Of a stretch of 57,483 bases of DNA, positions 1 through 57,483 are shown one piece after another. The position numbers were made by a program, and so were the translations under genes. Source of the DNA: Candidatus Woesearchaeota archaeon (GTDB lineage Archaea; Nanobdellota; Nanobdellia; SCGC-AAA011-G17; GW2011-AR20). The notes under the pieces were generated by a model. The model ran no database searches. It was given only the letters and a program-made list of their open reading frames with translations, and was not told the DNA's origin. Location: NCBI GenBank assembly GCA_964419925.1, contig CAYQPR010000003.1, forward strand, positions 1 through 57,483, read 5' to 3'. Position 1 is the stretch's first letter, and each line of letters begins with the position of its first letter.

Positions 1-3
1 CTT

Positions 4-264
4 TTACAAGTTTTTCCACATTTCATCCTCTTCTTTACTAAGCCAGTCTCTTGCTAATACTTTTTCGCTAGCTAGAGCAGTCAACATGCTTTCTTTTATT
101 TTTTTTAGTGGCCTTATTTCTATTTTATCCTTAAATGCAAGAATTGCTACCTTACTGCCCTGCTTAAATCCTTCCAACATCCTAATATCCCTTGGAATTG
201 CAATTTGTCCTTTTTCAGTTATCTTAGCTGTTTTCATTTCGATTAACGACATTTTTACCCCCAT
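4..264 (-). CDS. AbrB/SpoVT-fold DNA-binding protein, probable type II antitoxin (VapB/MazE-like)
   Basis: 86-aa ORF. The motif EKGQIAIPRDIR...GSKVAILAFKDKIEIRP is typical of the SpoVT/AbrB swapped-hairpin domain. A partner toxin would lie downstream, beyond the window start. Confidence 0.65.
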   Translation of the reverse strand: MGVKMSLIEMKTAKITEKGQIAIPRDIRMLEGFKQGSKVAILAFKDKIEIRPLKKIKESMLTALASEKVLARDWLSKEEDEMWKNL

Positions 265-308
265 TCTTATTTGTAAGATAAGTAAGAATTAATATATAAA
301 TCTTTTGT

Positions 309-728
309 TTAAGCTTCTAAAATCTTATGTAATCCGACACCTTCAATAACAACTTCGTTATTCTGATTTGTACAAGTTGTCCTTACAATAACTTGCTGTC
401 TTTCATTTACTTTAACAATAATTTCAGAAATACATGTGATTGTATCTCCAACATAAACCGGAAGAATGAACCTTAAGTTTTGATCTAACCAAACAGAACC
501 TGGACCGGGCATTTTTGTTCCAACACACGAACTTATTAAACTAGAAACTAAAATACCATGTGCAATTTTATTTTTAAATTTAGCATTTTTTGCAAATTCT
601 TCATTTACATGAATTGGATTAACATCATCACAAATTGAAATAAATTTATCTAAATCTTCTTGAGTAATAATTTTAGTAATACTTCCTTTCATTCCAACAT
701 TTAATTCTGAAAATTTAACTGCTTTCAT
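309..728 (-). CDS. MaoC-like hotdog-fold (R)-specific enoyl-CoA hydratase/dehydratase
   Basis: 139 aa. MaoC signature DDVNPIHVNEEFAKNAKFKNKIAHGIL and PGPGSVWLDQNLRFILPVYVGDTI. ATGA 4-nt overlap with the upstream gene (725-728). Confidence 0.8.
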   Translation of the reverse strand: MKAVKFSELNVGMKGSITKIITQEDLDKFISICDDVNPIHVNEEFAKNAKFKNKIAHGILVSSLISSCVGTKMPGPGSVWLDQNLRFILPVYVGDTITCISEIIVKVNERQQVIVRTTCTNQNNEVVIEGVGLHKILEA

Positions 729-1582
729 TCTTTTAACCTTGAAGTATATTCATTTTTATATCTTTTTATATTTTCTTTTAAATATTTAGTTGCTTCTTCA
801 ACAAATTCTCTAGTTTTAATTAAGTGACAAATTGCTTTTCCTATTTTAACAGTTTTCATAATTTTTCTTTCTTCAAATCTTAAATCTTTATACATTCTAA
901 CTAAAAAATAAACATCCGAACAGGGTTTTTGATTGTAAATATAAATTATTGAACCTTTTGGATGATGTAGTCTAGTTCTTAATATTTTATTTCCAAATTT
1001 ATACTCTTTTATCTCTTCTAAGAACAAATTAGGAAAGTTAACATTATTTTGTACATGATGAATCATACTGTTATTTTCTGTTCCAAGCATTAAAATATAA
1101 GAATCAAGTTTAGCAAATTTCGCAAAAGGAGAATTTTTATCAAATGGTTTTTTGCTTTTAATGTGATATTTAATTAAATCACTTTCATGTTTTCCTTTTA
1201 CAGCAACAGAATGTGTTAGATGAACACTTCTTTTTGCATTTTTTCTAAACGTTTCTGCTAATTTTCCTGTCCAACAAGAATCATCCAAACTAAAATTATC
1301 TTTAGGGAAAGTAAATGTAGGCACCATTATTGTTCCATTTTTTATTACATCGTTTAAAACTTGAATTACTGAATTAGCTCCATCTTCAATGTACCCAAAT
1401 TTGCTTAAAGATGAATGAACATAAACATTCATCCCTTCTTTTAATCCTAAATCTAAAAACTTTTTTCTTAAATAATTTTTATCGATTTTAAAAAATAATT
1501 TGTTAATTAAAAGAGAGATTTTCTTATTGAAATTTTTGTATAAATGAAAAGGATACCTTAAAATATTATAAATCAATGACAT
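725..1582 (-). CDS. AAC(3)/Antibiotic_NAT-family N-acyltransferase, probably acting on an amino sugar
   Basis: 285 aa. Family core GMNVYVHSSLSKFGYIEDGANSVIQVL...GTIMVPTFTF. Translationally coupled to the MaoC gene at the edge of a glycan locus. Confidence 0.6.
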   Translation of the reverse strand: MSLIYNILRYPFHLYKNFNKKISLLINKLFFKIDKNYLRKKFLDLGLKEGMNVYVHSSLSKFGYIEDGANSVIQVLNDVIKNGTIMVPTFTFPKDNFSLDDSCWTGKLAETFRKNAKRSVHLTHSVAVKGKHESDLIKYHIKSKKPFDKNSPFAKFAKLDSYILMLGTENNSMIHHVQNNVNFPNLFLEEIKEYKFGNKILRTRLHHPKGSIIYIYNQKPCSDVYFLVRMYKDLRFEERKIMKTVKIGKAICHLIKTREFVEEATKYLKENIKRYKNEYTSRLKE

Positions 1583-1633
1583 GAAATTGAGTTATTCATA
1601 ACGTTTTTAAAACTTCGTTTCTTTGGTAAAGAC

Positions 1634-2572
1634 ATGCAAAATTTTAGTGAGTTTTATAAAAGAAAAAGAGTATTAGTAACTGGTGCAGATGGATTTATGG
1701 GAAGTCACTTGACAGAACGATTGTTAAATTATAATGCTCTAGTTTCGGTTTATGTTCATAATTCTGATTTAAAAAATATTAAAGGCAGGTTAAACAAGAT
1801 TATGGTTGGGGATATAGCTGATAAAATAACGACTGAATTAATTATTAATAACAATCCTCAAATTATTTTTCATTTAGCAGCCGATGATTACATTAAAAAT
1901 TCTATAGAAGATCAAATTAAAGTAAATAAAACAAATTTAGATGGAACATTAAATGTCTTAGAAGCTTCTAGAAAACTAAAAGAGTTAGAAAGATTAGTTT
2001 TTACATCATCTTGCGTTGTTTATGGAACAAACTTAAATCCAATGAAGGAAACCGATCCTTTTAAACCGAATACACCTTATGCAGCAAGTAAAGTAGGAGC
2101 TGATGCTTTTTGCCAATCTTACTTCAAAACTTATAATATTCCAATTTCAATAATACGTCCATTTAATACATATGGGCCAAGAAAAACAAAAGATGCTATT
2201 CCATTGTTCATTGGATTGGCTTTAAAAAATAATGAGATTGGTTTAGAAGGTGGAGGAAAAGCAACAAGGGATTTTACATATATTGATGACATGATTGATG
2301 CTTTCTTGATTATGGGAATGGATAAAAGTGCTATTGGAGAAGCTGTAAACTTTGGAACGGGAAAAGACATCCAAATTAGAGAATTAGCAGAAAAAATAAT
2401 AAAATATACAAATAGTGATTCTGTTATGATTGATAAACCTGAACGACCGGGACAAGACCCAAGATCTTGCTGTGATAATACAAAAGCTAAAAATTTATTT
2501 AATTGGCAACCTAGAATTTCAATAGATGAGGGATTAAAATCAACAATTGAATGGTATAAAAAAAATGTATAA
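1634..2572 (+). CDS. NDP-sugar epimerase/dehydratase (extended SDR)
   Basis: 312 aa. Rossmann motif VTGADGFMGSHL, catalytic YAASK, RPFNTYGPR motif. Confidence 0.85.
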   Translation: MQNFSEFYKRKRVLVTGADGFMGSHLTERLLNYNALVSVYVHNSDLKNIKGRLNKIMVGDIADKITTELIINNNPQIIFHLAADDYIKNSIEDQIKVNKTNLDGTLNVLEASRKLKELERLVFTSSCVVYGTNLNPMKETDPFKPNTPYAASKVGADAFCQSYFKTYNIPISIIRPFNTYGPRKTKDAIPLFIGLALKNNEIGLEGGGKATRDFTYIDDMIDAFLIMGMDKSAIGEAVNFGTGKDIQIRELAEKIIKYTNSDSVMIDKPERPGQDPRSCCDNTKAKNLFNWQPRISIDEGLKSTIEWYKKNV

Positions 2573-3548
2573 CTTTGAAGAATTTTACAAAAATAAGAAA
2601 ATATTAGTAACTGGTGCAGATGGATTTATGGGAAGTCATCTAACTGAAAGATTGGTTAATTATGGTGCACAAGTTACGGCTTTTGTAAGGTGGTCTGCAT
2701 TAATTACACCACATAATGTTCAATTAAAAAACATTTCACATTTAAAAGATAAAATAAAAATAATTTCAGGTGATATTGGAAGTTATGATATTATTGAAAA
2801 CATAAGAAAAGAAAAACCAGAAATAATTTTTCATTTGGCAGCTGAAGCTTATGTGAATAAATCTTTTGATCAACCAAGAGAAGTAATCGATGCAAATGTT
2901 ACAGGAACATTAAATGTTTTACAAGCTTGCCTAGATGAGAATATGAAACCTCAAGAATTTATAAAACGAATTGTTTTAACTTCATCAAGTGAAATATATG
3001 GAACCTACGACTCTCCGATAAATGAAAGTTTTGAAATGAAGCCGAGTTCTCCTTATGGAGCAAGTAAAGCAGCTGCAGATAGATTAGCATATTCATACTA
3101 TAATACTTACAATTTACCAATTGCAATAATACGTCCATTTAATACATATGGGCCAAGACATACTTATGATGCACCTCCAAGATTTATTGATTTAGCATTA
3201 AAAGAAAAAGATATAACCGTTTATGGAGATGGAGAACAATCAAGAGATTTAAGTTACGTTGATGACACGGTTGATGGATTTTTAATTATGGGCGTGAATG
3301 AAAAAGCAATTGGAGAAGCTGTAAATTTTGGAACAGGAAAAGATACAAAAATAATAGATTTAGCTAAAAAAATTATTGAAATCTCGGGAAGTAAATCTAA
3401 GATCATTCATTTATCACCTAGGCCATCTGAAGTGCAAAGATTATGCTGTGATAATACAAAAGCTAAAAATTTATTTAACTGGCAACCTAAAGTTTCAATA
3501 GATGAAGGATTAAGAAAAAATGTTGAATGGGCTAAACAAAATAGATGA
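2565..3548 (+). CDS. NDP-sugar epimerase/dehydratase (extended SDR), tandem paralog of the upstream gene
   Basis: The ORF track starts at TTG 2547. ATG 2565 gives MYNFEEFYKNKKILVTGADGFMGSHL, colinear with the paralog N-terminus MQNFSEFYKRKRVLVTGADGFMGSHL. Also has YGASK and RPFNTYGPR. 8-nt overlap with the upstream stop. Confidence 0.85.
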   Translation: MYNFEEFYKNKKILVTGADGFMGSHLTERLVNYGAQVTAFVRWSALITPHNVQLKNISHLKDKIKIISGDIGSYDIIENIRKEKPEIIFHLAAEAYVNKSFDQPREVIDANVTGTLNVLQACLDENMKPQEFIKRIVLTSSSEIYGTYDSPINESFEMKPSSPYGASKAAADRLAYSYYNTYNLPIAIIRPFNTYGPRHTYDAPPRFIDLALKEKDITVYGDGEQSRDLSYVDDTVDGFLIMGVNEKAIGEAVNFGTGKDTKIIDLAKKIIEISGSKSKIIHLSPRPSEVQRLCCDNTKAKNLFNWQPKVSIDEGLRKNVEWAKQNR

Positions 3549-4762
3549 CCATGTTAAATTTAATTTTTGCTAAAGAAAGAAATAAAGATTTGGATAATTG
3601 TATTTATAACGCAAAAAATTGGCTTTTAAACTCAGGGATACAAAACATTGGCGGAGAAAGTCCAGTTAAAGGCGGATTTAATGCTTGGTATACCTTAGAT
3701 GATGAAAACTACTTTTATACTTATTCTGAAATTACTGGATATGCTCTAACAACGCTACTTTATTTATATGACTTAAAAAAAGAAGAAATTTTATTAGACA
3801 AAGCTAAACTAGGTGCAAAGTGGTTGGTTGAAAAAGCATTGCATAATCTTGGAGCTGTAAGAACAAGATATTATTATGATGAAAAAAATGCCGATAAAAG
3901 ATATTCTTTTAGTGGGAATATTGTTAAATCTTTTGATAATGGAATTGTTTTAAGTGGACTAAGCAACTTATACCAATTTAGTAGCGAAGAAAATTACTAT
4001 TTAGTTTCTAAAAAAATTGCAGATTTGTTATTAAAAATGCAAAAGAAAGACGGTTTAATTTATCCAGATTATGATTTAAATAATAAAAGATTATTAGAAA
4101 ACGATGAAAAATGGTCATCTCAATCTGGAAGTTTTCATGTTAAAATTATTTTAGGATTGATTAATTTTTCAAAATATAGTAATGATAAAAAATACGAAGA
4201 GGCAGCTAAAAAATTATGTGATAAAATTTTAGATTTTCAAAAAGAAGATGGAAGATTTGTAACTTTTAAAGAAGGGAATACACATTTACATCCACACTCT
4301 TATTCTGCAGAGGGGTTATTATTTGCTGGATGGTACTTTAAAGATAAAAAATATTTAGATGCTGCATTAAATGCAACTAAGTGGTCATTAAATTCTCAAA
4401 TGGAAAATGGTGGGATTCCGTGTTTATATGTGAATGAAAAATTTGTAGAATTTGAAAGGGCAGATATCTTAGCTCAAACATTGAGGTTAGGAGTTATATT
4501 CTCAAATATGGGTTTGCTAAATAAAAATTATAAGAAAAAAATTGATAAACTTGCTAAGAGATTAATGAAATTTCAGTATAAAAAAGAAGGAACACAAAAG
4601 GGTGGATTCTTTTATGGATATGATGTTGATTATAAAACATTAAAAGAAAAAAGAACAAATCATTTGAATTCTTGGGTTACAATGTTTGCTTTACAATCAT
4701 TAATTATGTATAAACAATATAAGGAAAATAGATTAAAGGTTAATTTAAGATTATTTGTATAA
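3545..4762 (+). CDS. (alpha/alpha)6-toroid repeat protein (prenyltransferase/squalene-cyclase-like or AGE-like sugar epimerase fold); function unknown
   Basis: 405 aa. Six spaced repeats of the type A-x-x-W/L-L-x-x-x-Q-x-x-D/N-G-G/R-F/I: AKNWLLNSGIQN..GGF, GAKWLVEKALHNLGAV, IADLLLKMQKKDGLI, LCDKILDFQKEDGRF, ATKWSLNSQMENGGI, LAKRLMKFQYKKEG..GGF. ATGA overlap with the upstream SDR gene. Confidence 0.35.
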   Translation: MTMLNLIFAKERNKDLDNCIYNAKNWLLNSGIQNIGGESPVKGGFNAWYTLDDENYFYTYSEITGYALTTLLYLYDLKKEEILLDKAKLGAKWLVEKALHNLGAVRTRYYYDEKNADKRYSFSGNIVKSFDNGIVLSGLSNLYQFSSEENYYLVSKKIADLLLKMQKKDGLIYPDYDLNNKRLLENDEKWSSQSGSFHVKIILGLINFSKYSNDKKYEEAAKKLCDKILDFQKEDGRFVTFKEGNTHLHPHSYSAEGLLFAGWYFKDKKYLDAALNATKWSLNSQMENGGIPCLYVNEKFVEFERADILAQTLRLGVIFSNMGLLNKNYKKKIDKLAKRLMKFQYKKEGTQKGGFFYGYDVDYKTLKEKRTNHLNSWVTMFALQSLIMYKQYKENRLKVNLRLFV

Positions 4763-4796
4763 ATAATTTTAAATAACTATCTATTGATTAAATCTT

Positions 4797-5831
4797 ATGA
4801 AAGTTTTAATGAATACAATGCCAACCTCTTTCCAAGCAATTGGAGGCGGGGGAATGGTTGCACTAAAAACAGCAGAATACTTAGAAAAAGAAGGAATTAA
4901 TGTTAAATTATTTGATTATTGGAAAGATAAAATTTCAGATTATGATATTTTACATAATGTTGGAACGGCAAGTGTTTGTTACGATGTTATCAATTCAGCT
5001 TATTCTCAAAAAGTTCCAGTTGCATTAACAACAATCTATGATTTTCATAGCATCCCTTATATTCTAAAAAGTGCAATTCCTATTAAAACAAAGACTAAGC
5101 AAATTGCTTATAATTTATTGAATAAATATTTTCAAAATTTTTCAAAGGTTAAAAAGATGTTAAATCAAAGTAGCATTTTATTTCCGGATACTTGGATGGA
5201 AGGAAATTTTCTAATTAAAAATTTTAAAGTTTCAAAAGAAAAAATATTTCCAGTTCCCCATGGGGTCGATGAAAGATTTATGTATGCAAAACCAAGTTTA
5301 TTTTATAAAAAATATGGATTAAAAGATTTTATTTTATACGTCGGAAGGATAGATATAAGAAAAAATGTTTTGAACTTAATAAGATCATTAAAAAATACTG
5401 AAATAGATTTAGTTATTATTGGAAAAGCTGAACCAGATCAACAATTATACTTTGAAAAATGTAAAAGAGAGGCAACAAAAAAAGTACATTTTCTTGGACA
5501 AATGCCGCATGAATCTAAATTATTAGAATCAGCTTATGCTACTGCAAAAGTTGTTACATTACCTGCTGATTATGAAACTCCTGGATTGGTAGGGTTAGAA
5601 GCAGGGCTAGCTGGTGCAAATGTTGTTATAACAGAAAGAGGGAGTACAAAAGATTATTATGCAAATCACGCTTTTTATGTAAATCCTGAAGATATAAATG
5701 ATATTAGAAATAAACTATTAAAAGCATATAAGACTGAAAAAAGTAACGATTTAAGAGAGCATGTTAAGAAAAATTTCTTGTGGGATAAGGTAGCTAAAAA
5801 AACAATAGAAGGTTATAAAAAGATTCTATAG
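4797..5831 (+). CDS. GT-B glycosyltransferase (GT4/GT1-like)
   Basis: 344 aa. C-terminal EX7E-type motif ETPGLVGLEAGLAGANVV and typical GT4 length and architecture. Confidence 0.75.
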   Translation: MKVLMNTMPTSFQAIGGGGMVALKTAEYLEKEGINVKLFDYWKDKISDYDILHNVGTASVCYDVINSAYSQKVPVALTTIYDFHSIPYILKSAIPIKTKTKQIAYNLLNKYFQNFSKVKKMLNQSSILFPDTWMEGNFLIKNFKVSKEKIFPVPHGVDERFMYAKPSLFYKKYGLKDFILYVGRIDIRKNVLNLIRSLKNTEIDLVIIGKAEPDQQLYFEKCKREATKKVHFLGQMPHESKLLESAYATAKVVTLPADYETPGLVGLEAGLAGANVVITERGSTKDYYANHAFYVNPEDINDIRNKLLKAYKTEKSNDLREHVKKNFLWDKVAKKTIEGYKKIL

Positions 5832-6761
5832 ATTACTCTCAAACCATTTATAAGTCAGTCTAAGGCCTTCATCTATTGAAACTTTCGGTTCCCAACCGAG
5901 AATTTTTTTGGCTTTTTCAGAATTTAAATAATTAATCAAAACATCTCCTACTTTTTTTTTCACATGAGTTGTTTTTCCTTTGGAGTTTGTTATAGTCTTT
6001 AATTTTTTATAAATCTCATTAACACTTATTGGAACTCCAGTTCCAATATTGATAAAATCATTTTTTCCTTTATGTAATGCAAAATTATTTGCTGCTACAA
6101 CATCATTAATAAAGATATAATCTCTGATTTGTTCACCATCTCCATAAATTGTAACATTATTACCCTTAATCAATAAAGAAAGAAAAACAGAAACAACCCC
6201 TGCTTCCCCATATGGATTTTGTCTCGGACCATAGACATTTGGATATCTCAAAGAGACAAATTTTAATCCATAATTCCTGTTAAAATAGGATAAATAATCT
6301 TCACAAAATTTCTTTGACATCCCATATGGTGAATTTGGTTTTCTTTCAAATTCTTCTTTAATAGGATAAATTTTTTGATCTCCATAAACTGCTCCACCGG
6401 AGGATGCAAATATGATTTTTTTTATATTATATTTAAGACAATTTTCTAAAATATTTAATGTTCCAAGAATATTAATTTTAGAGTCGTACAAAGGATCTTC
6501 TACAGAACGCCTTACATTCATTTGAGCGGCATGATGATTAACAACATCAAAATTTTCTTTTTCAAATATTTTTTCTAATTTTTTATCTAAAATATCTAAA
6601 TAATAAAATCTTGCTTTTTTATTGATAAACTCCTTTTTACCACTTGATAAATTGTCTAAAATAACAACATCGTGACCGCTATCTATATAAGAGTCTACGA
6701 TCTGACTTCCTATAAAACCAGCCCCACCAGTTACTAATATTTTCATTTTTGTGTACTCCAA
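5826..6761 (-). CDS. UDP-hexose 4-epimerase-like SDR (GalE-like)
   Basis: 311 aa. KILVTGGAGFIGS Rossmann motif, catalytic YGMSK, GalE-like NLSSGK after the first beta-alpha-beta unit. Confidence 0.8.
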   Translation of the reverse strand: MEYTKMKILVTGGAGFIGSQIVDSYIDSGHDVVILDNLSSGKKEFINKKARFYYLDILDKKLEKIFEKENFDVVNHHAAQMNVRRSVEDPLYDSKINILGTLNILENCLKYNIKKIIFASSGGAVYGDQKIYPIKEEFERKPNSPYGMSKKFCEDYLSYFNRNYGLKFVSLRYPNVYGPRQNPYGEAGVVSVFLSLLIKGNNVTIYGDGEQIRDYIFINDVVAANNFALHKGKNDFINIGTGVPISVNEIYKKLKTITNSKGKTTHVKKKVGDVLINYLNSEKAKKILGWEPKVSIDEGLRLTYKWFESNL

Positions 6762-6779
6762 TTCAAAAATATAGACATT

Positions 6780-7742
6780 TTAAAATGTTTGCTTATTTGT
6801 CAGGAACCCTTTCCAAAAACCAAATAGGCTAATAATATCTTTAATTATCTTAAAAAATGGAACTAAAATAAGTCTAATATCTTTATTGTATTTAGAGCTT
6901 AAAAAAGTGTAATAGCCTGATGCAGTTAATATAAAAAATAAGGAGATATATCTTAAATAGGGCACAAAAAGTCCAATGTATAATATTGTTGAAGTTATTG
7001 GATTCCAAAAACTCCAATATATAGTATCTACAAAACCATATCTTCTAAATATTACACCAGCTGCTTCTGTTAAAGGTAATGATTTTTTAAATATTTGTTG
7101 TTTAGCTGTTAATCCATAAAATCCGTGGTAATGTAATAACTTAGTTTCAGTGTTAACCAGTTTATATCCGTTTTTTAAAATATTTAAACGCATATCAGTA
7201 TCTGCACCCATTTTATAGCTTTCATCATATAACCCCAATTTGTCAAAAATTACCTTTTTAAACATAACTGGCTTTCCTTCTTTTATCTTCCCTTTAGATT
7301 CTTTATAAAATACGGGAGAAAGAACCACCTTATCCCAAAATTTATATTCTTTCCAGGTATTCCTTGGTAATATTATGTTTGTTCCAACCATCCCCACATT
7401 TTTTGATGAGTTCAATGCGTCAACCATTTTTTTTAACCATTTTTTTGAATCCAAAATATAATCACATAAGATAATACAAATTATTTCATAATTAGCAGTT
7501 CTTATTCCTTTATTTGTGCTTCTAACTTCACCTAAATTTTTTTTGTTTTTTATTAATCTTATTTTTTTCTTATACCTTTCTAGAACATTTAAACTATTAT
7601 CTTTAGATAAATCATCTACAATAATAATTTCTTTTTTTCCACCTTCATAAATTTGATTAAGTATGGAATTTATAACTAGACTAATCGTTTTTTCCCCGTT
7701 ATAATTTGGGATTATAAAAGAAACATTTTTCATCATTTTCAT
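6780..7742 (-). CDS. GT2 (GT-A fold) glycosyltransferase with C-terminal membrane helices
   Basis: 320 aa. SFIIPNYNGEKTI and VDDLSKDNS motifs. Hydrophobic C-terminal third. TTTATAAA at 7772-7779, about 30 nt upstream of the start. Confidence 0.8.
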   Translation of the reverse strand: MKMMKNVSFIIPNYNGEKTISLVINSILNQIYEGGKKEIIIVDDLSKDNSLNVLERYKKKIRLIKNKKNLGEVRSTNKGIRTANYEIICIILCDYILDSKKWLKKMVDALNSSKNVGMVGTNIILPRNTWKEYKFWDKVVLSPVFYKESKGKIKEGKPVMFKKVIFDKLGLYDESYKMGADTDMRLNILKNGYKLVNTETKLLHYHGFYGLTAKQQIFKKSLPLTEAAGVIFRRYGFVDTIYWSFWNPITSTILYIGLFVPYLRYISLFFILTASGYYTFLSSKYNKDIRLILVPFFKIIKDIISLFGFWKGFLTNKQTF

Positions 7743-7821
7743 TAACCCATATTTGGTTTAAAATATAATTCTTTATAAACTTTTTTAAGCATACTTTTAA
7801 TTAAATTTATGTTCAATCAAT

Positions 7822-8073
7822 TTAAATAAGTGGAGCTGAAACGGGCCTAAAATCGGACATTAGCTTTATTTCTAAATTAGATAACCCATATCTTTCAATG
7901 AGATTTCTTTTTTTATCGTCTATTTTTTCATAATTTTTTGATGCAATAAGATAATAATACAAGTTCCTAATAAATTGAAATTTAATATTTTCGCTTTCTA
8001 TTTTGATATAATACACTTTTTTCAGAAGTCCGCCATCCTTGCTATTTATATAGTTATTATTTGATGTTCTCAT
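7822..8073 (-). CDS. Hypothetical small protein
   Basis: 83-aa ORF with no recognisable motif. Fills the only gap here and shares a centrally placed TATA-like box with the divergent gene at 8127. Confidence 0.3.
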   Translation of the reverse strand: MRTSNNNYINSKDGGLLKKVYYIKIESENIKFQFIRNLYYYLIASKNYEKIDDKKRNLIERYGLSNLEIKLMSDFRPVSAPLI

Positions 8074-8095
8074 ATTCTTTTATATTTTAAATAAA

Positions 8096-8104
8096 CTTAT
8101 AAAA
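8096..8104. promoter_or_regulatory. Single TATA-like box (CTTATAAAA) centred between two divergent starts
   Basis: The 53-nt spacer between starts 8073 (-) and 8127 (+) has this box at its midpoint, about 23-31 nt from either start. Confidence 0.4.
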
Positions 8105-8126
8105 TTAACGTTATTTAAAGGGTTGT

Positions 8127-9611
8127 ATGAAAAAAGTTTTCATTATGGGTATAGATGGTGGAAGTTTAGATTTGATTAAAAAGTGGAAAGAGGATCTTCC
8201 AAATTTCTCTAAAATAATTAGAAACGGAACAAGTGGTTATTTACATACTATTATTCCAATGTTAACTCTCCCGGCTTGGACATCTTTTTCTACTGGAAAG
8301 AATCCAGGTAAACACAATATCTTTGACTTTTTTAAATTTAAAAATTATAATAAAGAATTAGTAAGGTCTAATGATAGAAAAACAGGAGCAATCTGGGATA
8401 TCCTTTCTAATCACGATAAAAGGTCGGTTATTTTAAATCTACCTGCAACTTACCCCCCTCAACCATTTAATGGTATAATGATATGTGGGGGGGATACTCC
8501 ATCTTTAAAATATGATTTTACTTATCCAAAAGATTTCAAGGATAAAATTCTAAGTTTATTTCCGGATTATAAAACGGGAATTGATTGGAACAACCTAGAA
8601 TACAAGAGATATGATAAATTCTTAGATGATTTATATAAAATAACTGAAGATTATAAAAATCTAATTATGTTTCTAATGAAAAATGAACAATGGGATTTAT
8701 TTGTTACAGTTTTTGAGGATATAGATAGGCTACAACATTATTTCTGGAAGTATATGGATACAAATCATCCCCATTATGTAAAAGAAAATAAATATGAAAA
8801 TGCGATAAAGGATTATTATAAAAGGTTAGATAAAATTATTGGAGAGATTATAGAAAAAATAGATGAAAACACAATCTTTTTTATAGTCTCTGATCATGGA
8901 TTCGGTCCACTTTATAAACAGGTTTTTATCAATAATTTCTTATTAGAAAAGGGATTTTTGAAATTAAGAGAGAACAACAAAAAAAACATTAATTTGAGAT
9001 CAATTTTAATAAAAATAGTTTATTCTCTAAGAATAAAACATCTAATTCCTAGATTACCAAGCAAATTCAGATACAACCTAAAAAAAATAATTCCATCAAA
9101 TTTACCAAACATTACAGAGATTGATTGGGGTAATACAAAAGCATATTTTGATTCTTATTCCGGACAACATATTTTAATAAATCTAATTGGTAGAGAATCG
9201 AACGGTTTTTTAAAAGAGGAAGAATATAATCAATTTATAGAGAATCTAAAACTAGAATTGCTTAAATTGGAAGATAATGGGAAAAAAATAATAAAAAAAG
9301 TTTATACTTCTAAAGAATTATATAATGGGGGGTATATTAAAAACGCACCAGATATATTTATAGTTACGGAAGAAGGGTATATCCTTAGTGAGGGATTTGG
9401 AGAAAAATTGATTAGTTATTTTGATGAAAATACAAATTATAGATCTGGTGAGCATAGAGATAATGGAATCTTATTTATAAAGGGAGAAGAAATAAAAAAA
9501 GGTTGTGAAATTGAAGCTAATCTTTTAGACATTGTTCCAACCATATTACATATTCTTGAAATTGCTCCACCTGAAGATTTAGATGGAAAAATTATTGATT
9601 GTTTTAATTAG
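8127..9611 (+). CDS. Alkaline-phosphatase-superfamily type I phosphodiesterase/nucleotide pyrophosphatase-like enzyme
   Basis: 494 aa. MGIDGGS N-terminus, nucleophile region [25 protein letters not shown], metal-ligand motif VSDHGFGP. Confidence 0.7.
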
Positions 9612-10845
9612 CTATTATTCCTGCACCGGCCGTATCATAACCTTTTATGATAACAAATCTCCCTAATTCAGGGGTTTCATTAAAATTTTCTAAGACTAGA
9701 TCTTTTTCTGATTCTATTATGACTTCTCCAACTTCAGTATCCTTCAAAATTTTAGCATCCCTCTCGATTATCTCCAGATTGGAAGAATCAATTCTCTCGT
9801 TTATTTTTTTTATTATGCATTTTGATTCTTGTGTCGCACACTTAATGATTAATTCTTCTCCAACTTTTAAATCTTTATTTGAAAGCCAGAACAATCTAGC
9901 TTCAAACTCTTTTTTTATTAGAGGTATTTTGTTATCTGACAAAATCATTCCTGCTTCGATATTCTCATCATCATATAGGGTTAAACCAATATTTTCTCCA
10001 GTTGTAGCATATTCTTTTTTTGAATTAAAAGTTTCTATACTTTTTATTCTTGAGACTTTGTTTACTGGAAGAATATTAACAACGTCATCAACTTTAATAG
10101 TTCCGGATAAAATCTTTCCAGCTAAGATTTTTTTATCATCCAATTCATAAATGTCTTGTATTGGAAACCTAAAGTGGGTTTTTTCATCATGATTAAGTTC
10201 AAATTTATCTAATGCTTCTAGAATTGTTAACCCATCATACCATTTCATATTATCGGATTTTTTTAAAATATTTTCTCCATTTGACGCTGAAATTGGAATT
10301 ATATAGTCTGGAACTAAATCTATTTTTAGTAGGGTATTTAAAATCAATTCTTTCATTTTTTCAAATTTATCAGAATCATAACAAACTAAATCCATTTTGT
10401 TTATAACAACAATTAAATTATTTATTCCAAGCATCTTTATTATGTAAGGGTGTCGTTTTGTCTGATCCATAATTCCTTCATTTGCATCTAACAACAATAT
10501 TGCTAAATCGGCTTGTGAAGCACCTGTAATCATATTTTTAATAAACTCTTTATGTCCCGGAGAATCGATTATAACATACTTTCTTTTATCTGTTTTAAAA
10601 AATAATTGGGCCGTATCAATTGTTAATTGTTGTTCTCTTTCTTCTTCTAAATTATCTATAACATATGCAAACTCTATTTGTCTTCCCAAACTTTGAGAGA
10701 CATTTTTAATCTCTTTCATCTTATCTTCTGGCAAAGAATTTGTATCATATAGAAGTCTTCCAATTAATGTAGATTTGCCGTGATCTATATGTCCCGTTAT
10801 AACAATTTTTACCTGTTCTTCTTTCATTTTAGAATAAAAATCCAA
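9604..10845 (-). CDS. cysN: Sulfate adenylyltransferase subunit 1 (GTPase), without a fused APS kinase domain
   Basis: 413 aa. G1 [10 protein letters not shown]3 DSPGH, G4 NKMD. In the same operon as cysD. Confidence 0.8.
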
Positions 10846-11608
10846 TGCCCGTTGCTATTAATATTGTTCTTATACTTAAAAATATTATAAATAATCCAAC
10901 CAATATCCCCAGTATCTTGTGATTTAATCTTCTAGTTACTAAAGCTGCTATTGGTGCAGAGATTAGTCCTCCAATAATAATCGGAATGATTATTTTAAAA
11001 TCAATATTCTCTAAAGTTAATAAAAATGTTATTGAGATTGCTAATGTAACAAAAAATTCTGCGAAATTAACTGAGCCAATTGCTTTTTTTGGATGAGTGT
11101 TTGTGGCAATCAAAGCCGGTGTTGTTATTGGCCCCCAACCCCCTCCACCAATTGCGTCCACAAATGCCGCTATAAATCCTAAAGGTGCAAGTCTTCTTAT
11201 TCTTGGTTGTAGATATTCTGTTTCTTGTCTTTTCTTTAAGAATTTTATAATTATTATAAATCCAAATATTAACAATATACCGGCAATTAAAGGTTTAATG
11301 AATTTTAAATCTTGTAATTTAACGGCAACATAAGCTCCTAAAACTCCTCCAATTACCCCGGTAATTGTTAAATACTTAAATATTTTTTTATCAAAATTAC
11401 CTATCTTAAAATGTGAAATTCCTGAAACTAAAGTTGTAAAAACTTCTGAGATATGAACACTCGCACTTGCTAAAGCTGTGCCTAACCCAATAGATAATAA
11501 CAATGAAGTTAAACTAACCCCATATCCCATTCCTAATCCGCCATCTATTAGTTCAGCTAAAAACGCAAATATTAATAAGATTGTATATCTGATTGTTTTT
11601 TCTGTCAT
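10829..11608 (-). CDS. TauE/SafE (DUF81) family anion permease
   Basis: 259 aa, multi-pass, Gly-rich hydrophobic protein with an internally duplicated architecture. Wedged between cysD (1-nt gap) and cysN (17-nt overlap). Confidence 0.75.
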
Positions 11609-11609
11609 A

Positions 11610-12413
11610 TTACATATATCCCATTGCTCTTAATTTTTGCATTTGATACATACTTTCTTTATCTAACGCCCTTCCAGATCTTTCTGCCACTTTAGTTGTT
11701 TTTAATTCTTCAATTATTTTATCAACGGTATCTGCATTACTATCAACAGGGGAAGTTGAGGGAGCACAACCTAAACTTCTAAATCTTTTTCCGTTTTTTG
11801 CAAAATATAATATATTTATTGGAATATTCTCTCGTTTTATATATTCCCAAATATCCAACTCTGTCCAATGCAATAATGGGTGTACTCTAATATGGGTATT
11901 ATCATCTGATTTTGATTTATATTGATCCCATAATTCTGCCGGTTGATTTTTATAATCCCATTTAAAAGATTCATCTCTAGGAGAAAAATAGCGCTCTTTA
12001 GCTCTTATCCCATGTTCATCTCTTCTTATTCCAAGTAATAACGCTTTAAATCCATATTTTTGTATTGTTTGTTGCAATCCCTTTGTTTTAAGTTCAACAC
12101 TACATTCATTCGTATCCCCTGGTTTACAAATTACTCCACGTTTAATCGCTTCTTCATTTTTTCCAATAATTAAATTAGCACCCCACTCCTTAGCATATTT
12201 ATCTCTAAATTCGTACATCTCCAGAAATTTATGACCTGTATCAATATGAACCAATGGAAAAGGAATCTTACCAAAAAAAGCTTTCCTTATTAACCAAACC
12301 AAAGTAGTTGAATCTTTGCCGATACTCCATAACGCAGCTATATTTTTGAATTGATAGTATGCTTCTCTAATAATGTATATACTCTTATTTTCAAGTTCGT
12401 CTAAATGATCCAT
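11610..12413 (-). CDS. cysD: Sulfate adenylyltransferase subunit 2
   Basis: 267 aa. PAPS-reductase-fold PP-loop SIGKDSTT, RVHPLLHWTELDIWEYI, C-terminal ...LRAMGYM typical of CysD. Confidence 0.9.
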   Translation of the reverse strand: MDHLDELENKSIYIIREAYYQFKNIAALWSIGKDSTTLVWLIRKAFFGKIPFPLVHIDTGHKFLEMYEFRDKYAKEWGANLIIGKNEEAIKRGVICKPGDTNECSVELKTKGLQQTIQKYGFKALLLGIRRDEHGIRAKERYFSPRDESFKWDYKNQPAELWDQYKSKSDDNTHIRVHPLLHWTELDIWEYIKRENIPINILYFAKNGKRFRSLGCAPSTSPVDSNADTVDKIIEELKTTKVAERSGRALDKESMYQMQKLRAMGYM

Positions 12414-12448
12414 TTTTATTCTTAATGATATATAATTACTAATAATTA

Positions 12449-12462
12449 AGATTTATAAATCT
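12449..12462 (-). promoter_or_regulatory. Palindromic BRE/TATA-like element AGATTTATAAATCT upstream of the cysD-tauE-cysN operon
   Basis: Perfect 14-nt palindrome 36-49 nt upstream of the cysD start (12413). It also lies just downstream of the RHH gene stop. Confidence 0.5.
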
Positions 12463-12476
12463 TTTCCTTTAAAAAA

Positions 12477-12689
12477 TTAATAACCTAATCCCTTTAACCT
12501 TCTTCTTATAAGCTCTTCTTCTTCTTTAGAAAAAATTTCTTTCTTCCCTTTTTCTTCAATGTTGGATATTATCTCCCTTAGAACATAAGTAACATAATCA
12601 GAAACGGAACTAAATCCAGTTTTAACTATTCTTTTTTTTATCTTATCAGCTAATGGTTTGGGTATTGAAACAGTTGTATAACCTTGCAT
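12477..12689 (-). CDS. Ribbon-helix-helix (CopG-like) DNA-binding protein
   Basis: 70 aa. N-terminal beta-strand plus helices TVSIPKPLADKIKKRI...SSVSDYVTYVLREII. Has its own TATA-like box, TTTATATA on the minus strand, around 12709-12717. Confidence 0.55.
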   Translation of the reverse strand: MQGYTTVSIPKPLADKIKKRIVKTGFSSVSDYVTYVLREIISNIEEKGKKEIFSKEEEELIRRRLKGLGY

Positions 12690-12747
12690 AGTTATCTAAA
12701 ATTAATCACTTATATAAACATTTCCATCTTAAATATCAAAAACAAAA

Positions 12748-13701
12748 TTAATTTATCTTAATTTTATTGTTCGAGAAATTTTTTTTCACGTAATCCTCAA
12801 CCGCATCTTCCCAAGGTTTCATATTATTTAATCCCATCAAATCTAACTTATAATTTTTCATTGCCTCAGAATTTGGTCTTGATGCTGGAATTGGTGTTGA
12901 AGAAAAAGCATTATAATTTTCTTTTGGATATGAATCAGAACTTACTGCGTTTAAAACAATATCATCAACTCCAAGCACATCAAAAATCTTTCTTGCTAAA
13001 TCATACCGACTACAATGACCTTTATTTGTCATGTGATATAACCCATAATTATGTGTTTCTATTAAGGGTATAAAGTTTTTTGCAAAATCTGCAGTGTATG
13101 TTAAAGAACCAACCTTATCGGTTACAACATTAAATTCTTTTTTTCCTTCCTCAAATTGTTTTAATAATTTATAAACAAATTTTTTATCTCTTTCCTTACC
13201 CCCTCCAATCATCCACCCTGCCCTCATAATGAAATATTTGTTTAATAGACTTTGAACAATTTTTTCACCTTCGTATTTTGATTTTCCATAAGAATTAATT
13301 GGAACCGGTATATCAAATTCTGTATAAGGTTCTAAAGATTTTCCATCAAAAACACCGGCAGTACTAACGTAAGCCATTAAGGTTTTAAACTTTTCAGCTG
13401 CTAAAGCAACATATAAAGTTCCGATAGTATTTGTTAGATAAGCTTGATCCTGTTCAACATCACATTTATCAACATCTGTTTTTGCTGCTAAATGTGCTAT
13501 AAGGTCCGGCTTAGTTTTTTCTATCATAGAAAAGACTTCATGTTTATCAGTTACATCTAGTTTTTCTAGATTGCCTCCTTTAAGATCGATATCAGTCCGT
13601 ATTACTTCATAAGATTGTTTTTCTAATTCATTACATAAATCATATCCAAGCATTCCTGCAGCACCAGTTACCAATACTTTCATTTTATGAGGATTTATCA
13701 T
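12748..13701 (-). CDS. RmlD-like NDP-4-keto-sugar reductase (SDR)
   Basis: 317 aa. MKVLVTGAAGMLGYDL, YGKSK, RmlD-like substrate-binding region. TTTATAAA at 13727-13734. Confidence 0.7.
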   Translation of the reverse strand: MINPHKMKVLVTGAAGMLGYDLCNELEKQSYEVIRTDIDLKGGNLEKLDVTDKHEVFSMIEKTKPDLIAHLAAKTDVDKCDVEQDQAYLTNTIGTLYVALAAEKFKTLMAYVSTAGVFDGKSLEPYTEFDIPVPINSYGKSKYEGEKIVQSLLNKYFIMRAGWMIGGGKERDKKFVYKLLKQFEEGKKEFNVVTDKVGSLTYTADFAKNFIPLIETHNYGLYHMTNKGHCSRYDLARKIFDVLGVDDIVLNAVSSDSYPKENYNAFSSTPIPASRPNSEAMKNYKLDLMGLNNMKPWEDAVEDYVKKNFSNNKIKIN

Positions 13702-13802
13702 TAATTAAGAATTATCTTGAGTAAAATTTATAAAGCTTCCTCTAAGTATTTTTTATAAAGAAGAGTATTAAATTATAGATAAGTTTTATAAAAAAAGTTT
13801 AA

Positions 13803-13807
13803 GGAGG
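13803..13807 (+). promoter_or_regulatory. Shine-Dalgarno sequence (GGAGG) serving a TTG start
   Basis: AAGGAGGACTAATTTG. GGAGG lies 6 nt before TTG 13814. There is no in-frame ATG for more than 100 codons. Confidence 0.5.
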
Positions 13808-13813
13808 ACTAAT

Positions 13814-15244
13814 TTGATAAGAAAAAGACATCTTTATTTGTTTATTTTTATATTGATAATAATCACAATATTAGAACTACTTCAATTATCAAAAATAACT
13901 TCTTATTTCCCCTCTACAGATTTAAGCAGTCACATAGCTAATATATATTTTATAAATAATTATGGGTTTCATGAAATAATCCCTAATTGGTATAATGGGT
14001 ATATCTCATTTTTGGTATATCCTCCAGGTTTATTCTTTTTGTCAATTCCCTTTTATAAAATTATTAACAACCCACAAATTGTTTTATATATTTTATTAAT
14101 ATTAAATTTATTAATTGGTTTTATTGGAGTTTATTTTTTAGGAAAAATATTAAAACTAGATTATACAAAGAGATTATTTTTATTTTTATTTTTTTATTTT
14201 AATCCAATTTCAATTACTTCATTTTATAAAATAGGTAGACTTCCTGAAATGCTGGGATGGAGTTTTTCTTTTCTTTATATTTATTTAATATATATGTACA
14301 AAGATAAAGAAATAAATAAAAAATTTCTTTTAATAATACCTATAATGGCTACAACCGTATTAGCACATCCTTCAATTTTTATACTCTCCTCTCTCTTTTT
14401 ATTAGGTTTATTTTTAATAAAATCTAATAAAGAGAGGGGGTTTATCATTTTTTCTTTAATAATTAGCTTATTACTAACATCATTCTGGTTAGTTCCTGCC
14501 TTCAATGAAAAGATTACTTATGAAATATATAAACCCTTTCTTAACATTAGCTTGCCTACAGAAAGAATTTTGTCTTTTCTAACTACAATTATATTTGGGG
14601 TATTAGTATTCTATAACTTAAGAAAAAATAAGAAAGAGATTTTATTTTATTCCCCTATAATTTTACTATCCCTTTTGTACGTAACGAGATTAGCAGGTTA
14701 CCTTCCAATATTAGTAAATATGCATCCTCGTTCAATAGCTTTAATTTTAATTTTGGCATCATTAATCATATTTTTGACATCAAATTACGAAAATGAATCT
14801 GTAAAAAAATCATTGATCGTAATTTTACAAATAATGCCCATAATATTTTTAATAATCTTTTTTTATAAAAATGTAGATGACTATCCTTTACATAATAGTC
14901 AACATCAAGAGGTAATAAATTTATTAGAACAGGTTGAAGATAAGTTTATAATAACTGGCAAATCTAATGTTGATATAAGGACAAAGGATACCTATTCGTA
15001 TGCAGCTGTAAAATATAATTTAAGCACCCCGTTTGGATGGGATTTGATAGAGGGGAGTTATCGAAATTCAAAGAAAAATTTAACAGAAGCATTTAATAAG
15101 GAAGATTGTAACAAAATTATTAATATGATAAATGAACTTGGTGGAAAAGAGATAATTAGCGGTTATGAAAGTTGTGATATATTAAAAAGATGTGGATTTA
15201 AAGAGAAAAATATTACAAATAATTTTTGTTTGTATAAAAAATAA
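13814..15244 (+). CDS. Polytopic membrane protein, possible GT-C-type glycosyltransferase or polymerase
   Basis: 476 aa, more than 10 predicted TM helices and a C-terminal soluble domain of about 110 aa. TTG start preceded by GGAGG (13803-13807). Confidence 0.45.
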   Translation: MIRKRHLYLFIFILIIITILELLQLSKITSYFPSTDLSSHIANIYFINNYGFHEIIPNWYNGYISFLVYPPGLFFLSIPFYKIINNPQIVLYILLILNLLIGFIGVYFLGKILKLDYTKRLFLFLFFYFNPISITSFYKIGRLPEMLGWSFSFLYIYLIYMYKDKEINKKFLLIIPIMATTVLAHPSIFILSSLFLLGLFLIKSNKERGFIIFSLIISLLLTSFWLVPAFNEKITYEIYKPFLNISLPTERILSFLTTIIFGVLVFYNLRKNKKEILFYSPIILLSLLYVTRLAGYLPILVNMHPRSIALILILASLIIFLTSNYENESVKKSLIVILQIMPIIFLIIFFYKNVDDYPLHNSQHQEVINLLEQVEDKFIITGKSNVDIRTKDTYSYAAVKYNLSTPFGWDLIEGSYRNSKKNLTEAFNKEDCNKIINMINELGGKEIISGYESCDILKRCGFKEKNITNNFCLYKK

Positions 15245-15247
15245 CGT

Positions 15248-15970
15248 ATGGTTAACAACAATACTAAAGGAAATGAAAATGTTTATGAGTTATCCTTAGT
15301 AATCCCTTTTTATAATGAAGAAAGTAATGTAAAGAAAGTTGTACAAGAAATTGTGGATAATTTTAATTTAAATAAAATAAATTATGAAATAATTGCTGTA
15401 GATAATGGATCTACAGATGGTACTCGGAAAATAATTAAGGGGTTAAATAAATCAAATCCAAGAATTAAACTTTCAATCGTAAGAAAAAATATAGGGTATG
15501 GAAATGGGATAATAAGTGGAATTAATCAAGCAAATGGTAATTTTATAGGCTATCATTGGGGAGACGGACAAGTTCCATCAAAATATATAACTGAAGTTTT
15601 TAATAAAATAAAGGAAGGAGATTATCATTTAGGAAAGATAACAAGAATTTATCGTGAATACAGTTTAACAAGAAAAATAGCATCAAATTTCTATAATACA
15701 TTTTTTCCTTTACTTTTTGGGGTAAATAGTAAAGACATAAATGGTTGCCCTAAAATTATGAAAGGAAGCTTATTAAAAAATCTTGAACTTGAATCTAAAG
15801 ACTGGTTTATAGATGCAGAAATTATGATTAAAGCAAAGAGAAACAAATTTAAATTAGTAGAGGTACCTGCAGAATATAAAAAACGTACCGGAGGAAAATC
15901 AAAAGTAAGATCGAATGTTATCTTAGAATTCCTAAGAAACATGATAAGATTTAAACTTAAAGGTTATTAA
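15248..15970 (+). CDS. GT2 glycosyltransferase (polyprenyl-phosphate sugar synthase-like, soluble form)
   Basis: 240 aa. LSLVIPFYNEESNV and AVDNGSTDGT motifs. Confidence 0.8.
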   Translation: MVNNNTKGNENVYELSLVIPFYNEESNVKKVVQEIVDNFNLNKINYEIIAVDNGSTDGTRKIIKGLNKSNPRIKLSIVRKNIGYGNGIISGINQANGNFIGYHWGDGQVPSKYITEVFNKIKEGDYHLGKITRIYREYSLTRKIASNFYNTFFPLLFGVNSKDINGCPKIMKGSLLKNLELESKDWFIDAEIMIKAKRNKFKLVEVPAEYKKRTGGKSKVRSNVILEFLRNMIRFKLKGY

Positions 15971-15971
15971 A

Positions 15972-16766
15972 ATGGAAAAACCAAAAGTTGTTATCTTGTG
16001 TGGAGGATTAGGCACTAGATTAAAAGAAGAAACCGAATTTAAACCCAAGCCGTTAGTAACGATAGGAAGTATGCCAATATTGTGGCATGTTATGAAAATT
16101 TACTCTCATTACGGATATAAGGATTTTGTACTTTGTTTAGGTTATAAAAGCCATGAAATAAAAAATTTTTTTCTAAATTATGATAGTTTAAAACATGATT
16201 TTACATTGAAATTAGGTGAAAGGGGTTCTAGTCATTTATATCATAGTTCAAACGTTCTAGAAGATTGGAATGTAACTTTTGCTGAGACGGGACCAGAGAC
16301 AAATACGGGCGGTAGAATAAAAAAAATTGAAAAATATATTAAAGATGATAATTTCTTTTTAACATATGGCGATGGTTTAGCCGATGTTGATATCAATAAG
16401 TTATATAACTTTCATTTAGAACATAAAAAAATTGCTACACTAACCTCCATACAACCAATATCTAGATTTGGAATTGTTGAATTTGATGAGAGGGGAAATG
16501 TAAACTCTTTTAAAGAAAAACCGAGATTAGATGGTTGGATTAATGGGGGATTTTTTGTTCTGAAAAAAAATGTTTTTGATTATATAAAAGAAAATGATGT
16601 ATTTGAACAAGCTCCATTAATGGATTTAGCAAAAAATAATCAACTTGTAGCATATCCCCATAAAGGGTCTTGGGAGTGTATGGATACCCATAGAGATTTT
16701 GAAAATTTAAATAAAATTTGGAATTCTGGTAAAGCATTTTGGAAAATCTGGGATGGTAAAGAGTAG
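15972..16766 (+). CDS. rfbF: Glucose-1-phosphate cytidylyltransferase
   Basis: 264 aa. VILCGGLGTRLKEETEFKPKPLVTIGSMPILWHVMKIYSHYGYKDFVLCLGYK is the characteristic RfbF/DdhA N-terminus. Confidence 0.9.
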   Translation: MEKPKVVILCGGLGTRLKEETEFKPKPLVTIGSMPILWHVMKIYSHYGYKDFVLCLGYKSHEIKNFFLNYDSLKHDFTLKLGERGSSHLYHSSNVLEDWNVTFAETGPETNTGGRIKKIEKYIKDDNFFLTYGDGLADVDINKLYNFHLEHKKIATLTSIQPISRFGIVEFDERGNVNSFKEKPRLDGWINGGFFVLKKNVFDYIKENDVFEQAPLMDLAKNNQLVAYPHKGSWECMDTHRDFENLNKIWNSGKAFWKIWDGKE

Positions 16767-17847
16767 TCTTATAAGTCTTTTTACTAGATTTTTTATTAAA
16801 ATGATAATATCAGCAACAGCAAGACATTACATTGGAAATGAAGCGACCTTAGAAGAGTTCAAAGGAGGTAATGGAATAATAGATAGAACTGTAAACAGTT
16901 TGGGTAAAGAAGCAAGGAATCTCAACAAAAGAGGATATAATGTAAAACATAAATTGAGAGTTGACTACGATTCAAGATTTGGTCAAGATAATTTTTTAGA
17001 AGTAAAAAAACTTGGCGAAGAAATAAGAAAAGAAGGAATTGGATTTAATTTACAAGTTGGTATGGGCCCGGGTTATAGTTTTTTAGAAGGTTTATTATTT
17101 AGAGATTGTGATGTGTCTATTGTTTACGGAGCAGATCAAATTCATATTAATAAAAACTTAGATTGTTTTGCAGAAGTATGTTTTAGGTTAAATACAGAAA
17201 ATAAAGTACTAGGGGGAGCTGCAAGGCCAAATAAGGTATTATTATCAGATGTCCCTGAAGGGGATTTAATGCGCCAAATTCATGAAACTTATTATACCCT
17301 TGCAGCAGGCGGTTATGAAGGAAGAAAGATTGATAACCCTTTTAATTTTGATACTTCAAATGGAAGTTCTCTTTATATTGGTGTAAATAGTGAAGGAGGA
17401 TTTGGTGATTTAACCTCTGGTTTTGCTGCTATAAACCATAATTCTACTAGAGCACAAATCGTTTGTCAAAATCTTGTTAATATAGCAAACAATTCTAACC
17501 CAAATAATTTCTGTTCCGAATATGGTATTTTTATAAATGAGGGAATAAAAAACATAGTAATGATATATATTGACTTTTCTGAAAATATGTTTTATCGAGA
17601 TAAAGGTAAATTAAGTGAGAAAGATATAAAACAAGAAATAAAAAAAAGGGAAAAATTCATAAAAAGTCATACTTATGAGTTAGGAAAAATTCCATACATT
17701 AAAGATAAACTGGTTAAAATATTAAGGGATAATAAAATTATAGAAATAATAGAAAGAAACATTGTAGGATATGAATTAAAAAATTCTAAACGTTTCATCA
17801 ATCGAGTAAATGTTTTAATGATTGAAGGTTTGGAGGGAAAATTATAA
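16753..17847 (+). CDS. Hypothetical protein embedded in the CDP-dideoxyhexose operon
   Basis: 364-aa ORF overlapping the rfbF stop by 14 nt. I recognise no motif. Coding-like composition and a Lys/Glu-rich C-terminal third. Confidence 0.5.
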   Translation: MVKSSLISLFTRFFIKMIISATARHYIGNEATLEEFKGGNGIIDRTVNSLGKEARNLNKRGYNVKHKLRVDYDSRFGQDNFLEVKKLGEEIRKEGIGFNLQVGMGPGYSFLEGLLFRDCDVSIVYGADQIHINKNLDCFAEVCFRLNTENKVLGGAARPNKVLLSDVPEGDLMRQIHETYYTLAAGGYEGRKIDNPFNFDTSNGSSLYIGVNSEGGFGDLTSGFAAINHNSTRAQIVCQNLVNIANNSNPNNFCSEYGIFINEGIKNIVMIYIDFSENMFYRDKGKLSEKDIKQEIKKREKFIKSHTYELGKIPYIKDKLVKILRDNKIIEIIERNIVGYELKNSKRFINRVNVLMIEGLEGKL

Positions 17848-17877
17848 AAACAGAATTAATTTATCTTTATGGAATCA

Positions 17878-17885
17878 TTTATAAA
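17878..17885 (+). promoter_or_regulatory. Internal TATA box (TTTATAAA) upstream of rfbG
   Basis: 22-29 nt upstream of ATG 17907. Confidence 0.45.
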
Positions 17886-17906
17886 TTTTTTCTTATCTTG
17901 ATTAGC

Positions 17907-18908
17907 ATGCAAAAAAGGGATTATTGGAAAGATAAAAAAATTTTTATCACAGGTGCAACAGGTTTTGTTGGATCTTGGTTAACTAAAGAATTAGTTGATA
18001 GAGACGCCGAAGTAACAATTTTGATGCGTGATAATATACCAAATTCCAGTTTAATAAAAAGTGATTATATAAAAAAAATTAATATAGTTTATGGGCAATT
18101 AGAAGATTATTTTTCGATACTAAGAGCAATTAATGAATATGATATCGATATTGTTTTTCATCTGGGAGCTCAGGCTATAGTTGGTAGAAGTACTAGAAAC
18201 CCTATTAGTACTTTTGAATCAAATATAAAAGGAACGTGGAATCTTTTAGAGGCAATAAGAAATTGTAAAAGTGTTGATAAAACAATTTTATCAACTAGTG
18301 ATAAGGCATATGGAACACATGATAAATTGCCTTATACTGAAAATATGGCATTAAAAGGAGAGTACCCTTATGATGTTTCAAAATCTTGTGCGGATCTAAT
18401 CGCTCAAAGTTATTATAAGACATATGGTCTAAAAATTGGAATAGCGAGGTGTGGTAATATTTATGGAGGGGGAGACTTAAATTTCAATCGAATTATCCCT
18501 GGGACGATAAAATCTGTATATTATAAGGAACAACCAGTTATAAGAAGTGATGGGTTATATATTCGGGATTATATTTATGTAAAGGATATTATCAGATCAT
18601 TTATGATCTTATGTGGAAATTTAGATCGAAAAGAAGTTAATGGAGAACCTTTTAATTTTAGCACAGGTAATAGAATAAATGTTCTTGATTTAGTAAATTT
18701 AATATTAAAAATAATGGGATCAAACCTTAAACCAATCATTTTAAATCAGGCTGTTGGCGAAATCAGGGATCAGTACTTAGATATTAGTAAAGCTCATAGG
18801 TTATTATCCTTGACCCCACAATACAATGTTGAGCATGGTCTGAAAGAAACAATTAAATGGTATACCTCATTTTTTAAGCAAAAACATGAAAAATCTAAAA
18901 AATTCTAA
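17907..18908 (+). CDS. rfbG: CDP-glucose 4,6-dehydratase
   Basis: The ORF track starts at TTG 17898. ATG 17907 follows TTTATAAA (17878-17885). WKDKKIFITGATGFVGSWL and YDVSK are typical of RfbG/DdhB. Confidence 0.85.
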   Translation: MQKRDYWKDKKIFITGATGFVGSWLTKELVDRDAEVTILMRDNIPNSSLIKSDYIKKINIVYGQLEDYFSILRAINEYDIDIVFHLGAQAIVGRSTRNPISTFESNIKGTWNLLEAIRNCKSVDKTILSTSDKAYGTHDKLPYTENMALKGEYPYDVSKSCADLIAQSYYKTYGLKIGIARCGNIYGGGDLNFNRIIPGTIKSVYYKEQPVIRSDGLYIRDYIYVKDIIRSFMILCGNLDRKEVNGEPFNFSTGNRINVLDLVNLILKIMGSNLKPIILNQAVGEIRDQYLDISKAHRLLSLTPQYNVEHGLKETIKWYTSFFKQKHEKSKKF

Positions 18909-19812
18909 AGTTCTGGTAACGGGGGCAAATGGTTTTATAGGTAGCCATCTAACTGAAAAATTAGTTAATTTAGAAGCAGATGTCTCGGTTATTATAAGGA
19001 AGAACATAAACAAAGGTAATATAGAATGTGTAAAGGATAAAATAAAAATTTTTGAATCAGATTTAAGAGATTTTGACAAAATAAAGAATATAGTCAAAAA
19101 AATTCAACCTGAATATATTTTTCATTTAGCAGCTAATGTGACTGTGAATAGAGACTTAAATGAATTAGAGAATTCTTTAGATAATATCAGAATAACCTTA
19201 AATTTATTAAAATCTTTGGATAATTATGAATTATTTATTAATACTGGAACTGTCGAAGAGTATGGAAATGGAAAAACTCCATTTAGAGAAGATCAATTAC
19301 CTATTCCAGTATCACCTTATTCAGCATCTAAGATATCAATTACTAATTATTGTAAAATGTTGTATCAGACGCATGGACTTCCAATAACAACAGTAAGATT
19401 ATTTTTAACATATGGTCCAAAACAAAAAGGTAATATGCTAATCCCAAATTTAATCACTTCTGCTTTATTAAAAAAGGATTTTAAAATGACAAAGGGAGAA
19501 CAAACCCGTGAATTTAATTATATTGATGATATAGTTGAGGGTTATATTAAAGTTGCGTCATCTAAAAAAGTAGTAGGAGAGATTATAAATATTGGAAATG
19601 GGGAAGAATACCAAATTAGTGAAGTAGTGGATAAAATACTAAATATTATGGGTAGCCCAATAAAAATCGATAAATCGTTACCATATCGTCAAGGTGAAGC
19701 AATGCATATATTTTGTGATAATTCAAAACTTAGTGGTTTGGGTTGGTCGCCAAAAATAGATTTAGATGAGGGGATTAGAAGAACGATTAATTGGTATAAA
19801 GAGAATATTTAG
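18886..19812 (+). CDS. NDP-sugar reductase/epimerase SDR (candidate CDP-3,6-dideoxyhexose 4-reductase or epimerase, RfbS/RfbJ/RfbE-like)
   Basis: 308 aa. VLVTGANGFIGSHL and YSASK. 23-nt overlap with rfbG. Lies between rfbG and rfbH. Confidence 0.75.
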   Translation: MKNLKNSKVLVTGANGFIGSHLTEKLVNLEADVSVIIRKNINKGNIECVKDKIKIFESDLRDFDKIKNIVKKIQPEYIFHLAANVTVNRDLNELENSLDNIRITLNLLKSLDNYELFINTGTVEEYGNGKTPFREDQLPIPVSPYSASKISITNYCKMLYQTHGLPITTVRLFLTYGPKQKGNMLIPNLITSALLKKDFKMTKGEQTREFNYIDDIVEGYIKVASSKKVVGEIINIGNGEEYQISEVVDKILNIMGSPIKIDKSLPYRQGEAMHIFCDNSKLSGLGWSPKIDLDEGIRRTINWYKENI

Positions 19813-19835
19813 GATTAAATTAATGAGTTAATAAA

Positions 19836-21143
19836 ATGACATATCAAGAAGAATTAAAGGAGAAAATTATTAACTTAACTAGAGAATATGTTAGATTAAC
19901 AACAGCAAAAAATTTTACACCTGGTAAAGATAAGATTAATTATTCTGGAAGAATTTATGATGAAGAGGAAGTAGCAAATTTAGTTGATGTTTCTCTTGAA
20001 ACTTATTTAACTTTAGGAAGATATGGAAGAATATTTGAAGAAGAATTTAGTAAATATACTGGATTAAAATATACTATTTTAACAAACTCAGGATCTTCTG
20101 CAAATTTAATTGCACTTTCTTCATTAACTTCACCTATGTTAGAAGATAGACTGGAAGAAGGTGATGAGGTTATAACAACGGCTGCATCATTTCCAACAAC
20201 AGTAAATCCAATTTTTCAAAATAATTTAATTCCTGTTTTTTTAGATATAGAACTTGGCAGTTATAATTTAGATGTTAATTATCTAGAAGATGCTTTAAGT
20301 AAAAAAACAAGAGCGATTTTTATTGCCCATACTTTAGGTAATCCGTTTAATTTGGATAAAATAATGGAATTTGCAAACAAACATAATTTATATGTTATTG
20401 AAGATGCTTGTGACTCGCTCGGGTCAAAATATAATGGAAAACTTGTTGGAACATTTGGAGATATGAGTACCTATAGTTTCTTTCCCGCACACCATATAAC
20501 AATGGGCGAAGGAGGAGCAGTTACAACTGCTAATTCAAGACTAAAAAGGATAGCTGAGTCTATTAGAGATTGGGGTAGAGACTGTTGGTGTGAACCTGGA
20601 AAAAATAACACATGCGGGAAGAGATTTGGATGGAATCTTGGAGATTTACCCGAAGGCTATGATCATAAATATATTTATTCTAATATTGGATATAATTTAA
20701 AACCAACCGATTTTGGACCTGCATTTGGGGTAGCACAGTTAAAAAAATTACCTAATTTTATCGAAGCAAGAAAAAGAAATTTTAACAGTTATCATAATCA
20801 TCTTAAACAGTATGAAGAATTTTTAATATTACCAAAATGGGAAGAAAGAGCAGATCCATCCTGGTTTGGTTATCCAATTACTGTAAAGGAAAACCCATTT
20901 TTTAAAAGAAAGAATATAACGAAACATCTTGAAGGGGGTTTAATTGAGACAAGGTTACTATTTTCTGGAAATATTATAAGGCAACCGGGTTATAAGGGTA
21001 AGAGATACAAACAAATAGGGAATTTAAAAAACTGCGATATTGTTTTAAATAACACGTTTTTTATTGGAACCTATTCTGGAATAACCGAAGAAAAAGCAAA
21101 TTATATCTTGAATGTATTTGATAAATTCTTTAAAACTTTGTAA
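19836..21143 (+). CDS. rfbH: CDP-6-deoxy-L-threo-D-glycero-4-hexulose 3-dehydrase (E1, PMP- and [2Fe-2S]-dependent)
   Basis: 435 aa, DegT fold. The Schiff-base Lys is replaced by His (FFPAHHITMGEGG versus FYPGKNLGAYGEGG and FHPRKSITTGEGG in the two DegT paralogs). Cys spacing C-X57-C-X1-C-X7-C (EDAC...RDCWCEPGKNNTC). Confidence 0.85.
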   Translation: MTYQEELKEKIINLTREYVRLTTAKNFTPGKDKINYSGRIYDEEEVANLVDVSLETYLTLGRYGRIFEEEFSKYTGLKYTILTNSGSSANLIALSSLTSPMLEDRLEEGDEVITTAASFPTTVNPIFQNNLIPVFLDIELGSYNLDVNYLEDALSKKTRAIFIAHTLGNPFNLDKIMEFANKHNLYVIEDACDSLGSKYNGKLVGTFGDMSTYSFFPAHHITMGEGGAVTTANSRLKRIAESIRDWGRDCWCEPGKNNTCGKRFGWNLGDLPEGYDHKYIYSNIGYNLKPTDFGPAFGVAQLKKLPNFIEARKRNFNSYHNHLKQYEEFLILPKWEERADPSWFGYPITVKENPFFKRKNITKHLEGGLIETRLLFSGNIIRQPGYKGKRYKQIGNLKNCDIVLNNTFFIGTYSGITEEKANYILNVFDKFFKTL

Positions 21144-21153
21144 TCCATAAATT

Positions 21154-21612
21154 TTAATATTCTTTTTCAAGTATTTTTCGTGTTAAGTTATAGCCTAACT
21201 TTTCAAATAAAAAGTTTGAAGATGGATTAAGCGAAGAAACTCCAGCTAGAGAATATTCGCAACCTTTATTTTTAAAATATTCATCTGCAAATTCTAAGAG
21301 TTTTTTCCCATAACCCTTACCCCTATTTTTTAGATTTAAATGAATATTTCTAACCTCACCGTACTTTTGATTTCTATATGGATTAAATCGTATTTTCAAA
21401 AATAATTGACCAATAATCTCATTCTCTTCATAAACCAGAAAAAATCCATCGGGTTCTTCTTCGTACTCTTTTAGGATTCTTTCTTTAAAAATTTCATAGT
21501 TTGGAGAGTCTTTCGGAAAATTAATTTTTTGATGATCATTATCAAACTCCCATAAAATATTTAGAGATTCAATAATGTTTTCGATTTTTTCAATTTTCAT
21601 GTTTAACAACAT
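21154..21612 (-). CDS. GNAT N-acetyltransferase (PseH-like)
   Basis: 152 aa. GNAT motif A region RNIHLNLKNRGKGYGKKLLEFA. Overlaps the PseG-like gene. Confidence 0.7.
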   Translation of the reverse strand: MLLNMKIEKIENIIESLNILWEFDNDHQKINFPKDSPNYEIFKERILKEYEEEPDGFFLVYEENEIIGQLFLKIRFNPYRNQKYGEVRNIHLNLKNRGKGYGKKLLEFADEYFKNKGCEYSLAGVSSLNPSSNFLFEKLGYNLTRKILEKEY

Positions 21613-22618
21613 CCCCTATAACTTTAATAATCCGATCCACTCCTTTTCCATCCAAAAATTTTTTTCCATTTATACTCATTTTATTTCTTATATCAAAATT
21701 ATGAATAAGGTTACTAAACTCGGCATATAAATTTTTTTCATCAAAGTTTTGATTATTTCCAATATATTTACATATCCCTAATTCCTCTAATTTTTTCAAT
21801 CTTTTGGTTTCCCAAACAGCACTACCTAAACCTAAAAAAGGAGTTCCGATGGTAGCTAACTCCAAGCATGTTAATCCACCAGCTGAGATGGCTACGTCAG
21901 ATCTATAAATCAATTCAGAGAGATCATTAGAGTTCTCTATTAAATTATATTTTAATTTATTTTCTTTTAAAGCCAGCAAAACATCATTTTTATTTTTAGA
22001 TGCGCTTCCTATAACAATTTCAAACTCTACTTCTTTAAAATTTTTTAAGGATTCTACAACTCTTTGTGTAAAGTTATATCTATCACTTCCTCCAATAGTA
22101 ATCAAAACCTTTCTCACTTCTTTTTTTATCTCTTTTTTTTTATCATGATAAATACCAACCCCTCCTTTAGATAGGAGGTAGTCTTGACCGAGACAGTAAA
22201 CCGTGCTACTCTTCTGTTTATTATATATTAAATCATCTTCAAAAATACTCCAGTTTAGTAAAATATCAGAATAAACTTCTAGACCCCCAAAATAATCAAC
22301 AATCATTGTCTTGCTTATTTTTGAAAGTTTTTTACAATAATCACTGTAATCATCTTTAAGCACATCTGCAATGATAATATCTGCCCTATAATTATCATTA
22401 ACCTTTTTTATAAATTTTAGTTCTTGAGAAGAATCATAATTAGAAGGAATTCGTTTAACAGTATAATTGAATTCTTTTAATTTTTTAATTCCTTCGTCAT
22501 ATTTAGATAAAAATAATACTTCAAAATTTTGTAGTTTACTAGCTATGTTTAATTCTGAAAAAATATGTCCCATTCCAATTTCATTACTCCCATCTACCCT
22601 AACAATCGCTTTATACAT
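21590..22618 (-). CDS. pseG: UDP-2,4-diacetamido-2,4,6-trideoxyhexose hydrolase (PseG-like, GT28-type fold)
   Basis: 342 aa. N-terminus AIVRVDGSNEIGMGHIFSELNIASKL is characteristic of PseG/SpsG. C-terminal AISAGGLTCLELATIGTP. Confidence 0.75.
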   Translation of the reverse strand: MYKAIVRVDGSNEIGMGHIFSELNIASKLQNFEVLFLSKYDEGIKKLKEFNYTVKRIPSNYDSSQELKFIKKVNDNYRADIIIADVLKDDYSDYCKKLSKISKTMIVDYFGGLEVYSDILLNWSIFEDDLIYNKQKSSTVYCLGQDYLLSKGGVGIYHDKKKEIKKEVRKVLITIGGSDRYNFTQRVVESLKNFKEVEFEIVIGSASKNKNDVLLALKENKLKYNLIENSNDLSELIYRSDVAISAGGLTCLELATIGTPFLGLGSAVWETKRLKKLEELGICKYIGNNQNFDEKNLYAEFSNLIHNFDIRNKMSINGKKFLDGKGVDRIIKVIGDVVKHEN

Positions 22619-22685
22619 AATTGAAATGTCCTAGATAAGATTTATAAATTCTTTTATTATAATTGGACTATAAGTTTTTACAAAA

Positions 22686-24098
22686 ATGAAAGAAGAATTC
22701 GAAAAAATTTTGGTGAATCCAAAAAGTACAATGAAAGAGGTGATGAGAGCTATGGACTTAAGTGGTTTTGGAATAGCTTTAATCGTTGATGATAATAGAC
22801 TTCTTGGCATCGTTACTGATGGAAACATAAGAAGAGCAATTATAAATGGTGTAGACTTAGGTACAAAAATTGATACAATAATGAATAAACATCCAATTAC
22901 GGTAAAAAACAACGCTTCTAATCAAGAGATAATAAACTTGATGATAACAAAGAACATTTTTGGTAAGATACCTATCTTGGACGATGATGGTAAGGTTGTT
23001 GATTTAGTAATCTCTCCGATTGCAGCTTATGGCCAAGCCAAAAAGGATTACGCGTTGACTCACGCAGACAAATTAATCTTTTTAAATAAACAAGAAGAAA
23101 AAATTTCTGTAAAAAATATCCAGAAGGTTCTGATTATTGGCGGAGCCGGTTACCTTGGTTGTGTTTTATCTAAAAAATTATTGGAAAAAAATTACAAAGT
23201 TAAGGTATTTGATAAATTAATGTTTGGAATTGAACCAATAAAAAATTTACTTGAAAATAATAATTTTGAGTTAATTAATGGAGATATATGTAATATCTCT
23301 GAAATATCAAAGGCATTAGATGACGTAGATTCTGTAATTCATTTAGCAGGAATTGTTGGAGATCCTGCAAGTGCTGTAAATCCAAGAAAGACTATTGAGG
23401 TTAATTATATTGCTACGAAAAGTGTTGCTGAGATGTGTAAGTATAATCAGATAAATAGATTTATTTTTGCTTCATCGTGCAGTGTTTATGGAGCTAACTT
23501 AGAATTGATTGATGAAAATTCTTTATTGAATCCAGTTTCTTTATATGCTAAGAGTAAGATATCATCTGAAAGGGGGATCTTAGAATTAGTAGATGATAAT
23601 TTTTCCCCGGTGATATTAAGAATGGGAACCCTATATGGATTTTCCGATAGAATGAGATTTGATCTAGTTGTTAATTTCTTGTCTGCAAAGGCTTTAACAG
23701 ACAGGTCCATAACAATATTTAATGGGGATCAGTGGAGGCCCTTTGTTCACGTTCAAGATGCTGCTGATGCCTATATAAAAGTTTTAGAATCCCCTATAGA
23801 GATAGTTAGGGGAAATATATTTAATATTGGTGGTAATGAAGAAAACTATAGGCTAAGAGACTTAGCTAGTTTTGTGAAAGAGTTAATTCCTGAAGCTAAG
23901 GTGAATTTTGATGAAAAGACTAGTGATCCAAGAGATTATAGGGTAAATTTTGATAAGGCGGAAAGAATTTTAAATTTTAAACCAAAAAAAACATTGAAAG
24001 ATGGTATCCTTGAAGTGAAAAATATTTTTTTAAATAATAATATCAATAAAATAAATAATGAATCTTATAACAATTATCTAAAACAACTAGTTGAGTAA
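22686..24098 (+). CDS. CBS-pair domain fused to an NDP-sugar epimerase/dehydratase (SDR)
   Basis: 470 aa. Residues 1-~115 form two CBS motifs (GFGIALIVDDNRLLGIVTDGNIRR; IFGKIPILDDDGKVVDLV). A linker follows, then KVLIIGGAGYLGCVL Rossmann motif and YAKSK. Confidence 0.8.
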   Translation: MKEEFEKILVNPKSTMKEVMRAMDLSGFGIALIVDDNRLLGIVTDGNIRRAIINGVDLGTKIDTIMNKHPITVKNNASNQEIINLMITKNIFGKIPILDDDGKVVDLVISPIAAYGQAKKDYALTHADKLIFLNKQEEKISVKNIQKVLIIGGAGYLGCVLSKKLLEKNYKVKVFDKLMFGIEPIKNLLENNNFELINGDICNISEISKALDDVDSVIHLAGIVGDPASAVNPRKTIEVNYIATKSVAEMCKYNQINRFIFASSCSVYGANLELIDENSLLNPVSLYAKSKISSERGILELVDDNFSPVILRMGTLYGFSDRMRFDLVVNFLSAKALTDRSITIFNGDQWRPFVHVQDAADAYIKVLESPIEIVRGNIFNIGGNEENYRLRDLASFVKELIPEAKVNFDEKTSDPRDYRVNFDKAERILNFKPKKTLKDGILEVKNIFLNNNINKINNESYNNYLKQLVE

Positions 24099-24238
24099 TT
24101 AATAAAACTCTTAAGTTTAAAGACAAAATGATTATTATGAAAAATTGATTTTATAGTTGTTTTAGATAGTATATCAACGCAAAGAATAATGGTTTGGGCC
24201 TATAAAAAATAGGGGTTTGATTTATTTGATGAGGTAAA

Positions 24239-25336
24239 ATGAAAATAAAAATTGAAAATAAGTTAATTGGAGAGGATGAACCATGTTTTATTATTGCAGA
24301 AGCCGGAATTAATCATAATAATTCTTTAGATATGGCTAAAAAGATGATAGATGTTGCAAAGGAATCAGGGTGCGATGCCATAAAGTTTCAAACATTTAAA
24401 GCAAAATTAATGTACCCAAAAACAGCTGGAACTTATGAAACTGATGGTAATGTGATTAACATTTATGATTCAATGAAAAAAATCGAACTTCCTGAATCAT
24501 GGATACCTGAATTAATGAATTATTGCAAACAAAAAAATATAATATTTTTTACAAGTGTAAGTGATACATGGAGTGTTGATGTTATGAATAAATATGGAAT
24601 AAATGTCTTTAAATTAACTTCTTATGATACAACAAATATTCCTTTGCTAGAACATACGGCTAAGCAAAATAAACCAATAATCATGTCAGTTGGGGGGGCT
24701 TATTTAAATGAAGTTGACGAAGCAATAAACGCAATTAAAAAATTTAATAATAATTTAGCGGTTATGCACTGTGTAACAAAATATCCTGCTCCTTTAGAAA
24801 ATTGCAATCTAAATTGTTTGGAGACTTTGAAGTTAGTTTATCCCAATATTGTAATTGGCTATTCAGACCATACAGAAGATCCGGTTAAAGCCCCGGTAGC
24901 AGCTGTGTTTAAAGGTGCTAAAATAATTGAAAAACATATTACCTTAGATAAAAATCTTCCTGGAGCAGACCAAAGATTTGCATTAAATCCAGAACAACTA
25001 AAACAAATGATAACAGCTATAAGGGAAACTGAAACCAAAATTAAGAATAAAGAAGATTTTGAATTTGATCAGATTGTTCTTGGTTCATATGAAAAAAAAC
25101 CAACTGAAATAGAATTATATGTTAGAAATTTTGCTTATAGAAGCATTTTTGCTACGAAAGACATTAAAAAAGAAGAAAAATTAACTAAAGAAAATATTGA
25201 AATATTGAGAAATGGTGAAAATAATCCCGGATTGCATCCTCGTTATTATAATATGTTTATTGAAAAAGGAAGCAAAGTTATTAGAAATATAAAAGAAGGA
25301 ACTGCATTAACTTGGGACGATTTGATTGAAAGTTAA
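24239..25336 (+). CDS. Nonulosonic acid synthase (NeuB/PseI/LegI family)
   Basis: 365 aa. CFIIAEAGINHNNSLDMAKKMIDVAKESGCDAIKFQTF, and a C-terminal SAF domain (IKEGTALTWDDL). Confidence 0.9.
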   Translation: MKIKIENKLIGEDEPCFIIAEAGINHNNSLDMAKKMIDVAKESGCDAIKFQTFKAKLMYPKTAGTYETDGNVINIYDSMKKIELPESWIPELMNYCKQKNIIFFTSVSDTWSVDVMNKYGINVFKLTSYDTTNIPLLEHTAKQNKPIIMSVGGAYLNEVDEAINAIKKFNNNLAVMHCVTKYPAPLENCNLNCLETLKLVYPNIVIGYSDHTEDPVKAPVAAVFKGAKIIEKHITLDKNLPGADQRFALNPEQLKQMITAIRETETKIKNKEDFEFDQIVLGSYEKKPTEIELYVRNFAYRSIFATKDIKKEEKLTKENIEILRNGENNPGLHPRYYNMFIEKGSKVIRNIKEGTALTWDDLIES

Positions 25337-25348
25337 TTTCTTGTTATT

Positions 25349-26077
25349 TTAATGGAGGTTTTCTATTATTGATGGTTCCCTCTTAAGAAGATATATAACT
25401 TCTTTTAAATCAAAAGGTTTTTCTTTATTATAGATTTTTTTATAAATATTTCTAATAAAATTTAAATCTTCAAGGGTATCTACTGTAAGTTTTAAACTTG
25501 GTCTTGATAACCTTAATAAAGATGAGGGGGCATCAAAATTATGAGTTTTAAATAAATCTTGATGCTCTCTGGCAAATAAAGTAACATGTTCCCTATATTT
25601 CATATCTTTACATAAATTATCTATTCTAAATAAAGCTTCTTTTGTGATTACCTCTGATCCAGATCCACCAGGCCAACCTTTTTCATGAAATGATCCAACA
25701 TAATCTATTTTATTTCTAATTAAATAATCAACAATTTGATCAATACATTTTGGATCTACAAATGGATTATCCCCACATATCCTAACAACTATGTCTAAAT
25801 CAAATTTATTAACCGCCCCTAAAAAACGATCTAAAACATCATCCTCAGATCCAGTAAAAGTTAAAATGCCTAATTTTTCAGCATTTTCAACTAAAACTTT
25901 GTCTCTTTCTTTATCAGATGTTGCAAGAATTATATTTTTTGAATATTTACTATGTTTTAAACGCCCTATTATATGCTCAAGAAGTGTTTTTCCTTCAATA
26001 AGCATTAACATTTTATTTGGCAATCTAGTAGAACCCATTCTTGCTTGTAAGATAATTCCAATTTTGGGATCAATCAT
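25349..26077 (-). CDS. CMP-nonulosonate/SpsF-type cytidylyltransferase
   Basis: 242 aa. IGIILQARMGSTRLPNKML and RICGDNPFVDP motifs of the PseF/SpsF family. Confidence 0.8.
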   Translation of the reverse strand: MIDPKIGIILQARMGSTRLPNKMLMLIEGKTLLEHIIGRLKHSKYSKNIILATSDKERDKVLVENAEKLGILTFTGSEDDVLDRFLGAVNKFDLDIVVRICGDNPFVDPKCIDQIVDYLIRNKIDYVGSFHEKGWPGGSGSEVITKEALFRIDNLCKDMKYREHVTLFAREHQDLFKTHNFDAPSSLLRLSRPSLKLTVDTLEDLNFIRNIYKKIYNKEKPFDLKEVIYLLKREPSIIENLH

Positions 26078-26091
26078 TTTATTGATAATAA

Positions 26092-26111
26092 TTTATAAAG
26101 CTATTTATAAA
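26092..26111. promoter_or_regulatory. Twin TTTATAAA boxes in a divergent promoter region
   Basis: TTTATAAA at 26092-26099 and 26104-26111 in the 56-nt spacer between starts 26077 (-) and 26134 (+). Each box lies 23-34 nt from the start on the far side. Confidence 0.45.
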
Positions 26112-26133
26112 TTTTTTTAATCTTCTTGATTAA

Positions 26134-26586
26134 ATGACAAAATCAAAAGATAACATCTACACGGGCAATACCCAGCAGGGAAACCCTTATATTGGAGATT
26201 TAGATCGCGGAATAAATTATGATGCTTATGAATCAAGTTTCTTTTTAATAGACCAAGTTGAAGATTTTCCAAAATTATCAAGAGTATACAAAACAGGTTC
26301 AAAAAGGTTAGTTGATCGTTTAAACTTAAAAAATGGAGATCGGGTTTTGGATGTTGGATCTGGAACAGGCATTTCAACTCTTGAAATTTTACCAAATCAA
26401 ATAGACAAAGTTATTCTTGCAGGCATAAAATTTAGATATCCACATAAAAATCAAAATCATCTAAAAAAGTTAGGTATGGATATTCTTAAAAAATTAAAGC
26501 TTGAAATTAATTATGAATCTTATTCACAAAGATATGAAATTTGTCCAATATTTAAAGCAAAAAAAATTAAGAATGTTGATTTCTAA
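26134..26586 (+). CDS. Class I SAM-methyltransferase-like protein, apparently C-terminally truncated (possible gene remnant)
   Basis: 150 aa. Motif I RVLDVGSGTGISTLEI at about aa 70-85, but only about 65 aa follow, with no recognisable post-I/II/III motifs. Confidence 0.35.
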   Translation: MTKSKDNIYTGNTQQGNPYIGDLDRGINYDAYESSFFLIDQVEDFPKLSRVYKTGSKRLVDRLNLKNGDRVLDVGSGTGISTLEILPNQIDKVILAGIKFRYPHKNQNHLKKLGMDILKKLKLEINYESYSQRYEICPIFKAKKIKNVDF

Positions 26587-26601
26587 TATTCCTTTTATAT
26601 C

Positions 26602-27591
26602 CTATAATTTTTTTGCAACGATCCACATATTGGATGAAAGCAAATTATCTTGAAGAAATTTCTGGAATTTTTCTCCAACATGCTCCCAATTATCAATTAA
26701 TATTTGTTTTAAGAAATAATTATTAGATACATCAAGTTTTCCTTCTATAATTTTTTTTCTGACTAATTCTGCGTCTAGTTCCCCTGGCGTCAATTTCTCG
26801 ATCACTTCAAATCCGCAGGAATTGAATAATTTTGTAAGTGAATTCAAATTAAAATAATTTAAATGCTCTGTATCTATGCTTCCAGAGAGTTCTTTTAAGA
26901 TTGCTATATCAAAACCTTTTATATTTGGGCATGTAATTACAATTATACCATTCTTAGATAAAACGGATTTACAACCAAGAATAAATTCTTTTGGAGAAAA
27001 TAAATGTTCTATTACTTCAAAAGCAGTTACAACATTAACATCATAATTAAATTTTACTTCTTCTATCCTTTTGTCTATAACTTCTAAACCCCTTTTAGAA
27101 CAAGTTTCTGCTAATGAGGGGGTTGGTTCAACTGCGATTACGCGGTTAAAAAAATCCAATTTTTTAACTTCTTGGCAAAATGTACCAAAACCGGCACCAA
27201 CATCTACAATAACTTCATTCTTTATTTTGTGTTTCTTACATATACCAATAATTCTTTCTGCTCTTGGTTTAAATATTTTTTCTCTTCTAGCATCTTCAGA
27301 AGCCGGAAATAGGAAATTGTTCCAATATTCATAATTTTTTGAGGTATCATAAAATTCTTCTAATATTTTTGGGCTTGGTCTTGGATTTATAAATGTTGTT
27401 TCACATTCTTTACATACAACATAATTAAGAGTATACTTCTCGAATCTTTTCTCATATTTATCAGAATTACATGCAGGACAATTTACATAAAAAAAATCTT
27501 TTTTATGTTTTAATAAATTATCAACATCTTCTAAATAAAACTCATTTGCTTTATTCTTCATTTCTTGAGGTCTTATCTCTTCTTCTTTCAT
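26602..27591 (-). CDS. SAM-dependent methyltransferase with N-terminal zinc ribbon
   Basis: 329 aa. CPACNSDKY...CKECETTF zinc ribbon, then motif I VIVDVGAGFGTF. 1-nt gap to the upstream amidotransferase. Confidence 0.8.
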   Translation of the reverse strand: MKEEEIRPQEMKNKANEFYLEDVDNLLKHKKDFFYVNCPACNSDKYEKRFEKYTLNYVVCKECETTFINPRPSPKILEEFYDTSKNYEYWNNFLFPASEDARREKIFKPRAERIIGICKKHKIKNEVIVDVGAGFGTFCQEVKKLDFFNRVIAVEPTPSLAETCSKRGLEVIDKRIEEVKFNYDVNVVTAFEVIEHLFSPKEFILGCKSVLSKNGIIVITCPNIKGFDIAILKELSGSIDTEHLNYFNLNSLTKLFNSCGFEVIEKLTPGELDAELVRKKIIEGKLDVSNNYFLKQILIDNWEHVGEKFQKFLQDNLLSSNMWIVAKKL

Positions 27592-27592
27592 T

Positions 27593-28837
27593 TTATTCTT
27601 TAACTCTATTTTTATAATTTCTCCAGAACCTTTCTCTTTCAGTTTCCCTATTTGCTAAATCTTGTTTATGCTCATTCCAATATGCCATTCTTTCTTTTTC
27701 TTTTCTTTGATTTTCTTCTTGCGAATCCCATATATCAACTTTAACCCAGTTTCCTTGTTTATCCTTCCACCATACTCTTGGGTCTCTAAAAGTGTCTGCA
27801 ATTGCATCAAATTCTTCTTCACTCATTCCCGTATATTCGGACCACCTTTTTAAATCGCTAGATTTAACGTGATCATATTTTCTAACCATTTCTACACCCT
27901 CCCTTCTAGTAAAATAACCTCTTCTTATGTCCTTGCATGAATGATCACTTCCCCTCCCATATCCAAATTTTATATATTTCAAATAATCATGCATTCCATT
28001 TTCATGAATATCATCGATATTTGACATTGTTCTATAAGTCCTTTCAAATGGTTTTTCTGATCCCTTCCAATTGTATTTTTCTTTTATTATTTCAACTTGC
28101 TTGTTAGCGTCCCAGTTAACATAATTTCCAATGTAAATTCCCCTTATTTTATTTTCCTCTAATTCTTTATCACTTGGATATTTCATCCATAAAACATCTT
28201 TTTCTCTTATACCTTCTTCATTGCCAACCATATCATACCAATCAAATCCCCTTAAAAAATATTCTAATCTCTCTTTTGCAGTCATCTCAATAAAATCGTT
28301 CATAGAGTACATTCCCGATAAATCAGTAGGGCCATGCTCTCCCCACATAATCAAAGGAATTTTAAATTTCACTGCAATTTGAACAGGATATGTAAAAATT
28401 CCACAATGAGCATGCCAATTCATATCACCCATTTTCATAAAACATAATCTATTCATTTTTACTAGTAGTTCTTCACTAGGACGAAAAATAATATGATCAA
28501 CATCAAAAACTTTTCTCATCCTTTGTAGATTTCTTTCTCCCTCGGGTAAATAATTATTACCGTGATAGGTAACCAAAAGAGGTTTTAATCCTAAAATTTT
28601 TGTAACATAGTGGGTTTGAAAATAGCTATCTTTCCCGCCACTTACAGGGATTATACAATCATAATTTGTATTACTTTTATATTTATCAAACAATTCTTTA
28701 AGTAAGTCAGCTCTATACTTCCAATCTATCTTTTGCTTTTGTTCTTCTACCCTACAACCAGTACACACTCCTTCTTTATCAAAATGCAGTGGGATTCCAG
28801 TAATGCCTGGGTAAACACATTTTGTACAATATTGCAT
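27593..28837 (-). CDS. N-acetyl sugar amidotransferase (PP-loop; WbuX/PseA/AglX-like)
   Basis: 414 aa. N-terminal Cys pairs CTKC...CTGC and PP-loop PVSGGKDS. Confidence 0.85.
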   Translation of the reverse strand: MQYCTKCVYPGITGIPLHFDKEGVCTGCRVEEQKQKIDWKYRADLLKELFDKYKSNTNYDCIIPVSGGKDSYFQTHYVTKILGLKPLLVTYHGNNYLPEGERNLQRMRKVFDVDHIIFRPSEELLVKMNRLCFMKMGDMNWHAHCGIFTYPVQIAVKFKIPLIMWGEHGPTDLSGMYSMNDFIEMTAKERLEYFLRGFDWYDMVGNEEGIREKDVLWMKYPSDKELEENKIRGIYIGNYVNWDANKQVEIIKEKYNWKGSEKPFERTYRTMSNIDDIHENGMHDYLKYIKFGYGRGSDHSCKDIRRGYFTRREGVEMVRKYDHVKSSDLKRWSEYTGMSEEEFDAIADTFRDPRVWWKDKQGNWVKVDIWDSQEENQRKEKERMAYWNEHKQDLANRETERERFWRNYKNRVKE

Positions 28838-28838
28838 T

Positions 28839-29630
28839 TTAAATTCTGACCTCTATTCCATTTTCTTTCATTAATTTTTTAGCATTTATTGCGCTTATTT
28901 CTGTGAAATTAAAAATATTTCCTGCAGCCACAGCGGATGCTTTTCCTTTTTTAATTCCATCAATAAAATCTTCAAATTTTCCAACGCCACCGCAAGCTAT
29001 AACCGGAATATTTACAGATTCGGAAACAATTTTAATTAAATCTAAATCGTAACCTTGTCCTGTTCCATCTTTATCGATGGAGTTTAAAAAGATTTCTCCT
29101 GCTCCAAGAGATTCTACTTTTTTTGCCCATTCAACAGGATCAATATTTGTAGGAATTTTTCCAAATTCTTTGTAAACTTCATACTTTCCTTTATCATTTA
29201 TTTTTACATCAATAGAAACAACTATGCATTGACTACCAAAAATCTTAGAAGCTTCGGTTATAAAACTTGGATTTTCAATTGCAATTGTATTAATTGTTAT
29301 TTTATCTGCCCCCCTTTTTAATCTTTCTCTAATATCTTGGATTGTTCTTATTTTTCCCCCAAATGTTAAAGGAATAAAACATTTCTTAGAAACTTCAGAA
29401 ATAATATCTAGGATATTATCTTTAATTTTAATTTTTGTATCATATCTTCCAAGATTATAATTATCCTCTCTGCTAATATCAAGGTATATCAACTCGTCTA
29501 CTTTCCAGTCATTATATCTTTCTAATTGATGGATTGGGTTGCCTAGGGCATTATGATAATCAAACTTTTCGCTTCTAACCAACATCCCGTTCATCAAAAA
29601 TAAACAAGTAATTAATCTTTTTTTTAGCAT
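28839..29630 (-). CDS. HisF-like cyclase subunit (WbuZ/AglZ-like)
   Basis: 263 aa, (beta/alpha)8 HisF family. DELIYLDISR, ...VIACGGVGKFEDF. Confidence 0.85.
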   Translation of the reverse strand: MLKKRLITCLFLMNGMLVRSEKFDYHNALGNPIHQLERYNDWKVDELIYLDISREDNYNLGRYDTKIKIKDNILDIISEVSKKCFIPLTFGGKIRTIQDIRERLKRGADKITINTIAIENPSFITEASKIFGSQCIVVSIDVKINDKGKYEVYKEFGKIPTNIDPVEWAKKVESLGAGEIFLNSIDKDGTGQGYDLDLIKIVSESVNIPVIACGGVGKFEDFIDGIKKGKASAVAAGNIFNFTEISAINAKKLMKENGIEVRI

Positions 29631-29631
29631 T

Positions 29632-30243
29632 TTAATTCTCTATAAAATTTTTTAATAATTGTAAACCGGCCATTTGGCTCTTTTCTGGATGAAACTGTGT
29701 TCCAGAGATATTATCTTTTTGTATAATTGCCGTAAATTCTTCACCATAATCAAAAGTCCCAACAACAACATCTTCTTCTGGAGTAAAATAATAACTATGA
29801 ACAAAATAAAAAACTTCTGATTTATTCAAATTCTTAAATAAGCAACAATCTTTTTTAAAATATACTTCATTCCAGCCAATATGAGGTATTCTCAAATCTT
29901 TAACTTCTAACTTCTTAACCTTCCCTTTAACAAAACCCAAACCTTTAGTTAATCCGCCCTCATCACCTTCCTCTGCAACTAATTGCATTCCCAGACAAAG
30001 TCCTAAAAAATTTTTTTTTCTTTCCAAAACCTGTTTCTTTAATACATTTATCAAGTTTAAATCAACAAGATTTTTCATGCCATCAGCAAAAGCTCCAACA
30101 CCCGGTAAAATTATGTAGTCTGCAGATTCAATATCCTCAATTTTATTTGAAATTATTGATTTATACCCAAGATATTCTAGAGCATTAGCTACAGAAGCTA
30201 AATTACCCATATTGTAATCAATTATAACAATATTTTTTGGCAT
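29632..30243 (-). CDS. HisH-like glutamine amidotransferase subunit (WbuY/AglY-like)
   Basis: 203 aa. Class I GATase triad context GLCLGMQL and GTQFHPEKS. Confidence 0.9.
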   Translation of the reverse strand: MPKNIVIIDYNMGNLASVANALEYLGYKSIISNKIEDIESADYIILPGVGAFADGMKNLVDLNLINVLKKQVLERKKNFLGLCLGMQLVAEEGDEGGLTKGLGFVKGKVKKLEVKDLRIPHIGWNEVYFKKDCCLFKNLNKSEVFYFVHSYYFTPEEDVVVGTFDYGEEFTAIIQKDNISGTQFHPEKSQMAGLQLLKNFIEN

Positions 30244-30267
30244 AATTTTCTATAGATAAATAAGTTT

Positions 30268-32058
30268 TTATATCTTGTTATTATTTTTTTCCAAGAGAAT
30301 ATCCGAAATTCTTTTGTATGCTTTTCCATCGTGCAAGGCATAATCATTAAAATCTTTTGAATAATTATCAACTAATTTTTTTTTGTTCTTAAATGATTTT
30401 AATATCATTTCTTTTAATTTACCTTTATTATTCAAACCAAGACACATACCTTTATCTATAAATGGATCTGAGTTTGGTTTATTGAAAAAATTTAAGATAA
30501 GAATCGGTTTTTTGAAAAACATCGCTTCTAAATTAACAGTAGATCCGGCACTCATTATCAAGTCTGACTGTTCCAATAAAGAATTTAACTGAAAGTTTTT
30601 ATCCAAAATGATAATATTTTTAACATTTTCATCCTCTAAGATTTTTTTAGGTAAATTAACATGAGAGTCCGATGGATGCGGTTTTACAATTAATATAAAT
30701 TCATTCATTTTATTTATTGTACTAAAAACGGTTCTATAAAGCTCTGTGTGCTCTTTATTGGAGAGAAAATATTTTGGGTAATCCCTTTCCCCTTCCTTGT
30801 TTGTTGGCGCAATAAAAAGAATGATCTTTTTATCTATAGGAATATTGAATTCTTTTCTTATATTAATCTTTTCTCGGTTATAGTAATTGTCGAATTTTGG
30901 AGATCCGGTTATAATAAGATTTTCTTTTCTTAATCCTTGTTTAATAAACCATCGCTTAGATTCTTTTCCCCATACAAACATTTTATCGGTCAGCATCTTA
31001 AATTTTTTATTCTCAACTAAAAAAAGATTATCACTTAAGGTTGTATAACCATGTTCTATAAGATAAGAGCTTTTTTTATTCTGCTTTAACACTTTGATGA
31101 TTATTTGCTCTAGGGGGAGTATATCGTTTGTTGCCACGACAGCATTTATATGTGGTTCTATACTATAAGAGGCATCTATCCACCTTACAAGTATCTTAAA
31201 ATAAACATCAAATAAATAATCCAAACTATCTAAAAAAATATTATAGAAAGAATATCCTTTATATTCTATATTTTTAATAGTTTCATAAAAATTAATTTTA
31301 GAAAACTTAATTGAGTTATATTTTGGTTTATTCCAAAACGTCAAATAATAATCTTGGTCTGAGTTAAAAAAAGATAAACCTGGAACTGTACCACATCGTA
31401 AAATTTTAGCCTTGCCTTTAAGATATCTTAAAATAGATAGGTAAGCATTTTTGCCACCAATAAATAAAATATTCTTTTTATTGTTTTTTGATAAGGTTAT
31501 TTTAAGATAAACGTTTTGAAATAAACCTAAAACATTAATTAGACTATTTTTGATTTTAAAATTTGATAATTTATCCTTCTTATTTATTATGTTAACCTCA
31601 ATTGGAATTTTATTAACAGAACATATTTCTTTAAGAACAGATAAGAATAATTCTGAGTTATCCAAAAAAATAGATCCTTTTTTATTTTGGTGATAGGTTA
31701 TATATATTTTTTCTGGATGTTTATTTTTTACAATATAATTTAAGATATCAACATATTTAACAAGTGTTACGAAATAAAAAGACAAATAATTTTTTATCAA
31801 TGAAGAAAGATCAACGTTTCTATAAATAAATTTATTTTTAAAATTGTAATAAAATTTTTCTAAAAGAATTTCTGATCTGTTTTCTACATTTTTTAATAGC
31901 TTAATTGGATAAAATTCTTCTATGTTATGTTTCTCTATCTTTTCTAAAGGAAAATTTAGAAAATCTTTTGGTGGATAGTCTAATAAAATAATATTATTTG
32001 TATTAAAATCTTTTAATTTTCTGAATTCTTCAAAATCTAAAAAAATTAATTTTTCCAT
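30268..32058 (-). CDS. Large uncharacterised protein with a C-terminal GT-B/TagF- or KpsS-like domain (candidate nonulosonate or phospho-sugar transferase)
   Basis: 596 aa. C-terminal half has ITGSPKFDNYY...ILFIAPT...VKPHPSD...SAGSTVNLEAMFFKKPILIL, reminiscent of CDP-glycerol glycerophosphotransferase/capsule-synthesis folds. The N-terminal half is unrecognised. Confidence 0.3.
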   Translation of the reverse strand: MEKLIFLDFEEFRKLKDFNTNNIILLDYPPKDFLNFPLEKIEKHNIEEFYPIKLLKNVENRSEILLEKFYYNFKNKFIYRNVDLSSLIKNYLSFYFVTLVKYVDILNYIVKNKHPEKIYITYHQNKKGSIFLDNSELFLSVLKEICSVNKIPIEVNIINKKDKLSNFKIKNSLINVLGLFQNVYLKITLSKNNKKNILFIGGKNAYLSILRYLKGKAKILRCGTVPGLSFFNSDQDYYLTFWNKPKYNSIKFSKINFYETIKNIEYKGYSFYNIFLDSLDYLFDVYFKILVRWIDASYSIEPHINAVVATNDILPLEQIIIKVLKQNKKSSYLIEHGYTTLSDNLFLVENKKFKMLTDKMFVWGKESKRWFIKQGLRKENLIITGSPKFDNYYNREKINIRKEFNIPIDKKIILFIAPTNKEGERDYPKYFLSNKEHTELYRTVFSTINKMNEFILIVKPHPSDSHVNLPKKILEDENVKNIIILDKNFQLNSLLEQSDLIMSAGSTVNLEAMFFKKPILILNFFNKPNSDPFIDKGMCLGLNNKGKLKEMILKSFKNKKKLVDNYSKDFNDYALHDGKAYKRISDILLEKNNNKI

Positions 32059-32090
32059 ATAAAAATAACATTAATATCAATTTAAATGAT

Positions 32091-33593
32091 TTACCCTTTT
32101 CTTAGAAATTTATTAAAAAAAGAGGATAGGATGTACTTATCCTCTTTATCGAAAGATTTCAATAAGATATTTAGAATTAAATAAATAATAGAGAAAGCTA
32201 CAGAAAGAACAATTGTATTGCCAATAGAGATATTTATATCCTCTTTTAATAAATAAATTATAAATGTAGATATTAGTGCAGAAATAATAAATTTAATATA
32301 AGATAGTTTTAGGGTAAAATTTCCGGAAAGTCTGTAAGCCAAAAAGGCATATATAAAATAATCTAGAATTAAGGCAAATGATGTTCCTATTGCACCTCCA
32401 ATAATACCATATCTTGGTATTAATAATAAATTTATTGTGATACTAAATAAAGAAGTTACAAGTCCTATGTGAAACACCATCTTAGTTTTTTTCATCATTA
32501 TAAGAATGCTCGAATTTATATGGGTGAGTGAATGAATCATATAACCAAAGAGAAGGATAATAAAAGATGTTGTACCTATAATATACTCCCCTCCAAACAT
32601 TATTCTTAATATATCTCTTGATAAAATAAGTAGCATGATAAAGATAGGCAGATTACAAAAGAATATCCATTTAGAAGTTCTTATAGAAACCTCGTTTATC
32701 TCTTTTTTATTTTTCTTGCTATAAAGATTGGTTACAATTGGCAAAAAGATAATCATTAATGCTGTTGGTACTAAGGTTAATAGACTCGCGGTTGCTAAAG
32801 TTGCGTTATAAATCCCTACATCAGACGCTGTTCTAAAATAACCTATGAGCAAGAGATCGCCCCATTTTATTACTAAAGTAAATAGGCCTGCAAAAAACAA
32901 TGGCAATGAAAATTTAAATAATTCTTTTGTAATAAATTCTGTTTTTATATTTTTATTTATTATTTTAAATGTTTTCTTTTGAACAAAATATAAAGATAGA
33001 ATAAAGGTTACTATAACTGAAATTAAATATGCAATTGCTGCTCCAAAAACCTTATAGCCAAAATATATTAAAACAAAAGTTAGAACAAATTTTACTATAT
33101 TTTCTATTACTTCATTGATCACAATTTGGTAAGTAACTTTTTTGAAACCAATCATTACACTAGCAAAAAGATTACTCAGTACTATTAATGGGATTGTGAA
33201 GGAAAATAATCTTAAAATAGGTACTAGATTAGAATTATGAAAGATGTTTATTGAGATTTTGTTGGCAAAAAAGAATAATAAAAAAGTAAAAAATAGACTT
33301 ATTGGGACGGATATCTTTATGGAAGATAATACTGTACCTTTAATTTTTTTATCATTATTTTTGCCTATAAAAAAGGGGATGTACCTTGTTAAACCCGTGT
33401 TCAAACCAAGCATTGATATGAAAACTAAAAATGATGTTATGGTAAATCCCAAACTTAATAACCCATATTCAGAACTCCCCAATCTAGCAATTAATGCGAC
33501 ATACAAATAAATCAAACCCTTTCCAAAAACCATTCCAAAAAAAGTTATAATCGCTCCAACAACTATTTGATGAGAAATTTTAGTATTTTTCAT
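32091..33593 (-). CDS. MOP-superfamily oligosaccharide flippase (Wzx-like)
   Basis: 500 aa, about 14 hydrophobic helices, typical 'polysaccharide biosynthesis protein' architecture. First gene of the minus-strand operon 33593 to 26602. Confidence 0.8.
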   Translation of the reverse strand: MKNTKISHQIVVGAIITFFGMVFGKGLIYLYVALIARLGSSEYGLLSLGFTITSFLVFISMLGLNTGLTRYIPFFIGKNNDKKIKGTVLSSIKISVPISLFFTFLLFFFANKISINIFHNSNLVPILRLFSFTIPLIVLSNLFASVMIGFKKVTYQIVINEVIENIVKFVLTFVLIYFGYKVFGAAIAYLISVIVTFILSLYFVQKKTFKIINKNIKTEFITKELFKFSLPLFFAGLFTLVIKWGDLLLIGYFRTASDVGIYNATLATASLLTLVPTALMIIFLPIVTNLYSKKNKKEINEVSIRTSKWIFFCNLPIFIMLLILSRDILRIMFGGEYIIGTTSFIILLFGYMIHSLTHINSSILIMMKKTKMVFHIGLVTSLFSITINLLLIPRYGIIGGAIGTSFALILDYFIYAFLAYRLSGNFTLKLSYIKFIISALISTFIIYLLKEDINISIGNTIVLSVAFSIIYLILNILLKSFDKEDKYILSSFFNKFLRKG

Positions 33594-33684
33594 AAAATGC
33601 CCTTATTAAAAGTGTATTTAAATATTACTTATAGATAAGATACTCATAGATTAATTTTTAAATATTCCTATATTAATACAGAAT

Positions 33685-34740
33685 ATGAGGCCAGAAGAAT
33701 TTTATCAGGAATTAAAGAAAAATGGATTTGGTCCATTTACAGGTGTAGCAGATTCTTCATTTGGTGGTTTCTTTAATTACTTAGAAGAATTAAATGAATA
33801 TACTCCTGCTGCTAATGAGGGGTTAGCTTTAGCAATGGCTACTGGTTCTTATCTATCGGGAAAAAAACCAGTTGTTTTATTACAGAATGCGGGTATTGGT
33901 AATTTAATTAATCCCCAAACCTCTTTAAATGATTTATATAAAATAAAATCTTTATTATTAATTGGTTGGAGAGGTAATCCGAGTAAACCAAAAGATGCTC
34001 CCGAGCATTGGTTAATGGGAGAAAAAACTTTAGAGTTTTTGAAATTAGCAAACATAGAAACAAAAGTTCTAGAATCTTTGGATGATATAAAATGGGCAAA
34101 TGATAAGTTGAAAGAAAATAGTACGGTTGCGTTAATAATAAACTCGGGATTAATAGAAGAATACCACAAAAAATTTAATAACGATTATCCGATGTCTAGA
34201 TATGAAGCAGTGGATATTATTTCTAAGTATACTAAGGGAATGAAAAGATTTTCTACTACTGCAATGATATCGAGAGAATTGTATGAGTTAGATGATTCAG
34301 ATAAAAATTTTTATATAATTGGTTCTATGGGGCACATTGGAGCAATTGGACTGGGTTATTCTTTAGAAAATAAAAATGATAAAATAATAGTTTTAGATGG
34401 GGATGGCGCTTTATTAATGCATTTGGGAATATTATCAACAATTGGGAATGTTAAACCTAAAAATTTCTTACATGTTTGTTTAGATAATGAAAGTTATTCT
34501 TCTACAGGGTTGCAATCAACAACTTCTAAAACAACAAATTTAGAAAAAATAGCTTTAGATTGTGGTTATAACAATACAATTAAGGTAATAAACAAAGATG
34601 AACTGGAAGAAAATCTAAAAAGATTTATTCAAATAGAAGGTCCAAATTTTATTTTAGTTAAAGTTAACTCTGGAAATAAAGATAAAATAAAGAGAATCGA
34701 AATAAGTCCGGAAGAAATTACTAGAAGGTTTATGAAATGA
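33685..34740 (+). CDS. ppd: Phosphonopyruvate decarboxylase (TPP-dependent, fused alpha/beta)
   Basis: 351 aa. TPP motif GDGALLMHLGILSTIGNVKPKNFLHVCLDNESY. Directly linked to a PEP mutase gene. Confidence 0.8.
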   Translation: MRPEEFYQELKKNGFGPFTGVADSSFGGFFNYLEELNEYTPAANEGLALAMATGSYLSGKKPVVLLQNAGIGNLINPQTSLNDLYKIKSLLLIGWRGNPSKPKDAPEHWLMGEKTLEFLKLANIETKVLESLDDIKWANDKLKENSTVALIINSGLIEEYHKKFNNDYPMSRYEAVDIISKYTKGMKRFSTTAMISRELYELDDSDKNFYIIGSMGHIGAIGLGYSLENKNDKIIVLDGDGALLMHLGILSTIGNVKPKNFLHVCLDNESYSSTGLQSTTSKTTNLEKIALDCGYNNTIKVINKDELEENLKRFIQIEGPNFILVKVNSGNKDKIKRIEISPEEITRRFMK

Positions 34741-35882
34741 AGTACTATATGCCCACAGAGATCTATTTTGGTAACGGGAATCTAAATAAAACACAAGAGA
34801 TCGTTAAAGAAAATAATCCAGAAAATATTTTATTGATAACTGGAAAAAATTTTGCTAAAAAAGCAGGTTTACAAGAAAAATTATCTTCCAACTTAAAAGA
34901 TTATCAAGTGAATATCTATGATAAAGTTAATCCAATTCCGAAATTGGAGGATGTTGAAGATGCATTAAGGTTTGCAAAACAACAAAATATAGATTTGATT
35001 ATAGGTTTGGGGGGGGGGAGTGTTCTTGACATATCAAAAATAACTTCTATAATGTTGAGAAACGAAGGAAATGTTTTAGATTATGTTAATAAAAAGATAA
35101 AGAATAGAGGTATAACACTTATTGCAATTCCTACAACATCAGGAACCGGATCTGAAGTAAGTCCATTTGCTGCTTTTTATTATAATAAGAAAAAACAATC
35201 TTTCGGAGGTATAAAGGACCATCTAGTTTATCCTCACTATGCAGTTGTAGATCCAGAATTGACATTAACTATGCCAAATGAAGTTGTAGCCTCTTCTGGT
35301 TTAGACGCATTATCACAAGCACTTGAATCTTATTGGAGCATTAATTCAAATGATTTATCAGATATTCATGCGATTCAATCCATAAAATTAATCTTAACTA
35401 ATTTAGAGAATAGTTATCTTTCTAATGATCTTAAATATAAATATAATATGAGTAAGGCTAGTTTAGAGGCCGGATTAGCATTTAGTCAGACTGCAACAAC
35501 AGCGCCCCATTCAGTATCATATCCAATGACTGCCCATTTTAATTTAAGTCATGGTTTTGCATGTGCTTTAACATTACCAGAATTTTTACGGTATAATTAT
35601 GAAATAAATAAAGATAATTGTATAGATGAAAGGGGGCATATTTTTGTCAGAGAAAAATTAGATAATTTATTGAATGAATTAGATATGAAATCTTTATTGA
35701 ATCTTAGTGACTCAATTAAAAATTTGATGATAAAAGTTAATGCACCTTTAACGTTAAGTAAAGTGGGTATAGAAAATTATAATGTTATTTTGGAAGAGGG
35801 ATTTACTCCAGAAAGGATGAGTAATAATCCAAGGTTAGTTACTAAAGAAGATTTAGCTAGAATATTGTATAGAATAAGATAG
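34737..35882 (+). CDS. Iron-containing (group III) alcohol dehydrogenase, predicted phosphonoacetaldehyde reductase
   Basis: 381 aa. GLGGGSVLD nucleotide-binding motif and AIPTTSGTGSE. 4-nt overlap with ppd. Confidence 0.75.
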   Translation: MKYYMPTEIYFGNGNLNKTQEIVKENNPENILLITGKNFAKKAGLQEKLSSNLKDYQVNIYDKVNPIPKLEDVEDALRFAKQQNIDLIIGLGGGSVLDISKITSIMLRNEGNVLDYVNKKIKNRGITLIAIPTTSGTGSEVSPFAAFYYNKKKQSFGGIKDHLVYPHYAVVDPELTLTMPNEVVASSGLDALSQALESYWSINSNDLSDIHAIQSIKLILTNLENSYLSNDLKYKYNMSKASLEAGLAFSQTATTAPHSVSYPMTAHFNLSHGFACALTLPEFLRYNYEINKDNCIDERGHIFVREKLDNLLNELDMKSLLNLSDSIKNLMIKVNAPLTLSKVGIENYNVILEEGFTPERMSNNPRLVTKEDLARILYRIR

Positions 35883-35946
35883 ATTATCAAAACAGTTATA
35901 AAACTTTGTTTATTTATATTGAATAAATAACGAGTAAGAGGTTAAT

Positions 35947-37239
35947 ATGAAAAAGGTATATGTTGGTTTAAGTGCAGATTTGTTACATCCCGGCCATCTT
36001 AATGTGATAGATGAGGCTAGAAAACTTGGAGAGGTGACTATAGGTTTACTAACTGATAAAGCAATTGCTAGTTATAAAAGACTACCTTTTTTATCATATG
36101 AACAAAGAAAGATTGTTGTAGAAAATATTAAAGGTGTTAAAGAAGTTATTCCTCAAGAAACTTTAGATTATACAGATAATTTAAGAAAAGTTATGCCAGA
36201 TTATGTTGTACATGGTGATGATTGGAAAACAGGCATTCAACAAAAAACTAGGGAAAAGGTTATTGAAGTATTAAAGGAATGGGGTGGAGAATTAGTAGAG
36301 CCTCGATACACAAAAAATATTTCTTCAACACAACTCAATAATGCTTTAAGGGAATTAGGATATACCCCTGAAATTAGGATGAAGATATTAAGAAGATTGA
36401 TTAACACAAAATCAATTGTAAGAATTTTAGAAGCACATAATGGGTTAACTGGATTAATTGTTGAGAATACAAAAGTTGAAAAAGATAATAAAATTAAAGA
36501 ATTTGATGGTATATGGGTTAGTAGTTTAACTGATTCTTTATCAAAAGGCAAACCCGATAATGAAGTTGTTGATTTTACATCTAGATTAAGCACAATAAAT
36601 CATATTTTAGAAGTAACTACTAAACCAATCATCGTTGATGGAGATACCGGAGGAAATGCGGAACATTTTGTTTCTATTGTAAAAACTCTTGAAAGACTCG
36701 GTGTTTCAGCGGTTATAATAGAGGATAAAGTAGGATTAAAAAAAAATTCTTTATTTGGAACTGATGTTGAACAGATACAAGATACAATAGAAAATTTTTC
36801 AGCTAAGATTAGAGCAGGAAAAAACGTACAAATGACCGATGATTTTATGATAATCGCAAGAATTGAAAGCTTAATCTTGAAAAAAGGAGTATGGGAGGCT
36901 ATTATCAGAGCAAAAGCTTATATCGAAGCGGGTGCCGATGCAATAATGATTCATAGTAAGGAAAAGAGTTTCGATGAGATAAAAGAATTTTGTAAAGAGT
37001 ACTCTAAATTTGAAAATAAAATTCCATTAGTTGCCGTTCCGTCAACATATTCTCATGTTACTGAAAAAGAGCTCGTAGATAATGGAATTAATGTGGTAAT
37101 TTATGCTAATCATTTAATCAGGGCAGCTTATCCTGCTATGATAAAAACAGCGGAATCTATTCTATCAAATGAAAGAGCTTATGAAGCTGAAAATAACTTG
37201 TTAGGTATTAAAGAATTAATAAGTTTAATCGAGAAATAA
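35947..37239 (+). CDS. Bifunctional cytidylyltransferase / phosphoenolpyruvate mutase (Fom1-like domain architecture)
   Basis: 430 aa. Residues 1-~130 are TagD-like, with HxGH (HPGH, aa 14-17). The remainder is isocitrate-lyase/PepM fold with the PepM-diagnostic EDKX5NS motif ([10 protein letters not shown], nt 36721-36750). Confidence 0.9.
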
Positions 37240-37315
37240 TCATTTCTAAGATTGGGTTTTTAAAAAGTCTCAAAACATAAATAATCTTATAAACTAAATT
37301 AATAATAAATTTTTT

Positions 37316-38272
37316 ATGAAATTATCAAAAATAGTTGGATTATTATTGGGTGTTGTAATTGTTTTTTTAATAGTTAAAAGTATAGGAGGTAATAATTTAA
37401 TAAATGTTTTAAAAAATTTTAATTTTCTGTATTTACCATTAATTATAGTCGCATTGATATTAGATTATGTTTTGGGTGGATTAAACACATGGATTATTGT
37501 TAGAGGCTTCAAAAAAATTTCTTTATTTTATCTCATCAAAGCTACATTTATAACCCTAGTTTATGCTGCATTTTTACCTGGAAAACTCGCTGACTTGTTA
37601 ATTATTCCTTTTCTAAAAAGAAAAAAATTAAGTTTAAGTCAGGCCACAATAAGTATAGGTTTAGATAAAATAATTAGTTTATTAATAAGAGTTTTATTTG
37701 GTTTATTTGGTGCGATATTTATATTAAAGAAATTTAACTTTTTATTTATAGGCATACCGTTAATGGCTTTGTTAATAACTCTTTTTATAATCTTGTTTAC
37801 ACATTCTAAAAAAATTAAGGAAATTATAAAACATAAATTATTGAAAAAATATTCATTTTTATTTAAAGGCTTTTCTAAAAATTTAAAGTATTACATTAAA
37901 AAGAACAAAAAATATTTGTTTTATAATGTAATTATAACAATAATAAAAACATTTTTAGAAGCACTACTCTTCTTTTTTTTGTTCTTATCGCTCGGGCAAG
38001 AAACAAATATAATCACACTCTTTTTTATCTTTTCTTTATTATCTATAATAATGCTACTGACATTCCCAATAGGTATATCTGGAATAGGGGTTAGAGAGGG
38101 AATTGGCATACTTGTTTTTGGTTTAGTTGGTGTAAATTCGGCGGTAGTCTTTAATTCGTTTATATTAAGATTAATTTTAATTTATTTAATAAATTTAGTT
38201 ACGATAATCATTCATAGAGAAGAGTTAAATGTATTGAAAGAAACTGCTCTGATTAAAAAATTTAATAGTTAG
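37316..38272 (+). CDS. Polytopic membrane protein (lysyl-PG-synthase TM-region/flippase-like, UPF0104-type)
   Basis: 318 aa, about 8 TM helices. GISGIGVREG motif near the C-terminus is typical of this family. Confidence 0.55.
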   Translation: MKLSKIVGLLLGVVIVFLIVKSIGGNNLINVLKNFNFLYLPLIIVALILDYVLGGLNTWIIVRGFKKISLFYLIKATFITLVYAAFLPGKLADLLIIPFLKRKKLSLSQATISIGLDKIISLLIRVLFGLFGAIFILKKFNFLFIGIPLMALLITLFIILFTHSKKIKEIIKHKLLKKYSFLFKGFSKNLKYYIKKNKKYLFYNVIITIIKTFLEALLFFFLFLSLGQETNIITLFFIFSLLSIIMLLTFPIGISGIGVREGIGILVFGLVGVNSAVVFNSFILRLILIYLINLVTIIIHREELNVLKETALIKKFNS

Positions 38273-38919
38273 GATTTTTTACCTAATTTGTAATTGCTTT
38301 GAATTTGTTTTATCCAACCAAAGGTTCCGAATATAGCAAAAAACCATAGATATAATTCAATCATATTTAGAATAGCAAAGATGGATAAACCAACTAGAGT
38401 AAGTAATCCGTAGGGTATTTCAAGTCCATTTATCTTAGGTAATTCAGTATGACCCTTAGAAAAATTCCAAAAAGGCTTAAATGATAAGATAAAGGCTATC
38501 ATTGACATATTAAAGATGGCGACAGATCCAATTATTAGTATCAATGGTTCTCCAGAAATTTGGTAAGCACCTATTGTCGCCCCTAAAAATAAAATGTATT
38601 TGAAAATTTTATTGGCAACACAATCATACCATTCTCCAAATTTAGTTCCTAACTTTTTATATCGGGCTACTTTTCCATCAACCATGTCGGATATTAAAAC
38701 AACCTGTGTTAATATTGCACCTATAATTAAATATTTCAATTCTCCCAATGCAAAAAAAAATCCTGCGACAATAGATATTAAAATCCCTATGGTTGTTATT
38801 TGATTTGGAGTTATACTAGTTTTAACAAGGACTCTAACCAACGATTCTGCTAATGGCCTATAGATTATAGTAATTAAACTTTCTCTACCACTTCTCATTT
38901 TCACATTATCCTTTTTCAT
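38269..38919 (-). CDS. CDP-alcohol phosphotransferase family membrane enzyme
   Basis: Start moved from 39048 to ATG 38919 (MKKDNVKM...). TTTATATA at 38941-38948 lies 22-29 nt upstream, and the longer ORF would overlap the divergent gene. Signature D-x2-DG-x2-AR-x8-G-x3-D present as DMVDGKVARYKKLGTKFGEWYD, but the final D is N (CVAN). Confidence 0.8.
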   Translation of the reverse strand: MKKDNVKMRSGRESLITIIYRPLAESLVRVLVKTSITPNQITTIGILISIVAGFFFALGELKYLIIGAILTQVVLISDMVDGKVARYKKLGTKFGEWYDCVANKIFKYILFLGATIGAYQISGEPLILIIGSVAIFNMSMIAFILSFKPFWNFSKGHTELPKINGLEIPYGLLTLVGLSIFAILNMIELYLWFFAIFGTFGWIKQIQSNYKLGKKS

Positions 38920-38979
38920 AAAGATTTCCAACAAAAAAGCTTTATATAGTTTTGTTTTTTTATAGTATATATAAATAAT

Positions 38980-39993
38980 ATGACAATCAAAATAGGGGTT
39001 ATTGGGTGCGGGTATTGGGGTCCTAACATAATTCGAAATTTTAGTCAAACAAATAATGTTGAGATATCTTATATTTGTGATATTGATGAAAACAAGATTA
39101 ATTCCATTAAAAAATTTTATCCGAGCATTAAAGCAGTAAATGATTATAAAGAGATATTAAAAGATAATGATGTTGATGCAGTTGCAATTGTTCTTCCGGT
39201 TGGAAAACACTATAACATTGCTAAAGAGGCTTTATTAAATAATAAACATGTACTAATAGAAAAGCCAATTACATCCAGTGTAGAAGAAGCAGAAAATTTA
39301 ATAAAAATTGCAAAGGAAAAAAATAAGATTATTATGGTAGACCATACTTTTGAATACCATGAAGGAATAAATAAAATAAAAGAAATAATTAATAATAAAG
39401 ATTTAGGTGAAATATATTATATGAGGGCAGAATGGCTAAGTCTGGGATTATTACAACCGGATGTTAATGTTGCGTGGGATTTGGCTACCCATATGATATC
39501 AATTATAAATTATGTTTTTAATTTAGATGCTTTAAGTGTTAGTGCAAATTTTGGAGCATATATTAGGAAAGAAATTCCAGAAGTAGCGAATATAAACATT
39601 AAATTTCCAAATGATATCAATTGTTATTTGATGGTCAGCTGGCTTGAACCAAAAAAAACTAGAAAAATAACTATTGTCGGAAGTAAAAAATTATTGGTTT
39701 ATGATCTAACCAATGATGAAGAACAAGTAAAAATATATGATAAAGGAGTTGATTTATCAAAAGAAATAAAGGATATTGAACAATTAAAGATAAATTATAG
39801 ATATGGGGATATTTATTCTCCAAATATAAAAACAATTGAACCCCTTAAAACAATGTGTTTACACTTTACCGAATCAATTATAAATAATGAAAAACCCAGG
39901 AGTGATGGTGAATCAGGTCTTAAAGTTATAAAAATGTTAGAAGCAATTAATGAATCATTAAAAAATAATGGAGCAGAAGTTTTTTTAAAATGA
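38980..39993 (+). CDS. Gfo/Idh/MocA NDP-sugar 3-dehydrogenase (WlbA/WbpB-like)
   Basis: 337 aa. IGVIGCGYWGPNIIRNF Rossmann motif and EKP motif (HVLIEKPIT). Confidence 0.85.
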   Translation: MTIKIGVIGCGYWGPNIIRNFSQTNNVEISYICDIDENKINSIKKFYPSIKAVNDYKEILKDNDVDAVAIVLPVGKHYNIAKEALLNNKHVLIEKPITSSVEEAENLIKIAKEKNKIIMVDHTFEYHEGINKIKEIINNKDLGEIYYMRAEWLSLGLLQPDVNVAWDLATHMISIINYVFNLDALSVSANFGAYIRKEIPEVANINIKFPNDINCYLMVSWLEPKKTRKITIVGSKKLLVYDLTNDEEQVKIYDKGVDLSKEIKDIEQLKINYRYGDIYSPNIKTIEPLKTMCLHFTESIINNEKPRSDGESGLKVIKMLEAINESLKNNGAEVFLK

Positions 39994-40460
39994 TTAAAGA
40001 AGATGTTAAATTAGGAAAAGAAATAAAGATTTTTCAGGCTAATTTAGTTAATCTTTATGGCTGTGAAATCGGAGACAATACGAAGATAGGTAGTTTTGTT
40101 GAGATTCAGAAAAATGCTAAAATAGGAAAAAACTGTAAAATCTCTTCTCACACATTTGTATGCGAAGGGGTTACAATCGAGGATGATGTATTTATAGGGC
40201 ATAATGTTTCTTTTATAAATGATAAATACCCAAGATCAACTGCAAAAGGTAAACTACAAACCGAATCTGATTGGGTTTGTGTTCCAACATTAGTAAAAAA
40301 AGGAGCCTCAATAGGAACAAGCTCGACAATTCTTTGTGGGTTAACAATAGGTGAAAATGCAATAGTTGGATCCGGGAGTGTTGTAACGAGGGATGTTCCA
40401 CCAAATACAATAGTTGCTGGAGTTCCTGCAAAAATAATAAGGAGAATTGAAAATGAATAA
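39990..40460 (+). CDS. Left-handed beta-helix sugar 3-N-acetyltransferase (WlbB/WbpD/QdtC-like)
   Basis: 156 aa. Hexapeptide repeats IGSFVEIQKNAKIGKNCKISSHTFVCEGVTIEDDVFIGHNVSF. 4-nt overlap with the upstream gene. Confidence 0.85.
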   Translation: MIKEDVKLGKEIKIFQANLVNLYGCEIGDNTKIGSFVEIQKNAKIGKNCKISSHTFVCEGVTIEDDVFIGHNVSFINDKYPRSTAKGKLQTESDWVCVPTLVKKGASIGTSSTILCGLTIGENAIVGSGSVVTRDVPPNTIVAGVPAKIIRRIENE

Positions 40461-41556
40461 AATTCCAATGGTGAATTTAAACGCACAGTATTTATCAATT
40501 AAAGATGAGATAGACAAAGCAATTGAAAATGTCATAAGTAGTTCTGAGTTCATATTGGGAAAACATGTTTTAGAGTTTGAAAAAAATTTTGCAAAGTTGT
40601 GTGATAAAAAATATGCTGTCGGTGTTAATTCGGGTACTACAGCGCTTAATTTGGCTTTAATGGCTTATGGGATTAAACAAGGTGATGAGGTCATTACAGC
40701 TTCAAATACATTTATTGCAACAGCTTCTGCCATAGCCCATACTGGAGCTAAACCTGTTTTTGTTGATATCGATGAAAAAACATACAACATTGACCCAAAA
40801 AAAATAGAAGAAAAAATTACAAGTAAAACAAAAGCAATAATTCCAGTTCATTTATATGGGCAACCTGTAGATATTGATGAAATAACTGAGATCGCAAATA
40901 AACATAACCTAATAATTATTGAAGATGCTTGTCAAGCGCATAATTCAGAATATAAACATAAAAAAATACCCCTATCTGAAACAGGCTGTTTTAGTTTTTA
41001 TCCCGGAAAAAATTTAGGTGCCTATGGTGAGGGAGGAATGGTTGTTACAGATAACGAAGGTGTTGCAAATAAAATTAGATTGTTAAGAGATCATGGGCAA
41101 GTAGAAAAATATGTTCATGATATAGTTGGATTTAATAATAGAATGGAAGGGATTCAAGGTGCAATATTAAATGCAAAATTAAAACATTTAGATGAATGGA
41201 CAGAAAAAAGAAGAAGTAAGGCTAGAATATATAATAAATTATTATCGGGGGTTGTAGAGGCTCCTTTTGAAAAAATAGATAGAAAACATGTTTATCATCT
41301 GTATGTAACTAGAGTAAAAAATAGAGAAGATTTGATGAGTTTTCTTAAAGATAAAGGAATATCTACTGGACTTCATTATCCAATTCCAATTCATTTGCAA
41401 AAAGCATTTTCATATTTAAATTATGATAAAAAAAGTTTTCCAATAACTGAGAATGTGGTAAATGAAATTTTATCTCTTCCAATATACCCCGAACTAAAAG
41501 AAGAAGAAATAGAATATGTTTGTGAAAATATAAAAAAATTTTATAATAAAACCTAA
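40447..41556 (+). CDS. DegT/DnrJ/EryC1 PLP-dependent sugar aminotransferase (WlbC/WbpE-like)
   Basis: 369 aa. Schiff-base Lys in SFYPGKNLGAYGEGG. Gene order dehydrogenase-acetyltransferase-aminotransferase matches wlbABC. Confidence 0.9.
   Translation: MKMNKIPMVNLNAQYLSIKDEIDKAIENVISSSEFILGKHVLEFEKNFAKLCDKKYAVGVNSGTTALNLALMAYGIKQGDEVITASNTFIATASAIAHTGAKPVFVDIDEKTYNIDPKKIEEKITSKTKAIIPVHLYGQPVDIDEITEIANKHNLIIIEDACQAHNSEYKHKKIPLSETGCFSFYPGKNLGAYGEGGMVVTDNEGVANKIRLLRDHGQVEKYVHDIVGFNNRMEGIQGAILNAKLKHLDEWTEKRRSKARIYNKLLSGVVEAPFEKIDRKHVYHLYVTRVKNREDLMSFLKDKGISTGLHYPIPIHLQKAFSYLNYDKKSFPITENVVNEILSLPIYPELKEEEIEYVCENIKKFYNKT
40742..40833 (+). repeat. 92-nt segment identical to 44077-44168 (inside a DegT paralog)
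   Basis: Read directly: ctggagctaaacctgtttttgttgatatcgatgaaaaaacatacaacattgacccaaaaaaaatagaagaaaaaattacaagtaaaacaaaa occurs in both genes, which are otherwise strongly diverged. Confidence 0.85.
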
Positions 41557-42116
41557 CTTTTAATTAACTCGACTAAATCATTATTTTTCAATCCAAAATA
41601 AGTTGCCTCTTCTTTATCCAAATGGAAATGAGATTTATGCGAATCTCCTGATCTAATAATTACATCTTCGATTAATAATCTTTTGTTAAAATAAATTTTA
41701 ACTTTATCTCCATTTTTTAATCCAAATTCACTTGCTTCACTAATATGAAGGTGCACATGCATTTTAGCAATAATAACCCCTTTTTTTAATTTTATTCCCC
41801 CATTATTTCCTTGAACAATTATTCCCGGAGAATTTTCTAAATTACCAGAAACTAAAACGGGTGCTTTAATTCCTAAAATAGATTGCTCGCTCCTCATAAT
41901 TTCAACTTGTGTCTCATTTCTTAAAGGACCAACAACCCTTACATTACAAATAACACCATATTTACCTACTAAGTTTACTGTTTCTTTTGCAGCAAATTGT
42001 CCTGGTTGTCTTATTTCACGTAAAACTTCCAAATCATTTCTTCCAAACAATTTAACACAGTCTTCTTTACATAAATGAATATGGTGATTTGATACTCCTA
42101 CAGGAACTGTGTTCAT
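41553..42116 (-). CDS. pduL: Phosphate acyltransferase PduL (phosphate propanoyl/acetyltransferase)
   Basis: Start set at ATG 42116 (MNTVPVGVSNHHIHL...). Two PduL repeats (VPVGVSNHHIHL and IIAKMHVHLHISEASEFGL) plus RQPGQFAAKETV. The 79-aa upstream extension in the ORF track is low-complexity and overlaps the divergent gene. Confidence 0.85.
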   Translation of the reverse strand: MNTVPVGVSNHHIHLCKEDCVKLFGRNDLEVLREIRQPGQFAAKETVNLVGKYGVICNVRVVGPLRNETQVEIMRSEQSILGIKAPVLVSGNLENSPGIIVQGNNGGIKLKKGVIIAKMHVHLHISEASEFGLKNGDKVKIYFNKRLLIEDVIIRSGDSHKSHFHLDKEEATYFGLKNNDLVELIKS

Positions 42117-42189
42117 TCTTGAATTTAAGTAAGATAATTTTAAAAACCTTGGGTTTATTAGTCTAGTTAATAGATTTTGTTTGATTGAT

Positions 42190-43152
42190 ATGAAAATTAA
42201 AAACTCGGTGATCCTTGTAACAGGTGGTGCTGGTAATATAGGTAGCCATATAGTAGATATGTGTATTAAAGAAGGAGCAAAAAAAGTTATAATTATTGAT
42301 AATTTTACCAGGGGGGTTATGGCTAATTTAGAATGGGCAAAAAAAAATGGCAATATCGAGATTATAGAGGGAGATATTCGAGATTTTGAATTATTAAATA
42401 AATGTTTTAAAGATGTTGATTATGTTTTTCATGAAGCAGCAATAAGAATAACACAATGTGCAAAAGAACCAAGATTAGCCCATGAAGTTTTGATTGATGG
42501 AACATTTAATGTTTTAGAAGCTTGTGTTAAAAATAATATTAAAAAATTAGTATTTGCATCATCTGCATCGGTTTATGGGGATGCAAGTTATTTACCTATG
42601 GATGAAAATCATCCATTTAATAATAAAACATATTACGGTGCAGGTAAAATTGCTAATGAGCAAATGGTTAGGTCATTTAGAGAGATGTATGGACTTAAAC
42701 ATATTGGTTTAAGATATTTTAATGTTTATGGTCCTAGAATGGATATCTATGGATATTATACCGAGGTAATGATAAAATGGTTAGATAAAATAGATAAAAA
42801 TGAATCTCCAGTAATTTTCGGTGATGGAGAACAAGCTATGGATTTTGTTTATGTCGAAGATATTGCAATGGCAAATATCCTTGCTTTAGAAAGTGATCTC
42901 GAAGAAGGAATTTATAACGTTGGAACCGGTGTAATTTCTTCTTTAAATGATTTAGTAAAAATCATGTTAGAGTTAACAAATCCTAACTTAAAACCAGTAT
43001 ACAAAGAACCTGAAAAATTATTAATTGTATCAAAAAGAAGAGCCGACATAAATAAAGCTAAAAAAGATTTAGGTTTTGAAAGTAAAATAAATCTTAAAGA
43101 GGGATTAAAAAAATTAATTGAGTGGAGAAAAAATCAACATGAAAGAAACTAA
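42190..43152 (+). CDS. NDP-sugar epimerase/dehydratase (extended SDR)
   Basis: ATG 42190 (MKIKNSVILVTGGAGNIGSH). Catalytic YGAGK, and RYFNVYGPR. Confidence 0.85.
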   Translation: MKIKNSVILVTGGAGNIGSHIVDMCIKEGAKKVIIIDNFTRGVMANLEWAKKNGNIEIIEGDIRDFELLNKCFKDVDYVFHEAAIRITQCAKEPRLAHEVLIDGTFNVLEACVKNNIKKLVFASSASVYGDASYLPMDENHPFNNKTYYGAGKIANEQMVRSFREMYGLKHIGLRYFNVYGPRMDIYGYYTEVMIKWLDKIDKNESPVIFGDGEQAMDFVYVEDIAMANILALESDLEEGIYNVGTGVISSLNDLVKIMLELTNPNLKPVYKEPEKLLIVSKRRADINKAKKDLGFESKINLKEGLKKLIEWRKNQHERN

Positions 43153-43804
43153 AAAAATAATTATTCTAGGAACGGCTGGAAACTCTGTTGATATTCTTGA
43201 TACAATAAATGATATTAATCTGGTAGAAAAAATATATGAATGTCTCGGTTTTCTTGATGATAATAAAGATAATTTAGGAAAAGAGGTATTGGGGGTTAAA
43301 GTTCTAGGATCGCTTAGTTCAGCAAATAATTTTGATAAGAGAGTATATTTTGTTAACGGCATTGGAAGCCCATCTAATTTTTTAAAAAAAGAGGAAATAA
43401 TTAGAAAAACCGGAATACCTTTAGAAAGGTTTGAAACGATTATACACCCAACGGCAAGTATTTCTCGCACTTCAAAAATTGGAAAGGGTGTGGTTATATT
43501 TCAAAATGTCACATTAACATCAAATGTTTTAATTGGAAACCATGTTATCATATTACCAAATACGATTATTAGCCATGACGATATAATTGGAGATTATACT
43601 TGTATTACTGGCGGGGTTTGTATTTCAGGTAATGTAAAAATAGGAAAATTATGTTATTTAGGTACAAATAGTACGATTATAGGGAATACTAATGTAGGAG
43701 ATTGTTGTCTTATCGGGATGGGGAGTGTTATCTTAAAAGATGTTCCAGATAATAGCGTATTTGTAGGGAATCCGGGAAAATTTCTCAAGCATATTAGAGG
43801 ATAA
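43139..43804 (+). CDS. NeuD/PglD-family amino-sugar N-acetyltransferase
   Basis: ATG 43139 (MKETKKIIILGTAGNSVDILDTI...). N-terminal Rossmann-like domain ending ...GFLDDNKDNLGKEVLGVKVLG, then hexapeptide repeats. Confidence 0.8.
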   Translation: MKETKKIIILGTAGNSVDILDTINDINLVEKIYECLGFLDDNKDNLGKEVLGVKVLGSLSSANNFDKRVYFVNGIGSPSNFLKKEEIIRKTGIPLERFETIIHPTASISRTSKIGKGVVIFQNVTLTSNVLIGNHVIILPNTIISHDDIIGDYTCITGGVCISGNVKIGKLCYLGTNSTIIGNTNVGDCCLIGMGSVILKDVPDNSVFVGNPGKFLKHIRG

Positions 43805-43808
43805 TAAA

Positions 43809-44921
43809 ATGATACCAATTACTAAACCATTTATGGGTGAAGAAGAGAAAAAGGCTTGTTTTGATGCAATCGGATCCGGATGGGTTTCTCAAGGTGTCAA
43901 AGTCAAAGACTTTGAAGATTTAATATCTAAATATGTTAATGCAAAATATGGCATTGCAACAAGTTCTTGTACAACTGCATTACATATCGCTCTTCTTTCT
44001 ATGAGAATTAAACCTGGTGATGAAGTTATTTTACCATCTTTTACATTTATTGCAACAGCAAATTCGGTATTATATGCTGGAGCTAAACCTGTTTTTGTTG
44101 ATATCGATGAAAAAACATACAACATTGACCCAAAAAAAATAGAAGAAAAAATTACAAGTAAAACAAAATTAATTTTACCAGTCCATCAAATTGGTTTATC
44201 CGCTAATATGGATGAGCTGAATAAAATTGCTAATAAATATAATTTAAAAATTTTGGAGGATGCAGCATGTTCCTTGGGATCCAAATATAAAGGAAAAATG
44301 ATTGGCTCGATCAATACAGCATGTTTTAGTTTTCATCCGAGAAAATCAATAACAACAGGGGAAGGTGGAATGATTATAACAAACGATGATGAAGTTGAAA
44401 AACTAAGCAGAGTATTAAGGAGTCATGGGGCATCTATATCTGATTTAGAAAGGCATAATTCAAAGGGAATAATTGCTGAAAGATACGAAGATTTAGGATA
44501 TAATTATAGAATGACGGATATCCAAGCAAGTATAGGTATTGAACAGTTTAAAAAACTTAATTATATATTAAAAAGAAGAAAAGAACTAGCAAAAAGATAT
44601 GATGATTTATTAAGCAATATAAATTCTATTGAAATCCCTTTTGTTCCTCAAGGGTATGATCATAGTTATCAATCTTATATGATTAGGTTAAATAATTTAA
44701 GTAGAGATGAAGTTATGCAAAAACTTCTTGAAAAAGGAATATCCACTAGAAAAGGAATTATGACGATACATAGGGAACCGTATTATGTTAAAAATTTTGG
44801 TCATCTAAATCTTCCAATTACAGAAAAAATATCCGATTCAACAATGATAATTCCTTTGTTTGTTGAAATGACTGAAGAACAGCAGGATTATATCGTAAAG
44901 AATATAAAAGAAAATTTATGA
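43809..44921 (+). CDS. DegT/DnrJ/EryC1 PLP-dependent sugar 4-aminotransferase (PglE/PseC/LegC-like)
   Basis: 370 aa. Schiff-base Lys in SFHPRKSITTGEGG. Follows the SDR and PglD-like genes. Confidence 0.9.
   Translation: MIPITKPFMGEEEKKACFDAIGSGWVSQGVKVKDFEDLISKYVNAKYGIATSSCTTALHIALLSMRIKPGDEVILPSFTFIATANSVLYAGAKPVFVDIDEKTYNIDPKKIEEKITSKTKLILPVHQIGLSANMDELNKIANKYNLKILEDAACSLGSKYKGKMIGSINTACFSFHPRKSITTGEGGMIITNDDEVEKLSRVLRSHGASISDLERHNSKGIIAERYEDLGYNYRMTDIQASIGIEQFKKLNYILKRRKELAKRYDDLLSNINSIEIPFVPQGYDHSYQSYMIRLNNLSRDEVMQKLLEKGISTRKGIMTIHREPYYVKNFGHLNLPITEKISDSTMIIPLFVEMTEEQQDYIVKNIKENL
44077..44168 (+). repeat. 92-nt segment identical to 40742-40833 (inside a DegT paralog)
   Basis: Same string as above. 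Encodes GAKPVFVDIDEKTYNIDPKKIEEKITSKTK in both proteins. Confidence 0.85.
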
Positions 44922-46109
44922 TAATTTATTTATTAATTTTTTATATAAGTCGATTGTTTGTTCAATGACAATATCTTTTTTAAAACCAAATTCATCCAAG
45001 AATTTTGGTCCATTTTCAGATAATTTTTTCCTAAGAACTTTATCTTTAAGTAAAACCAATACTGCGTCAGCTAAAGCATTAGGACCTTCTTTTGGAATTA
45101 AGTATGCATATTCTTTATGTCTATAATAAATGGGTTCATATATTTTTCCAAAATCAGTAACTGCTTTTGTTATTATACAAGGAACTTTAGAAATCATAGC
45201 TTCTCTTATTCCACCTGAAAATAGATTACTTTTTGGACCTAAAGCTGCATATATTGTGCTGGCTTGTAATATTACATTAACATCATCCCTTTTTCCAAGA
45301 AGAAAAACATTTTTTTCTAATTTATTTTTTTTAATCAATGAGATTATTTTATTTCTTAATGGACCATCTCCAACCATTAAAAACTTAACTCTTGGATTTT
45401 TCTTTAATATAATTGGTATTGATTTAACAAAGGTGATTGGATCTTTAAACGGAACAAGACGAGCTAAAAAAGTTACAATAGGATCATTATTTAATTTATA
45501 TTCTGATTTAAACTTATTAGTATTAACTCTTTTTTCAAATCTTTTTGTATCAGAAATATTTTTTATATCATATATCTTTTCTTTCCATCCTAAATATCTT
45601 ATGATATCATCTTGCTCCACACTGCTTGAAATTATACCGTCTAAATTTTTTAATATAAATCTATTTAAAAATTTAGGCATACTTCTTATTCCAGCACCAT
45701 GTTCGCTTAAAAGCAATTTCTTTTTGTATAATTTTTTAGCGATTAATCCTGGAATTCCGGCTAAAGTCCAATTTGCATGAATTAAATCACTTTTTCTCGC
45801 CACCTTTAATGTTTTTAAAATAAATGATAATAAGAAAAAAGGGAGCTGGAGTTTGGCTATAAAACTGTTATTATACTCATCAAGGATACTCTGTCCGCTT
45901 GTTAATTTTTGATATTTTTTGGGAAAGAAGTACTTAAATCGATGAATTTTTACTCCATTTTTTAAGTCAAAAAGATTTTTCGAATTCGGTGATGATGGGA
46001 CTACAACATGAACATCTACTCCTTTTTCAGCTAAACCTTTTGCAAGTGCAAATAAGTGCTGCCCCCCATAACCTTCGTCAAATGATGTAGACAAAAAACA
46101 TATTTTCAT
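44916..46109 (-). CDS. GT-B glycosyltransferase (GT4-like)
   Basis: 397 aa. N-terminus MKICFLSTSFDEGYGGQHLFALAKGLAEKGVDVHVV is typical of GT4. Confidence 0.8.
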   Translation of the reverse strand: MKICFLSTSFDEGYGGQHLFALAKGLAEKGVDVHVVVPSSPNSKNLFDLKNGVKIHRFKYFFPKKYQKLTSGQSILDEYNNSFIAKLQLPFFLLSFILKTLKVARKSDLIHANWTLAGIPGLIAKKLYKKKLLLSEHGAGIRSMPKFLNRFILKNLDGIISSSVEQDDIIRYLGWKEKIYDIKNISDTKRFEKRVNTNKFKSEYKLNNDPIVTFLARLVPFKDPITFVKSIPIILKKNPRVKFLMVGDGPLRNKIISLIKKNKLEKNVFLLGKRDDVNVILQASTIYAALGPKSNLFSGGIREAMISKVPCIITKAVTDFGKIYEPIYYRHKEYAYLIPKEGPNALADAVLVLLKDKVLRKKLSENGPKFLDEFGFKKDIVIEQTIDLYKKLINKLS

Positions 46110-46172
46110 AGTCTTTTATTACTAAGGGAATAACTTATAAAATATTCTGTTTAATATAACTTAATTTCTAAA

Positions 46173-47267
46173 ATGAGAATATTAATGGTTACAAGACCAA
46201 TTGGAGAACCTTGGAATGAAGGCGGAAAAAACCTTGCTTATAATCTAGCTAGGAATATAAAGAACAATGAGATTAATTTATTAGCAAAAAGTAATTTTAA
46301 TGTTAAAATAAGAAATATTCATTTAGAAAAAATATTCTCATCTTCAAATGAAAGAAAAATTAATTTTTTCGATAAAATAAGACTCTTAATTCGATTAGTT
46401 TCTAGTGATAACTTGGAAGTTTATCATTTTGTTTTCACACCGGAATTATATTCTTCTTTATTAGCAAAGTTTATATTAAAATCGAAGAATAAAAAAAGTA
46501 TTCAAACAATCCCAACATTAATAAGAAATAAGAAGTTTATAAAGAGTTTAATTTTCGCAAATAAAATTGTTGTTTTATCAGATTATACAAAGAATTTTTT
46601 AATTGATAGGAGTTTCAATAATATTATAAAAATAAATCCAGGAATAGATACTAATCTCTTCAAACCAAGGAAGAAAAATTTAGAGTTAATAAATAAATTA
46701 AAAATAAAGGATAGATTTGTGGTTTTGATTCCAGGAGAATTAGAGGCAAAAAGAGGAACTCGGTTTATGATAAAATCAATTATAAATCTGCAGAATTCAA
46801 AGGGTTTATTTTTTATTTTCTCTTATAGAAAAAGTGAGAATAATGATCATTTAGGAGAGAGAAAATTTATTACATCTGCTTTAAAAAAATATAAAATAGA
46901 AAATTTTACTTTTTTAGAAAATTTTAGTAATATTAGGGAATTAATTAATGTATCTGATATTATGGTATATCCAACTTTAGATATGAATGAAAAACAGGAA
47001 ATTCCAATGATCTTGCTAGAAGCTTTGGCAATGCAAAAACCCATAATAATAACTGATATGCCTCCGCTAAATGAAATCTTAAAATCTAATTGTGGAATAA
47101 AGGTAGAAAAAAATGATTATAATCAACTTTCTGAAGCAATCTTATATTTTAAGGATAATAAAAAAATGAGACTAAATATGGGTAAAATCGGTAGAAAAAT
47201 GGTTTTAGAACAATTTAATATAATCCGTATAGCGAAAGAATATGACGAGTTATATTTACAATTATAA
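46173..47267 (+). CDS. GT-B glycosyltransferase (GT4-like)
   Basis: 364 aa. MRILMVTRPIGEPWNEGGKNLAYNLA... N-terminus. C-terminal donor-binding region QEIPMILLEALAMQKPIIITD. Confidence 0.75.
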   Translation: MRILMVTRPIGEPWNEGGKNLAYNLARNIKNNEINLLAKSNFNVKIRNIHLEKIFSSSNERKINFFDKIRLLIRLVSSDNLEVYHFVFTPELYSSLLAKFILKSKNKKSIQTIPTLIRNKKFIKSLIFANKIVVLSDYTKNFLIDRSFNNIIKINPGIDTNLFKPRKKNLELINKLKIKDRFVVLIPGELEAKRGTRFMIKSIINLQNSKGLFFIFSYRKSENNDHLGERKFITSALKKYKIENFTFLENFSNIRELINVSDIMVYPTLDMNEKQEIPMILLEALAMQKPIIITDMPPLNEILKSNCGIKVEKNDYNQLSEAILYFKDNKKMRLNMGKIGRKMVLEQFNIIRIAKEYDELYLQL

Positions 47268-47301
47268 AAACCCTTTTAAATTTATTTAAAAAGGTTAGTT
47301 T

Positions 47302-49065
47302 ATGAAAAAAAGTTTAAAATTTTTAATTATATTTTATGTAATCTTGGTTTTGATTAAAGTTTTATTAATCACATTGGTGCCAATGTCGACTGCTTTTTCT
47401 GATGATTATCAATATTTAAAGATGAGTCGAAGTTTTTTCTTCGAACACAATTTTAATGTCCATGGTATAGATAATATACAATTCCAGCCATTATACCCTA
47501 TGCTAATATCAATTTCTTATATATTTAAAGATTCGTTATATGTATATCTTTTAATAAAGTTAATTAATGTATTGTTATCGTCATTAATTATTTTTCCGGC
47601 TTATCTTTTAGCAAAAGAATTTTTATCTGAAAGGAAATCAAAAGTATTGGGGTTAATTGTGGCCTTATTACCTTTTGGTTTTAGTTATAATTCTTATATA
47701 TTAACTGAAAATTTATTTTATCCTCTGTTTTTATTTTCAATTTATTTTATTTATAAATGCCTAGTTTATAACAAGAAGCAGGATATAATACTTGCCGGAT
47801 TATTTGTTGGATTAACATTACTGACAAGGATACATGGATTAATTTTATTAGGAACCTTGGGGGCCTTATTTATCTTTGATTTGTTTAAGAAAAAGGTTAA
47901 TTACAAATTAATTTTAATAATATTGGTTGCAATTATTTTATATTCTCCATGGTTAACCAGAAACTTAATTATTCTTAATTCTTTATCAAGTGTTTATTCT
48001 GAAAACCTTTATGTTCTAGAAGCAAGCAATATTGTCTCAAGAGGGCAAGTATTCCATTCCATTTATCCTTTGGTGGTGTGGTTAATAACTTATGTTGGAG
48101 CACTAGTTTTATCCTCATTAGTAATATTTCCTTTATTTTTATTTTACAAATCTAAAAATGATAAATTAAATAAGTTCAAAATATTAAGTTTTACAAGTAT
48201 AATTGTAACATTATTAATTGCGGTTAATCATCATCTTCGAGGTGAAAAATATTTCTATAAATTAAATGATTGGATATTCTTTTCTGGAAAATTGATAGGG
48301 AGATATATTGATTTTCTTATTCCCCTAGTCCTAATTATAGGTTTTATTGGTTTAATTAATTATAAAAATAAGTTGAATAAATATAACGAAAAATTATTTA
48401 ATATACCTATTTTATTGATTGTAATAATCTCTTCCATACATTTTATTTCAAGATCATTATTTTTGCCGAATAATCCATCTTTAACTTGGATTGGAATGAT
48501 AAAACAAATTATAGATTCTGTTTTTTACTCAAAAAGTTTGTTCTCTGTAGATAATGCGGCAATACCTATTGCAAGTATAGCTTCTTTGATAACTATTCCA
48601 TTATTATTAACCTTAATTATAATTCTTATTGCAAAATTTTTAATTAAATTAAAATTAAATAAAATTTTAGTTATGATTGTATTATTCTTATTATCTGTAA
48701 ATCTAATTAATGTTGGTATAAGTAGCTATAATGCTAAAACGTGGTACGAAACACCACAAGTTCAATTATCCTTATGGCTCAACGATTATGATAAGGATAA
48801 AATTTCTAACATATTGATAGACGAGAGAGATTTTGGAGATTTAAAAAAAGATAATCAAATAATGCTATATGTTAATGCAGAGAAAAGCAGGTATACCATC
48901 ATAGGGCATTGGTTAAATGATGATATAATAATAGATAATGTTGGTAATTTAGATAATTTAGGTAACATAGATTATATAATCTCAAGAGATAAAAATTTAG
49001 GTTTTAGTATGATAAATCAAAGTGAAAATGGAATTTATATCTATAAAGTTAACCAACTATATTGA
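47302..49065 (+). CDS. GT-C fold glycosyltransferase (GT39/PMT/ArnT-like)
   Basis: 587 aa. First extracytoplasmic loop has the acidic motif AFSDDYQY. At least 12 TM helices and a C-terminal soluble domain of about 110 aa. Confidence 0.65.
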   Translation: MKKSLKFLIIFYVILVLIKVLLITLVPMSTAFSDDYQYLKMSRSFFFEHNFNVHGIDNIQFQPLYPMLISISYIFKDSLYVYLLIKLINVLLSSLIIFPAYLLAKEFLSERKSKVLGLIVALLPFGFSYNSYILTENLFYPLFLFSIYFIYKCLVYNKKQDIILAGLFVGLTLLTRIHGLILLGTLGALFIFDLFKKKVNYKLILIILVAIILYSPWLTRNLIILNSLSSVYSENLYVLEASNIVSRGQVFHSIYPLVVWLITYVGALVLSSLVIFPLFLFYKSKNDKLNKFKILSFTSIIVTLLIAVNHHLRGEKYFYKLNDWIFFSGKLIGRYIDFLIPLVLIIGFIGLINYKNKLNKYNEKLFNIPILLIVIISSIHFISRSLFLPNNPSLTWIGMIKQIIDSVFYSKSLFSVDNAAIPIASIASLITIPLLLTLIIILIAKFLIKLKLNKILVMIVLFLLSVNLINVGISSYNAKTWYETPQVQLSLWLNDYDKDKISNILIDERDFGDLKKDNQIMLYVNAEKSRYTIIGHWLNDDIIIDNVGNLDNLGNIDYIISRDKNLGFSMINQSENGIYIYKVNQLY

Positions 49066-49068
49066 GTA

Positions 49069-50073
49069 TTATTTAGAAAATTCCCTTTTCTTTTGTAAAT
49101 AGAGGGTCTCCTCGTTTACTTTTCTATTAGCACCTATCGTATCAGCTATAAATGCTAAAACAATTATTTGAAATCCTATAATCAATAAAACGGCAGCTAA
49201 GATTAAAGATTGAACATGCCCTTTATCCCCTAAATAAAAAAAGTATAAAAACCTTAGTCCCAGCAAGATTCCTAAGATTATTGGAAATAAAGATATTGTT
49301 AGTAATGCTTTTAATGGTTTATATTGAACAAAACTTTTTATAATTGTTAAACCTGCTTTTTTAGCATAACTAAATAAATTGGGTATTAATCTACTTTTAC
49401 CCTCTCTTTTCCTGAATTCGCATGGAATCTGAACAATTCTTAATTTTTTATCAACAGCTTGTATAATTGTTTCTTGAACATATGTATAATCTGACAAAAT
49501 ATTTAACCTTAAAGCTGATTCTCTTGAAAATGCTCTAAATCCACTTTGTGCGTCCCTTACAGGATAACCTGAAACAAATCTTGTGACTAAAGTTGAAATT
49601 GTATTCCCATATCTTTTACTAAAGGGCATATGATTTAAATTTAAAACTTGTCTATCTGTCAAAACAATATCTGCTTTATTATCTAGAATTGGTTGAATCA
49701 ATTTTGGAATTTCTCTTGAATTATATTGAAAATCAGCATCTATGTTTACGATAATATCTGCTTTCAATTTTAAACATTCTTCTAATCCTTTTTTAAAACT
49801 TTGAGCTAATCCTAAGTTCTTTTTATTTTTTATAACATTTACTTTAAAATTTTTTGCAATTTCAAAGGTATTATCTTTGCTTCCATCATCTATAACTAAA
49901 ATTTTATATTCTTTAGAAGTTCCTTTTATTTCATCGATTACCTTAGCAATATTTTTTTCTTCATTATATGCTGGAATCATTACAAATATTTTATTGTTCA
50001 TGGTATTAGATAAGACTAAGAAAGGTTTTTTAAGCTTTTTATATTCATTTAATTGAGTTGACTCTTTAACCAT
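49069..50073 (-). CDS. Membrane-anchored GT2 polyprenyl-phosphate sugar synthase (GtrB/ArnC/DPM1-like)
   Basis: 334 aa. FVMIPAYNEEKNI and VIDDGSKDNT, plus two C-terminal TM helices. An alternative start at ATG 50001 is possible. Confidence 0.85.
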   Translation of the reverse strand: MVKESTQLNEYKKLKKPFLVLSNTMNNKIFVMIPAYNEEKNIAKVIDEIKGTSKEYKILVIDDGSKDNTFEIAKNFKVNVIKNKKNLGLAQSFKKGLEECLKLKADIIVNIDADFQYNSREIPKLIQPILDNKADIVLTDRQVLNLNHMPFSKRYGNTISTLVTRFVSGYPVRDAQSGFRAFSRESALRLNILSDYTYVQETIIQAVDKKLRIVQIPCEFRKREGKSRLIPNLFSYAKKAGLTIIKSFVQYKPLKALLTISLFPIILGILLGLRFLYFFYLGDKGHVQSLILAAVLLIIGFQIIVLAFIADTIGANRKVNEETLYLQKKREFSK

Positions 50074-50438
50074 TCTTTAATATTGATAATAGACTGCATT
50101 GTTATTGCACCCAAAAAATCAATTGCTACATCAAAAACACTTGAAACTCTTCCCGGAACATAAAATTGATGTATTTCGTCCGTGATAGCATATAAAACCG
50201 TAAACAAAATTGATAATGTTTGTGGATTTTTACCTGTTGTTTTTAGTGCCCTATAAAACAAAAAGTTTAGAATTGCAAACTGAATTGTGTGATAAATAAA
50301 TGTATTAAAATCAAAATAAGGTTGTAAGTTATTTGGAACTATTGAATTTATTGGATTTGGTAACGAAGAAAAATAATAAATTATGAAGGCATATAATAAT
50401 ACCGGCAACCAATATTTTATAAAATTATTAATTTTCAT
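50049..50438 (-). CDS. VanZ-like small membrane protein
   Basis: 129 aa, four hydrophobic helices. A conserved DEIHQ-like motif (TDEIHQFYVPGR) is typical of the VanZ family. Confidence 0.55.
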   Translation of the reverse strand: MKINNFIKYWLPVLLYAFIIYYFSSLPNPINSIVPNNLQPYFDFNTFIYHTIQFAILNFLFYRALKTTGKNPQTLSILFTVLYAITDEIHQFYVPGRVSSVFDVAIDFLGAITMQSIINIKEWLKSQLN

Positions 50439-50967
50439 TTATTACCTCTAATTCAATAATTAATTCTGCACAAGGTAAAATCCAGCAAAATAGTCTTTCA
50501 TAAATTAGAGGGGATGAATTTATTATTGGATTAAAAATCTTGTTTAGAAAGGTAAAATTTTCCCTTGTAAAATTCAGTTTTCTTTTAACAATTTTAAATT
50601 TTGAAAGTGTATAAAAACATTCATCTGTAAAATAATCAAATGTAAAATAAGAAAATAACCTTAGATGGGTTGGGTCGCGATAGCTTACCCCGCAAGAAAA
50701 ATGAGGGACCCTAATTATTAACCTGCCTTTATTTTTTGTAATCCTTATTAATTCTTGAAGGATATTATCTAAGTTGTTTAAATGTTCTAAAACGTGGCTA
50801 GTGTATATTAAATCAAATTCATTCTTTTTAAATGGATATGGGGTTATGTTCAAGTCCCAAACAATATCAACATTAATTAATTTAACTTTATCGATTCCAA
50901 TAACTAAGTCAGATTCGTTTCTAGGTTTAAGCTTTTTATTACCACATCCTAAATCTAAGATCTTCAT
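50428..50967 (-). CDS. Class I SAM-dependent methyltransferase
   Basis: 179 aa. Motif I MKILDLGCGNKK. SHVLEHL motif of the Methyltransf_11 type. Confidence 0.75.
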   Translation of the reverse strand: MKILDLGCGNKKLKPRNESDLVIGIDKVKLINVDIVWDLNITPYPFKKNEFDLIYTSHVLEHLNNLDNILQELIRITKNKGRLIIRVPHFSCGVSYRDPTHLRLFSYFTFDYFTDECFYTLSKFKIVKRKLNFTRENFTFLNKIFNPIINSSPLIYERLFCWILPCAELIIELEVINEN

Positions 50968-51065
50968 TTTATTAAATACTCCACATATTTTGATATTACC
51001 AACCTATTGACCCCTGCACCGATAATTGTTAAGTTAGCATCCATATAAGAAAAAAAGTCGAAAGG

Positions 51066-51073
51066 TTTATAAA
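51066..51073 (+). promoter_or_regulatory. TATA box (TTTATAAA) of the surface-protein gene
   Basis: Perfect TTTATAAA 68 nt upstream of ATG 51141. Implies a leader of about 40 nt carrying GGAGG. Confidence 0.5.
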
Positions 51074-51124
51074 CTTGTTAATTTTGTAAATTTTAGGTGA
51101 TTGCGATAGTTCATAATAATAAAA

Positions 51125-51129
51125 AGGAG
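51125..51129 (+). promoter_or_regulatory. Shine-Dalgarno sequence (GGAGG, within AAGGAGGGG)
   Basis: 11 nt upstream of ATG 51141. One of very few strong SD sites in the window. Confidence 0.6.
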
Positions 51130-51140
51130 GGGAATTTATA

Positions 51141-53102
51141 ATGGTATTTGATAAAAAAAGAGTTTTCTTATATAGTTCAATTTTAGTTTTATTGTTAATT
51201 GGTGTTTATTTTGCAAATGGTATTGCGTTTATTAGTAGAACTCCAATGTTTTCAACTGGTTTTATTGCTACAACGAATAGTACGGCTACTGCGTTGGGGC
51301 ATGATGGTGTAAATTACACTGAACAGGCAAATTGGACAAAGGGTGGACAAAATGAATTGATTAATTTTACTTTAACAATGACAAGTGATGCTATGAATAT
51401 AAGCTATATTAATATTACAATGCCTTTGGGTTATCAAAATATTACAACTGGTTTTGTGACAAATACAAGTAATCAGTTTGGTCAAAATGGAAAAAATTGG
51501 ACATTAGTCAATCTTAACTCTTTTGGTTTAAATGGCATAGTATCATTCAAGGCGGTTAATGCGAGTTCGGCCGGTGGGATTGCAGGTAGTACTAATGGTA
51601 GTGGTAATGGTAATTTAAGCTCTGGTATGAATATAAGTTTATGGTTTAATGCCATTGCGATAAACAGTACAGAAACTGTTTATAATTGGACATTTATAGT
51701 TGGAAATTCATCAACATCAGATAATGGATTTGGAACATCATTGGGTGTAGATGGTTTAGCCCCAAGACTTAATACTACTTTAGGACATAATGCAACTGAT
51801 GGTACAAATACTAAAACTACATTAACTTCAACCCAATATCTTCAATCTAATCCAACAAGTGATGGTCAAGGAATTAATATTACAGTAACTTTCAATGATT
51901 ATAATATAGACAGAGTACTATTGGTTTACAACAGCACTGGTGGAAATTTAAATTTAACGCTTATAAGAAACTCTTTACATCAAGTTAATTTTACAAGAGG
52001 ACAGGCATTTAATTTAAGTGGAGAAAACGTTACATTTAATGTGTTAGAATTCTATCAAGGTGCAAAAACTAATACTACTACATTATTAACAAGAGGATCA
52101 TTTGATTCTGACTTCCCTCCAGCATATACATTTAGCTTTAATATATCTAATAATACCTGGAGTAGTAACACAACAAGTGATGGTCAGAAATTCAAGTATG
52201 TATTTGTAGTTCATGACTTATTTAATAATTCGGAGATTATAAATAACTCAAATGCAGAGTTTATAATTGGGAGAGATCAAAATAATCCAAGCGTAACATT
52301 GACTGCACCAACAGATACTACGATAGATGTTTACGCTTCAATAAAATACACCTGTGATGGAGCTGATACAAGTGGGCTTGCTTCGTGTACAACTACATTA
52401 ACAAAACCAAATGGAGACACAGTTACAAAAACAGGATGTAGCAATGAACAAACGTTTACAACAACAGAAACAAATGGTGTAGGAACAAACACTGTAAAAT
52501 GTGAAGTAAAAGATAATGTTGGAAGGACTGCTTCAACTTCAGGAACATTTACGGTATCTGCCTCAACAGGTATAGGAAGTGGAGGTAGTGGAGGAGGAGA
52601 CTCTGGTGGTGGAAGTGGAGGTAGTGGATCTAGTGCAGATAATCCGGTTATAGTAAGTGAAGGAGTAACTACCGAATTAGGAACTTTAACAACAGCAGAT
52701 ACCTATACGAACATTGCAGAATCTGGAACATTAAGCTTTACAGCTTTAGGTGAAACACATACTGCTAAGGTATTAACAATAACATCAGATAGCGTAACCG
52801 TTGAAATTAGTTCAACTCCAAAACAAATCACATTAAACGTTGGAGATACAAAAGAAGTAGATGTTAATGACAATGGAAAAAGTGATTTGAGTGTAACCTT
52901 GAAATCTATATCAAATGCGAAAGCAGATTTAGTATTTAAGGTTATAGAAGAAAACGTTGAAACTGGCGGAGGAGATACTGGTGGAAGCGGTGAAGAAGAG
53001 ATAACTGGAGAACCTACAGAATCAAGTTCGACTTGGTTATGGATCTTACTAGTGGTTGTAGTGGTTGTATTACTAGTATGGTACTTTAGTAAGAAAAAGT
53101 AA
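51141..53102 (+). CDS. Secreted, C-terminally membrane-anchored surface glycoprotein (S-layer-like)
   Basis: 653 aa. N-terminal signal/TM (LYSSILVLLLIGVYFANG). About 30 N-x-S/T sequons in the first ~370 aa. A 4-Cys Ig-like segment, a GS-rich linker, a C-terminal beta-rich module, then TM plus basic tail (WLWILLVVVVVVLLVWYFSKKK). Strong TATA and GGAGG upstream. Confidence 0.7.
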   Translation: MVFDKKRVFLYSSILVLLLIGVYFANGIAFISRTPMFSTGFIATTNSTATALGHDGVNYTEQANWTKGGQNELINFTLTMTSDAMNISYINITMPLGYQNITTGFVTNTSNQFGQNGKNWTLVNLNSFGLNGIVSFKAVNASSAGGIAGSTNGSGNGNLSSGMNISLWFNAIAINSTETVYNWTFIVGNSSTSDNGFGTSLGVDGLAPRLNTTLGHNATDGTNTKTTLTSTQYLQSNPTSDGQGINITVTFNDYNIDRVLLVYNSTGGNLNLTLIRNSLHQVNFTRGQAFNLSGENVTFNVLEFYQGAKTNTTTLLTRGSFDSDFPPAYTFSFNISNNTWSSNTTSDGQKFKYVFVVHDLFNNSEIINNSNAEFIIGRDQNNPSVTLTAPTDTTIDVYASIKYTCDGADTSGLASCTTTLTKPNGDTVTKTGCSNEQTFTTTETNGVGTNTVKCEVKDNVGRTASTSGTFTVSASTGIGSGGSGGGDSGGGSGGSGSSADNPVIVSEGVTTELGTLTTADTYTNIAESGTLSFTALGETHTAKVLTITSDSVTVEISSTPKQITLNVGDTKEVDVNDNGKSDLSVTLKSISNAKADLVFKVIEENVETGGGDTGGSGEEEITGEPTESSSTWLWILLVVVVVVLLVWYFSKKK

Positions 53103-53120
53103 AGCGAAAGATTCATAAAT

Positions 53121-53140
53121 CTTTTTTCTTTTTTTATTTT
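53121..53140 (+). terminator. Oligo-T tract (CTTTTTTCTTTTTTTATTTT), candidate archaeal-type terminator/attenuator after the surface-protein gene
   Basis: Starts 19 nt after the stop at 53102 and ends at the next ATG. Runs of 6, 7 and 4 T. Confidence 0.4.
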
Positions 53141-53644
53141 ATGAAAAAAATAATTTTGTTGGTAATTGTTTTAGTTTTAATTGGTTCTGTCTATGGTGCT
53201 CAAGGTTTGATCACTAAAACTAATTTTTTAAAAGAGCCGATTCAAGCGTATATATTAAATGACGATGATGGTATTTCTTTCCAGTTTAATGAAAAAGAGT
53301 ATGTAATAAGTATAGATGAAATTGGAAAAAATACTGCGAGAATAAAATCTTTTATCTATAAAGAGAATGGTGAAAGGGAAACATTTTATATTCCTCTGGA
53401 TAAAAAACTTTCTTATAAGTTCGATTTTGATAAAGATGGTTTTAATGAGTTGAAAGTTAGCTTATCAGAAGTCAATAATAAAACGGCAGTTATATTGTTT
53501 GAAAAAATCAATGAGAAAAAAGAACTAGTTAAAGAAGAGCCGAAAAAAGATTCAAGTAACTTATTAGACATCAAGGGAATAATTATAACTTCAGGGATAA
53601 TTATCTTTGGTTTAATGATTTATTTTATTTTTAGAAAGAAATAA
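53141..53644 (+). CDS. Small secreted, C-terminally anchored protein sharing a module with the upstream surface protein
   Basis: 167 aa. Signal peptide (LVLIGSVYGAQG). Module ...FDFDKDGFNELKVSLSEVNNKTAVILFEKI resembles VDVNDNGKSDLSVTLKSISNAKADLVFKVI. C-terminal TM plus RKK. Confidence 0.5.
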   Translation: MKKIILLVIVLVLIGSVYGAQGLITKTNFLKEPIQAYILNDDDGISFQFNEKEYVISIDEIGKNTARIKSFIYKENGERETFYIPLDKKLSYKFDFDKDGFNELKVSLSEVNNKTAVILFEKINEKKELVKEEPKKDSSNLLDIKGIIITSGIIIFGLMIYFIFRKK

Positions 53645-54343
53645 TTATTTCTTTATTTCATTCCATTGATAATGTCTATTTAAAATTAGATGTTTGCATT
53701 TTACACTTGTATCGCAATAAATTGGAATATTTTTTTTATATAAATCAATTCCAAAAAACCTATCATCAAAAACATCATTTTCATATCTAAATTCTATTTG
53801 TTCCAATATATCTTTATGGATTAAAACACAACCTAAACCGCAAGAAACAATTTTTATTATTTTATTACTTTCGAATTCTTCTTCATTCAACCAACGCATA
53901 TCAGGAAGATTATTTTTTTTATTTTCTAATTCGATAAAAGCTTGTGGGATTAACATCCGTTTTCCGTTCATAACATTATGAACAAAATATACACCTGAAA
54001 TTACATCTCTTTTATGATTAGTTAGTTTTGATAAAACATCTGGATTAGGGATAACATCTTGTTCTAAACTCAATAAGTAGTCATAATTATTATCTAAAGC
54101 ATATTTCCTTAATAGATTTCTACTCACAATTATCCTTTGCATTGCACCATCAAAATAGGGTCCTTTAATTGCGTTTAAACCGTATTCCTTAATCTTACTA
54201 AGGTAAACATCATCTTGAGAATTATCTACCAATAAAACATCATAATTATCATAATTTAATAACTTAACCGATTCAGAATATTCTTTAAGTGCATATTCCT
54301 TATGAAACGAGGTTGGACAACCAACCAAAACTTTTGGATTCAT
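53645..54343 (-). CDS. GT-A-like glycosyltransferase (divergent GT2-like), tandem paralog
   Basis: 232 aa. VLLVDNSQDD and LSLEQDVIP (DxD-like). Paralog of the upstream gene. Its start abuts the upstream stop. Confidence 0.5.
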   Translation of the reverse strand: MNPKVLVGCPTSFHKEYALKEYSESVKLLNYDNYDVLLVDNSQDDVYLSKIKEYGLNAIKGPYFDGAMQRIIVSRNLLRKYALDNNYDYLLSLEQDVIPNPDVLSKLTNHKRDVISGVYFVHNVMNGKRMLIPQAFIELENKKNNLPDMRWLNEEEFESNKIIKIVSCGLGCVLIHKDILEQIEFRYENDVFDDRFFGIDLYKKNIPIYCDTSVKCKHLILNRHYQWNEIKK

Positions 54344-55060
54344 TTAAACCAATCCTTTAGCTTTTATTTGATGATAATCGAAAGGTCTTTTTAGATAAAG
54401 ATGTTTACATTTTACTTTAGGATCAAGGTAATAATTAAAACCTAAACGATGAAGGTCATATCCCAACCAACGATCATCCCAAGCCTCGATAGATTTATCA
54501 TATCTAAACTCTAATTCATTAAGAATTTTTTTGCTTAAAAGAATACAACCCATTCCCGCAAAAGCTATTTCAATTAAAGAATCGCTTGAGATTTCATTAT
54601 CATTTAAATAGTAAGTTGTGCCCCAAAATCCCTCTTTTTCAATAAACTTCCAAGCAAAAGGCATTATCCTATTTTCTCCATTTGGAATATTGTGATTTCC
54701 AAAAAACAATGCTGAAACCGCATCTTTTTTATGAAGAATTAATCTTTCAATTACATCTAATGGAGGAATAATATCCTGATCTAAGATTAATAAATAATCA
54801 AAATTATTTTTTAAAAAATATTCTCTTATTTTGTTATGGGATCCTGTAACCCTATCTCTCATTTTTTCAAAATAGGGTAACTTAAATACATTTATATTCA
54901 AAGATTTTATTCTCTCAAAAAAAATATCATCTTTAGAGTTATCAACAAATAAAATTTCATGATTAGAATAAGTTAAATTTTTTAAATTACCTATAAATTC
55001 ATCAAAACAGTATTCATAAAGATTACATACTGGCACTCCAACCAAAACTTTTGGATTCAT
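54344..55060 (-). CDS. GT-A-like glycosyltransferase (divergent GT2-like), tandem paralog
   Basis: 238 aa. ILFVDNSKDD and LILDQDIIP. Shares the N-terminus MNPKVLVG and the C-terminal VKCKHL motif with the downstream paralog. Confidence 0.5.
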   Translation of the reverse strand: MNPKVLVGVPVCNLYEYCFDEFIGNLKNLTYSNHEILFVDNSKDDIFFERIKSLNINVFKLPYFEKMRDRVTGSHNKIREYFLKNNFDYLLILDQDIIPPLDVIERLILHKKDAVSALFFGNHNIPNGENRIMPFAWKFIEKEGFWGTTYYLNDNEISSDSLIEIAFAGMGCILLSKKILNELEFRYDKSIEAWDDRWLGYDLHRLGFNYYLDPKVKCKHLYLKRPFDYHQIKAKGLV

Positions 55061-56356
55061 TTAAACTCCAATTCCAAAATAATCAAATCCTTTTTCAACT
55101 AAATCTTTTTTAGAATAAATATTTCTTCCATCAAAGACTACCGGAATTTTTAATAAAGATTTAACCTTCTTAAAGTCTAGAGATCTAAAACTCGTCCATT
55201 CAGTTACTAAAACCATTCCATCTGAATCTTTTAAAGCATCATAAGGGTTTTCAAAATAATTAATATTTGGATATATTCTTCTTGTATTATCAATTGCTTT
55301 TGGATCACATGCACTTATCTTTACACCTTTTTCAGATAAATAATCTATTAATTTTAAAGAAGGAGCTTCTCGAATATCGTCTGTTTCAGGTTTAAATGCT
55401 AGACCCAATAATGTTAACGTATTTCCTTTTAAACGATATTTATAATAAGAATCAATTTTATTTAAAAAGATTTTAACCTGATTATTATTTATTGCCCGTA
55501 CAGACCCAAACAAATCTGAATCAATTCCCAATTCATCGTATATGTGAATTAAACCATCTACATCTTTTGGAAAACAAGAACCGCCATAACCTAAACCTGG
55601 AAAAAGAAATTCTGACCCAATTCGGTGATCTGTAACAATTCCTTCTTTAACTTCATGAATATTTGCACCGACTTCATCACAGAGATTTGCAATATTATTT
55701 ATAAAAGAAATTTTTGTTGCAAGAAATGTATTGGAAGCATATTTAACAATTTCTGCGGCGATATTACTCATAAACAAAACTGGATTTTTATTTAAAACAA
55801 AAGGATGATATAATTCTTTCATAATTTCTTTTGCTTTTTCAGAATTAACCCCAATAACAACTCGATCTGGTTTTAAAAAATCTCTAACTGCGTCCCCTTC
55901 TTTTAAAAATTCTGGATTAGATACAATTTCAAAATCTGAAGTTGCATTTTGTTTAATAATTTTTCTAACCCTTTCCGAGGTCCCTGGAGGAACTGTACTT
56001 TTATTTACAATTAATTTATATTCTGTAACTAAAGGACTAATTTGAGAAGCAACTTCATCAACATAGTTTAGATTTACTTTTCCATCGTTAGAAGATGGCG
56101 TGGGGACTGCAATAAAATTAACTAAAGAATTATTAATTCCTTCTTCTAAATTTGTAGTGAACTTTAATCTTTTAGTATTAAGATTTCTTTTTACTAGTTC
56201 TTCTAAACCCGGCTCATAAATTGGAACCCTTCCATTAGATAACATTTCTATTTTATTTTTATCAATATCCATACATATAACTTCGTTACCTTGCTCGGCT
56301 AAACATGTTCCAGTTACTAATCCAACGTAACCGGTTCCAATAACAGAAATTTTCAT
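55061..56356 (-). CDS. ugd: UDP-glucose (or UDP-N-acetylhexosamine) 6-dehydrogenase
   Basis: 431 aa. MKISVIGTGYVGLVTG and catalytic Cys motif GYGGSCFPKD. TTTATAAA at 56378-56385. Confidence 0.9.
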   Translation of the reverse strand: MKISVIGTGYVGLVTGTCLAEQGNEVICMDIDKNKIEMLSNGRVPIYEPGLEELVKRNLNTKRLKFTTNLEEGINNSLVNFIAVPTPSSNDGKVNLNYVDEVASQISPLVTEYKLIVNKSTVPPGTSERVRKIIKQNATSDFEIVSNPEFLKEGDAVRDFLKPDRVVIGVNSEKAKEIMKELYHPFVLNKNPVLFMSNIAAEIVKYASNTFLATKISFINNIANLCDEVGANIHEVKEGIVTDHRIGSEFLFPGLGYGGSCFPKDVDGLIHIYDELGIDSDLFGSVRAINNNQVKIFLNKIDSYYKYRLKGNTLTLLGLAFKPETDDIREAPSLKLIDYLSEKGVKISACDPKAIDNTRRIYPNINYFENPYDALKDSDGMVLVTEWTSFRSLDFKKVKSLLKIPVVFDGRNIYSKKDLVEKGFDYFGIGV

Positions 56357-56377
56357 AATATTAAAAGTTGAAAAAGA

Positions 56378-56385
56378 TTTATAAA
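56378..56385 (-). promoter_or_regulatory. TATA box (TTTATAAA) for the ugd/GT-A/GT-A operon
   Basis: 22-29 nt upstream of the ugd start (56356). Flanked by AGA like the other boxes. Confidence 0.5.
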
Positions 56386-56434
56386 ACCTACGACATAAGC
56401 AAGCTGAAGAAAGTCGGTTAAAATTTTAGGAAAA

Positions 56435-56692
56435 TTAATCATATATTTTAGATCTTTTATCTATTTTAACAATTCCAATTTTATTTGATTTATAATCTAC
56501 TTCATAAAGTATTCTGTAATCACCAACTCTCACTCTAAACAACTTTTCTTCATAACCTTCAACAATTTTAGTATCATGAAGTATTGGCATGTTTCTTAAT
56601 TCTTCTATTTTATTAATTAATCTTTTAGCTAAAATTTTATCAGCTTTCTTTAAAAATTTCTCAGCTTGATTAGAATAACTAACCTCAAACAT
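56435..56692 (-). CDS. RelE/ParE-superfamily type II toxin
   Basis: 85 aa. ...LFRVRVGDYRILYEVDYKSNKIGIVKIDKRSKIY is the typical RelE/StbE C-terminal core. 1-nt overlap with the upstream small gene. Confidence 0.75.
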   Translation of the reverse strand: MFEVSYSNQAEKFLKKADKILAKRLINKIEELRNMPILHDTKIVEGYEEKLFRVRVGDYRILYEVDYKSNKIGIVKIDKRSKIYD

Positions 56693-56889
56693 TATAATAT
56701 CAACTGTTTTTTAAGTTGTTCATGAGAAATAAGTTTATTTACCGATTTTTCCTTTCTGTATTCAATAAGGGCTAGGTAATCTTCTTCAGTCATAATACTA
56801 TCTATATCAACCATATGCTCTTTTATTACATTTAATTCGGATTTAATGGTATCTAATTTCTCCATTACTTGTTTAATTTCGTTTGTCAT
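56692..56889 (-). CDS. Putative cognate antitoxin (helical, family unassigned)
   Basis: 65 aa, acidic/helical. Translationally coupled upstream of the RelE-like gene. TTTATAAA at 56911-56918. Confidence 0.5.
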   Translation of the reverse strand: MTNEIKQVMEKLDTIKSELNVIKEHMVDIDSIMTEEDYLALIEYRKEKSVNKLISHEQLKKQLIL

Positions 56890-56910
56890 AATTATTAAAT
56901 AACTTTTAAG

Positions 56911-56918
56911 TTTATAAA
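56911..56918 (-). promoter_or_regulatory. TATA box (TTTATAAA) for the antitoxin-toxin operon
   Basis: 22-29 nt upstream of the start at 56889. Confidence 0.5.
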
Positions 56919-56962
56919 TCTAACGTCTCAGCTTAGGAAAACCAGTCCAAAGCTATATAAAA

Positions 56963-57331
56963 TTAATTAAGATAAGCGGATAAAGTTTGATTAAAAGATT
57001 CTGAATTTATTGAGCCAATAGTTACTTCTTTTCCAGTTTCTTTTTTATATAATTCAGCATATCTTTTTGCAGAATCTAAATATTTAGGAAAAACTCTTAA
57101 AGAATCCCCTTCTAATGAAATAAATTCACCTGCGACTACGGATTTATGAATTCTACTTCTAAAAATTAATCCAGCATGTTTTCCCCTTATAACATCTGGG
57201 CCATCAACAAAGCTTGCTAAAGTTTGATAATCTCCTTTGAAACCAAATCCAAATGACTCTCTAACTAATTCGTTTATCTTTTTTCTAAAAGGATGTGATT
57301 TCTCTTTTATAAAAAATATATACTCTAACAT
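56963..57331 (-). CDS. Hypothetical protein
   Basis: 122-aa ORF with coding-like composition and no motif I recognise. A TATA-like box lies about 25-30 nt upstream. Confidence 0.4.
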   Translation of the reverse strand: MLEYIFFIKEKSHPFRKKINELVRESFGFGFKGDYQTLASFVDGPDVIRGKHAGLIFRSRIHKSVVAGEFISLEGDSLRVFPKYLDSAKRYAELYKKETGKEVTIGSINSESFNQTLSAYLN

Positions 57332-57430
57332 ATTGGTTCAGAATTAATGTACCTTTTTAAATCTTTCTATTTATGCTACTTTAGAGTAAGAATTAATACA
57401 TCTTACTCAGCTTTGAACTGAAAATCTAAC

Positions 57431-57483
57431 GCCACGGCCCGGATTTGAACCGAGAAGCCCTTGCGGGCGCCAGTTTTCTTAAA
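57431..57483 (-). tRNA. 3' portion of a class II (long variable arm) tRNA, most likely tRNA-Leu (anticodon UAA), truncated by the window end
   Basis: Reverse complement reads TTTAAGA-AAACT-GGCGCCCGCAAGGGCTT-CTCGG-TTCAAAT-CCGGG-CCGTGGC. This gives a T-arm with a GTTCAAATC loop, a 7-nt acceptor strand, a GCCC/GGGC variable-arm hairpin, and a U33-UAA-G37 anticodon loop. It is a GC-rich island in AT-rich DNA. No encoded CCA. Confidence 0.6.

Follow-up and report, generated by a model that had tools for sequence, protein, structure and literature searches.

A putative module for decorating the cell surface with 2-hydroxyethylphosphonate in a glycan island of a reduced-genome archaeon

Why would an archaeon carry relatives of the fosfomycin genes fom1, fom2 and fomC among its glycan genes, and where would the phosphonate go? 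The original prediction was a route from PEP over phosphonopyruvate, phosphonoacetaldehyde and 2-hydroxyethylphosphonate (HEP) to CMP-HEP, which would supply a head group to a lipid or glycan. On balance, we consider it probable that the genes form a module for tailoring the cell surface, in which HEP is made, activated with CMP and moved onto a membrane-bound acceptor, the last step being suggested by gene linkage.

The module and its setting

The window (the whole stretch of 57,483 nucleotides analysed) is filled with glycan-biosynthesis genes, in keeping with the placement of the module inside a glycan locus. The host is a reduced-genome DPANN archaeon, Woesearchaeota-like, the genome reduction being deduced from its best match, the 829-kb chromosome of archaeon GW2011_AR20. 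This closest named genome (complete and already public as CP010426.1) retains the module in synteny. The module has five genes, of which three are co-directional in the order Ppd-ADH-PepM, followed by an LPG_synthase_TM gene on the same strand and a convergent CDP-alcohol phosphotransferase (CDP-OH) gene:

33594-33684, no strand: divergent intergenic region, 91 nt, AT-rich, between the Wzx (-) and Ppd (+) genes; presumed promoter region of the module, as read from the sequence
33685-34740, + strand: phosphonopyruvate decarboxylase (Ppd, Fom2-like), TPP-dependent, 351 aa, TIGR03297
34737-35882, + strand: Fe-dependent alcohol dehydrogenase (ADH), putative phosphonoacetaldehyde reductase (PhpC/FomC-like), 381 aa
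35947-37239, + strand: bifunctional cytidylyltransferase (CyTase) and PEP mutase (PepM), Fom1-type fusion, 430 aa; CyTase ~1-136, PepM ~147-430
37316-38272, + strand: polytopic LPG_synthase_TM (MprF-type, "flippase-like") membrane protein, 318 aa, PF03706
38269-38919, - strand: CDP-alcohol phosphotransferase-family membrane enzyme, 216 aa, PF01066

The last ORF was listed as 38269-39048 (-), and its start was re-set to the ATG at 38919 on the basis of homologs. HMM E-values range from 1e-98 to 1e-119, which excludes chance, and the sequence-level statements of the original prediction were all confirmed in position.

Predicted route from PEP to CMP-HEP

Strong homology suggests that the first three steps would be the conversion of PEP to phosphonopyruvate by PepM, its decarboxylation to phosphonoacetaldehyde by Ppd and the reduction of the aldehyde to HEP by the Fe-ADH. 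The fusion protein has a CTP_transf_like domain (residues 10-130) and a PEP_mutase domain (148-406). Its identification as a PepM stands, since the latter scores 397.1 bits against the PEP mutase model TIGR02320 (cut-off 319.55) and carries the ten-residue EDKX5NS motif at exactly nt 36721-36750; it also matches Mytilus PepM (150 bits). Models for carboxyPEP mutase (50.6), methylisocitrate lyase (101.7) and phosphonopyruvate hydrolase (159.3) score far lower.

The decarboxylase passes the equivalog cut-off of TIGR03297 (329.5 vs 312.5 bits), has as its top PDB match 9IZ3 (putative Ppd alpha/beta subunits) and carries the predicted TPP motif GDG...LDN, beginning at residue 239. The models for sulfopyruvate decarboxylase (ComDE), a candidate for the same gene, miss their cut-offs (169.6 < 221.5 and 59.7 < 147.95). 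The dehydrogenase gene overlaps the Ppd gene by the expected 4 nt (ATGA), and its product scores 152 bits against the Fe-ADH Pfam model; the top NCBIfam match, to the phosphonate-associated model TIGR03405, scores 228.8 bits and so misses the cut-off of 423.7. Ppd is present in 76 and Fe-ADH in 65 of 83 related loci, showing that the PepM/Ppd/ADH trio is conserved.

Homology and context suggest that the N-terminal domain of the fusion would then form CMP-HEP, an analogue of a CDP-alcohol with a P-C bond in place of the beta P-O-C linkage. This domain has the HxGH-type motif HPGH at residue 14, as predicted, and is 67.7% identical (204 bits) to the solved CyTase domain of Fom1 (PDB 5X3D), an enzyme that, according to Cho 2017 (cited in PMC6697681), makes CMP-HEP. 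AEP-type loci, however, hold CyTase domains equally similar to that of Fom1, and the identity is therefore no proof of HEP specificity. The predicted logic from PEP to CMP-HEP is thus borne out by the two equivalogs, the CyTase identity, the Fe-ADH and the absence of an AEP transaminase (AEPT) from the scanned ORFs of the window. The dehydrogenase score and the failure of the CyTase identity to separate HEP from AEP are observations that run against the reading favoured here.

Proposed transfer to a membrane-bound acceptor

Based on gene linkage, the CDP-OH enzyme would take the hydroxyethylphosphonyl group of CMP-HEP, release CMP and attach the group to a membrane-associated alcohol, which might be a core lipid or lipid-linked sugar. 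The LPG_synthase_TM protein may carry the product to the outer face, to remain there as a phosphonolipid or to pass via a GT-C (PMT_2) enzyme to a surface glycan or glycoprotein. In Kennedy-type transfer, CDP-choline or CDP-ethanolamine and, in ciliates, CMP-AEP react with diacylglycerol through CDP-alcohol phosphotransferases. By analogy of mechanism, a membrane enzyme of the CDP-OH family would form a lipid head group from a soluble CMP-P(-X) donor.

The flippase-like protein and the convergent phosphotransferase foreseen downstream of the trio score 110 bits (PF03706; TIGR00374, 49 bits) and 51 bits (PF01066), respectively, and the former has about 8-10 hydrophobic segments by hydropathy. 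Aligned with AF2299 and Mycobacterium tuberculosis PIP synthase, the CDP-OH enzyme shows the motif D78xxD81G82xxA85R86...G95xxxD99xxxN103, in which Asn replaces the fourth Asp, a substitution conserved in the subfamily; Kennedy-type enzymes, in contrast, keep all four aspartates. The equivalent residue in M. tuberculosis PgsA1 is D93, which binds Mg-2 and is presumed to act as the catalytic base (PMC6506517).

Of 84 related loci, 20 have a CDP-OH-family gene no more than 6 kb from PepM (24 such genes in 830 kb of flank), and several of these genes directly adjoin PepM in unrelated phyla. The CDP-OH and LPG_synthase_TM genes are immediate neighbours in almost every locus with flank available, the latter being a fixed partner in AR20, L084-L092, L094-L099 and L103-L106. 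Within the close sub-clade (at least 72% identity), six contexts (the window, AR20, L087, the L085 group, L090 and L091) have the pair about 1 kb or less from PepM in three different gene arrangements. In this sub-clade the pair always stands beside a cytidylyltransferase, which is either the PepM fusion or a separate enzyme with a PhnCDE phosphonate importer at its side. L088 (77% identity) and L092 (65%) have a stand-alone HxGH cytidylyltransferase in the place of PepM, followed in L088 by PhnD (278.8 > 261.1), PhnC (281.5 > 266.1) and PhnE (296.2 > 216.7), all above equivalog cut-offs. Such relatives would supply the same pair by importing the phosphonate. More distant members of about 50% identity (L084, L086, L096, L098, L099 and L100) have no PepM in the available flanks, and hence the pair is not intrinsically phosphonate-specific.

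Three other island genes may bear on the fate of the product:

30268-32058, - strand: 596-aa GT-B protein, TagB/F-like or BFO_1060-like, rival user of the CMP donor; NCBIfam BFO_1060 76 bits, Capsule_synth 24 bits
32091-33593, - strand: Wzx/MOP-family flippase, divergent neighbour, link to the module uncertain; Polysacc_synt 86.8 bits, with MatE and MurJ matches
47302-49065, + strand: PMT_2 (GT-C) polytopic glycosyltransferase, possible downstream extracytoplasmic transferase; PF13231 40 bits, 12 hydrophobic segments

Families that normally use CDP-alcohols (CDP-OH, TagB/F-like and LicD) are among the commonest neighbours of the cassette, and no CDP-alcohol-like donor other than CMP-HEP has its synthesis visibly encoded in the window. 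The donor might instead serve the 596-aa protein, encoded two genes upstream of the module, or another island enzyme, which would place HEP on a glycan hydroxyl in the manner of teichoic acids; the pair would then be an independent lipid-head-group unit using another CDP-alcohol. We regard this as unlikely, if deserving of attention. In its favour, the 596-aa protein has homologs with PF04464 and COG1887 (JGI names one "CDP-glycerol glycerophosphotransferase"), the cassette has TagB/F-like proteins at its flanks in 20 of 82 loci, related 608-aa proteins join the pair in the PepM-less L084, L086 and L099, and the presumed catalytic Asp is missing from the CDP-OH enzyme. However, the window protein itself (79% identical to its AR20 ortholog) does not reach significance against PF04464, scoring better with BFO_1060 and Capsule_synth, and its position beside nonulosonic-acid genes (NeuB, CMP-NulO synthetase and WbuX) suggests a CMP-sugar-acid transferase. 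Nor does such a role explain why the pair stays so close to PepM through rearrangements, or the PhnCDE salvage locus, and no gene of the window would provide the pair with a different CDP-alcohol.

Alternatively, HEP could be the acceptor, its hydroxyl being joined to CDP-archaeol or CDP-DAG to give phosphatidyl- or archaetidyl-hydroxyethylphosphonate, just as PIP and PGP synthases use inositol-phosphate and glycerol-phosphate. HEP is, like those acceptors, an alcohol with an anionic phosphorus group; archaetidylinositol-phosphate and PIP synthases are the top NCBIfam matches of the CDP-OH enzyme (weak, 55-57 bits), and PIP synthases are among the structural neighbours of its AF2 model (pLDDT 78.7). 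We give this little credence, because these scores are all far under the equivalog cut-offs, the best match in both sequence and fold is AF2299 (TM 0.76), which is no PIP synthase, and neither the conserved CyTase domain nor the stand-alone CyTase of the salvage loci would have a role. Moreover, DPANN archaea generally have, to our knowledge, no genes for de novo lipid activation.

The comparative context thus supports the original assignment of CMP-HEP to the CDP-OH enzyme as donor, while the transfer itself is plausible but unproven, given Asn103, the distant pairs lacking PepM and the TagB/F-like competitor. As to the later steps, PMT_2 homologs occur near the pair in AR20, L084-L086, L088, L089, L091, L098 and L099; in L007, a homolog lies close to a more distant CDP-OH gene. 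The Wzx gene is kept next to Ppd in AR20 (82% identity), and members of its family, named via the Wzx of the window within the cluster, border the cassette in 16 of 82 loci.

Tailoring genes

As first noted, none of the scanned ORFs of the window (Pfam/NCBIfam, almost every ORF from 120 aa upward) encodes a radical-SAM/B12 enzyme (Fom3), a cupin epoxidase (HppE), HepD/MpnS or a class-V aminotransferase (AEPT), and 21 kb of syntenic AR20 sequence likewise holds no such gene. Outside the scan lie four ORFs in 40447-44921 (by sequence reading two DegT-type, an epimerase and a hexapeptide acetyltransferase), a GT1-like ORF (44916-46109), a 122-aa ORF (56963-57331) and some overlapping opposite-strand ORFs; otherwise every ORF above 400 aa is accounted for. 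It is very improbable that genes elsewhere, or a sugar-type aminotransferase of the island, turn phosphonoacetaldehyde or HEP into AEP, methylphosphonate, hydroxypropylphosphonate or a diffusible antibiotic-like molecule: although the window shows 57 kb of the genome and includes a Pfam-confirmed DegT-type aminotransferase besides the two just mentioned, and although related loci have B12-radical-SAM genes within 10 kb of the cassette (14 of 84, several directly adjoining) or AEPT beside near-identical fusions (7 loci), here Ppd is followed by Fe-ADH rather than AEPT, the glycan island places the module next to membrane transferase and flippase genes, and a genome of ~0.8 Mb is an unlikely antibiotic producer.

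Relation to known phosphonate systems

A nucleotide-activated route ending in HEP in a reduced-genome archaeon had been proposed as new. This novelty was overstated: the fusion has more than 8000 relatives across archaea and bacteria (the best-scoring at ~70% identity or more), mostly accompanied by Ppd and Fe-ADH in glycan loci, and many genomes of DPANN archaea and bacteria, AR20 among them, carry this cassette. PF01467-PepM fusions make up 23.6% of RefSeq PepM (Ppm) proteins (Rice 2019, PMC6697681), and both HEP-branch neighbourhoods (8.5%) and CDP-OH-linked clusters, the latter predicted to make phosphonolipids, are already catalogued (PMC8942020). The module is thus of a widespread, catalogued kind.

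The fosfomycin pathway of Streptomyces wedmorensis (Fom1, Fom2 and FomC) shares the four chemical steps, the domain architecture and the EDKX5NS and HxGH motifs. It differs in having Fom3 (B12-rSAM) and Fom4 (HppE), absent from the scanned ORFs here, and in that CMP-HEP is a transient intermediate there and presumably the end-donor for transfer in the module, whose genes run Ppd-ADH-PepM within an archaeal glycan island. HEP-branch (PhpC-type) clusters, e.g., those for the HEP-exopolysaccharide of Stackebrandtia nassauensis and the methylphosphonate of Nitrosopumilus maritimus, an archaeal precedent, likewise use a Ppm/Ppd/Fe-ADH core to provide HEP for a cell-surface polymer (PMC8942020). N. 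maritimus adds MpnS, which was not found among the scanned ORFs of the window; no CDP-OH/LPG_synthase_TM pair is reported for these clusters (PMC8942020), and the host of the module is a DPANN archaeon.

Phosphonyl-tailoring (Pnt) clusters, whose cytidylyltransferases are fused to Ppm or encoded next to it (Rice et al. 2019, PMC6697681), also activate a phosphonate with a nucleotide for cell-surface decoration in glycan or lipid loci; the characterised PntC, however, is a PF12804 protein specific for AEP with LicD-type transferases downstream, whereas the module has a PF01467 domain, the HEP branch and CDP-OH and LPG_synthase_TM partners. The "Burkholderiales_CDP-OH" / Group 1 clusters (Li & Horsman 2022, PMC8942020) combine Ppm, Ppd, a Ppm-fused cytidylyltransferase and a CDP-alcohol phosphatidyltransferase-type lipid gene and, like the module, are known from predicted products. 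Theirs would be 1-hydroxy-AEP, and they encode AEPT, a second PntC and an alpha-KG oxygenase, none of which the module has; it has instead Fe-ADH, Asn at the fourth motif position and an MprF-type partner. In Borg extrachromosomal elements of Methanoperedens, too, a PepM-cytidylyltransferase fusion occurs with a short CDP-alcohol phosphotransferase among archaeal surface-glycan genes, but there the CDP-OH active site is reported to be exactly conserved, and an AEP-transaminase fusion makes the cluster AEP-type (bioRxiv 10.1101/2024.11.05.622173). Finally, PhnCDE and the cytidylyltransferase of L088 mirror, by analogy, uptake and activation by LicB/LicC in bacterial Lic choline salvage, where the transferase is LicD and not a CDP-OH enzyme.

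Biosynthetic genes of the module

The ORF listing places all five genes of the original prediction where it had put them:

33685-34740, + strand: phosphonopyruvate decarboxylase (Ppd)
34737-35882, + strand: Fe-alcohol dehydrogenase (Fe-ADH)
35947-37239, + strand: fusion of a cytidylyltransferase (CyTase) and a PEP mutase (PepM) domain
37316-38272, + strand: LPG_synthase_TM membrane protein (LPG_TM)
38269-38919, - strand: CDP-alcohol phosphotransferase (CDP-OH)

The possibility that the PepM domain belongs with the isocitrate lyases or carboxyPEP mutases does not hold up. The fusion scores as a PEP mutase (TIGR02320, 397.1 bits; cut-off 319.55), far above the superfamily paralogs phosphonopyruvate hydrolase (159 bits), methylisocitrate lyase (102 bits) and carboxyPEP mutase (51 bits). 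The predicted EDKX5NS motif is located at residue 259, encoded by exactly nt 36721-36750, and aligns with the Mytilus PepM motif. Ppd, the thermodynamic driver of the PepM reaction, is encoded in the same cluster, two genes upstream on the same strand. It carries the GDG...LDN TPP-binding motif and, in the comparison with ComDE, passes the Ppd equivalog model (NCBIfam TIGR03297, 329.5 bits against a cut-off of 312.5) while failing both sulfopyruvate-decarboxylase models (ComE-like, 169.6 bits, below 221.5; ComD-like, 59.7 bits, below 147.95). The Fe-ADH gene overlaps the end of the Ppd gene, sharing ATGA. Its top NCBIfam model is the phosphonate-associated TIGR03405, yet the score falls below the cut-off (228.8 vs 423.7 bits). 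The assignment as a phosphonoacetaldehyde reductase (PhpC/FomC/PsrA-type) is therefore based on context: the translational coupling to Ppd, and the occurrence of Fe-ADH in 65 of 83 related loci, where Ppd is found in 76 (tblastn and blastp counts).

The N-terminus of the fusion matches the PF01467 cytidylyltransferase domain (54.8 bits), with HPGH at residue 14. Its match to the solved CyTase domain of Fom1 (PDB 5X3D) reaches 204 bits, and 90 of the 133 residues (67.7%) are the same; TagD and ethanolamine-phosphate cytidylyltransferase reach only 45 and 54 bits, respectively. The predicted kinship to Fom1 and PepM is borne out for both domains. CMP-5'-(2-hydroxyethyl)phosphonate (CMP-HEP) is cited in PMC6697681 as the product of the Fom1 CyTase (Cho 2017). 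However, identity to Fom1 was rejected as evidence of specificity for 2-hydroxyethylphosphonate (HEP). A genuine 2-aminoethylphosphonate transaminase (AEPT; representative, 365.8 bits to TIGR03301, cut-off 360.8) is present in seven related loci, and the CyTase domains of these loci are equally similar (57-63% to Fom1 and 65-70% to the window domain). The specificity for HEP is thus derived from the context, in which Fe-ADH occurs and AEPT does not, rather than from the sequence.

Collectively, strong homology suggests that PepM would convert PEP to phosphonopyruvate, which Ppd would decarboxylate to phosphonoacetaldehyde for reduction to HEP by the Fe-ADH. On the basis of homology and context, the CyTase domain would then turn HEP into CMP-HEP. 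We regard these four steps, from PEP through CMP-HEP, as highly probable, and this biosynthetic half of the module is routine annotation of a widespread, already catalogued cassette. The window Ppd and ADH are ~36-43% identical to those of other loci vs 63-83% for the fusion, and a separate origin of the two genes was suspected. This idea was dropped, because the other loci, compared pairwise with one another, likewise give low medians for Ppd (49%) and ADH (37%) relative to the fusion (64%); the fusion is simply more conserved.

Closest genome and distribution of the cassette

The closest named relative of the fusion (83% identity) is encoded by archaeon GW2011_AR20 (AR20), which has a complete 829-kb chromosome. 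The whole neighborhood is syntenic in AR20 (WbuX, HisF, HisH, a 596-aa glycosyltransferase [GT], Wzx, Ppd, ADH, PepM, CDP-OH, LPG_TM and PMT_2), and "reduced-genome archaeon" is therefore a fair description. In the NCBI record, the AR20 ortholog of the 596-aa GT (P0161) is named "Ribosomal protein L35", an evident misannotation.

The fusion is not rare: at least 8000 homologs were scored, all with E ≤ 1e-5. The 120 best-scoring of these are 70-83% identical to the window protein and come from Nano-, Woese- and Pacearchaeota and also from Ignavibacteria and Bacteroidota; some fusion homologs carry the JGI label [quoted passage not shown]. A genome scan with the fusion gave 80 loci from many more phyla. 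The usual gene order is PepM-Ppd-ADH (58 of 83 loci), and of these 83 only the window and AR20 have both Ppd and ADH co-directionally upstream of PepM, in the order Ppd-ADH-PepM. Among RefSeq Ppm (PepM) proteins, 59.5% are fused to a nucleotidyltransferase and 23.6% to PF01467, i.e., the Fom1 type (PMC6697681). The HEP-branch accounts for 8.5% of ppm neighborhoods, including the N. maritimus cluster and the Stackebrandtia HEP-exopolysaccharide (PMC8942020). Moreover, a PepM-CyTase fusion has been noted alongside a CDP-alcohol phosphotransferase in a preprint on Borgs (10.1101/2024.11.05.622173). Our literature search found no description of the module in DPANN archaea.

Additional genes accompany the cassette (CyTase-PepM, Ppd and ADH) in relatives. 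Genes for B12-binding radical-SAM proteins are located within 10 kb of it in 14 related loci, mostly DPANN (L005, L007, L009, L017, L019, L023, L025, L026, L028, L046, L054, L056, L062 and L082), and directly beside PepM in L007, L017, L023, L025 and L028. The proximity may point to C-methylation of CMP-HEP by Fom3-like enzymes in these relatives. An assignment as Fom3 was not supported, however, since the proteins are diverse: they are 22-31% identical to the L056 query and the L056 representative matches generic class-B models only. A conserved 256-aa ORF lies directly downstream of PepM in the DPANN relatives L085 (10978-11748), L028 (10077-10859) and L007 (10988-11746), in L085 and L007 between PepM and Ppd. 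It has no Pfam or NCBIfam match and is absent from the window.

The CDP-OH enzyme and its membrane partner

The CDP-OH gene is convergent with the LPG_TM gene and overlaps it by 4 nt; homologs place its start at the ATG at 38919. The protein scores 51.2 bits to PF01066 (gathering score 22) and 57.6 bits to AF2299. Its AF2 model (pLDDT 78.7) is closest to AF2299 (TM 0.76), followed by PIPS and DIPPS, and as modeled the fold is intact. The complete family signature, D1xxD2GxxAR...GxxxD3xxxD4, is not present in the protein, which reads D78xxD81G82xxA85R86...G95xxxD99xxxN103, with the fourth Asp replaced by Asn. AF2299 and Mycobacterium tuberculosis PgsA1 both have Asp at the position aligned to N103; the PgsA1 residue, D93, binds Mg-2 and is presumed to act as the catalytic base (PMC6506517). 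Of 17 members of the DPANN subfamily, 16 have Asn here. In the wider family of short CDP-OH proteins, which counts ~2,400 representatives at E ≤ 1e-10, 149 representatives carry Asp here in ~70% of cases, Asn in 7% and otherwise G, H, S, A, T or E. The conservation of the Asn argues for an enzyme that is functional yet mechanistically deviant, rather than dead, as judged from these alignments. A mechanistic explanation would be needed for the conserved replacement of the presumed catalytic Asp by Asn. The subfamily is small: it has only ~30 close relatives in an index of 5.8 billion proteins and, in the representative library, falls into just one cluster at 50% identity.

The LPG_TM protein matches PF03706 (110.4 vs 33.4 bits) and TIGR00374 (49.1 vs 43.2 bits). 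It is polytopic, with ~8-10 hydrophobic segments, and its "flippase-like" character is predicted from the family; PDB sequence searches with this protein and with the 596-aa GT returned nothing useful. In this small subfamily, CDP-OH immediately adjoins LPG_TM in almost every locus with enough flank, and the two are hereafter referred to as the pair. A well-conserved 220-226-aa methyltransferase accompanies the pair or follows ADH in L084, L085, L090, L096, L098 and L100; the window has no close ortholog of it.

Linkage between the cassette and the pair

A census of ORF families up to 5 kb from the cassette, covering 82 loci, shows TagB/F-like genes (20 loci), CDP-OH genes (18) and two LicD clusters (14 and 8) among the commonest neighbors; CDP-alcohols are the usual substrates of these three enzyme families. 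Of 84 loci, 20 have a CDP-OH-family gene no more than 6 kb from PepM, with 24 such genes in 830 kb of flank. This density is far higher than expected from a few copies per genome, a rough estimate rather than a computed control. In eight loci from DPANN, Planctomycetes, Spirochaetota and Kiritimatiellales (L001, L004, L007, L010, L032, L038, L048 and L074), CDP-OH is directly beside PepM. Within the sub-clade that shares at least 72% identity with the window CDP-OH, the pair is positioned within ~1 kb of CyTase-PepM in six distinct contexts (the window, AR20, L087, L085/L089/L108, L090 and L091). These show three arrangements, PepM>LPG_TM><CDP-OH, PepM><CDP-OH LPG_TM> and CDP-OH><LPG_TM PepM>, which indicates that the linkage between the pair and PepM has survived rearrangement.

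Two loci with the pair, L088 (77% identity) and L092 (65%), are without PepM and instead have a stand-alone HxGH cytidylyltransferase one gene from the pair. L088 (positions 1-7124 of JGI Ga0209541_10030087) carries, in this order, the pair, an HD-motif 226-aa ORF, the HxGH cytidylyltransferase, NTP_transferase, PhnD/PhnC/PhnE and PMT_2. Its PhnD, PhnC and PhnE exceed the equivalog cut-offs (278.8 > 261.1, 281.5 > 266.1 and 296.2 > 216.7, respectively). By analogy with the Lic choline pathway, a locus of the L088 type looks like an import-and-activate version feeding the same pair; a salvage-like version of the module is also seen in L092 and L106. Pair members at ~50% identity have no PepM in the available flanks (L084, L086/L104, L096, L098, L099 and L100) and are often near a 608-aa TagF-like protein and PMT_2. 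The altered motif of the CDP-OH enzyme speaks against the link, and so does the lack of PepM in these deeper relatives; the latter suggests that the pair is a head-group unit of general use whose donor is probably determined by the adjacent cytidylyltransferase.

In this scenario, the CDP-OH-family enzyme would move the hydroxyethylphosphonyl group from CMP-HEP to a membrane-associated alcohol, a step that the gene linkage makes reasonably likely. The LPG_TM protein would then expose the product on the outer face. GT2 and PMT_2 (GT-C) genes directly adjoin the pair in L084, L085 and L091; in the window and AR20 they follow 8-10 kb downstream. This placement would suit a lipid-linked sugar as the acceptor, modified first and then flipped and transferred outside. 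A plain phosphonolipid, formed by Kennedy-type transfer to a core lipid, is an equally good fit. Everything beyond CMP-HEP is drawn from gene context.

A rival user of CMP-HEP is the 596-aa GT-B protein two genes upstream of the module (30268-32058, - strand), whose homologs are annotated as TagB/F-like CDP-glycerol glycerophosphotransferases. The protein itself, however, scores better to BFO_1060 and Capsule_synth, and it adjoins a nonulosonic-acid set:

24239-30243: nonulosonic-acid set, comprising
24239-25336: NeuB
25349-26077: CMP-nonulosonate (CMP-NulO) synthetase
27593-30243: WbuX amidotransferase and HisH/HisF-like partners

This set points to legionaminic or pseudaminic acid in an acetamidino-modified form. 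The adjoining GT may be its transferase, and a role as a CMP-sugar-acid transferase is the more likely one for this protein.

DPANN archaea generally scavenge rather than make membrane lipids. In this context, we tentatively propose that a DPANN CDP-OH clade with Asn at the fourth position, together with an MprF-type flippase, might decorate scavenged lipids, or sugars linked to lipids, with phosphonate (C-P) head groups. The donor would derive from de novo HEP (PepM, Ppd, ADH and CyTase) or from imported phosphonate (PhnCDE and CyTase).

Comparison with known phosphonate pathways

Apart from the module genes, Pfam and NCBIfam scans covered almost every window ORF that reaches 120 aa; outside them were a few ORFs in 40447-46109, which look like sugar-modifying enzymes judged from sequence, a 122-aa ORF (56963-57331) and some overlapping opposite-strand ORFs. 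All ORFs above 400 aa are otherwise accounted for. The scanned ORFs of at least 120 aa gave no Radical_SAM, B12-binding or cupin-epoxidase match, in line with the predicted absence of Fom3 and HppE. They likewise include no HepD/MpnS-like protein and no class-V (AEP) transaminase, again as predicted. Among the window ORFs, no MpnS candidate (HepD-like dioxygenase) was found near PepM, Ppd and ADH; the ORFs without annotation encode surface proteins, a polytopic membrane protein (13814-15244) and, 16 kb away, a soluble protein of 364 aa.

The module would combine the first half of fosfomycin biosynthesis with a head-group transfer of the Kennedy or Pnt type. Since the scanned window ORFs include neither Fom3 (the B12 radical-SAM methyltransferase) nor Fom4/HppE, it does not qualify as a fosfomycin cluster; nor is it a methylphosphonate pathway of the N. 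maritimus type, since no MpnS is encoded in the window. The large "Burkholderiales_CDP-OH" group has already been predicted to make phosphonolipids (PMC8942020). Its seven-gene core includes AEPT, an alpha-KG/Fe(II) oxygenase and two PntC, whereas the scanned ORFs in or beside the window module include no class-V aminotransferase, no oxygenase and one cytidylyltransferase domain only. With AEPT and the oxygenase absent, the module is not of this type.

What is new is the cassette in DPANN archaea joined to the pair of an Asn-variant CDP-OH transferase and an MprF-type flippase, the duality of biosynthesis or import in supplying this pair, and a concrete candidate for a CMP-HEP transferase. We know of no characterized CMP-HEP transferase, and to our knowledge the route by which cells attach CMP-activated phosphonates to their surfaces is still a question for enzymology. 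The module and its relatives point to a specific transferase/flippase pair and offer a natural comparison of biosynthetic and imported supply. If the proposal is true, archaea would have their first phosphonolipid or phosphonoglycolipid pathway, and CMP-HEP its first demonstrated transferase, belonging to a mechanistically deviant CDP-AP subfamily. Phosphonates constitute a sizeable, poorly sourced share of environmental organic phosphorus. Confirmation would mean that ultra-small symbiotic archaea put PEP into phosphatase-resistant surface groups, which would matter for their interaction with hosts, their resistance to phages and enzymes, and the cycling of phosphorus in the subsurface.

The surrounding glycan island

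The whole window (~28% GC; no tRNA or Rfam matches) is one large glycan island. It encodes many epimerases/dehydratases, DegT aminotransferases and GT1, GT2 and GT-C enzymes, as well as NeuB and the CMP-nonulosonate synthetase, WbuX/HisH/HisF, CysD/CysN/TauE and Wzx. Further features are:

8127-12413 region: sulfate-activation set, with CysN-like (9604-10845), TauE (10829-11608) and CysD/PAPS_reduct (11610-12413)
8127-9611: soluble alkaline-phosphatase-superfamily protein (PF01663), adjoining the sulfate-activation set
16753-17847, + strand: 364-aa soluble ORF between NTP_transferase and two epimerase/dehydratase genes
41553-42131, - strand: PduL-like phosphate propanoyltransferase (NF011652, 203 bits vs cut-off 209), inside the glycan island
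50428-50967, - strand: 179-aa SAM-methyltransferase ORF
51141-53102, + strand: 653-aa protein with N- and C-terminal hydrophobic segments and Thr/Ser/Asn-rich repeats
53141-53644, + strand: small anchored protein, directly after the 653-aa protein

The 364-aa ORF has no Pfam, NCBIfam or PDB sequence match. A TTG-started N-terminal extension of the PduL-like ORF (to 42353), which overlaps the next epimerase gene, is probably not real. In the methyltransferase ORF only the C-terminal half of the domain is matched (profile positions 48-95 of 95), and the ORF may be truncated or mis-started. The 653-aa protein, which lacks a Pfam or NCBIfam match, has 30 N-x-S/T sequons vs ~16 expected. We regard it as a probable surface (S-layer-like) glycoprotein and as a candidate for receiving the glycan made by the island. 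Homologs of the PF01663 protein (~30-34% identical) are found within 7 kb of PepM in L009, L017, L023, L028 and L054, and sulfatase-like proteins are encoded beside the cassette in 10 of 82 loci.
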